Shown here in pieces: positions 1 through 52,046 of a stretch of DNA of 52,046 nucleotides. Origin of the DNA: Azolla caroliniana (taxonomy: Eukaryota > Plantae > Polypodiophyta); the NCBI GenBank assembly GCA_043228905.1, contig JBHGNT010000212.1:1-52046 (forward strand). Reading direction: 5' to 3'. The translations under genes and the position numbers were made by a program. The notes under the pieces were generated by a model. That model made no database searches and had not been told where the DNA came from. It worked only from the letters and a program-made list of their open reading frames with translations. The stretch's first letter is position 1; every line of letters starts with the position of its first letter.

Positions 1-80
1 AACGTGAGACCCGAGAGACGGGAGGTGGCAGCAAGAAAGGTAAAGTCGGAAGCCGGTTCGGATGGAAGGTGATCCGGACG

Positions 81-260
81 GGATTCCGATCCGAAAGAAA
101 GCCGAACCGGGTAAAAGAGGATTCGACCGAAAGTCGACCCAAAAGAAAGCCGAACCGAAAGGAAGAAAATTCAACCGAAAGACGACACAAACGAAAGCCG
201 AACCGGGCAAATGAGGATTCAGCCGAAAGACGACCCGAAAGAAAGCCGACCCGAAAAAGG
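81..260 (+). repeat. Degenerate 48-bp tandem repeat, about 4 copies
   Basis: The AAAGCCGA(A/C)CCG core recurs with GCC at 101, 149, 197 and 245. Confidence 0.75.
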
Positions 261-833
261 GTCGACTCGGTCAAAACCGATCGACCGAGTCTGACTTGGC
301 AGAACGCGAATATGGATGGAAGCCGACCTAGCCGAAAGCCAATCGGACGAGACCGATCCGGAAAGAAGCTAATCCGACTCAATCGGAGGTTGGACCGGTC
401 GAGGCTGGTGAAAACGAGGAAAAGAAAGCCAACCGAAACCGAAACCGATAGATCGAAACTGGGCCGGAAGGAGACCGACTCAATCGAAACCGAACAACCG
501 ATTCCGATTTGGCCGAATACGAATCCGATCGGAAGCCGATCAAACCGAAAGATGATCGGACAAGAGCGATCCGGAAAAAAGTCAAGGTTGATGAAGACAA
601 GAAAGAGGCCAGTAAAAGACACTACCACGAATGACAAGGGCCAAGAATATGACGAGAGAGAACAAAGAATATGGTGGATCGGATGGCGACAATGGTTCGG
701 GTGGAAAGAATGGGTCTACTCAAAATGGAGAGACAAAGTTGACATAGCGGGACAAACAGAGGATGAAGGGGAGACAACGAGCATCGGCAACTTCGGCACA
801 TACCGGAGGATGTGCGGGTTCGGAGGGGGCGAG

Positions 834-1699
834 TGTCGTAGTGTATTTCGTACATTACGTGAAAAAGTAAAAATAATATAACCGATTTAATTACATATAA
901 ATAAATAAAATAAGAATATCAAGATATTTATCACGTGCATAGGGCAAGATTCGAACCCTGTACCTCCACGTAGCTAAACCTCAACTTTACCATTGTGCTA
1001 CCTTATCTTTAGTGTTCTACAAATAGATTTAATAACTATAAGTGGTTTATTTGCACCTACCTTTATTAAAAGGTAAATCGTGCATTTTTAGAGTGCGTGA
1101 ATATTTTATAGAAAAACGCAAGCAACTAAAAAGTGACTCATGCACATCTAGCGTGCATGAGCACTATATTTAGCAAATAAAAGCAAGGATTAGAAAAGCA
1201 TCACATGCACATTTAGTGTGCATGAACATATTAGAAAAAAAAAGCATGTAGCTATGCTTAGTCTCTCCCATCACTACATAAGGATGGGGAGCACAATGTA
1301 ATAGGGGTGTGAAATATTTGGGAAATTGGATATATTTCCTAAAACACCAATTAATAAAATATACTCGTGGGATTCACGAAGTTTAAGATAATCTATCTCT
1401 TTCAATCTAAATTCATATTCTTACATAAATATTGATTAATGTAATACTTGTGGGATTCACAAGGTTTGATCTCTTTTCTCAATCTACTCTAATCTATTCT
1501 AAATTATTTCAATTTATTACTACGATTTAGATAAACTAAAACAATTATACTTGTGGGATTCACAAGTTTCTATATCTCTTTCTTATAATCTATTCATATT
1601 CATAACTAGATTAGCCTCAAATTCTTCCTCCTCCTAGTCCAAAACCCCAGTGGTTCCCACCCGACTCACGCAAACGATCCGGAGCTGAAAGGCACGACA
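834..1699 (+). repeat. 3' LTR of family A (866 bp)
   Basis: Inverted termini TGTCGT...ACGACA. Three internal ATACT(T/C)GTGGGATTCAC repeats (~1361, 1444, 1547). Collinear with the reverse complement of 44140-44968. Confidence 0.85.
935..1007 (-). promoter_or_regulatory. tRNA-derived / Pol III A-box plus B-box cassette inside the family-A LTR (not a functional tRNA)
   Basis: Minus strand reads TAGCACAATGG (1000-990) ... GGTTCGAATC (957-948) at tRNA spacing. Stems are degenerate. An equivalent cassette is at 44808-44860. Confidence 0.6.
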
Positions 1700-1904
1700 A
1701 CGTATGCATATGAGGTCAATACCTCGATTTCGTTGTAAATGATATGCGTAAGAGGTCAATACCTCAATTGCTTATCACGATGAACCCTTACTTTTGGATG
1801 TTTTGTGTGCGTAGATGGTATATGCCTCGATTACGTATCTTGATTACATCATTTTTGGCTATTTGATGTAACGATTTGTTTAATGTACACATATGTGGTC
1901 ACGT

Positions 1905-2694
1905 TGTCGTGAAGAAAACCGTCCATAGGCGGAATCGGCGCACCAAGGCGTGGAACCGGTTCTTCACGCGCGCACGCTCCAAGTAGTACATAGAAGCGAA
2001 TTAGGAGGATAATCGGCAGGAACGGGCCCTAACTCAAGTGGAGACAAAGACCGCGCGAACAGTCTTTTCGGTCGCGCGCGCGAACTGTACGAGTCGGCGG
2101 CGTAACTACGCGGATGCGTGGAAAAACGGAGCGGATCCCTGTCCAAAAGGGACAGGGAATAAAGCTGACAGGACGGCCTGCTCGTCGGCCTATATAAGGA
2201 GCGGGAAAGAGCTGTTGCAGAGATATCTCGCGCAGAGAGGACGAAGTGCTGCCGGACCGTTTCTGGACGCTTCGCTCTCTGTTTCCTTCCTTCTTGAGCT
2301 CCATAGCTTTCCGTGCAGGGTTCCGAGGAGGCTCGCGCTGTTTTCGAGGAACGCCCGAGTGCTTCCGGCAGCACCTCCGACCAGCTACAGCCCTTTGAGC
2401 GTCGAAGTGAACAGGCATCGGCATCTGTTCGCCGGCCTGTTCGGTCGTAACCAACCTGTGCCCCGTCGAGGGTTGTAGTCGTGTTAGCCGTTTTTCTTAA
2501 TATACACATTTAGCCATTCGCATCTGTCTGTGTCGGTTTCTGTTCGTGTTCTCCGTGCTGAAGGGCCGTGTCCCTGTGTACCCCCGGTCCTGCGTAGCCG
2601 GTTCTCTCTCTTTCCCCCTCCCTCGCTTGCTCTTTGGTTCGAGACCCCCGCGGTCCCGCCTCGATTCCACACGCACTTGCATAATATCCCGACA
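1905..2694 (+). repeat. 5' LTR of family B (790 bp)
   Basis: TGTCG...CCGACA termini; TATATAA at 2191; duplicated at 8413-9203. Confidence 0.97.
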
Positions 2695-2697
2695 TCT

Positions 2698-2715
2698 TGG
2701 TGAACCCGACGTGAA
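2698..2715 (+). promoter_or_regulatory. Primer-binding site complementary to the 3' end of tRNA-Trp
   Basis: TGGTGAACCCGACGTGAA is the 18-nt complement of the plant cytosolic tRNA-Trp 3' end as I recall it (...UUCACGUCGGGUUCACCA). It starts 3 nt after the LTR. Confidence 0.85.
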
Positions 2716-2737
2716 AGAGGCGGCAGAAGAGCAGAAG

Positions 2738-4519
2738 ATGAGGGGGTCGGATCTCGCAGAGGCCATGGCTTCGGCCGTGGATCGGATTGTAAACGCGCGC
2801 GAGAGCACCGGTGCCCTCGACAGAGCTATTGAGGCGGTCGTCGGTACGATCGGCCGGTTCGATGGGAAGGATGCCACGAAGTATTTGGCGTCCTACGGTG
2901 CAGAGATGCTGATACGGGACATTCCGGAAGGAAGGCGTCTTGCCGGATTTCCCCGAGTGGCGATGCCGAGCATCCATGCGGAGGTGCTCGAGGTGCGGGC
3001 GGAGAGCCGTACCTGGGAGGAGTTCGAAGGTCGGCTCCTAGAGAAATACGGGCTGGACGACGTGCTCCGGCTTTCGAAGCGAAGGTTCATGGAATGGGTG
3101 GAGTCCCCGGGGAAGGGAAGAAACGCGTCGGCACTCCTCCGGGAGTTCGAGGAAAACTTTGCGCGCCTTTCGGCGCTCGACCGAACCATCCTGGACACGA
3201 GCCGGGTCTTGCTGTTTGTCAAGTCGGTCGACGAGCGGGATCGGGAGCAAGTGGGCCTCTTGCTGGAAACCGAAGACGGGCTCACTACCGACTGGGCGGC
3301 TGTCAAGAAGGTCTGTGGCCGTTTCGACAAACGGCGAGAATGGGCGGATAACGGGGTAACCGGGTCGGGCTCGGTCGCAGCAAGGAAGTTCGAACCAGCG
3401 CCACAGGTGCGAAAGGAAGAGACCCGAGAGTGGTTGGAAACCGGTTCGGCTTCGACCGGCGTAGTCAGAGGCTCAACCGGAGGAGCGGCGCTGGAGGAAT
3501 TGACGAGGGCGGTAAAGGACCTCCAAATCGCGCAAGCCCGAAGGGAAGGTGGCGAACCGGCTCGTGACCGACGGCCGGCGGCAGGAAACAGGTGCATGTG
3601 GTGCGATGAAGTCGGCCACATTCGGAAGGACTGCGGCGACTTCGCGGAGGCGCTGAGGGACAGGGTGGTGTACCTGTGGGAAGGACGGGTGCATGCCAGC
3701 GACACCCGAAGGGCCCTGAGCCGAAACGACGGAAAAGGTGGTATGAAAAGGTTGATGGAAGAGGCGGCGGCCCGACACGCGGAAACCGTCCACTACTCGG
3801 CGTCGGCCGGCATTCGAGTCGGGGGCGGCGAGGCCCGAAGGGAAAGCAAAGCCGGATTCTGGCCGACGATGCTGGAAGGCCTTGCCGGTGCAAGGCTTAA
3901 AGGGGAGGAATCGGACCGTGCGGAGAAACGGGTACGGGAGATGACCGGGTGGAGCGACCCGGTCGAGGAACGGACGGGCTTCGTGGAAGCCGCTTGCCAG
4001 AACTACGAGGCTCTGGTAGAAGAGAAGCGGGTGGGGAAACCCGGGACGACCGGGCCCTCACAACGATACGAGACCCGGTCCGGGCCACGACGGGACGAAT
4101 CCGGCGGGGCCGGCACGCAAGATAAACCCCAGAAGGGCGGGTACCGTCTGGGGACGGAGATAGAAAGGACCACGGACTTACGGAAGGTCCTGGAGGAACG
4201 GATCCTCGACAGCAAGGTGGAGCTGTCGTTACGAGAGGTGCTGGGAATCGCCAAGAAGGAGTTCCACGACTCCATCGTGGACTTGGTGAAACGGAAGAGG
4301 CTGTCGACGGAGACAACCGGAAAGACCGGTGGAAGTGCGGACGACGCACCTAGACGACATGGCGCTGGGAGACGAGTGGGCGGAAAGCCACTATTCGAGG
4401 CCACACTGGGCCCGAGCGACCACGGAAACCCCGGTGAAGATCGGCGATGTCCAGGAACCGGTGACAGCTTTGGTGGACCACGGATCGGAGATCAATTTGA
4501 TGTCCATGGACTTCTATAA
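2738..4519 (+). CDS. gag: Gag of family B (homology probably ends near 4310, where the frame changes to protease)
   Basis: First ATG after the PBS. FDGKDA retrotransposon-gag-like motif and CCHC knuckle CMWCDEVGHIRKDC. Confidence 0.85.
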   Translation: MRGSDLAEAMASAVDRIVNARESTGALDRAIEAVVGTIGRFDGKDATKYLASYGAEMLIRDIPEGRRLAGFPRVAMPSIHAEVLEVRAESRTWEEFEGRLLEKYGLDDVLRLSKRRFMEWVESPGKGRNASALLREFEENFARLSALDRTILDTSRVLLFVKSVDERDREQVGLLLETEDGLTTDWAAVKKVCGRFDKRREWADNGVTGSGSVAARKFEPAPQVRKEETREWLETGSASTGVVRGSTGGAALEELTRAVKDLQIAQARREGGEPARDRRPAAGNRCMWCDEVGHIRKDCGDFAEALRDRVVYLWEGRVHASDTRRALSRNDGKGGMKRLMEEAAARHAETVHYSASAGIRVGGGEARRESKAGFWPTMLEGLAGARLKGEESDRAEKRVREMTGWSDPVEERTGFVEAACQNYEALVEEKRVGKPGTTGPSQRYETRSGPRRDESGGAGTQDKPQKGGYRLGTEIERTTDLRKVLEERILDSKVELSLREVLGIAKKEFHDSIVDLVKRKRLSTETTGKTGGSADDAPRRHGAGRRVGGKPLFEATLGPSDHGNPGEDRRCPGTGDSFGGPRIGDQFDVHGLL

Positions 4520-4862
4520 GAAGGGCAAATGGCCGATCAACACCAAGCACGGGTGGAAAATAAGGGCAGCAACGCGCGCCACCGAGGAACTGCACGGGGC
4601 CTGTCCGAATGTGCGAGTCAAGATTGGCGACGTCGAGATTGACCAGCACTTCTTCGTGCAGGAGACGTCTTCGCATCCGGTCATTCTGGGAGAGCCGTAC
4701 ATCACGGCGGCGCGAATGGAGACCAAAGTGCTGGACAATGGTTCGGCCTACGCGAGAGTCAAAAGCCAAGACGGGCGCCATTCGGTCCAGTTTCTGACGG
4801 TAAGGCCGAACCACGAACGTAACCGCGATTCCCTCGGTTCCGAAACCCGAGAGGATTTTTAG
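4290..4862 (+). CDS. Retropepsin-like aspartic protease (atypical DHG triad), in the +1 frame relative to gag
   Basis: ALVDHGSEIN and VILGEPY motifs. Frame is open from 4290 to the TAG at 4860-4862. Confidence 0.85.
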   Translation, partial: NGRGCRRRQPERPVEVRTTHLDDMALGDEWAESHYSRPHWARATTETPVKIGDVQEPVTALVDHGSEINLMSMDFYKKGKWPINTKHGWKIRAATRATEELHGACPNVRVKIGDVEIDQHFFVQETSSHPVILGEPYITAARMETKVLDNGSAYARVKSQDGRHSVQFLTVRPNHERNRDSLGSETREDF

Positions 4863-7800
4863 AGAGGACTGCCAAGGCGTGGGGCCGCGACAGTCCGGAT
4901 GCTCCGGGAAAACCCCACATCTGTACGATAAAACCGTGTACAATAGGTAGGAAATTTTGCTTCTCCGACAGCGGAGCATGTACGATGGTCGGCATCACCG
5001 GCCGAGAGAAAACAAAGACGGAGGGGAGACTTCGGGCGTGCGGAGTTCTCGGCTCTGACGAAGGAATCAACGGAGCCGTGGAGGCAGTCTCTTTCGACGA
5101 CACCTTGGGAATGCTGGGGAAGGTAGTCGAAGAAGACCTTAACGAAGACCGGACGATACCGGTATGTTCCGAAGAAATGTACGAAGTCATCGCGGACTTC
5201 GGTCGAGGGCTCGAGTCGGAACGGACGGCCCGGGTGAGCACCAAGTACAAGACAGTGGACCGGAAGGTGAGGCCAGTTGCGGCGCCCTTACCGGAGGGCA
5301 GTGAATTCCGGATTAAAGGGGTTGCATCGGACCCCAGCTTACGAGATCGGGCCTGCATAGGACACACCTTCACCAACGAGACGCTCCGCGAGCTGAAGAT
5401 CGGTGGGGGCGGGTTCCTACTGCCGGCGGAGGAAGACCGGTTCCGGAGAATGCTCGGAAGGCACGGGAAAGCCTTCGCATTCTCGCCGGAGGAAATCGGG
5501 TGCGTGGACCCGACGATCGTAGAGCCGATGGTGATATTCACGGTACCGCATGTACCGTGGAATCTCAAGCCAATTTCGGTTCCGAGAGCTCACATCCCGA
5601 AGTTGATGGAGCTGTTGAAGCAGAAAGTTGATATGGGCATTCTCGAGCCGTCGAGCGCCCCGTATTCAAACCGCTGGTTTACCGTACCAAAGAAAAACGG
5701 ATCATTGCGCTTCATTCAGGACCTGCAGTCGGTCAATAGAGTGACCATTCGGAACGCGGGGATCGGACCGACCATAGACGAGTTCGCGGAGGCCTTCGCC
5801 GGAAGGTCGATTTACTCGGTCGGTGATCTATACTCAGGGTATGACCAGTTCCAGCTAGCCGTGGAGAGCAGAGACATTACGACGATGCGAACTCCCCTCG
5901 GCCTAGTGCGGATGTGTACGCTGCCGCAAGGAGGGACCAACTCGGTGGCCCACATGGTGAATGCGATGAACAAGGTGCTGAGGGACTGCATCCCGAACAT
6001 CACCATGCCGTTTCTAGACGACATCCCAATCAAGGGATGCCCGGTAGAAGAGAAGGACGAGACGATCGGGCCGGACGGATGCCGGCGATTCGTGACGGCG
6101 CACATCGACGACTGCGAGAAGGTGCTGCAAAGGCTAGAGGAGGCGAGGCTCACCTTCTCGGGGGAGAAATCAGCCTTCGGGCAGTCGGAAATCATGGTGG
6201 TCGGACACTTATGTGGGCCATATGGCCGGAAACCGTCTCCGGCAAAGGTAGAAGCCATCTCCGCGATGAAGCCCGACTGCAGCTCGGTCACGGAAGTGCG
6301 AAGATTCCTGGGGGCATGCGCATTCTACCACATATGGATCCCGCATTACGCCCACGTTGCGGAGCCGCTATACGGATTACTGAGGAAAGGGCGAAGATTC
6401 GAATGGCTAGACAAGCACACGGAGTCGGTCCGGAAGCTGAAGGAGGCTCTTTCGGCAGCACCGGCGCTCCGAAAGGCCGTCTACAGGAAGGGCACCCCAG
6501 TGTACATAACGGTTGACACGAGTCCGACCGGAATCGGGTGGGTCGTCAACCAAGAAGACGAGGACGGCAATCGGTTCTCGATCCGATTCGGTGCGAAGGT
6601 CCTCAGCGAACGGCAGCGAGGATACGCCCAGGTTAAACGCGAACTCTAGGGTATCGTTTCGGCGGTGAAGGCCGACAAGGACTATCTGATCGGGACGGAG
6701 GTAATCATAGAGACGGATTGCATGCCGATTCTCGGCATGATTTCCGGATGCGCGACGCCGGACCTGGCAATGCTCAGGTGGATAGCGTATATCAAGTCCC
6801 TAGACCCGGTAATACGACACATTTCCGGGAAAGACAACGCCATGGCCGACATGCTTTCAAGGGCGAGATTCGATGACGAGGGCGGCATGGTTTCGGAGGA
6901 CGAAGACGTCGGCGTGGACTTCTTCGAGACTGCGTATGTAACAACAGACGGAACAAGCACTCCGGCGCTTAACGACTTCGACGCGAGCAAGTACGACGGG
7001 GAGTGGCTGCAGATCGGTGGGTTTCTGAAGACAATGACGCCCGATGCGTCATGGACGAAGGACGAGGCCGACCGGATCCGGAAGAAAGCGTACCGGTTCT
7101 TTCTCCGGGATAGCTGTCTATGGAAGCACCCGAAGAAGAAGGACGGCGTTCCGCTCCGGGTGGTGGCGATGAAGGAAGAACAGGAGGAGCTGCTGACGGC
7201 CTACCACGACAGCCCTTGGGCTGGACACCGTGGAACATGGGCTACGTTTGAGAAACTGAAGGGGAAGTATTGGTGGCCGGGGCAGTACCAGGACGTGCAT
7301 CGGTTCGTGACAACTTGCGAGAGCTGTCAGATGCACTCCACAGTCCGACATTGGGACGAGCTTCACCCCACGTACCCTCCGACCATCCACTTCAAATGGA
7401 TGGTAGATCTGGTGACGATGCCAATGGGAGTAGGACAGATGCGGTACCTGGTCCTAGCGCGGGAGGATCTGACGAACCAGGTGGAAGGCCGGGCCCTTCC
7501 GAACAAAACAACCGCGGCCGTATGCCGGTTCCTAGTCGAGGACGTGATATGCCGGTATGGGTGCGTCGGAAAGATCGTGGCTGACCGAGGGGAGTTGGAC
7601 GCCGAAGAAGCCGCGGAGCTGTTCGACCGGCTGGGAGTCAAGCTCTCGCTCACCACTGCGTACAATCCGGAGGCGAATGGAAAGGTGGAGCGCGGACACG
7701 GACCGATCGTCAAGGCGTTGGTTCGGGCATGCAGAGGCCGAGTCGGTAACTGGCCGCGGCTGCTACCTTATGCTTTGTGGGCGGACCGGACCACGCACAG

Positions 7801-8341
7801 TTCGGTAACCGGGTACATGCCGACGGAGCTCATGTTCGGCCAGAAGCCGATCATGCCGATGGAACGGACGATCTCCTCGTGGGCAACGGTCGACTGGAGG
7901 GACGAGATGAGCCGGGAGGAGTTGTTGGCCGCGCGCATACGACAGCTCGAGCGGAGACCGGAGGACGTGGAACTGGCTGCGGAGAAGCTCCGAGTGGCGA
8001 GGAGAAAGAACAAAGCCAGGTTCGACCGAACGCACCGGCTCCGACCGAAGAAAATCGAAGAAGGTGACTGGGTGCTCGTCTACGATAGCAGCCTCGACAA
8101 CCAGCACCGAGCTACACGGAAGTTCGCACGAAGGTGGTTCGGGCCTTACGTGGTACGGAGCGCCAATGACAACGGGACATACCACCTGGCGGAACTCGAC
8201 GGCACGAGAATGACGATACCGGTTGCAGGGAAACGGATCAAAGCGTTCAAGAAGCGACACGACGACGAGCCAGACCCGGCTCTCCTGGTCGGCAGTGACG
8301 AACGATCCGAAAACGAGGAAGAACCGACGGGCGAGGAATGA
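4823..8341 (+). CDS. pol: Pol (RT-RNase H-integrase) with one in-frame TAG at 6647-6649
   Basis: RT: VPKKNG, PQG, FLDD. RH: DTS...REL*GI...ETD...ADMLSR. INT: HHCC, D-D-E and GPY. ORFs 4985-6649 and 6665-8341 share a frame that is open from 4823. Confidence 0.92.
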
Positions 8342-8412
8342 AGACGGGCCGGTTTTCTCCGTCCCAACTCTCTTGGCGCATACCGGAGGATGCGCGGTTA
8401 GGTGGGGGCGGA

Positions 8413-9203
8413 TGTCGTGAAGAAAACCGTCCATAGGCGGAATCGGCGCACCAAGGCGTGGGAACCGGTTCTTCACGCGCGCACGCTCCAAGTAGTACAT
8501 AGAAGCGAATTAGGAGGATAATCGGCAGGAACGGGCCCTAACTCAAGTGGAGACAAAGACCGCGCGAACAGTCTTTTCGGTCGCGCGCGCGAACTGTACG
8601 AGTCGGCGGCGTAACTACGCGGATGCGTGGAAAAACGGAGCGGATCCCTGTCCAAAAGGGACAGGGAATAAAGCTGACAGGACGGCCTGCTCGTCGGCCT
8701 ATATAAGGAGCGGGAAAGAGCTGTTGCAGAGATATCTCGCGCAGAGAGGACGAAGTGCTGCCGGACCGTTTCTGGACGCTTCGCTCTCTGTTTCCTTCCT
8801 TCTTGAGCTCCATAGCTTTCCGTGCAGGGTTCCGAGGAGGCTCGCGCTGTTTTCGAGGAACGCCCGAGTGCTTCCGGCAGCACCTCCGACCAGCTACAGC
8901 CCTTTGAGCGTCGAAGTGAACAGGCATCGGCATCTGTTCGCCGGCCTGTTCGGTCGTAACCAACCTGTGCCCCGTCGAGGGTTGTAGTCGTGTTAGCCGT
9001 TTTTCTTAATATACACATTTAGCCATTCGCATCTGTCTGTGTCGGTGTCTGTTCGTGTTCTCCGTGCTGAAGGGCCGTGTCCCTGTGTACCCCCGGTCCT
9101 GCGTAGCCGGTTCTCTCTCTTTCCCCCTCCCTCGCTTGCTCTTTGGTTCGAGACCCCCGCGGTCCCGCCTCGATTCCACACGCACTTGCATAATATCCCG
9201 ACA
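8413..9203 (+). repeat. 3' LTR of family B (791 bp)
   Basis: Near-identical to 1905-2694; preceded by the PPT. Confidence 0.97.
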
Positions 9204-9627
9204 ACGTGTATACATATTTGATCGTATATATGTGATAAGTAAACATACATGTATATTTGATATTACGTGCTTTCTATCGAATGTTTTCCTTGTCGGGAAA
9301 AGGATCTTGGTGGCTGTCCTCACATTTTTGTGAGAATGGCGTTTTCACCATCCCTTTTTCAACAATTTTTTGTTGACATCCCCGTTGGTCACTTTGATAT
9401 TTCGTTACGTAATGAAACAATCATAGACACAATGGTGTTGAGTACGTAGGGTTTAACCCACTTCATGTGAGGTCGCTCCTATGACACACATATCCACCAT
9501 CCCTCCCTCATTACATGGATATGATGCCACCATGAGATCATTCTTACAAAAGGCATTCGTAATAACGTAACCATGTGATGGGCCACGTGGGCCTATTACG
9601 AAAAGAGGCCTCATTTGGCTTGACCAT

Positions 9628-10723
9628 TGTGAAAGTGTTTTTAGAATTCAAGGTATTGAAGTCTATAAGAATATAAGGTATGGTGCGTTCACATCCGGAA
9701 GGCAAGATCACGAGCTAAGGTCTTGAGGATAAGTCAAACAAAAAGCAAGTCACGTGGAGAAAAGTAAAAGAAGAAAAAAGCGGGCACCAAAATGCAGTCT
9801 ACAACGAACACTCATAACTCATTCGTTTGGACGCCAAATATAATGTGTAAATATGGATTAGAAAGCTTATGACGAGAGCTATCCGTAGCTTTTTAAAACT
9901 CTAAATTTGGAGCATGGATGAGGGAGATATGACGATTAGAAGATCATTGTGTCATAGCTAAGAATAGGAGATGGAAAAGCTGTAAAAAAAGCGTGGAAAA
10001 GAAAGCAAGCGAAACTTATCTACTAGAGGAGAACTTCATATAAAGCAAGAAGAGTGAGGTGGTGAGGAGGAGCCTTTTTCTGGTGGGGTTTTTCTTGCCT
10101 ATTCATGTAGTGCGTTTTTTCTAGTGATCAATTCATCCTTGTAGGCTTGAATTAATAAGGAGTGATGATCATAGAAACAAGAGAAAGAAGATACATAAAC
10201 TCAAGCCTACAAGGATGAATTGATCACTAGAAAAAACGCACTACATGAATAGGCAAGAAAAACCCCACCAGAAAAAGGCTCCTCCTCACCACCTCACTCT
10301 TCTTGCTTTATATGAAGTTCTCCTCTAGTAGATAAGTTTCGCTTGCTTTCTTTTCCACGCTTTTTTTACAGCTTTTCCATCTCCTATTCTTAGCTATGAC
10401 ACAACGATCTTCTAATCGTCATATCTCCCTCATCCATGCTCCAAATTTAGAGCTTTAAAAACCTACGGATAGCTCTCTTCACAAACTTTCCAACCCATAT
10501 TTACACATTATATTTGGCTTCCAAACGAATGAGTTATGAGCGTTCGTTGTAGACTGCATTTTGGTGCCCGCTTTTTTCTTCTTTTACTTTTCTCCACGTG
10601 ACTTGCTTTTTGTTTGACTTATCCTCAAGACCTTAGCTCGTGATCTTGCCTTCCGGATGTGAACGCACCATACCTTATATTCTTGTAGACTTCAATACCT
10701 TGAATTCTAAAAACACTTTCACA
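9628..10723. repeat. Long inverted repeat (523-bp arms, 50-bp spacer) made of two tail-to-tail truncated LTRs
   Basis: 9628-10150 is the reverse complement of 10201-10723, with roughly ten mismatches seen. The spacer 10151-10200 matches LTR sequence 12832-12881. Confidence 0.93.
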
Positions 10724-13392
10724 TTTAGCCCTCCCCCTTGCTTTTTTGTGAACCATTTATGGTGAACCCTAAGCTACTAATAAAACTAAAGGTTCTCCTT
10801 CGCCTTATTCATGGCTATAGACAAAGAAGGAGAAGATAAATAGAAAAGAAACAAACTATGTGAGTAAAACCCCCGCTAGTCGATAGGAAAAACCTCACAC
10901 TTCTAAACACACACACATACACATTGACAATTGCCATCACCATCTTTCTCCTTGTCAACACAAAGAAAGAGGTTACAACAATTAGTATATCTTCATCAAC
11001 TTTCCAAACAGAAGTAGGTCTATGTGATACATAACTCTTGATAGAAGTAAGCATGTTAACATATGAATAAATCTTTCGAGCGAGCGAACCTTTTGTACAA
11101 ATACCTTCAAAGCTTCGAGACTTGTCAGAATTGTCATATTTTGAATTATGTCAATCTTTGCTTCATCAACATGACTTCCTTCTTGGCACACCACATTCTC
11201 CACATTACCTTGTTTTTTATGTATGACCATTTCATCTAGAATCTCATCTCGAAAAGGAAGCAAAAATAAATCTCGTTTGGTTGAATCATTCAAGGATTGG
11301 AAGTTGACGTCTTTCTCCTTTGGAACAACCACAATAAGTGAGACAAACTTCAAATTCTCCAACTTGATGTGGTGCTTGATGCCTTCTACTCTTATCTGTG
11401 AATACTCATTTATGAATAACTTTGTAAACTTAAAAAAGAGAGAAATAAACCTTAGATCCTCTCCTCCTTGGACATCGTTTGAAATCATCTTCTTTTTCCC
11501 CTTTAGGGTGATAATACTTTTCTCTTCAATGACTTCTTCTTCCTCCTTAGACACCATGTGGAATGATTTGTTTTCCCTATCCCACGAATATTCATCAATT
11601 GTTATGCTTTCCTCTTCTTGCTTCCCAATGTCGATAGATGATTCCTTCTCCTTTATACATTTGATTAGTTGTGGTGGATCCTTTGATGGTGATAAGTTAA
11701 TGATACTCCAATCATGCATTACAAGTAAATCTCTTGGCTCTTGGTCAAATTGTTGTTGAAGAGTTGATGCCCACATAACTTTGTTGCTACTCAATGCAAA
11801 TCCAAAACATAAATCATGCACGAACACCTTCATACACTGCAACTTGGCACTTACCAATGCTTCCTTACACGCATTGATCTCCAAAAGCCAATCTCCAGCT
11901 ATCACTTCTAGGTTACCTTCTTCATCTTGCAACTTCGTTGTGGGTACTTCACCATCAACAACTTCTTTTGTCATATCTTCCATTTCATCTTGCACATATT
12001 CATCATCAACCACCATATCACTTGTTGTATCAATAATGTCCTCAACATGATGTACATTGGAATCACCATCCATAACATCGCTTCTCATAACTATCTCCTT
12101 AGATTCGTCTTTCACATCATCATTCTTTATATCATGGTTGTCCTCATGAACTAGATGGGGTAACTCCACATTCATCACCTCTTCTTCATTGTCTCTAGAA
12201 TCACCTTCATAGACATCATTATAACTCCAAAAATTAGAATAATGATATGAGGGAACCTGTTGAATCGGACATTGCAAGTAGGCTGGTTGTTGGCTCATGA
12301 CCGATCCACAATTATTATAGCTTGGATTTATGGTATATGACGCCGATAATCCATATGCTTCACCGAATAACAACTTCTTCAATTGTTGATCATAACTTTG
12401 ACATACTCGAAGCAAATCATGGAAAGACCTTGGGTACTTCATATGCACTTCATATTGAAAATATGGATCTAGCCTTGCTTTGAATCTTTCCATCTTGAAG
12501 TATACATCTTCAACGCCTCCAACAAGTCCAATCCAAGTGGACCATATATCCAAAAACGTCTTCTCATACTCGAGGTAGCACATTGGTGAAACCATACGCA
12601 ATTGGAAAAGTTCTCTTCGTAGATCTGTCGCATCGCGAACTCCATATCTTGCCATTAGTTTGATGATGAATCGGTAGATCCAACCATCAATTAGTGGACA
12701 ACCGTTCCTCCCGTTATACAGAAAGGATCGACCCTCCCTGGAGCGCCAAAAATGAAAAGAGAGATATGATGATAGAAAAGAGAGAGAAGGAAGATATAGA
12801 AACCCAAATCTACAAAGATATATTAATAAGGAGTGATGATCATAGAAACAAGAGAAAGAAGATACATAAACTCAAGCCTACAAGGATGAATTGATCACTA
12901 GAAAAACACACTACATGAATAGGCAAGAAAAACCCCACAAGAAAAAAGCTCCCCTCACCACCTCACTCTTCTTGCTTTATATGAAGTTCTCCTCTAGTAG
13001 ATAAGTTTCGCTTGCTTTCTTTTCCACGCTTTTTTTACAGCTTTTCCATCTCCTATTCTTAGCTATGATACAACGATCTTCTAATCGTCATATCTCCCTC
13101 GTAGAAGCTCTAAATTTAGAGCTTTAAAAACCTATGGATAGCTCTCTTCACAAACTTTCCAATCCATATTTACACATTATATTTGGCTTCCAAACGAATG
13201 AGTTATGAGCGTTCGTTGTAGACTGCATTTTGGTGCCCGCTTTTTTCTTCTTTTACTTTTCTCCACGTGACTTGCTTTTTGTTTGACTTATCCTCAAGAC
13301 CTTAGCTCGTGATCTTGCCTTCCGGATGTGAACGCACCATACCTTATATTCTTGTAGACTTCAATACCTTGAATTCTAAAAACACTTTCACA
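10151..13392 (-). mobile_element. Non-autonomous Tat-like Gypsy derivative (gag plus pol remnants), related to 22695-29659
   Basis: 5' LTR 12753-13392 and truncated 3' LTR 10151-10723. PBS TGGCGCTCCAGGGAGGG (~12732-12748) and PPT (10724-10740) match those of the 22695-29659 element. Confidence 0.9.
10982..12655 (-). CDS. 557-aa Gag-like protein fused to an acidic linker and short RT/connection fragments
   Basis: N-terminus aligns with the gag at 28403-28843 (RELFQLRM..FKMERFK). C-terminus has GIKHHIKL, IVVVPK, KRDLFLLPFRDEILDE and VFVQKVR..ERFIHML, but no YxDD. Confidence 0.8.
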   Translation of the reverse strand: MARYGVRDATDLRRELFQLRMVSPMCYLEYEKTFLDIWSTWIGLVGGVEDVYFKMERFKARLDPYFQYEVHMKYPRSFHDLLRVCQSYDQQLKKLLFGEAYGLSASYTINPSYNNCGSVMSQQPAYLQCPIQQVPSYHYSNFWSYNDVYEGDSRDNEEEVMNVELPHLVHEDNHDIKNDDVKDESKEIVMRSDVMDGDSNVHHVEDIIDTTSDMVVDDEYVQDEMEDMTKEVVDGEVPTTKLQDEEGNLEVIAGDWLLEINACKEALVSAKLQCMKVFVHDLCFGFALSSNKVMWASTLQQQFDQEPRDLLVMHDWSIINLSPSKDPPQLIKCIKEKESSIDIGKQEEESITIDEYSWDRENKSFHMVSKEEEEVIEEKSIITLKGKKKMISNDVQGGEDLRFISLFFKFTKLFINEYSQIRVEGIKHHIKLENLKFVSLIVVVPKEKDVNFQSLNDSTKRDLFLLPFRDEILDEMVIHKKQGNVENVVCQEGSHVDEAKIDIIQNMTILTSLEALKVFVQKVRSLERFIHMLTCLLLSRVMYHIDLLLFGKLMKIY

Positions 13393-13455
13393 CAAGGTTG
13401 CACTTTGGCGTATGCCATTGTAATTATGAGACTTGAGGGTAGGTAACGTACCAAA

Positions 13456-14143
13456 TGTTGGGAATATGTCCCTCTAGTGGGAGGAAGAACCGACTGATCG
13501 GAAAGCCGACAGTTGATGACAGGGAAGATCTGATTGTTCTGAAAGTTGACAGTCGAAGAGTCGAAAATAGTGAGTCGACTATTATTATTATAGTAATAAT
13601 AATAATGATGATGTGTGGAAACAAGTCCCTCCAGATGGGAAAGAGAGAGGAGCCGAGTTGATGAGTGACCAGAAACGAGAAACGTGTATATAGCCAACTT
13701 GGGAGACTATAATTGTAAATAGTCTAAGTGTGTGCGCCCCATGAGGGCTATGTATGTAAATAACCAGAAAATTGCGTAAGTATATACGCAACTAGGGCAA
13801 ACTTTAACCGTGTGACAAACAGAGTAGAAACAGAAGTTGTAGTGTGTAGGAGAGCGAGAGAGAGAGAGTGTGTGTGAGCCGTGCCATAGCTGTGTGAGTA
13901 ACAGCAGACCTGAAGAGCCTTGTGCGGCTGATACACTCGACAAAGTGTTGTATTCCTCTTGGTGTTGTATATCCACTTTGTATAGTGAAGATTCTGTTCA
14001 CCCGTGGTTTTCCCCATTTTAGGGTTTCCACGTAAATCTCTGTGCACCATTGTTCATCTTGTCTTTTCTTGGCATATTTCTGTGATTCGTATTTCAATGC
14101 ATAGTTCGTTTATTGTGATCTATTCTACAACGATTTCTCAACA
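13456..14143 (+). mobile_element. Ty1/Copia solo LTR
   Basis: TGTTG...CAACA termini; TSD CCAAA/CCAAC (4 of 5). Shares TGTAAATA, TAGGGCAAA and GTGGTTTT..GGGTTTCCACGT motifs with the other Copia LTRs. Confidence 0.75.
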
Positions 14144-14782
14144 CCAACAAAGTTTGTGGTAAACTAGGGGGAAATAAGGACTCTTGACATATATGTTTCT
14201 TTTAAAAATATATATATGGGCAAATGCCTTGCATATCTCTTATACGCATGAAACATTAAACATTCAAAAAGAGCAACCTAATTGGTTAGCTCAAGTGTTT
14301 AATGCATTTGTTCTCGAGGTCTCGAGTTTAAATATAACCAAGACCATACAACATTGTTGATACATATTGACTATAACACATGTTCAGACTTGAGGTCTAA
14401 GTGCACTTCAGGGTCCTCGTAATAGGACTTAAAGAGCCGAAACCACATATGTGGGCACCAAAACATAGTTTATTGTTAACATTTTTTTTGTGTATAAACT
14501 ATTCATGACGCGAACATACATGGTTGAGCCTTGGGTAACCGCCATGAAAAAAATTGATATAGAGATCAGGGAAAGATATTTATTTGTCACCCCCATGGTT
14601 TTTAAAACACCTTTGTGTTACCATAGTAACTTGATCTTGAACCTCATCTCATAAGTCTAGAGGGGTATTGACGTGAGATCATGATATCGATTCATGTTTG
14701 CCCATGATATGTCTACATCACGACATGATGTTATGACTATTTGTCTGACCTTATCCTATTTCTTTGCCAGAAATAACTATTC

Positions 14783-16288
14783 AATGGCTCAAAATAACGA
14801 CCCGATGTCATCCGCTCAAGCAAAAGGAACTCAAGGAAATCCTCCTGGACAAATTTCCATTGAGATGTGTTTTTCACAAATAAGCCAATACCTTAGTTTC
14901 ACCGCTCAACAGATGACCGAACTTCAGCAATCTCAAAGTGCTCTTAAGACACGTGTCATTAGTTTACAACGTGAGACTAATAGACTTGATGAGCGATAGG
15001 GTGAACCATCGTTTGTCATTAAGCCATTTACGGGAGAAAAAAAGGAAAGAACCGAAGAAGCAATCTGCACATGGCTGGGCCGATGGGAGTCTCATTTTGA
15101 GCTCTATCCCACGTCAGATAGTATGAAGATTGCATATGTCGGCCGAGAACTAGGAGGTAAGGCTGCTGCGTGGTGGCGTAGGCTTCAAACTTTGGGGAAA
15201 TTGCTCGATACCTGGATAGATTTTGTCACAGTTTTTAAGGGCCAATTTCAGCAACCTCCCTCTCAAACTGAGGCAACACAAGCTTTAATGAACCTCTCTA
15301 GCAGGAAGTTTTCCTTGCTAGAAGACTATGTCCACCATGCTAGAACCCAAATCCAAAATTCGGGTCTAGAAGGGGACAATTGGTTAATAGCTTGTTTTGT
15401 CAATGGCATCCCCAATTTGGACTATCACTGGATAGTGCATGATAAGGATCCAAAATCCTTCGAAGAGGCCATTAAAATAGTTCTTCGCTATCAACACACT
15501 TCGAAGAAGGACCACAACAAACCCAACGAAGCGCCCGGGACTAAGCAGTCACAATTCGCTAGGAAACGCAAGACACCCAACGAATTCATGGATCGCGATT
15601 GTAAGCAACAACATCCTTTTTGTGTATTTTGAAAAAAGAAGGGTCATACAAAAGAGCAATGTCCAAAGCTCCAACAGAAAGAGCACAACAGCAAAGCTAA
15701 AGCTGCAGACCATAAAGGTCAGATTCCTAATGTCGTTCAAGTCTATACACATCATTTAAGTAATTGTCAATGTTCTTTCCCTCACTATGTATTCGGTCCC
15801 AATGATTTACTACGTGCAAACGGGTATATCAATGGATCTCCTGAACAATTTTTGTTTGATTCGAGAAGCTCACACAACTTTGTGAATGATAGTTTGGTTC
15901 AGATATGGGGAATCCAACCCACCATAAGTGATCACACCTATACGGTGCACTTGGCTAATAGAAGAGTACAATACATCAACGAGGCGATTCATTCATTAGG
16001 AATTTCTATTCATACTTATATAGAGGAAGTAGACTTCCATGTAATGAATCTTTGTACCACTTATGTAATACTGGGTTATCCTTGGTTCTATAATAAAAGC
16101 TCTTCTTTATCTATTGATTGGGTTCATCAATTAATTACATTTGTACTGAACAATTGTACTCATTTTATTGAATGTGTTAAAAAACAATCTCTTTCAATTG
16201 TTTCCTCTCCATCAATATCTGAGTTGTCTTGTTCTACTCTATTTTATTGTGTACTTGATCTTGACATTCATGTTTACAATATCGATAA
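14783..16288 (+). pseudogene. Decayed gag-protease of an old chromodomain Gypsy (piece 1 of 3)
   Basis: KIAYVGRELGGKAAAWW gag, broken zinc knuckle at ~15620, protease FDSRSSHNF and ILGYPW. Contains stops and frameshifts. Confidence 0.85.
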
Positions 16289-16962
16289 TGTTAGGAAATA
16301 GGTCCCTCTGGATGGGAAGTGAGAACCGGATGACGAGTACCCGGCAACGGAAGACCCGGTGAGAACCGGATGTGGCGTACTCGGCAATGGAAGACCCGGT
16401 GAGGACCGGATGTGGCGTACCCGACAATGGAAGACCCGGTGAGAACCGGGTGTTGCAGGCCCGGTGAGAACCTCTCATCAGATGGAAGGGACATATATGT
16501 AAATATGTTCTAGAGAGCCCATTGGGGCTATATTTGTAAATAGCCCGAAAGTCATATCAGTATAAATATGACCTACGGCAAAGACGAGGATGTAGAGTTA
16601 TTGGTGTAACTTCTGTAACTGTGTACAAAGAAGAGAGAGAGAGAGAGAGGAAGAGGTTGTTGCCTCTGTTGTAACCGCTTGGTGGCAAAGCGAGGGAGTA
16701 AGAGGTCGTTGCCTCTCTGCCCCATTTTTGTATTACTTTACATAGTGATATTTTGCAGTCTGAGGACTGTCGTAGTTTTTTCCCATAATTGGGTTTTTCC
16801 ACGTTAACATCTTGTGCACTCTCTTCTTTACTGTTTCGTGCGTAGATACATCTTCCCACATCCCTTATTTCTGTGATTGATCCAACGTCTCAGTTGTGGC
16901 CGAGCATAGCTTAGGGAACCGTATTCCTGTCAAATTGGTATCAGAGCGAAACGACACCGAAA

Positions 16963-19900
16963 ATGGACAAATTGTTGGGAGGCATGTTCAAGCTCACCGG
17001 CTCCAATTACTCAGTGTGGAAGTCGAAGATGAGGGACATGCTCGTGGTTAAAAATCTTTGGTTGCTGGTTCAGTTCGAGGACAAGAGACCGGACAAAATC
17101 GATGCCACGATATGGGAGGTGGTGCACATGAAGACAACGACGTACATACAGTGCTTTATCGACATGAGTCTATACAACAACTTCAATGAAGAGAGCAAGG
17201 CTCATGAGCTCTGGGAGAAGATTGACATTATGTTTCAGATAAAAAATGTTGTTAATCAGGTTTCGGTATTTCGGAAGCTAGTAAGACTCCGGTACCAAGA
17301 TGGCTCCAACATGGCGGAGCACATGAATGCCTTCCAGGGGCTGATCCACCAGGCAACATCATTGGAAGTACCTCTCGCCGATGAGGTACTAGCACTACTC
17401 CTGCTCGGTTCCCTCCCAGATAGCTGGGAGACGTTGGTTGTCACTTTGGGCAACGCTGGGCCGGAAGGAAAACGGTTATCCCTGGCAAGAGTGAAGTCGA
17501 GCTTGCTAGATGAGGAGGCACGTTGGAAAGACAAGGATACTGACGGGAACTGGTCGTTCTTTATGCGCAACGCTCGGCCACAATCGAGCTTAGAATGATA
17601 CATAGAAAACGGGAAATAAGATGCGACAGAAAGAAGAAGAAAATACACAGGAGGTTTACGTGGAAAACCCCAAACTAGGGGAAAAACCACGGCAGCCCAC
17701 AGGCTGCAAACTGTCACTATGTAAGAATGTACAAAACAGTGAGTTCACGGAGGCCACGACCTCGTGCTCACGATCTTCGCCACAGGCGGCGGTTACAACA
17801 GAGGCAGCGACCTCTTTTTCTCTCTCTCTCTCTTTGTACAACGTTGCGTACTCTCTCTTCTTCTTGCACCAACAAGAAGAATGACAACAACTCACTAAAG
17901 GTTTGCCCTAAGTCATATTTATACTAATATGACTTTTCGGCTATTTACAAATATAGCCTCGATGGGCTCTCAGAAACATATTTACGAATATGTCTCTTCC
18001 TCCGGTTCTCACCGGGTTTGCGTCATCCGGCTCTCCGTAGCCGGGTGCTCCTCATCCGGTTCTCACCGGGTCTGCGTCATCCGGCTCTCCGTAGCCGGGT
18101 GCTCCTCATCCGGTTCTCACCGGGCCTGCACCATCCGGCTCTCCGTAGCCGGGTACTCCTCATCCGGTTCATACTGGGCCTGCACCATCCGGCTCTCCGT
18201 AGCGGGGTACTCCTCTTCCGGTTTCGGCCGAGGCCTATCGGCCTCGGCCGAGCTCGTTCATCAGCACTGTTCTTCTCCCTTCCCATCCGGAGGGACCTGT
18301 CTCCCAACAAATACGAACTCCGACTCCAAAGCGCTCATTACCGAATCGGAACGCGGAAGACAAAGGAACCGTAGTCCCTAGAACCGGAAGAAGTCGGGGA
18401 CACGGTCAAAGTCAAGGGGGAAGCCTACCTGCTTCTATTGCGGCAAGCCGGGACACTTCCAGAAGAATTGTCGGCACTTCAGGAAAGACAAGGAAACCGA
18501 TGGTACCGATTTGAAGCGGACACCGGACCGGAACGGTAAAGACTAGAGGGGAACGGACCGGAAGGGAACGACGGCAATCACGGCAAGTGAAGAAGAGTTG
18601 ATGCTCATCACCGAGGAGAGTGAGCTAAACCTTGCCGGCGATGAGATGACCTGGGTGGTCGACTCCGGAGCGTCGTTCCACCTTACCCCGGACCGGAAAT
18701 GCTTCTCATCCTACTCAGCTGGTGATCACGGCTGTGTCCAGATGGGGAATGAAGGTACATGCCGAATTGTCGGCATAGGAGACATGTGGTTGACAACACC
18801 AACCGGATGCAAGCTGCTGCTGAAGGATGTCCGACACGTTCCGGAGGTTCGACTGAACCTGATATGAGCCGGTCAGCTAGATGATGAAGGCTACACGGGT
18901 AGCATCCAGAATGGTGTTATGAAGTTTAGCAAAGGGAGCCTGATTGTGGCTCGGGCCTGGAAGTCAACACGCTGTACTTGATGAATGCCCGGTTATGCCT
19001 GGAGGAAGTGAACGTGGCATCCGACACTGTCGATGAGCTGTGGCACAAAAGGCTGTGTCACATGAGCGAGAAGGGGATGAAGACGCTTGTAGACGAAAAC
19101 CTCATTCTAGTGAAGAACGTGCACTTGGAGAAGTGCACTGATTGTCTGGTAGGTAAACAAAACCGAACCTCCTTCTGATCGACGCCACCGATGAGACGTA
19201 ATGCACCACTGGAGTTGGTGCATACTGATGTATGTCAAGTGGACACGAAGTCACATGTCGGATCGCAGTACTTCGTGATGTTCATAGATGACCACAGCCG
19301 GAAGCTGTGGGCCACACCATTGAAGACGAAGGATCAGGTGCTATCCGTCTTCAAAGAGCTCCACGTGAGAGTGGAAAGAGAAACCGGCCGGAAGCTGAAG
19401 GCGGTTCGAGCAGATAACGGAGGTGAATACCGGGGGCAGTTCGAGGAATGCTGTTGCTCGAAGGGAATCTGGCTCGAATTTACAGTGCCGAAGACGCCGG
19501 AACTAAACGGGCTGGCCGAGAGGATGAACCGGACCATAATGGAGAGGGTCCGGAGTATGCTGGCGCATGCAAAATTACCCAAGACATTTTGGGCTGAGGT
19601 GCTGTCAACAGCGACGTATGTGATAAACAGATCACCCTCAGTGCCCTTGGATGGAGACACACCGCAAAAGGTGTGGACCGGTCAGGAAGTGTCCTACCAG
19701 CATCTGAAGGTGTTCGGGTGTCTCGCGTACGTGCATGTTGCTAAGGACCGGAGAGGAAAGTTGGATCCAAAGACCCGGCCATGCATATTCCTCGGATACG
19801 ACGATGAGGAGTTCGGCTACCGAGTGTGGGATCTGGTTGACAAGAACGCTTTCCGGAGCCGAGATATTATCTTCATGGTGGACAAGACTCTTGCCGACTG

Positions 19901-21757
19901 GGAGTCAGAGAAGAAGATAATGAACTCCGATGAGATTCGGACACACCCGGTTAAGAGCCGGTTGACACTCGAGGAACCAGCCGGTTACGGTGAGGATACC
20001 AAACTGGCAGAAGAAGAAGTAGAGGAAGTTGAAATCAGAACCGGCCAAGAGCCCGAATCGGATTCAGATGAAGATCAAATAGTGGAGCCGGTTGCCGAAG
20101 GCCAAAGACGGAAATATCCTCTCAGGGAGAGAAGGACCCCCGGAGATTTCCGGATGCAGAGCATGTGCTACTGACCGATGAGGGAGAGCTGGAAAGCTTT
20201 GAAGAAGCAAAGGATGACACCCACAACCGCAAATGGTTAAGTGCCATGCAGGATGAGATGGATTGCCTGCATGAGAACCATTCATACGAATTGGTGGAGT
20301 TGCCGAAAGAAAAATGGGCACTCCGAAATAAGTGGGTGTACATGTTGAAACCGGGAGATGCCGGCAACCCCCCAAGATACAAAGCCATGATCGTGGTGAA
20401 GGGGTTCCAGCAGAAGAAGGGCGTGGACTTCGACGAGATATTTGCCCCGGTAGTAAAGATGAACTTCATCCGGACGGTGTTGAGTATAGCGGCAAACATG
20501 GACCTTGAGGTAGAGTAGCTGGACGTGAAGACGACATTCCTTCATGGTGACCTCGAAGAGGAGATCTACATGCAGCAACCGGAAGGATTCGTGGAGAAAG
20601 GGAAGGAGCACCTGGTTTGCCAGTTGAAGAAGAGCCTGTACGGACTGAAGCAGGCTCCCCGACAATGGTACCGAAAGTTCGACTCCTTCATGACCGATCA
20701 AGGGTACCACAAGATGCAGGCCGATCACTGCGTATTCGTGAAGAAGTTCGAAGGAGGCAACTTCCTGATACTCCTTCTGTACGTGGACGACATGTTGATC
20801 GTCGGACGGGACCAAGCCAAAATACGGATGCTGAAGAAGGCTCTCAACCGAACTTTTGCAATGAAAGACTTGGGTCCAGCAAGACAGATGTTGGGGATGT
20901 ATATCATCTAGGACTGGCCAAAGAAGCAATTGTGGTTATCACAGGAGAAGTACGTGACAAAGGTGCTTCAGCGGTTCAACATGTCAGACGCGAAACCGGT
21001 CGGATCGACACTTCCGGCAAACTGCAGATTATCCGGTAAGCAAAGCCCGAAGACGAAAGTAGAGAAGGCGGATATGATGAAGGTGCCATATGCCTCTGCC
21101 GTCTGGAGCTGAATGTACGCAATGGTGTGTACTCGACCGGATATTGGATACGCTGTCGAAGTGGTGAGCCAGTTTATGAGCAATCCTGGCAAGGAGCACT
21201 GGAATGCGGTTAAATGAATACTCCGGTACTTGAAGGGCACTTCGAATATGTGTCTCCGATTAAGCTCCGGTAAACCTCAACTTGACGGTTTTACCAATTC
21301 GGACATGTCGGCTGATGTGGATACTAGCCGGTCTACATCCGAGTATGTAATGACATATGCAGGGGGAGCTGTTTCGTGGCAGTCGAGGCTGTAGAAGACG
21401 GTTGTGTTGTCAACCACGGAGGCGGAGTATATGGCGGCTGTGGAAACCGTCAAGGAAATATTATGGATGAAGGACTTCATCGGATAGCTCGGTATCCGGC
21501 AAGATGAATATCGGCTCTATTGCGACAGTCAAAGTGCCATCCACCTTGGTCAGAACGCAGCGTACCATTCCAGGACGAAGCATATCCAGCGTAGGTATCA
21601 CTGGATCCGGGAGCGCGTAGAAGATCGAGAGTTCGCGTTGACAAAGATCCACACGGCCGAGAATGGGTCAGATATGTTGACCAAAGTACTGATACCCGAC
21701 AAGCTGGATGCATGTCAGAAGCGGATCGAACTAGTAAGACATCCCATGCCGGAGTGA
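16963..21757 (+). pseudogene. Copia gag-pol pseudogene
   Basis: WVVDSGAS, LWHKRLCH, VHTDV, ADNGGEY and LLYVDDM motifs. Multiple stops and frameshifts. Closely similar to the intact ORF at 34566-38633. Confidence 0.93.
17541..18309 (-). mobile_element. Copia solo LTR inserted antisense into the gag of the 16289-22491 Copia
   Basis: Minus strand TGTTGGG...CCCGTCA; TSD GATAC/AATAC; host gag resumes after 18310; four 54-bp repeats at 18001-18216. Confidence 0.88.
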
Positions 21758-22491
21758 AGGTGGAGTTTGTTAGGAAATAGGTCCCTCCAGATGGGAAGTG
21801 AGAACCGGATGACGAGTACCCGGCAACGGAAGACTCGGTGAGAACTGGATGTGGAGTACCCGGCAACGGAAGACCTGGTGAGAACCGGATGTGGAGTACC
21901 CGGCAACGAAAGACCCGGTGAGAACCGGATGTGGCGTACCCGGCAACGGAAGACCCGGTGAGGACCGGATGTGGCGTACCCGGAAATGGAAGACCCGGTG
22001 AGAACCGGATGTTGCAGGCCCGGTGAGAATCTCTCATCGGATGGAAGGGACATATATGTAAATATGTTCCAGAGAGCCCACTGGGGCTATATTTGTAAAT
22101 AGCCCGAAAGTCATATCAGTATAAATATGACCTACGGCAAAGACGATGATGTAGAGTTATTGGTGTAACTTTTGTAACTGTGTACAAAGAAGAGAGAGAG
22201 AGAGAGAGGAAGAGGTCGTTGCCTCTGTTGTAACTGCTTGGTGGTGAAGCGAGGGAGCAAGAGGTCGTTGCCTCTGTGCCCCATTGTTGTATTACTTTAC
22301 ATAGTGATATTTTGTAGTCTGAGGACTGCTGTGGTTTTTTCCCATAATTGGGTTTTTCCACGTTAACATCTTGTGCACTCTCTTCTTTACTGTTTTGTGC
22401 GTAGATACATCTTCCCACATCCCTGTTTTCTGTGATTGATCCGACGTCTCGGTTGTGGCCGAGCATAGCTTAGGGAATCGTATTCCTGTCA

Positions 22492-22694
22492 GATAATGTC
22501 TCGGTTCAATTAACATATTTTGAACAACAACAACTTGATGAAATCTTAAATGATTTTCGTGATGTTTTTCCGAGTGAAATACCAGATGGGTTACCTCCTA
22601 AACGTAATATAGACCATCGTATAGATATTGTACCTGGCATTGCACCAATAAGTATACCTCATCGCTTAAGTCAATCCAAAGAGGATGAGGTATC
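22492..22694 (+). pseudogene. Old chromodomain Gypsy, PR-RT junction (piece 2 of 3)
   Basis: Encodes DVFPSEIPDGLPPKRNIDHRIDIVPG and is bounded by the TSD copies GATAA and GTATC. Confidence 0.85.
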
Positions 22695-25600
22695 TGATAG
22701 GGGTGTATAAGATAATAGATAGTTATACACTATATGAGGGCTTGACCAAACCGATTAGATGGAGTTGAAAATCATAATATATTATATAGCTCTAGGTAAT
22801 TATGATTAGAGAGTATAACTCAAGAAACTAAGAAAAAAGATAGAGAAAGCGAGCAAGAAATAAGAATGTTCTGATATTCCAACATCAAGAGAATACAAAG
22901 GAGACAAACTCCACATTGAACTAAAACCAAAGACCTTCCTCTTCTAAGACACTTCTTCCTAACACTCCTCATTCACTCTTTTCCTTTACTCTTCCCCCCC
23001 TTCTCACTAATATCACTTCTTCTTTTATAACCTTCCTCTTCTTATCCACGTTCATGCTATTTTTAGAAGCTTTTTATCTCCCTATTTTTAGTTATGACAC
23101 ATCGACCTTCTAATCGTCATATCTCCCTCATCCGATATCCAAATTAAGCGATTTAAAAAGCTATAGAAAGCTCTTTTTACAAGCTTTCTAATACATATTT
23201 AAACGTGATATTTGGATAAACAACGAGGGAGTTATGACCATTCTATTTTTACTGTTTTTTATAGTCTGCGTTTTCTCTTTTTACTTTTCTCTTGGTCTCG
23301 TACTTTTACTTTTGACTTCTTTCCTAAGGTCTTAGTTCGTGTTCTTATCCTCAAAAGGTGAATTATCTATACTTTATATTCTCCTAATGTTCAATGGCTT
23401 AGATTCTAAAAACACTTTCACATTTAGCCCTCCTCCTTGTTAGAGGTTAAGCCATTTATGGCGAAGCACTTATTGGCAGTACTTAACAAACAAAAGCTCT
23501 CTCGCCAATCTCTTGGCTATAGACAATGAGAGAGATATAATAAAAAGAAAATAAAAAGATGTGAGTAAAACCCCCGCTAATCGGTAGGAAAAACCTCACA
23601 TTCTCTACAAATAAAAAAGATAATCACTATTACCATCTTCCTCTTTGTTAATAGAGAGAAAGATGGGTCTACAATATGGACTATTAAGAAAATAATGTAT
23701 GGGGAAACAAGTCCACTTCTTGCTCCCATCCATCCGTATCAACAATATCATTAGTAACTTGGGGAATATAAGTAGGTCCCCGAGTTACATACTTTTTAAG
23801 GCGCCATCCGTTCACTCGATAAGAATGAAGTGCTCCATCCACATCTTTCAATTGGTAACTTCCGTTGTCATACTTTTTGTGAACCACAAAGGGTCCTTCC
23901 CACTTATTATCAAGCTTTTGTCCTTGAATATAATCATATCTATTATCATACCTAAGAACCAATGATCCTTCTTCAATGTGGTTGCCCTTGTGTTTTTTGT
24001 CATATGCCTCCTTTCTCTTCATTGCTTGATTTAAGTAATGCTCCACAGCTTCTTCTCTTGAATATTGTAGTAGATGGTTGCTCGCTAAACGACTCATCAC
24101 ATCATTTCCTTTTGAGCGATGCGATGCCTCCATTAGTCTATTACTTTTGATCTCAAGTTCGATCGGAAGTAACGCTTCTTTTCCATAAACCAAATAAAAA
24201 GGAGTAAAACCTGTGGAGGATTTATAAGAAACTCTATAAGCCCAAAGAGTATCATCCAAATACCTATCCCATGTTCTTACTTTGTCTTGCACTAACTTTG
24301 TCAAATTCTTCACTATAAGCCCATTCACTTTCTCAACTGCACCATTTGCTTGAGGATAATAAGGCGTTGAATATCGATGCTTAATCTTCAACTTGCTTAA
24401 TAGACAAGCTAACATTTCACTCCTAAAACCGGGTCCATGATCGGATACAATCTCCATGGGAACTCCAAATCTCGTACAAATATTCTTATACACAAATTGG
24501 GCTACATCTTTGGCTTTAATCGAGGAAGTTGCTATAGCTTCCACCCACTTTGTCATGTAGTCAATGGCCACCAAAATAAACTCTTTACCATGTTGAGTTT
24601 TCGGAAGAGGTCCTACTGCATCAATTCCCCATTTCTCGAATGGAGCAAACACCACAATGGGTTGTAAAGGTCCACTTTGTAGATGTCTTATTCCCGCTTT
24701 TTGACATGCATCACAAGATCTACACCAATCATGCACATCCCTATGGATAGTAGGCCATGTAAAACCAATTAGTAAAATCTTTCTTATCATTATATCATGG
24801 GCTAAATGCCCACCACAAACTTCTTCATGCAACTTAAAGAGTATCTTTATAATCTCGCTTTTGTTAGGAACTCTTCGTAAAACTCCATCTTTCCCTTTGT
24901 TGTACAAATCTTCACCCACCAAATGATATTGTGAAGCCTTTGCCACCAAACGCTTTCTTTGCAAAGCATTGAGGTTATTTGGAAACTCTCCTTTATTAAG
25001 AAAATTATGTACTTCCTCTAGGGAGTCTACATCTTTGCACGTCTCCAAAACACCAACGAAACCTTCCTTGATCTTATCTAATTGGGCTTGAGCTAATGCA
25101 TCCGCTTCTTTATTGTATAATCTCCCCACATGCTTAACCTGTATCTTTTCAAAAGACCTTAGTAGACTCATTGCTTCTTTATAAAAATTTCTAAGCCCAT
25201 CACTTTGACATTTCCAATTGCCTTGAATTTGTTTAATTACCAATAAGGAATCACCCTTAAGAATTAATCTTTTTATCTTCATAGCTTTACATAGACGAAG
25301 ACCATAACACAAGGTAGCATACTCCGCTTCATTATTTGAATTCACACCACTTAATGTAATACCTTCACTTTTTACTCTGTCTCCTTGAGGATCCTTGAGA
25401 ATAATCCCACCCACGGCTATGTTTGTGGCTTTGCGAAATGCCCCATCAAAGAATAAGGTGAATGCATCCTCCATATCCGGCTCGGGAAGTGCCTTTCGTA
25501 GCTTTACCAAGTCTTCTTCATGAAAGGTTTCTCTAAAGGTGAGAAGATCCGCCAATTCGGCACGCATAGTTGATTCCAATTTGACTTCAAAATCAAACTC

Positions 25601-28600
25601 CGCCAATAGTAGAGCCCATTTAGCAATTCGTGCTGAAATGCTCACATGTTGGAGTACATATGGGAGTAATGACATGCTAGTGATTATTACAAAATGATGA
25701 GGTAGTAGAAAGCTTCTAAACTTTTTACAAGCATATATAAGAGCTAACATCCACTTTTCTACTTCTAAGAATTCTTTCTCTACATCAGACATGGCTTTAC
25801 TAATAAAATATATAGGATGCATAAGTCTATTTTCAGAATCTTGTTGCATAAGAATGGCTCCTATAGCATGAGATCCAACACTAAGAGAAAGAAAGAAGGT
25901 AGATGTTCTATCAGGTGGCTTTAGAATAGGAGCATTACATAATAGTTCTTTTATTCTTACATATTGCTCTTCAGTTGTAGATGTCCACAAGAAGTTGTTG
26001 GTGCGAAGAATAATGCGAAAAGGATAGAGAATTTGGGCCAACATATGAATGAATCGTTCAAAGTAACGAACTTTTTGAACAAATACCTCCAAATCTTTGA
26101 TACTCGTGGGTGTTGTCATCTTTTGAATTGCTTCAATCTTTGAGCTATCAACTTTGATTCCTTCTTGAGACACCACATGACCAAGCATCACCACCTCCTT
26201 TTCACCTATGTGACACTTCTCTGGGTTGAGTTGCATTTTGCATTCCTCCAATCTTTTGAATGCCAAGCGAACCTTTTCCAAATGGTCTTTCCTGCTACTA
26301 TAAATTGCAAAGTCATCCATAAAGACTCTAACAAACTTTCCAAAGAATGGTTGGAATACATGAATAGCAAGACGATTAAATGTAAAAACAGCATTTGTGA
26401 GTCCAAAGGGCATGCATCGATATGCAAAGCATCCCCATGGAGTGATGAATGTCGTCTTCTTTTGATCCTCTTCCGCAATACGAATTTGAAAATAACCTGA
26501 ATAGCCATCACAAACAGAGTACATTTCATGACCCGCAATTTCATCTAATATTTCATCTTGGAAAGGGAGAGGAAAGTGATCCCTCTTGGTAGCCGCATTT
26601 AGAGGTTTGTAATCAACACAAACCCTCCATTTTCCATTCTTTTTAGGTACCACCACAATGGGCGAAACCCATTCAGAATCTTCCACTGGGTAAATGAATT
26701 GTGCACGCAACAAAGCTTTGACTTCCTTTAATAAGGCCTCCTTTTGCACGTGACCTAGCCTTCGCAACTTTTGCGCAACGGGAGTTGTACCCTCCTTTAG
26801 ATTTATGTGATGTTGGATGACATCTACACCCCTAATATGAGCATAATCACTAATGAAAAGGTTAGGAAATTCAGAAATCAAATTAATAAATTGTTGCCTC
26901 TCTTGCCCTTTAAGATCTTTAGAAATCATCTTCTCTTTTTGCTCCATAGTAATTAAACCTCTTTCATCATCTTCTTCCTTCAAAACGGCATATGATGTGG
27001 TCATTTCCCATTCTGACGAGGAATCTTCACTTTCATCACTTTCATATGCGGACCCACTATCATATTCAGTTATTCCATCTTCTTCTTTCTCAATAAGTCT
27101 TTGTTGCCGCATATCATAATGTATGCTCACTCCTTTTGATGGCGTTATGGTCATCAAACCTTTGCTCCAATCTTGGACAACATTGAGTTCTTGCATCCAT
27201 GGTCGTCCTAGTACCAAAGAATATGACGGTCCTTTTAGTGGTATTACATGAAAATCCATGGAAATGCTTACCCCAAAACACTTGATGACAACATCCTCCA
27301 CTATGCCAATGCAATGGACCACTCCACCATCGGCTACAGCCACTCTTGCCGAAGATGACCTACTTATAGGAATTCCCACTTTGTTTACCACAAATTCAGA
27401 AATCAAGCTTACTCTAGCACCACTATCAACCAATGCATCTTTGATGTGAAACCCTTTGATGGAGACGGGGATGGTGGGTCGTATGTCCTTTCGATCTTCT
27501 ACTCGCACGATTCCCACATAATGCACAGTCTTCCGACTTTGGCGAATACTTGCAAGTCGCCCCCACTCCTTTCGTAATGTGGGAGATAATTGGAGAAGTT
27601 GCGGCCATGTTATCCTTGGTCCACTTGAAATCAACTCATGCTTCAAATTGAAAGCTTCTACACCTTCACCCATAGGAATGTCCTCCATCTTGATCTTTCT
27701 TCTAGAGTGTCTCCTTCTCAATTTTTCCTCTTTCTCATTCTCCTTAGACTTCTTCTTTTGTCTTGAGGCACTAGATTCTCCTTCAACTTCTTTCTCCTTT
27801 TGCGAGGACCTTGTCCTTTTCACAGGAGCTACTTCAAAAGAATTATCACTATCATCAATAAAATTAAGAAGATTCACATTATGAGGAATTGTAGGAACCT
27901 GAGCCATAGGGAGTGTTACGTTTCCTTCGACTTCATTGTTGTTAGGTCGTTGTCCATTCCTTTGCACTTGATAAATGCCTCTTCCCATGCCTCTTTGTTG
28001 TCGATGAGGACATCTTGTTGAGATGTGTCCCTCCTCTTGACAAGAATAACAAATTACACCGTGATGCCCTCTAGAGCCACCACCATTGGGAATAGTGTTG
28101 TGAATTGCTTGGGATTGTCGCAAGTGGGTCATCACTTCATCAAAGCGCCGATTTACCAATGCCATGGTATCTTGTTCACTCCTCACTTGTTCAACTTCTT
28201 GGGATATACTTGTTGGGTTTATTGTTGTGGTGGTATACACATTTGGAAACACTTGTCCCCCGTGCACAATTGAAGATGAGGCTTGAAAGTTGGCACGAGG
28301 CATCAAATTTGCACCCAAAGCCGTCATTTGGGGATCCCCCAAGGAGCTCATCATCTTCACTTGTCGATCATAAGCTTGACAAACTTGGATAAGAGCTTGA
28401 AACTATGTGGGATCCTTCAAGTTTGCTTCCAAACGGAAATACATATCAAGACCCATCTTGAATCGTTCCATTTTAAACCACTCGTCTTCAGTGCCGCCAC
28501 GAAGACGAATCCATGTAGTCCACAAATCCTTGAAATTTCTTTCATACTCAGTGAAACCAATTGGTGATTCCATCTTTAGTCGAAATAGCTCTTCCCTTAC

Positions 28601-29659
28601 TTCGGTTGCACTTCGTCGTTGAATATATTTGGCACGAAACTGGTGCACCAACAATTGATATGCTCCCTGTTGGTTTGGAGGAAGAGAGTCATACCAATCT
28701 CGAGCTCGACCATAGAATGTAGCTACCAATAAAGGTAACTTCTCATTGTCGGTGATGCGTCCAATAGAGACAGCATGATGCTCAAAAGATGCCAAAAAGG
28801 CACCCGCATCTTGTGTTCTTTCACCTGAAAATGCAAATTGCATAGCTAAGTTAATGTAATATAGTAACACAATTAAATGATAAGTTCTCCCTCCTATACG
28901 GAAAGGATCCGCCCTCCCTGGAGCGCCAAAATGATAGGGGTGTATAAGATAATAGATAGTTATACACTATATGAGGGCTTGACCAAACCGATTAGATGGA
29001 GTTGAAAATCATAATATATTATATAGCTCTAGGTAATTATGATTAGAGAGTATAACTCAAGAAACTAAGAAAAAAGATAGAGAAAGCGAGCAAGAAATAA
29101 GAATGTTCTGATATTCCAACATCAAGAGAATACAAAGGAGACAAACTCCACATTGAACTAAAACCAAAGACCTTCCTCTTCTAAGACACTTCTTCCTAAC
29201 ACTCCTCATTCACTCTTTTCCTTTACTCTTCCCCCCCTTCTCACTAATATCACTTCTTCTTTTATAACCTTCCTCTTCTTATCCACGTTCATGCTATTTT
29301 TAGAAGCTTTTTATCTCCCTATTTTTAGCTATGACACATCGACCTTCTAATCGTCATATCTCCCTCATCCGATATCCAAATTAAGCGATTTAAAAAGCTA
29401 TAGAAAGCTCTTTTTACAAGCTTTCTAATCCATATTTAAACGTGATATTTGGATAAACAACGAGGGAGTTATGACCATTCTATTTTTACTGTTTTTTATA
29501 GTCTGCGTTTTCTCTTTTTACTTTTCTCTTGGTCTCGTACTTTTACTTTTGACTTCTTTCCTAAGGTCTTAGTTCGTGTTCTTATCCTCAAAAGGTGAAT
29601 TATCTATACTTTATATTCTCCTAATGTTCAATGGCTTAGATTCTAAAAACACTTTCACA
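22695..29659 (-). mobile_element. Full-length Tat-like Ty3/Gypsy with an additional archaeal-type RNase H, recent insertion
   Basis: 728-bp LTRs at 22695-23422 and 28932-29659 (two substitutions seen). TSD GTATC. PBS 28912-28928 (resembles a tRNA-Asn-type PBS; tentative). PPT 23423-23438. Confidence 0.96.
23684..28843 (-). CDS. Gag-Pol (gag, CCHC, PR, RT, degenerate RH, aRH, INT) with one in-frame TAG at 28403-28405
   Basis: ORFs 28403-28870 and 23684-28360 are in frame and joined by FQALIQVCQAYDRQ. Motifs: CYSCQEEGHISTRC, LVDSGA, FMDD, FDGA..NNEAEY..GDS..NKEAD, HHCC/DDE, GPF. Confidence 0.93.
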
Positions 29660-32340
29660 GTATCTAAGCAACTCAAGGACTATTTACGATTGGGTTACAT
29701 ATGTTATAGTAAATCTCCATGGGGTGCACTAGTTCTCTTAGTTAAAAAGAAAGAGGGCACATGGCGTATGTGTATTAATTACCGACGCTTGAATAAAGTG
29801 ACAATCAAGAATTCCTATCCATTATCCCGAGCTGACGATCTAATTGACCGTGTCCAGGGAGCTCGGTATTTTACAAAACTTGATCTCCGTACTGGCTACC
29901 ATCGAATTCGTATAAGTGAGGACGATGTTCCAAAAACGGCATTTCGTACGCGCTATGGCCATTATGAGTTTTTGGTTATGCCTTTTGGTTTGACCAATGC
30001 TTCGGCTACATTTTAACAAGAAATGAATGACATTTTCTGAGAACAACTTGGAAAATTTGTCGTTATTTTCTTGGATGATATTTTAGTTTATAGCCGTACA
30101 TTACAAGAACATGCTAAACAAGTCCGCTTTGTTTTACAAACATTGCGTGACAAACAGTTTTATGCGAAGATCTCAAAATGTGAGTTCTTCAAGAAATCAA
30201 TTACTTATCTTGGACATCTCATAACCGAACGAGGAGTTGAAATTGATCCTTCTCGCATCGAGAAAATCAAGCTTTGCCCCACTCTTCGGAATATTCGAGA
30301 AGTTCGATAATTCCTTGGTTTTGTCGTGTTTTTGCGAAAATCCCTTCATAATTACTCCCAATTGACGACGCCGTTTACTGATATTCTAAAAGGTCAAACA
30401 CGTAAGTCTACAAAACCTATTGTCTGGAATGCTACACTAGACCTCGCCTTTAAGGAACTCAAGGACTTGGTGTGGAAGGCTCCTTCTCTTCTTTTACCTG
30501 ATCCTTCAAAACCTTTTGAGGTTGAAACCGATGCAAGCGATTATGCTATAGGTGCTGTCTTATATCAAGATGGTAAACCAATAACATTCGAGAGTAAGAA
30601 ACTTGATTCTGCTCAATGTCGGTATACCATTCAAGAAAGCTCAAAACATGGCGCCATTATCTTTATGGAAATCGCTTTGTGGTAACTACGGACCACGAGT
30701 CCTTGAAATATTTTTGTGACCGACAAGACCTAAAAGATCGTAAGGCATGATGGGCTGATCTCATCCAGGACTTTGATTTTTCCATACGATATCGTAAAGG
30801 TTCCATGAATATTGTCGCTGATGCACTAAGTCGCATCCGTGAAGTTAACATGCTTAGCTTCACTGAAATAACATCGGATCTTTATGATCACCTTTGAGGA
30901 AAGTATCTTGATGACAGTTATTTTGCAGAATACTGAGCAAGAGTTGAGTCTGGAACAGACACCACCACATCCTCGAAGGAATACTTCCACATTGCTAACG
31001 GTCTGCTCTACCATAATGGGAAGGTTTGTGTTCCAAATTTACCCGAGGTCAAAAAGAGGATTCTTTTTTAATGCCATGATGCACCCTCAGTAAGGCACCC
31101 TGGAATACACTGTACACTCATTCTCATCTCCACTCAATTTTATTGGCCTAAGATGCGCCCTAACATACATAGCTATGTGACTAAATGTCACCAATGTCAG
31201 GTTAACAAAGCCGAGCAACTTAAAGCCGCAGGACTTTTACATCCCTTGGACATTCCCAATAATAAGTGGGAAAGTATATCCATGGATTTTATTGTTAGCC
31301 CTCCTCGCACCGAAAAAGGCCACAATGCCATATGGGTTGTGGTTGATAGAATAACTAAAATGGCTAGATTTATTGCTACCAAAACCATGGTAACAACTCT
31401 TGAATTGGCTTACCAGTTCGTTGACGAGTTATTTCGTTTTTATGGGTTACCGATGGATATCATGAGTGATTGAGATCCAAAGTTTACTAGTGACTTCTGG
31501 ACGCAAGTCTTTAAGAAATTAGAAACTACATTGAGCATGAGCTCCACAGATCATCCTCAATTCGATGGACAAATAGAACGAGTAAATCAAATTATTGAGG
31601 ATATGGTTCGAGCATACGTTGGTACAAAACCAACAAAATGGGAACGTTATCTCCCAATTTTGGAGTTTTCTTATAACAACTCCAAGCATACATCGACGGG
31701 ATATAGTCCTTTTATGTTGATGTATGGTTTTCAGCCACGAGCCCCAGTTGATGTTAATATACATCATGATGAGTTGCGATGTACGCAAAACTTTCTTCGG
31801 GATATGCAAGATATGTTGCATATTGCATGAGATAATATAAAAACAGCTGAAGATAGAGCGCGTTTTTATGCCGATCATCATAGGCAACCTCGTGTATTCA
31901 ACCCTGGACAGAAGGTATTTTTACGTGTACCTCACAATTCTAAGACATTGTCTAAGGGTAAGTGCGCTAAGTTAGCCCCACGGTTTTGTGGATCTTTTAC
32001 AGTCCTCAAACGCATTGGGTCATCAGCCTATTGTCTCGCTCTTCTCGATGGTGTTAAAATTCATCCAGTTTTTCATGTGAGTCGTCTAAAAGAACTTCTA
32101 GGTTTTGGCAACGATACAGTTACAACTGAAACTCTGGTTACATCATGTACTAGAATTATCTTTTAAACCACATGTACTAGAAACAATTCTCGATGTTAAA
32201 ACAAAAACATTATGTACTAAAAAAATCCGAGAATTTAAAATAAAATGGATGGATAAATCAATAAAAGATGCCACATGGGAACGCGAAAATACTCTCAGAA
32301 CTAACTTCCCTAACTTTCCATTGCAAGAGTGCAATGTTTT
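29660..32340 (+). pseudogene. Old chromovirus-type Gypsy RT-RH-INT-chromodomain (piece 3 of 3)
   Basis: [26 protein letters not shown] and HPVFHVSRLK motifs. Chromodomain-like ILD..FKIKW..DATWE at ~32185-32285. Many premature stops. Confidence 0.9.
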
Positions 32341-32354
32341 AAAGAGGGGGAGTA

Positions 32355-32802
32355 TATTACAGGAATGACCATATAATATCCCGTGGTGAGAATTTACCGT
32401 AGTATTCTATACACGTGGATAAGTCTGAGGGTTAAACGAGAAAGTAAAGATGGGGATGATTACTTTTAATCCTTGGGATTGAGACAACCCATTAGGCCAA
32501 GTGTGAACTTGCCTGGGGCCCTTGGGTATCGCTATAAATAAGAGGCCTAGCTATTTCATCTTTCTTTTGACTACGTCGAGACTCTGTTCTTGTGGTGGGT
32601 CAACTCTAGTAGCGAGCGTGCTAGCACCAAGTATGACTCGACGCCACGACGGTGGTATGGGACATTGATCGAGGCTCGAGTCCGTCTTGATGCCTTCACT
32701 CGGGGGTGGTCGGGTGGATCGGCACCCTTCTTTCTCTCTCTCCTTTCTATCTATCATTCTTTTATCCTTATCATATGCTTACATTAGTTCATATCTCTAA
32801 TA
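32355..32802 (+). repeat. Probable decayed 3' LTR of the old chromovirus
   Basis: Follows PPT AAAGAGGGGGAG (32341-32352) and has TATAAATA at ~32533. Ends are decayed, and no matching 5' LTR was found upstream of the gag. Confidence 0.55.
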
Positions 32803-33028
32803 CTCTCTCTTTCATACATCGTCCCGAGTTAGGAGTAAATGTCACCTAATGCTCTCTCATAATCTAGTTGAGGTAGTTGGATCATATGTATACTTGGGAG
32901 TCACTTTCAGTGCTCGCTCAGGTAAATTCTCGATGACCCAGGCAACCAAAGATAGGCTAATGAGAAGGTATGCATCCCTCTCACTCTTAGAGAGACAATG
33001 CCACCAGGCATACTTTCTAGAGCCACGG

Positions 33029-33748
33029 TGTCATGAGGACTTTTTACCATGTTGGGAAAACCTAAGTGGAATGATTAAAACAAGATGTGGAACGTAGCAC
33101 ATATACCTATTAAATTCGTAACCTAGGAGTAAATAAGCAAATGTAAAGTGTAAGGTGTTCTACAAAAATTCGTTGAGTGTAAATATAATGATGTGGACTT
33201 GTGTGCACATAGGCACATAGGAAAGGGGAGTACGTGGGGGTACAAATATGATGGGCAATGACATTGAAAGCGTGAGGCGAGAGAGTTAAAGGCCCACCGA
33301 TTTAAGATCATGGGAGTTATTCCCCATTAAAGGAAACCGGATTTGACTCCTCTTTATGTAATTTGCCTCACCCCTTACAACTATAAAAGGGAGTGAGGGG
33401 TCACTTTTGAGGGGCTTCCACTTTTGGGGTTTTCTTTGGGGAGTCACCATTTTGAGGGTTTCAGTTTAGGGTTTCATTCTTCTTCTTCTTTACCTATCCG
33501 GTTAGGGTTTCTTCTAGGGTTTTGATTTGGCCTACCCGGCCATTGTTGTAATCGTATATTGGATTCTTAATATAGTTTGTTGATGTATCTTGTCTCTATT
33601 TTCTCTACCATACTAACCTCTTATTCTTTCTCCTTTCCTCTTGAGCTCAAAGGTCAAAGGTTAAGCTCCCATTCCCCCTCTACTACCTAGTCCAAAACCC
33701 CTGCGGTCCCGCCTAAGATCCTTCACGTACCCACGGAATTACGCGACA
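33029..33748 (+). mobile_element. Solo LTR (family C) with 4-bp TSD
   Basis: TGTCA...CGCGACA termini; TSD ACGG (33025-33028 / 33749-33752); TATAAAA at 33382; U5 motif shared with families A and B. Confidence 0.85.
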
Positions 33749-33798
33749 ACGGACTAAGGGATGGCTCTTCGACTCACTAGTGACCCCTTCCCTCATGT

Positions 33799-36700
33799 TG
33801 TTGGGATTACGGTCCCTCCGGATGGGATGATCGGATGTCCGGGAATCAGGAATGAAGACCCCGGTTCCGGATCCGGATGATGAAGACCCCGGTTACGGAG
33901 CCGGATGATGAAGAACCCGGCTACGGAGCCGGATGATGAAGACCCCGGTTACGGAGCCGGATGATGAAGACCCCGGCTACGGAGCCGGATGATGAAGACC
34001 CCGGTTACGGAGCCGGATGATGAAGACCCCGGCTACGGAGCCGGATGACGAATGTACCCGGAGAGAGATCCGGATGCGGGGACATATTAGTGAATATGTT
34101 TGCCAAGGGCCCTTGAGGCTGTATTTGTAAATAGCCCGAAAAGTCATATGTGTATAAATATGACTTAGGGCAAACAGTTTTGTAGTTGTTGCTCATTTTT
34201 TCTGTTTTCCACTTAGAGGGAGCGAAGTGAGAGCAGCCGAGAGAGAGAGTGAGAGAGAGGGAAAGGAAGAGGTCGACGCCTCTGTGTAATACCGCCGCCT
34301 GTGGCGAGGACAGCGAGCTCAAGGTCGTCGCCTTGCAGCTCGCCATTGTACATTCACTGCGTATAGTGATAGTTGGAGTCTTGCACTCCCGTGGTTTTTC
34401 CCGTCTAGGGTTTTCCACGTTAAACCCTGCGCGTTCGAGTCTCTCTCTGTGTTTTTCGATTTTCTGCTGCATTGATCCATGTTTCCTCGGTTGTGGCCGA
34501 GAGGTGAAGGTTTGGAGAGCGACAATCCCCAACAATCTGGTATCAGAGCGACTGCAGTGCAGAAAATGGAAGGCGGCAGCAGCGGGCAGCCGGGGATGAT
34601 AGTGCTGAATGCGCAGAACTACGCCGACTGGAAGATAAAGATGGAGGATCTGCTCATTGTTCGGGACCTGTATGAACCGATCGACAGGTCGGAAATACCC
34701 AAGGGGGTACTTGAGACGGAATGGAGGCTTCTGAACCGGAAAGCCGTTGCAACCATTTGGCAATACGTCGACGTGAGCGTTCTACAACATGTGGCGAACG
34801 ACACTAACGCATATGAGATGTGGCAGAAGCTGTCGGGCCTCTACGAGAGGAAGAATGCGTTGAACCGGACCTCCCTGATGAGGAAGATAGTGAACCTCAA
34901 GTACCAGGACGGCGAGAGTATGGTGGAACACGTAAGCACGTTCATGGGATTCGTGAACCAGCTTGCGGCGATCAAGTTCCCGTTGGAGGATGCAATGCAA
35001 GCCATCATCCTGATGTGTACATTGCCGGCAAGCTGGGAGAACTTGGTGGTGACTCTCAGCACCTCCTGCACCAAAGATAACTTGTCTCTACAAACGGTAA
35101 AGACAAGCATTTTGAACGAAGAAGCGCGTCGGAGAGATAAAGAACCGGCCTCCGATCCGAAGATGCTGCTTACCGAATCGGATCGGGGAAGAGAACGGAA
35201 CCGGAGTCCGCAAAGACGGGAGAAGTCGGGGACCCGGTCGCAGTCAAGAGGAAGGCCCACATGCTTCCACTGTGGGAAGCCGGGGCACTTCCGAAAGAAT
35301 TGTCGGCATTACCGAAAAGACAACGGAGCCGACGACACCGATTCGAAGAAGTCTTCGGAACGGAACGGTGCTTACCGGGGAGCCACTGACCGGAATGGTT
35401 CGGATCGGCGAGGGCAGGACCGAAAAGGAACGACGGCACTCGCGGCAAGTGAAGAGGAGATCATCACCGAAGAAGGTGAACTAAACATTGCCGGCGATGA
35501 GACTACCTGGGTGGTCGATTCCGGAGCGTCGTTCCACCTGACCCCGGAAAGAAGATACTTCTCATCCTACACAGCCGGTGAGCATGGCTGTGTTCGGATG
35601 GGAAATGAAGGTACGTGCCGGATTGCCGGCATAGGAGACGTGTGGTTGACAACCTCGACCGGATGCAAAATGTTGCTGAAGGATGTCCGACACGTTCCGG
35701 AGGTTCGATTGAACCTGATTTCGGCCGGGAGGCTAGACGATGAAGGCTACACAGGTAGCATCCGGAACTGCGTAATGAAGTTCAGCAAGGGGAGCCTGAT
35801 AGTGGCTCGGGCCCGGAAAGTCAACACACTGTACCTTATGAATGCCTGGTTGTGTCCGGAGGAGTTGAACGTGGCAGCCGACACTGCCGGTGAGCTGTGG
35901 CACAAGAGACTGTGCCACATGAGTGAGAAGGGGATGAAGAGGCTTGCAGAAGACAACCTTATTCCAGTGAAGCATGTGCACCTGGAGAAGTGCACCGATT
36001 GCCTGGCCGGTAAGCAGAACCGAACCTCCTTCCACTCAAGGCCACCGACGAGACGTAGCGCACCATTGGAGTTGGTGCACACTGACGTGTGTCAAGTAGA
36101 AACGAAGTCACATGGCGGAGCCCAGTACTTCGTGACATTCATTGATGACCACAGCCGGAAGCTGTGGACGGCACCGTTGAAGACAAAGGACCAAGTGTTG
36201 TGCGTCTTCAAAGAACTCCACGCGAGAGTGGAAAGGGAATCCGGCAAGAAGCTGAAAGCGATACGAGCGGATAACAGAGGGGAATACCGGGGGCAGTTCG
36301 AGGAGTATTGTCGCTCGAAGGGAATCCGGCTCGAGTTTACTGTGCCGAAGACGCCGGAACTGAACGGGCTGGCCGAGAGGATGAACCAGACCATAATGGA
36401 GAGGGTCCGGAGTATGCTGGCGCATGCGAAATTACCCAAGGGGTTTTGGGCTGAGGCAATGTCGACGGCGACATACGTGATAAACAGATCACCCTCAGTA
36501 CCTTTGGACAGAGACACGCCGCAGAGAGTGTGGACCGGTAGGGAAGTATCCTACCGGCATCTGAAGGTGTTCGGGTGTCTCGCATATGTGCATGTGGCAA
36601 AGGACCGGAGAGGAAAGCTAGATCCAAAGACCCGGCCATGCATATTCCTCGGTTACGGCGATGACGAGTTTGGCTACCGAGTATGGGACCCGGTCGACAA

Positions 36701-39323
36701 AAAGATATTCCGGAGTCGTGATATCATCTTCATGGAGGACAAGACACTCGCCGACTGGGAATCGGAGAAGAAGATGAAGAGCTCCAAGTCGACCGGTGAG
36801 GATCAACTCTACGAGGAGCAGTCCCGACCGGCAAGGGACCGGTTAGCACTCGAGGATCCGGCCGAAGACGGTGAAGAAACAGAACCGGCCGAGGAAGATG
36901 AAACTGATACCGGAACCGGCCCCGATCCCGAAATGGATTCGGATGAAGAGGAAACGGAGGAGCCGGTTACCGAAGCTCCGGAACGGAGATATCCTCTAAG
37001 AGAGAGAAGGGCCCCCCGGAGATTTCCGGAACCAGAGCACGTGCTGCTAACCGACGAGGGGGAGCCGGAGAGTTTTGAAGAAGCAAAGCTTGACACTCAT
37101 AGCCGTAGGTGGTTAAGTGCCATGCAGGAGGAGATGGATTCCCTGCATGAGAACCACACATATGAACTTGTGGAGTTGCCGAAAGGAAAGCGGGCACTTC
37201 GAAACAAGTGGGTGTTCAAGCTGAAACCGGGAGATGCCGGAAACCCCCTGAGATACAAAGCCAGGATCGTGGTGAAGGGGTTCCAGCAGAAGAAGGGCGT
37301 CGACTTCGACGAGATATTTGCCCCGGTAGTGAAGATGACCTCCATCCGGACGGTGCTGAGCATAGCGGCAAGCATGGACCTCGAGGTAGAACAAATGGAC
37401 GTGAAGACGGCATTCCTTCACGGTGACCTCGAAGAAGAGATCTACATGCAGCAACCGGAAGGATTCGAGGAGAAAGGGAAGGAGCACCTGGTATGCCGGT
37501 TGAAGAAGAGCCTTTACGGACTGAAGCAGGCTCCCCGGCAATGGTACCGGAAGTTCGACTCTTTCATGACCGACGAAGGGTACCACAAAACGCAGTCCGA
37601 TCACTGCGTGTTTGTGAAGAAGTTCGAAGGAGGAGACTTTCTAATACTCCTCCTGTACGTGGACGACATGTTGATCGTCGGACGGGACCAGGTCAAGATA
37701 CGGATGCTGAAGAAAGCACTTCACCGAACCTTCTCAATGAAGGACCTGGGTCCGTCGAGGCAAATACTAGGGATGCACATCATCCGGGACCGGAAGAAGA
37801 AGCAGTTGTGGCTGTCACAGGAGAAGTACGTGACAAAGGTGCTTCACCGGTTCAACATGTCGGAAGCAAGACCGGTCGGGTCAACCCTCCCGGCAAACTG
37901 CAAGTTGTCCAGCAAGCAAAGCCCCAAGACAAAGGCTGAGAAGGAGGACATGATGAAAGTACCATATGCCTCTGCCATCGGAAGCTTGATGTACGCAATG
38001 GTGTGTACAAGACCGGACATAGGATATGCAGTCGGAGTGGTGAGCCGGTACATGAGCAATCCCGGCAAAGAACACTGGAACGCGGCCAAGTGGATACTCC
38101 GATACCTGAAGGGCACGGCAAACGTGTGCCTCCGATTCGGCTCCGGTAAGCCCGAACTCGACGGCTTTACCGATTCGGATATGTCGGCTGATGCAGATAC
38201 CAGCCGGTCCACATCAGGGTATGTGATGACGTATGCAGGGGGAGCTGTTTCGTGGCAGTCGAGGCTGCAGAAGACGGTTGCGTTGTCAACCACGGAGGCG
38301 GAGTACATGGCGGCTGTTGAAGCCGGCAAGGAAATAATATGGATGAAGGACTTCATTAGAGAGCTCGGTATTCGGCAAGAGGAGTACCGACTCTACTGCG
38401 ACAGTCAGAGTGCCATCCACCTTGCGAAGAACGCGGCCTATCACTCCCGGACGAAGCACATCCAGCGAAGATATCACTGGATCCGGGAAAGGATAGAAGA
38501 CCAGGAGTTCGTGCTGACAAAGATCCACACGGACGAGAACGGGTCAGATATGCTGACCAAAGTGCTCACACCCGACAAGCTGGAAGCGTGCCGGAAGAGG
38601 GTCGGACTGGAAAGACATCCCATGCCGAAGTGAAGGGGGAGTTTGTTGGGATTACGGTCCCTCCGGATGGGATGATCGGATGTTCGGGAATCAGGAATGA
38701 AGACCCCGGTTCCGGATCCGGATGATGAAGACCCCGGTTACGGAGCCGGATGATGAAGACCCCGGCTACGGAGCCGGATGATGAAGACCCCGGTTACGGA
38801 GCCGGATGATGAAGACCCCGGCTACGGAGCCGGATGACGAATGTACCCGGAGAGAGATCCGGATGCGGGGACATATTAGTGAATATGTTTGCCAAGGGCC
38901 CTTGAGGCTGTATTTGTAAATAGCCCGAAAAGTCATATGTGTATAAATATGACTTAGGGCAAACAGTTTTGTAGTTGTTGCTCATTTTTTCTGTTTTCCA
39001 CTTAGAGGGAGCGAAGTGAGAGCAGCCGAGAGAGAGAGTGAGAGAGAGGGAAAGGAAGAGGTCGACGCCTCTGTGTAATACCGCCTCCTGTGGCGAGGAC
39101 AGCGAGCTCAAGGTCATCGCCTTGCAGCTCGCCATTGTACATTCACTGCATATAGTGATAGTTGGAGTCTTGCACTCCCGTGGTTTTTCCCGTCTAGGGT
39201 TTTCCACGTTAAACCCTGCGCGTTCGAGTCTCTCTCTGTGTTTTTCGATTTTCTGCTGCATTGATCCGTGTTTCCTCGGTTGTGGCCGAGAGGTGAAGGT
39301 TTGGAGAGCGACAATCCCCAACA
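33799..39323 (+). mobile_element. Full-length, coding-intact Ty1/Copia (Tork/Tnt1-like)
   Basis: LTRs 33799-34534 and 38644-39323, TSD CATGT, tRNA-iMet PBS 34538-34549, PPT GAAGGGGGAG just before 38644. Confidence 0.98.
34566..38633 (+). CDS. Copia Gag-Pol polyprotein, 1355 aa, uninterrupted
   Basis: CFHCGKPGHFRKNC, VDSGAS, HHCC/DDE integrase, YVDD RT, and RH with TDSD...EAEY...CDS...DMLTK. Confidence 0.97.
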   Translation: MEGGSSGQPGMIVLNAQNYADWKIKMEDLLIVRDLYEPIDRSEIPKGVLETEWRLLNRKAVATIWQYVDVSVLQHVANDTNAYEMWQKLSGLYERKNALNRTSLMRKIVNLKYQDGESMVEHVSTFMGFVNQLAAIKFPLEDAMQAIILMCTLPASWENLVVTLSTSCTKDNLSLQTVKTSILNEEARRRDKEPASDPKMLLTESDRGRERNRSPQRREKSGTRSQSRGRPTCFHCGKPGHFRKNCRHYRKDNGADDTDSKKSSERNGAYRGATDRNGSDRRGQDRKGTTALAASEEEIITEEGELNIAGDETTWVVDSGASFHLTPERRYFSSYTAGEHGCVRMGNEGTCRIAGIGDVWLTTSTGCKMLLKDVRHVPEVRLNLISAGRLDDEGYTGSIRNCVMKFSKGSLIVARARKVNTLYLMNAWLCPEELNVAADTAGELWHKRLCHMSEKGMKRLAEDNLIPVKHVHLEKCTDCLAGKQNRTSFHSRPPTRRSAPLELVHTDVCQVETKSHGGAQYFVTFIDDHSRKLWTAPLKTKDQVLCVFKELHARVERESGKKLKAIRADNRGEYRGQFEEYCRSKGIRLEFTVPKTPELNGLAERMNQTIMERVRSMLAHAKLPKGFWAEAMSTATYVINRSPSVPLDRDTPQRVWTGREVSYRHLKVFGCLAYVHVAKDRRGKLDPKTRPCIFLGYGDDEFGYRVWDPVDKKIFRSRDIIFMEDKTLADWESEKKMKSSKSTGEDQLYEEQSRPARDRLALEDPAEDGEETEPAEEDETDTGTGPDPEMDSDEEETEEPVTEAPERRYPLRERRAPRRFPEPEHVLLTDEGEPESFEEAKLDTHSRRWLSAMQEEMDSLHENHTYELVELPKGKRALRNKWVFKLKPGDAGNPLRYKARIVVKGFQQKKGVDFDEIFAPVVKMTSIRTVLSIAASMDLEVEQMDVKTAFLHGDLEEEIYMQQPEGFEEKGKEHLVCRLKKSLYGLKQAPRQWYRKFDSFMTDEGYHKTQSDHCVFVKKFEGGDFLILLLYVDDMLIVGRDQVKIRMLKKALHRTFSMKDLGPSRQILGMHIIRDRKKKQLWLSQEKYVTKVLHRFNMSEARPVGSTLPANCKLSSKQSPKTKAEKEDMMKVPYASAIGSLMYAMVCTRPDIGYAVGVVSRYMSNPGKEHWNAAKWILRYLKGTANVCLRFGSGKPELDGFTDSDMSADADTSRSTSGYVMTYAGGAVSWQSRLQKTVALSTTEAEYMAAVEAGKEIIWMKDFIRELGIRQEEYRLYCDSQSAIHLAKNAAYHSRTKHIQRRYHWIRERIEDQEFVLTKIHTDENGSDMLTKVLTPDKLEACRKRVGLERHPMPK

Positions 39324-39829
39324 CATGTATGCATCAATAGTATGGGCTCCAGGTCTACCATCTTTCATGTGGACGCAATTAGAGAGACCTTTGGTGACGA
39401 TGTTATCACGTCAACTCCGAAGCAAATTGACAATACCACATGACATTATTAGAGCAGAGTTCAGTCTGCCCCCGATGTTAGTAGAAGCACTGTTTCAAGT
39501 GGTAGTTTTTATTCATCGGATACATAGCCAACCACAAGATAGGATATCCCGTCGAGCCTTTGAGGCATCCTGATCCCTACATGTGTCTGGAGACACTAGC
39601 TCTTGGTATAGCACTGTGGTGAGTTGGTTACTTGCAAACGACATAGACATTAATAACCTACCCCCCCTTAAGTACAACCATGGGACTGATCAAACTCTAA
39701 TATCTCATGAAGACCGTAATAAAGTGCTACGCCAAGAAATATGGCAAATTTACACTCGATATAAATGGATCACCCCACTAGAGCCACTCCCATCTAAAAT
39801 GTTATACTATAAGGAACACTTCTTGCACT

Positions 39830-42800
39830 TCTCTTGATTCTTTACATGGTATCAGAGCGATTTGGTAGCTCGATCTAGCCCATTCGCCTCATCATGATCG
39901 TGTGTTGTGCTCCACGCCGATGACCAAGAACCGGCTCATCTCTATCATAGCTTCGCTACATAGCTCGCATTCGAAGGAAGAAGAAGAAGAAGAATCGACA
40001 TAATGAATACTCAAATGGGGAGCGCTCTCCCTACCGAGAAGTTGGATCGAAACAACTTCGCATCTTGGGAGTACAAGATGCACCAATACCTTGTCGGACA
40101 AGGCTATTGGAGCTACATCAAAGGAGCGCATGAAGACTGACCCGCCGAAGTGGCTCCTGCATACGCGACATGGGAGCAAGCCGCAAGCCGCAAGCCGCGT
40201 GATGTATTGCTTGGCGACGTGTGTTCATGATCACATGCTCGGCTACATTCGCGAAGCCAAGACGCCGAAGGAAGCGTGGGAAAATCTACAAAAGATTTTC
40301 GCCGCCAACACGATCGCGAGGAAGCTTCAACTCCGCCAAGAGTTGAACAACATTCAACAAAGGGACATGTCCATCACGACATACACCTTGAAGATCAAGG
40401 AGCTTTGTGACTCGCTCGGCCCAATAAGCGTAAGTATAGATGATGATGAGATGGTGCAAATATGCCTCGGCAGCCTCGCACCACGGTTTGGCGCGATGCG
40501 AACCGCCATTCTAGCACGGGAGAAATCTCCCTCCTTGGAGCTCCAATCAATGCTATTGGTCTAAGAAAACCACGTGCGTACAAGGAGCAATGAATTGGAA
40601 GGTCACATGCTCTACACGCACTCTAATGGAGGAAGAGGAAGCGAACGAGCGAGAGGCCGATTCGGCCAAGGACAAGGCGGACGAGGTCCGACCTACGACA
40701 ACAACTCCCAATTTCGGCTGCAAAACGGAGGCCAACGAGGAACCTTCGCAAGAAGGGGGAGCTTCCAGTCCGGCCCGAGCCATCAAAATGCAACCGAATG
40801 TGGATATTGCGGAAAGCTCGGCCACCACGAAGAAGAGTGCCGAAAGAAGATGCGTGAATCGGCTTCCACAAGCCGACAACTCACGAATTACGCACACAAC
40901 TCCGACTATGAAGATTGTGGCGGAATGTATGCACACAACTCCGATCGTGGCGAAATGTATGGGCACAACTCCGACTACGAAGATCGTGGCGGAATGTACG
41001 CATACAACTCCGACCGTGGCGGAATGTTCATGATGAAACATAGAGCAAACTCTATGTCGGCCTCTACCTCAACTAGTGCCCTCAATCTGGAGGACGTATG
41101 GTTTGTTGACTCCGGAGCCTCAAACCATATGACATCCCATAAAGAATGGTTGCTCGAACTTTGAGAGCCAGAGCGACCCGGTTATGTCGAAACCGGAGAT
41201 GACACTACGCACCCGATTCAACACATCGGCAATATTCTGTTCGGAAAAGAAGGTAAGCAAAATTACATTAAAAATGTCTTGCATGTCCCGACCATTACAA
41301 AGAATTTGGTCTCTGTCGACCAAATTGTAGAGCAAGGGATGCAAGTTCGATTTAATCAAGGCAGTTGCTTCATCGAAAAAGAGGGCCGACTCATCGCACG
41401 CGGATGAAGAGAGGGCCGGATGTTCATTCTCGATTCACGCAAGATGAAATCCGCCATGTTCGCGAAAAACACGAAAGCTGACTCCGACATAGAGCTATGG
41501 CACAAGCGAATCGGCCACATCAATCTCAACAAACTCAAAGCAATGAAATCAAAAGGAGTCGTCATCGAACTCCTGACATTCAAAGAGAAGGAGATTGAAG
41601 GTGTATGTGAAGCGTGCCAATTCAGCAAGCAACACCGACACCCATTCCCGAAACAGCGGAATGTGAGCAAAGGTCTACTCGACGTAGTCCATTCCGACGT
41701 ATGGGGACCAGCGCAGACAGCCACATTCGGCGGATGCCGATATTACGTGCTCTTCATCGACGACTTCTCTAGGCACACTCGGATCTACCCGATGCGGGAA
41801 AAGAGCGAAGTGTTCGGACACTTCCAAAATTTCAAGAATGAAGTTGAGAAAGCCAGGGGTCGACATGTACGATGCCTTTGATCGGATGGCGGCAAGGAGT
41901 ACTTCTTGGACGATTTCACGGCGTATCTCCGAAAGGAAGGAATTCGGCGAGAATTCACTTACCGACACACTCCGCAACAAAACGGAGTAGCCGAGCGCAA
42001 AAATCGGCACATCCTCGAAGTAGCGTGGGCCATGATGAACGAGAAGCATATGCCCAAGTCGTATTGGGCCGAAGCTGCAAATACGGACGTCTACCTAATA
42101 AATCGGTGCACAACATCCGGCGTGGACGAGGTCACTCCACACGAAAAGTACTTCGGAAAGAAGCCGGACTTATCGCACATCCGGATATTCGACGCGATAG
42201 CGTACGTGCACATCCCCGACGAGAAGCGTCAAAAGCTTGACCCGAAGTTGGAGAAATGTATCCTCATAGGATACTCATTGGAGCAAAAGGGGTACAAGTG
42301 CTACAACTCCTCAACTCGAAAATCTCGAGTAAGTCGAGACGTCGTTTTTGACGAGTCCGCATCCTGGTATGCACCAGAGACAACTCCGACTCCGACTCCG
42401 CTCGACCCAGAATTCGCCGAACAAGAGATCGAGGATGAAGATCGCCTTATGCGCATATTCGAAGAAAGTCCGATCACGACCCGATTGAGCAGATCACAAG
42501 AGCCTTTGAGTTATCAAAGCACATCACGGCCTAGCCCGAAGATGGACAAAGGCAAGGCGAAAATGTCGGAATACGAAGACGATCGCTTCAACGACGATGA
42601 GTCGACTCACTCACTCGACAGTGAGTTCGGCGGTTTCGAGGTACCAATCGGAGCTAAGAAAGCCCTCATCTCTGCAAATGAAAAGCTTCGCCGATCCACT
42701 CGTGAAAAGAACCCCGTAAGCCGATTCGGCTACAACGATTATATGGCGTACCATTACGCCTTTATGATGAAGGTAGTGACAGTACGAGAGCCGGAAACCT

Positions 42801-44139
42801 TTTCGGAAGCTGCAAAGGACCCACGATGGATCGAAGCAATGAACGAGGAGATGCAGGCACTACGGAAGAACGAGACGTGGGATCTCGTTCCCACCTCACC
42901 ACACAAAAAGGCGATTGGATGCAGATGGATCTACAAGGTGAAGTATAACGCCGATGGCTCCATAAACCGCTACAAAGCTCGACTCATAGTGAAAGGATAC
43001 GCTCAGACGCATGGCGTCGACTACGCAGAGACCTTTGCCTCGGTGGCAAAGATGACGACGATGCGAACCGTAATTGCGATTGCCGCGGCGAAAGGGTGGC
43101 ACCTCCATCAAATGGACATCAAGAACGCCTTTCTACAAGGCGAATTAGAAGAGGAGGTGTACATGATCTAACCATCCGGTTTCAACTCGAGCACCCATCC
43201 GAAAGCTGTTTGCCAACTCAAGAAGCCACTCTACGGCCTCAAGCAAGCACCGCATGCTTGGCATTCGAAGATAACGCAATATCTTCATCAAATCGGCTTC
43301 CGTATGTCAAAATCGGACAACTCCCTCTACATACGAAGCGATTCCGCAAGTCCGATCGTCATCATCTTATATCTGGATGACCTAGTCATTGGAGGTGAGC
43401 ATCTCATCGAAATCAATAAAGTCAAATCCCTCCTTTCCAACAAGTTCGAGATGACGGACATGAAGGAGCTCCACTACTTCCTCGGCATCGAGGTAATTCG
43501 GACTCCGGCCGGAATCATGATCTCTCAACGGCACTACATCCTCAACTTGTTATACAAGTTCGGGATGGCTGAGTGCAAATCCATGGCAACCCCGCTCGAT
43601 CGTAATCTCAAACTAGATGCACACTCCGGCACCAAAGCGTGTGAGCCGACTCAGTATTGGCACCTCATCGGGAGTCTCATCTACCTCACGATCACATGAC
43701 CCAATCTCAGTTATCCGGTCGGTCTCCTTAGGGAATTCATGCAAACACCGCGTGATACTCACTTGGATTGCGCTAAGCGAGTTCTACGATACGTGAGTGG
43801 CACAATGGATTGTGGCATCCTCTACAAGACCGCGATGCCAATACGACTCGAGGGGTACACGGACACCGATTGGGCCGGCTACAAAGCCGATAGATGATCA
43901 ACCTCCGGATTTGTTTTCTCCCTCGGCAGCGGAGCAATATCCTGGAGTAGAAAGAAGCAACCTACCATCGCTCTTTCGAGTATGGAGGCGGAATACAGGG
44001 GCGCAGCCGTAGCTGCGTGTGAAGCCGTATGGCTCAAGAGGATTTTGAAGGATCTGGGCGTACCCATCAAGGATCCGACTTCCCTTTATTGTGACAACAT
44101 CAGCAGTATCTATCTGGCTCGGAACTCTGTGTTCCACGC
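39830..44139 (+). mobile_element. Decayed Ty1/Copia of a different lineage; 5' LTR almost wholly deleted, 3' end cut by the family-A insertion
   Basis: ...TTTACA then PBS TGGTATCAGAGC (39847-39858). Gag from 40003 (GSALPTEKLDRNNFASW), CGYCGKLGHHEEEC, WFVDSGAS, VHSDVWGP, YLDD, and RH up to NSVFHA. Confidence 0.9.
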
Positions 44140-45530
44140 TGTCGTGCCTTTTGGCGCCAGATCGTTTGCGTGAGTCGGTGGGAACCACTGGGGTTATGAA
44201 CTAGGAAGAGGAAGAATTTGAGGCGATTTTAATTATGTATATATTATTAGAAGCTTGTGAATCCCACAAGTAGAGTTGTTTTAGTTTGTCTTAATCATAG
44301 TAATAAATTGAAATAGTTTAGAATAGTTTAGAGTAGAAATAGAAAAGAGATCAAACCTTGTGAATCCCACAAGTATTACATTAATCAATATTTATGTAAG
44401 AATATGAATTTAGATTGAAAGAGATAGATTATATAAAACTTCGTGAATCCCACGATTATATTAATTGGTGTTTTAGGAAATATATCCAATTTCCCAAATA
44501 TTTTTCACACACCCATTACATTGTGCTCCTCATCCTTATATAGAGATGAGAGAGTCTTTTCTAACCCATGCATTTTCTCTAATTATAGACTCCGTGCTTT
44601 TCCTATAGATAGACTATATGCTTTATCTAAAGTGATTATGCTTTTTCTAACTTGTGCGTTTTTTTATCAACTATAGCGTTCATGCACGCTAGATGTGCAT
44701 GCGTAGCTTTTTCTTTTAGCATGCGTTTTTCTTTTAACTAAAGTTTATCCTACGTGAACTTACCTTTTTTTATGTGGGACATCAACTTTTTAACACGAAT
44801 GAAATGCTAGTGTAATGGTAAGACATTACATTATTAACATGGAGGTGCATGGTTTGAATCTTGCCCTATGCATGTTATATATATTTTAATATTTTCTACT
44901 ATTTATTCATATTTATTAAACCGGTACTTTATAAGTTTTTCACGTAGTGTACAAAATACACTGTGACACTCGCCCCCTCCGAACCCGCACATCCTCCGGT
45001 ATATGCCGAAGTTGTCGGTGATTGTTAGTCTCGTCTGTTTGTTCTCCGCATGGTTGGTTTTGTCGCCGGTCATTTTTGGTTGCCGGCTCCGATCAGTTTC
45101 CGGTTCAGTTCGGTTGCCGGCTCTATCCGGTCTCTGGTTACCGGCCCTCGTAATTCTTCGTTACTTGTTCTACCCTCCGTTTCTCTCGCTATGTCAGCTT
45201 TGTTTCTCCATTTTGAGCACATCCATTCTTTCCACCCGAACCATTGTCGCCATCCGATCCACCATAGTCTTCGTTCATTCTTTGCATTGCCATGAGTGGT
45301 TGTCATGGTCCCTTGTGGTCCTCTTGAGCATCTCGGCGTGTTGTCTCTCTCTGCTCTGCGCTTGTCTTCCGTAGGTTCTAACGCGTCGATGTCAACCTTC
45401 GAATATGCGCTCGTTGTTAGGTCCTTGTGTGGCTTTAATGCATGTTTCATTTCTCGTTGTTGCGCATGCGTCGTATTACGCCGTAGCGCATGCTTCGCAT
45501 TCCATCGTAGTGCAATTTCGTTTTGGCCTA
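44140..45530 (-). mobile_element. Second family-A element: 3' LTR (44140-44968), PPT and part of the 3' internal region; 5'-truncated
   Basis: Reverse complement matches 650-1699 in blocks. LTR termini TGTCAC...GCACGACA. Flank is ACGC (44136-44139). The 45530 boundary is approximate. Confidence 0.85.
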
Positions 45531-48500
45531 GGATATTCCCTAGGATGACCAGGCACTAATGGAGCAATTTCGTTTTGGCCTACGTAATGATGTTAAAGAT
45601 TTACTCTTAACTTTCCCTGAGGAGCCAAAGTCATTGACAAAAGCAATCAGTGGTGCGGTGCGATGCGATAATCGCCTCTCCGAACGACGTTCGGAACGTC
45701 AGTTCCAAATGCCAATGACAAGATCGGAGCTGACCTACGCTTTAATCGTAGCAAAGCCTTTCCCAAGGGAGTAATTCAATACGTCTCCAACAAATACTCT
45801 GACTCCAATGGAAATCGACACCACATGTCGTCACGGACCACTATCAGAAGAAGAAAAGCAGCGACGCGGAGCAAAATCGATTATGCCTTTATTGTGGTGG
45901 ACCAGGGCATATTGCAATGAATTGCCCCCATTGGCTGAAAAGGCAGGTAAATCAAATAACCAGTAGTACTAATAGTACTAAACTGAGTCTATTTCTCTAG
46001 GTGTGTCTGATAGTCCTAATAGCCCAAGACTTTCAAACAAATTTGAAATCCTTAGTCAACCACAAGAAGAGTTAAACAATTAAGTCCAGCCAAAATAGGA
46101 GTCGTTTGGTTGGATAGCCCTAGATCTGTGCAACCCATTAGTGGTTCCATTTCCTCTAAGCAAGTTAGCAATGTGTTCTTAGCTCAAGTAATGGTTAGTA
46201 CTAAAAGTACTCCTCCAGTACATGTCTTAGCACTCTTAGATTTTGGAGCCAACTCTTGCTTCATGGATAGGAATTTTGTCCAAGCTCATCAAATATCCCT
46301 AAACAAAGTCACATGTCCAGCCTCTGTAGTAGTCATTGATGGTCGTCCTATTGCTTTTGGAAATATTATAGAAGAGTCAAAACCCGTTAATATTGTCCTA
46401 GATAACTTAGAATGTGTAGTATCATTTAATATAATTCGTATCCCAGAACATCCCATAGATTTTGGGATTACCATGGTTCGAATTACATAACCCAACGATA
46501 GATTTGAGAACAAGAGAAATACGGTGTCGACAAACCCAAGGATCTACTCATAAGATTGCAACCATTTCGCTACATCAGTTGCGTGAGGATGGATGCAAGG
46601 AAGAAATGTTTCCCTTCACAATATCAGTAAACCCCTCCAACATCAATAAAGAGGAGTCCACCATTCAACTTCCAGAGAAGTATCGTCATTATGCCGATGT
46701 GTTTGATAAAGTACGAGCCAGTACGCTGTCGCGAAAATACGACGAGGATACGTGAACTTGAGGCAGGACCCCGGGGCCTCCGACCAGAGAATATCAAATT
46801 CGTGTGTTTATGTACTAAGAATTAACCGAAATAAAAAAGATTGACAAATTTCATTAATAAATAGAAAGAAAGATTACAATTAATCCCAAGATTGGGATTA
46901 GAAAAAGTTTAGCTAATGAAGATTGCTAGAGTAATAGATTAGAAGAATTTGAGATATGGATTCAAAAGAAAATTAGGGTTTTTTGGCTTTGATAAGAGAT
47001 TATAGTTTATGAGTTGAATAACTTCCGTATGGAAAATTTGGAATTATGAGTGATAGATCCCCTAAGAAAATTTGAATTCTTCCTTTTTGTCTCTCACCCA
47101 TACACTTGCATGAAGGAACTTCAGTTTGCATCTCCCCATCCCTTTGCATGCGTTCCACATGGCGTTTTTACTTTAGTTGCATGATCTCTCCACTTTTTCT
47201 TTTCATGCCTTCCATATGATCTTTACTTTATGCATGCCTTCCAACTTTAGTTGCATGCGTCCACATGGCCTTTACTTTAGTCTCTTTTACTTTAATTTGT
47301 CACATGATCCTATCATCCGTCCATCTCGATCGTCGCCCATCCAATCCGTCTGTCTCGATCACCACCCATCCAATCCGCGTCCAACCTTGTTCGATCGCCG
47401 GTTCCACCTGATCACCGATTCCGTAAAGTCATCGGTTGCCGGATTCACCCAATTTCCAACTCCATCCGATTGTTGGTTTCACCAGTTCTGATTTGATTAC
47501 CAACCGGTTCCGGTTTAGTTTCCGACCGGTTCCGGTTTGGTTTTTTGGTAAGTTGGCCACATTCATCCATCTAGACAAAGTGGCTAAAGTGCTCTTGGCA
47601 CAAATGAAAAATGAGGGATCTCAATGTGCTTATATAGCTAGGGCCTTAAGTTTCCTATCTATGTGGGATAAATCATAGTTCTATTTTCTCTTTCTTCTCA
47701 AACTTCATGTTCTCATAACTTGATATGTAGTTGTCCATTTTGTATGTAGTAAAATGCGTTTTGAAGTTCTTGAGTACATCCATCTTTCTATAATAAGCTA
47801 CTAATCTAATCTACAATAATTATTTCATTATTTTTTTACACAGTGTGTGAAGATTCACACGACAACGCTTCCTCACCATCGATCGTATGATTGCCCCATC
47901 GATTTACAACTAGGAAAAGAGACACCATGGGGAACGATCTACAATTTGTCACTAACCGAGCTAGAAGTCCTTGGAGCCTATATAGAGGAGAATTTGGCAA
48001 ATGGTTTCATTCGACATTCGAAATCTCTAGCCGACGCACCCATTTTCTTCGTCAAGAAAAAGGATGGATCACTTCATCTTGTTGTAGATTACCGCGGATT
48101 GAATAAAGTAACCATCAGGAATAGGTATGCACTTCCCCTTATCTCAAGTCTTTTAGAACGGATCAATGGTGCAAGGTTCTTCACAAAGATCAACTTACAA
48201 GGAGCATATAACCTCGTATGGATCCAACCAAGATATGAATGGAAGACTACGTTTCGCACCAGATATGGGCACTTCGAGTATACGGTCAAGCCATTCGGCT
48301 TCACTGATGCGCCATCAGTCTTCCAACACATGTTAAATGATATATTTTGAGATCTCTTGGATGATTTTTTAATCATCTATTTGGATGATGTGCTAGTTTA
48401 TTCGAAGACCCAAGAGGAGCATGATTCTCATGTACTGTTAGTACTAAAATGACTTCGAGAACATGGTCTTTATGCAAAGCTGGAAAAATGTAGTTTCAGG

Positions 48501-48735
48501 TGCAACTACGTAGAATTTTTGGGCTATTTCATTTCCTCAGAAGGTATCTCCATGGATCCAGCTAAGGTCAAAATGGTGGTAGAGTGGCAGACTCCGCGTT
48601 CGTTGCGAGATGTGCAATGTTTTGTAGGCTTTGTCAATTTTCACCGCAAGTTCATATAGGATTACTCAAAGCTTGTTCTACCTCTCACACAACTTACCAG
48701 GAAGGGACAATCATTCGTTTGGTCTAAAGAAATGG
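45531..48735 (+). pseudogene. Decayed Ty3/Gypsy (chromovirus/Tf-like) gag-PR-RT fragment interrupted by a solo LTR
   Basis: EQFRFGLRNDVKD, TPMEID, zinc-knuckle remnant YCGGPGHIAMNC, LLDFGAN, KVRAST|LPHHRSYDCPIDL, DYRGLN and YLDD motifs. Confidence 0.85.
46727..47864 (-). mobile_element. Solo LTR (family D, 1138 bp) with 4-bp TSD
   Basis: TGTCG...CGACA termini; TSD ACGC (46723-46726 / 47865-47868); host pol frame is restored on removal. Orientation inferred from the U5 motif. Confidence 0.88.
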
Positions 48736-49745
48736 ACAAGAGCCCCCGAGCGATCAAAGCACATCTCGGCCGAGTCCGAAGATGGACAAAGGGAAGGCAA
48801 ATATGCCAAAGTATGAAGACGATCACTTCGATGGCAATGAATCAACTCACTCCGTCGATAGCGAGTTTGAAGGCCTTGAGATCCGGACAAATGGAGCGGA
48901 GAACGCCGTAGTATCCGCAAACAAGAAGCTCCGTCGATCCACCCGTGAAAAGAACCCCGTAAGCCAATTCAACTACAACGATTATATGGCGTACCATTAC
49001 GCTTTTATGATGAAGGTGGCAACAGTACGGGAGCCAGAAACCTTTTCCGAAGCCACGATGGATCGAAGCAATGAACGAGGAGATGCGTGCATTACACAAG
49101 AACGAGACATGGGATTTCGTTCCCCACTCACCGCATAGGAAGGCAATCGGATGTAGATGGATCTACAAGGTGAAGTATAATGCTAACAACTCCATCAACC
49201 GCTACAAAGCTCGACTCGTACCGAAAGGATACGCACAAACACATGGCATCGACTACGAAGAGACCTTTGCCCTAGTAGCAAAGATGACGATGGTGTGGAC
49301 CGTGATCGCACATGTAGCAGCAAAAGGGTGGCACCTCCATCAAATGGACGTCAAGAACACCTTTCTTCAAGGCGAATTAGACGAGGAGTTGTACATGGTA
49401 CAACCACCCGGCTTCGAATTGAGCATTCATCCAAAAGCCGTATGCCAACTCAAGAAGCCTCTCTACAGCCTCAAGCAAGCACTGCGTGCTTGGCATTCGA
49501 AGATTACGCAATATCTTCTTGAAATCGGCTTTCAAATGTCGAAATTTGACAACTCCCTCTGCGTACGACACGACTCTAGAAGCTTAATTGTCACCATCCT
49601 ATACGTGGATCATCTGGTCATTGGAGGTGAAATTCTTGTCGACATCAACAAGGTCAAGTCCCTCCTCTTCGGAAAATTTGAGATGACGGACATGAAGGAG
49701 ATCCATTACTTCCTTAGCATCGAAGTAATTCGGATTCCGGCCTGC
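48736..49745 (+). pseudogene. Copia INT-RT fragment of the same family as 39830-44139
   Basis: MDKGKA..LRRSTREKNPVS..YAFMMKV..WHLHQMDVKN is collinear with ~42495-43510. Confidence 0.88.
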
Positions 49746-52046
49746 TGTTACCGGCCGGCAAAGGAGTCCAGAGTGTGAAACAAAGGAGTTATTTAATTAT
49801 TAAGGAATGGTTGTAAGTGAGCTATTAGTGTGGACGGACGGACCGGAATCAGTATGCCATTCCGGATCCGGACCGATCCCGAACAAGTGCGGATGGCACC
49901 GTTTTGTACTACAAACCGGAAACCTATTTAAAGGCCCGGATACAATGTAATGTGGAGCGGATAATTAATGAAGCTTAGTGTTTTATCTCTCTGTGTTAAT
50001 GGTCGTTCTGCATTCATTGTTATATCTTACGCGTGTGATTATTAAGGACGATCTTGCTAAGTAACCTAATTAAGTCGGATTAATCATTGAGCCTAATCCT
50101 CTTGTCGTAACACCCTTTGGTGAAGTGTCTTCCGTAGACACCCTGTGTTAGGCCATTGTCCGGCCCTAAGAGTTAACACAGTTTTTGGCGACCACGATTC
50201 CTGTTTTTGCAGCGAACGACGACATGAATGGATGACTAGATCAATGCACGACCTGGTTACAGATCGAACTCGACGCCTTGCCAAAAGGCAAAGGAGACGT
50301 GAGGCTTTCCAACAAGCGGCGCAAGAAATTAGAGTGGATCGCTCGTTTTCCAACGTAATCCGGAGAGTCGCGGAGGAGTCCTTCTGGTTACAGCAAACAT
50401 CGCACCCGGACGACGGCAGCAGCCTAAGCAGCCTCCGGGAAACCGAATCCCTTCTCCAGGCATTGGCAAGCGGAGAAGGCGAAGCATAAGCCTTTTCAGC
50501 GTATGAATCGGATTCCGAAGGGGGATACAACGTGCACACGAACTACCGTAGGACGAAAGATCAGACACCTTACCGACACCGGAAGTCGAGGAGGAGAGGC
50601 CTCCGTCACCAAAAGAAGAGGAAAGACCACCGACGCCGGAGACAAATCAGGAACGACCACCGACGCCGGAGAAAAACCAAGAACGACCACCAACACCACC
50701 AGCCCGCGCACCGATACCGGACGACGACATGTCGTTCCAGTACTCCAAGTATAGAGATGATCCGGACACGGAAGCTCATGTTCACGCCTTTGAACAGACA
50801 TGGGAAGCAAACCATGTGTCCCAACGATTGACCCCGGAGGAAGAGGAACGCTCTAAGATAGTGGAATTTGGCATGACATTGGAGGGACCGACAGCAAGAT
50901 GGCAATAGACGCAGGACCCGTCTACCATCACCACCTTTGCAGATTTTAAAGCTAAATTCTTGCATTTTTTCCACAACGAGGTGGACTAGACAGTAATGGT
51001 GGGCTTGTTTTATACCATCCGACAGGAGGCAGGGGAGAGCATTCCCTAGTTTTTCATCCGGTTTCAACGGATGCATAGTCAGCTTGCCCGCGCACCCCCG
51101 GAGGAGGAATTACGGACTATATTCCTAAATGCGCTCCAAGAACCCCTACGCACGGTTTGCACGGTAATTGACTTCCGCGCAAATACCATCGACCAGGTCA
51201 TTGACCGGGTGAGAGAGTTGGAAAAGACAAGCTCCTGGCTCACACTGGGAGCACTCCAACAGGCGTTACCGTCCGATGAAGACCTCCGATTTCGGCAAGC
51301 AATATAGTGCACAACCTGCTTGAATTCCGGACACTCGGCACTAGAATGCACTATGAGGACGCAATGTGTAATCTGTCAATCCAAGGGCCATACGACGGAT
51401 AGGTGCGAGTATAATCTATTGAACCGGCAAGCACTGCCCGTCCGACAAATAGAGCCACGCAACAGCTGGGGTGAAGAAGAGGAACGCTGGCGGTGAATGG
51501 ACCGCGACCGACCGGCACAAGATGTCCGGTATGGCGATCAACGGGAGAATGATGTCTAGTACGGCGATCGGCGGGATAACTACGACCGGTACGATAGATA
51601 TGATCGGTACCGGGATTACAATAGACGATACGAACATTACGACCGGGAGCACTCCCCCGGGTATCGTCAGCAGCGGGAGGAATACGGCAGATATAACGAC
51701 CAACCTCGTCAAGAGTACCACAATAAGAAGAACTATAACAAAAAACGGCATTTCAAAAAAGGCGGCCACCCACGGGATCCGGAACAAGGAGCTTCAAGCA
51801 GCCAACCGGCCCAAAACCCCGCGCTTACCACAGGACCTGCCCTGGGTACAACAAACAATGCCGAATCCAGCAATACCCAATAAGCCTACTGCTACTACTG
51901 CCGACAGGAAGGCCATTATAGTAATCAATGCCCGACGAAGAGCTATGACAAACGACTGGCAGTAAATATGGTAGTCCCTGAAGTGGCAGATCTGCAGAAG
52001 GTGACCACAAGGTCAAAGGGCATGGCCAAGGAATGGGAGACGCAGG
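49746..52046 (+). mobile_element. 5' part of an LTR retrotransposon, probably Ty3/Gypsy: LTR 49746-50112 and decayed gag; runs off the window
   Basis: TGTTAC...GTAACA termini; TATTTAAA at ~49925; gag-like EFGMTLEGPTARW; CCHC knuckles at ~51308, ~51365 and ~51890; ends VTTRSKG. Confidence 0.8.

Follow-up and report, generated by a model that had tools for sequence, protein, structure and literature searches.

Among recoding signals, those that shift ribosomes by -1 have been described for several plant RNA viruses, and the mechanism by which plant LTR retrotransposons make Gag in excess over Pol is poorly documented. A 2016 review lists G_GA as a recognised exception to the XXX rule for the first three slippery bases in dianthoviruses and umbraviruses, lists G_GAU_UUU for pea enation mosaic virus, and gives 5-9 nt as the typical spacer at -1 sites (PMC5009743). 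For plant elements, that review cites only +1-frame cases, as of 2003 (PMC5009743). In REXdb, the Ty3/gypsy lineage Phygy is marked by a 4-bp NCGN target duplication and a tRNA-Trp primer, and its 186 elements have their open reading frame (ORF) organisation entered as ND (PMC6317226). The REXdb lineage table has no lineage with overlapping frames at the junction of protease (PR) and reverse transcriptase (RT) (PMC6317226).

The window examined here is the whole stretch of 52,046 nt from Azolla caroliniana contig JBHGNT010000212.1. A full-length Ty3/gypsy LTR retrotransposon of 7299 bp occupies positions 1905-9203, and the features of this element given below lie on the forward (+) strand. The 5' LTR (1905..2694) has TG...CA ends and is directly preceded by ACGT (1901-1904), and the 3' LTR (8413..9203) is directly followed by ACGT (9204-9207), so that the target site duplication is ACGT on both sides, a 4-bp NCGN. 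The two LTRs are 99.75% identical over 791 columns. A purine-rich tract (8396..8412) adjoins the 3' LTR, and a 17-nt primer-binding site is located at 2698..2714, which is matched exactly in 34 of 80 related loci (the best 80 of 202). We presumptively assign this site to tRNA-Trp, which fits the Phygy entry of REXdb; ARAGORN, run on 60 of the 80 viral loci from the primer-binding-site scan, found no tRNA-Trp gene. The Gag-PR coding region extends from 2711 to 4862, with the protease D-H-G-S motif from 4476, and Pol (4823..8341), comprising a linker, RT, RNase H and integrase, is in the -1 frame. A Pfam scan of four frames of the element returned RT, RNase H and integrase in the gypsy order PR-RT-RH-INT, with protease and DUF4100 matches in Gag-PR that fall under the Pfam cut-off, and with no chromodomain or extra RNase H among the matches. 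Some protein relatives carry the names of Physcomitrium patens, Riccia or Adiantum, and the others derive from metagenome contigs, which makes a non-seed plant the most probable host. The P. patens protease relatives are approximately 59-71% identical; scans of viral contigs found no relatives. The NCGN duplication, the compact internal region and the P. patens protein kin, which are shared with Phygy of REXdb, and the presumptive tRNA-Trp primer-binding site fit a provisional assignment of the element as Phygy-type (PMC6317226). It differs from the REXdb description in that Phygy is there a clade specific to P. patens, whereas relatives found here also carry Riccia and Adiantum names, and in that the window copy is slightly under the listed length range of 7656-9968 bp (PMC6317226).

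Other repeats are present in the same window. A second LTR pair (728 bp, 99.7%) bounds 22695-29659, with Pol matches on the minus strand at 23780-26653. Within 9628-13392, a near-palindrome of 1096 bp (9628-10723) overlaps a pair of direct repeats (10151-10723/12822-13392), which enclose a 629-codon frame on the minus strand. Two further elements with LTR-like boundaries, at 16319-22494 and 33908-39323, are 81% alike over 18318-22141/35150-38963, and show no match to the Pol of the 1905-9203 element.

An earlier reading of the window, made from the sequence alone, had proposed a -1 frameshift cassette between PR and RT. We found the heptamer GGATTTT (G_GAU_UUU) at 4853..4859 and the protease-frame ending GAG GAT TTT TAG exactly where they had been placed. 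The protease frame runs from 4290 to 4862, and the -1 frame, claimed to be open from 4823 into RT, is indeed open from there through RT, up to 6649. The heptamer is followed by a spacer of 6 nt as described, TAGAGA (4860..4865), which includes the Gag-PR stop TAG (4860-4862). The predicted stem 1 had been given as GGACTG (4866-4871) with CAGTCC (4891-4896); this pairing holds, but its extent was too short, as eight positions face each other between the 5' arm (4866..4873) and the 3' arm (4889..4896), with one C-A mismatch (4872/4890) in the window copy. Within the loop of stem 1, the predicted 5' arm of stem 2 (GTGGGG, 4879..4884) pairs with the 3' arm CCCCAC (4913..4918), which agrees with the H-type pseudoknot put forward. 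The extra hairpin CCGGA/TCCGG at 4895..4907 is present as well, but it is not separate from stem 1, since C4895-C4896 belong to both; without these two bases it has just 3 bp and -1.5 kcal/mol. It forms in the window family only among 19 cluster representatives, and most of the 19 members of that family retain some form of it. In the 75 nt after the heptamer, 9 of 1000 dinucleotide shuffles scored at least as high for a pseudoknot as the window copy. The nested minimum-energy fold, computed with a program unable to form pseudoknots, is unremarkable (z -0.71; 44 of 200 shuffles equally stable), and it ties up the CCCC of stem 2 in an alternative hairpin. The strong support for the cassette comes from its relatives and not from the window copy by itself.

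The window copy bears two coding lesions. Compared with the 717-residue homologue P0123, its Gag-PR is 95-96% identical in two frames, with a switch near 4314-4315, and its Pol has an in-frame stop at 6647-6649, in RNase H. Because of the frame break near 4314, ribosomes translating Gag of this copy would terminate at 4517-4519, short of the slippery site. Where the upstream sequence is 2000 nt or longer, the Gag-PR frame is open in 34 of 46 sequences, and where 2500 nt or more lie downstream, the Pol frame is open in 31 of 34, the window copy being counted in both. The cassette of the window copy is intact in spite of the breaks upstream and in RNase H, and the proposed mechanism is a property of the family, not of this copy. 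The 99.75% identity of the LTRs together with the two lesions suggests that a defective copy inserted recently, or that the assembly contains errors.

For the comparison with relatives, we used the best 80 of 202 stretches confirmed in a metagenome scan as loci. These were reduced to 51 distinct cassettes, which form 19 clusters at 80% identity; since 77 of the 80 loci share names of the ERZ10343/ERZ10344 type and may represent one campaign, the independent units number about 19, the count of the clusters. The protease-frame stop could be located in 79 of the 80 loci, and 17 contigs lacking RT were set aside, leaving 62 with both PR and RT. Finding PR and RT in a single frame in sister copies had been named beforehand as the outcome that speaks against frameshifting; none of the 62 was continuous, and in 55 Pol overlapped in the -1 frame, which stayed open over the junction. 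Two others had Pol in a -2/+1 frame, also open across, and five were interrupted. The overlap in seven loci spans only -4 to +6 nt around the Asp codon, and this leaves the heptamer as the place of the shift. Among contig-called Pol homologues, 79 of 80 are without a protease motif; the exception, P0099, is a distant relative on one contig (1374 aa, 57% to the RT query), in which PR and RT share one ORF, and represents either a single-ORF branch or a chance indel. Purifying selection acts on the Pol frame of the linker between the knot and RT, as judged by a median dN/dS of 0.35 (below 1 in 129 of 133 pairs), and both other frames carry stops there in 58 of 58 sequences.

The slippery site was counted with anchoring on the stop and the residues Asp-Phe only; a tally obtained with a search pattern that requires G was discarded as circular. 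An Asp-Phe-stop ending was found in 65 of 79 loci (from the best 80 of 202), and all 65 carry G_GAU_UUY. The base before the Asp codon is G in all of them, contributed by 11 different codons, the Asp codon is always GAT, and the Phe codon is TTT in 62 and TTC in three; the background is 0.285 for third-base G and 117:62 for GAT:GAC. The stop itself varies (TAA 29, TAG 26, TGA 10). Elsewhere, an in-frame slippery motif occurs once in 9825 upstream codons, and in five of the 79 loci no such motif lies near the first stop. The variants G_GAU_UUC and G_GGU_UUU were also seen. Of 111 contig-called Gag-PR homologues, 102 terminate with D/G-F or with D/G-F and five further residues; a residue without a G-ending codon precedes this motif in 0 of the 102, as compared with 22-62 at six positions upstream. 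The remaining nine have other endings, two of them of the -2 type described below. This Gag-PR ending also occurs in gene models with Physcomitrium, Riccia and Adiantum names. The stop of L056, L072 and L079 is five codons further on, inside stem 1, with unchanged spacing to the stem; in this later-stop subgroup, which includes Physcomitrium and Adiantum gene models, endings such as xxVPL and xxMPL are observed. Two in-frame G_GAU_UUC lie 12 nt apart before the stop in L060, L062 and L063, and many relatives end in D-F-x-D-F, which may represent tandem slippery sites.

Conservation extends to the predicted pseudoknot. In an unfitted MAFFT alignment of the 51 cassettes, the nine pairs of stem 1 are paired in 88.7% of cells, with two-sided changes in seven of the nine pairs (37 cells), counts that relatedness inflates; at most 1 of 500 shuffles was as high on any measure, and pairing dropped to 24-46% when the arms were slid. 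In 34 of 51 the outermost pair does not form, and the core therefore consists of eight pairs; the closest sister families have stem 1 with eight paired positions. Since the 3' arm of stem 2 shifts position between families, this stem was tested without alignment. The stem 2 loop pairs with its own downstream region better than the cross-cluster mean in 18 of 19 clusters, and none of 100000 permutations reached the observed sum, in test windows picked after the data had been inspected; by base shuffle, several single clusters are non-significant (window family, p 0.18). The pairings differ among families, namely GUGGGG/CCCCAC, GCGAGA/UCUCGC, CAAGG/CCUUG and GCAGGGA/UCCUUGC. For 16 of the 19 cluster representatives the pseudoknot score was equalled by at most 1 of 200 shuffles, the exceptions being L033, L044 and L057. 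Averaged over columns, conservation amounts to 0.95 for the heptamer, to 0.74-0.79 for three of the stem arms and to 0.43-0.49 for loops and flanks, and the distance from heptamer to knot is 5-7 nt across relatives (6 nt to the stem 1 core in the window copy). In addition, a 903-nt contig of a diverged family, from run X19, matches the window at 4853-4926 only, that is, at the cassette. The sister copies thus retain the heptamer and the stop, and both stems show compensatory changes, as the sequence-only reading had suggested should be checked.

Taken together, the frame overlap, the invariant G_GAU_UUY, the covarying stems, the selection on the Pol frame and the lack of a conserved AUG or splice acceptor make it very likely that the conserved site, stop and predicted H-type pseudoknot at the Phygy-type PR/RT junction drive programmed -1 frameshifting. 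By analogy with established -1 frameshifting, a ribosome halted by the knot would have its P site on GAU and its A site on UUU, and would slip to GGA/UUU, evading the stop. The slipped minority would produce Gag-PR-RT-RNaseH-IN, with a junction peptide like E-D-F-L-E-R in the window family, and most ribosomes would release Gag-PR. The proposal that the element makes an excess of Gag-PR and a minority of Gag-PR-Pol is thereby supported for the family by overlap, site and stems, but it does not extend to the window copy, which is broken upstream. The choice of heptamer accords with what had been stated of dianthoviruses, for which G_GA heptamers are listed (PMC5009743).

One alternative is that splicing removes the stop and joins Pol to Gag-PR, in the manner of Ogre. 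Riccia and Physcomitrium gene models do fuse PR to RT (29 of 40 Riccia models, with junctions that vary between models), and several Physcomitrium models exit the PR frame at one place, right after K-D-F-G; these models, however, re-enter at varied places, like gene-finder introns that bridge a stop. Moreover, an invariant AG after the site is absent (best column 10 of 19), the PR tail has no donor consensus, the ORFs overlap, and the linker is under coding selection. Contigs from X16, X17 and X19, which are RNA runs or guessed to be so, span the junction unspliced with no joints listed, a weak argument since contigs lose rare forms and may be DNA; they give neither transcription level nor strand. 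We consider splicing quite unlikely. If frameshifting is correct, it would explain the inconsistent gene-finder introns in these elements.

A separate synthesis of Pol by reinitiation or an internal start, with the structure merely slowing or stopping ribosomes, might be suggested by the two -2-type families, both of which carry a Pol-frame AUG upstream of the Gag-PR stop. Across relatives, however, the first AUGs in the Pol frame are scattered from -68 to +443, so that none is conserved, and the phasing of an invariant G_GAU_UUY to the Gag-PR frame would be left unexplained; this makes separate synthesis very improbable. We regard as similarly improbable that polymerase or RT slips on the U run, or that the knot serves in packaging or dimerisation and has no bearing on the frame. 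Structured cis signals occur in retroelement RNAs, and most loci have five consecutive T at the site. The run is nevertheless shortened by G_GAU_UUC variants in 4 of 73 loci, no 1-nt indel at the site is listed in four DNA runs (with low-depth joints taken as noise), and tRNA re-pairing is consistent with the fixed spacing of 5-7 nt and with the conservation of the first G. Finally, decay of a dead copy, to which the two other lesions of the window copy might point, is refuted by the shared -1 frame (55/62) and the invariant site (65/65), the lesions being unshared (34/46 open Gag-PR, 31/34 open Pol) and the PR/RT shift common across the tree.

Besides the -1 elements, two families may have taken a different direction of slippage. 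In a midpoint-rooted RT tree of 36 rows, L052 and L065 form one clade (support 100/100; branch lengths of 0.098 and 0.11) that lies within the -1 elements. Their cassettes (L052, 2834-2905; L065, 2496-2567; proteins P0145, P0151, P0256 and P0257) have the site CAG GUU UUU GAC/UAC UAG, that is, AG_GUU_UUU, with Pol read in the -2/+1 frame; stops interrupt the -1 frame immediately ahead of the site and again 0 or 5 codons past it. A strong pseudoknot follows after a spacer of 5 nt, one base nearer. Full-length proteins show endings of the -2 type as well (among those listed, six from the P0145 cluster and two from that of P0151), and a protein search for the V-F-x-stop type found none besides P0145 and P0151. 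A 725-residue Gag-PR is paired with a 1103-residue Pol on a contig of matching length in L065, and Gag is broken upstream in L052. [quoted passage not shown] L052 and L065 are a candidate natural switch from -1 to -2 frameshifting, in two families; a +1 shift or reinitiation at the upstream AUG, instead of -2, is an alternative. We judge the odds to be slightly in favour of the wider reading, in which a lineage-wide, pseudoknot-stimulated -1 shift operates in moss, liverwort and fern Phygy-type elements and has been switched to -2 at AG_GUU_UUU in L052 and L065 via a knot one base closer. If so, these two families would illustrate in nature, and by means of an RNA structure, the spacer-length rule known from engineered HIV cassettes, and the -1 and -2 sister clades would offer a natural pair for how spacer length sets the direction of slippage.

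Rfam covariance models gave 0 matches to 4700-5050 at E values up to 10. A full-text literature search, which covered few subscription journals, found no description of this signal among the papers listed, and an earlier notice is possible; passages of PMC7466625, PMC12786077, PMC11963269 and PMC5014426 do not describe it. A possible link to yeast Ylt1 was dropped, as passages of PMC5014426 give nothing on the frame layout of that element. The lineage-wide recoding signal is of a known mechanistic kind, and the search brought up no description for this junction and plant lineage. The cassette of approximately 70 nt, with 51 distinct natural variants, is a directly testable plant -1 signal.

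Among known systems, a comparable layout is that of Ogre and Retand of the Tat lineage, in which GAG-PROT is split from RT-RH-INT after the protease (PMC6317226). Ogre has an intron as spacer and Retand a single stop (PMC6317226), whereas the frames of the Phygy-type elements overlap. The sequence-only reading had contrasted the layout with the usual single gag-pol ORF and with a shift before PR; a PR/RT split is known from Ogre and Retand, and the new part is the combination of a -1 overlap, a slippery site and a pseudoknot. With the -1 sites of dianthoviruses and umbraviruses, the cassette shares the type of heptamer, a stop close behind it and the use of plant ribosomes, and it differs in having a predicted local H-type pseudoknot in place of a stem-loop with long-range pairing (PMC5009743). 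The L052/L065 sites resemble that of nsp2TF of the arterivirus PRRSV in their RG_GUU_UUU-type sequence and, in L052 only, in a -1 frame that stops at once; PRRSV depends on nsp1-beta and on PCBP at a C-rich motif and has no RNA structure (PMC4937337), whereas L052 and L065 keep the pseudoknot, one base closer. The gag-pol junction of Rous sarcoma virus has a pseudoknot-stimulated -1 shift in common with the mechanism proposed here. That virus carries its protease within Gag and uses a tRNA-Trp primer, and its heptamer differs from G_GAU_UUU. It is a retrovirus with env, unlike the present element. The comparison with its layout stands as an analogy but not as kinship, and the likeness is best read as convergent.
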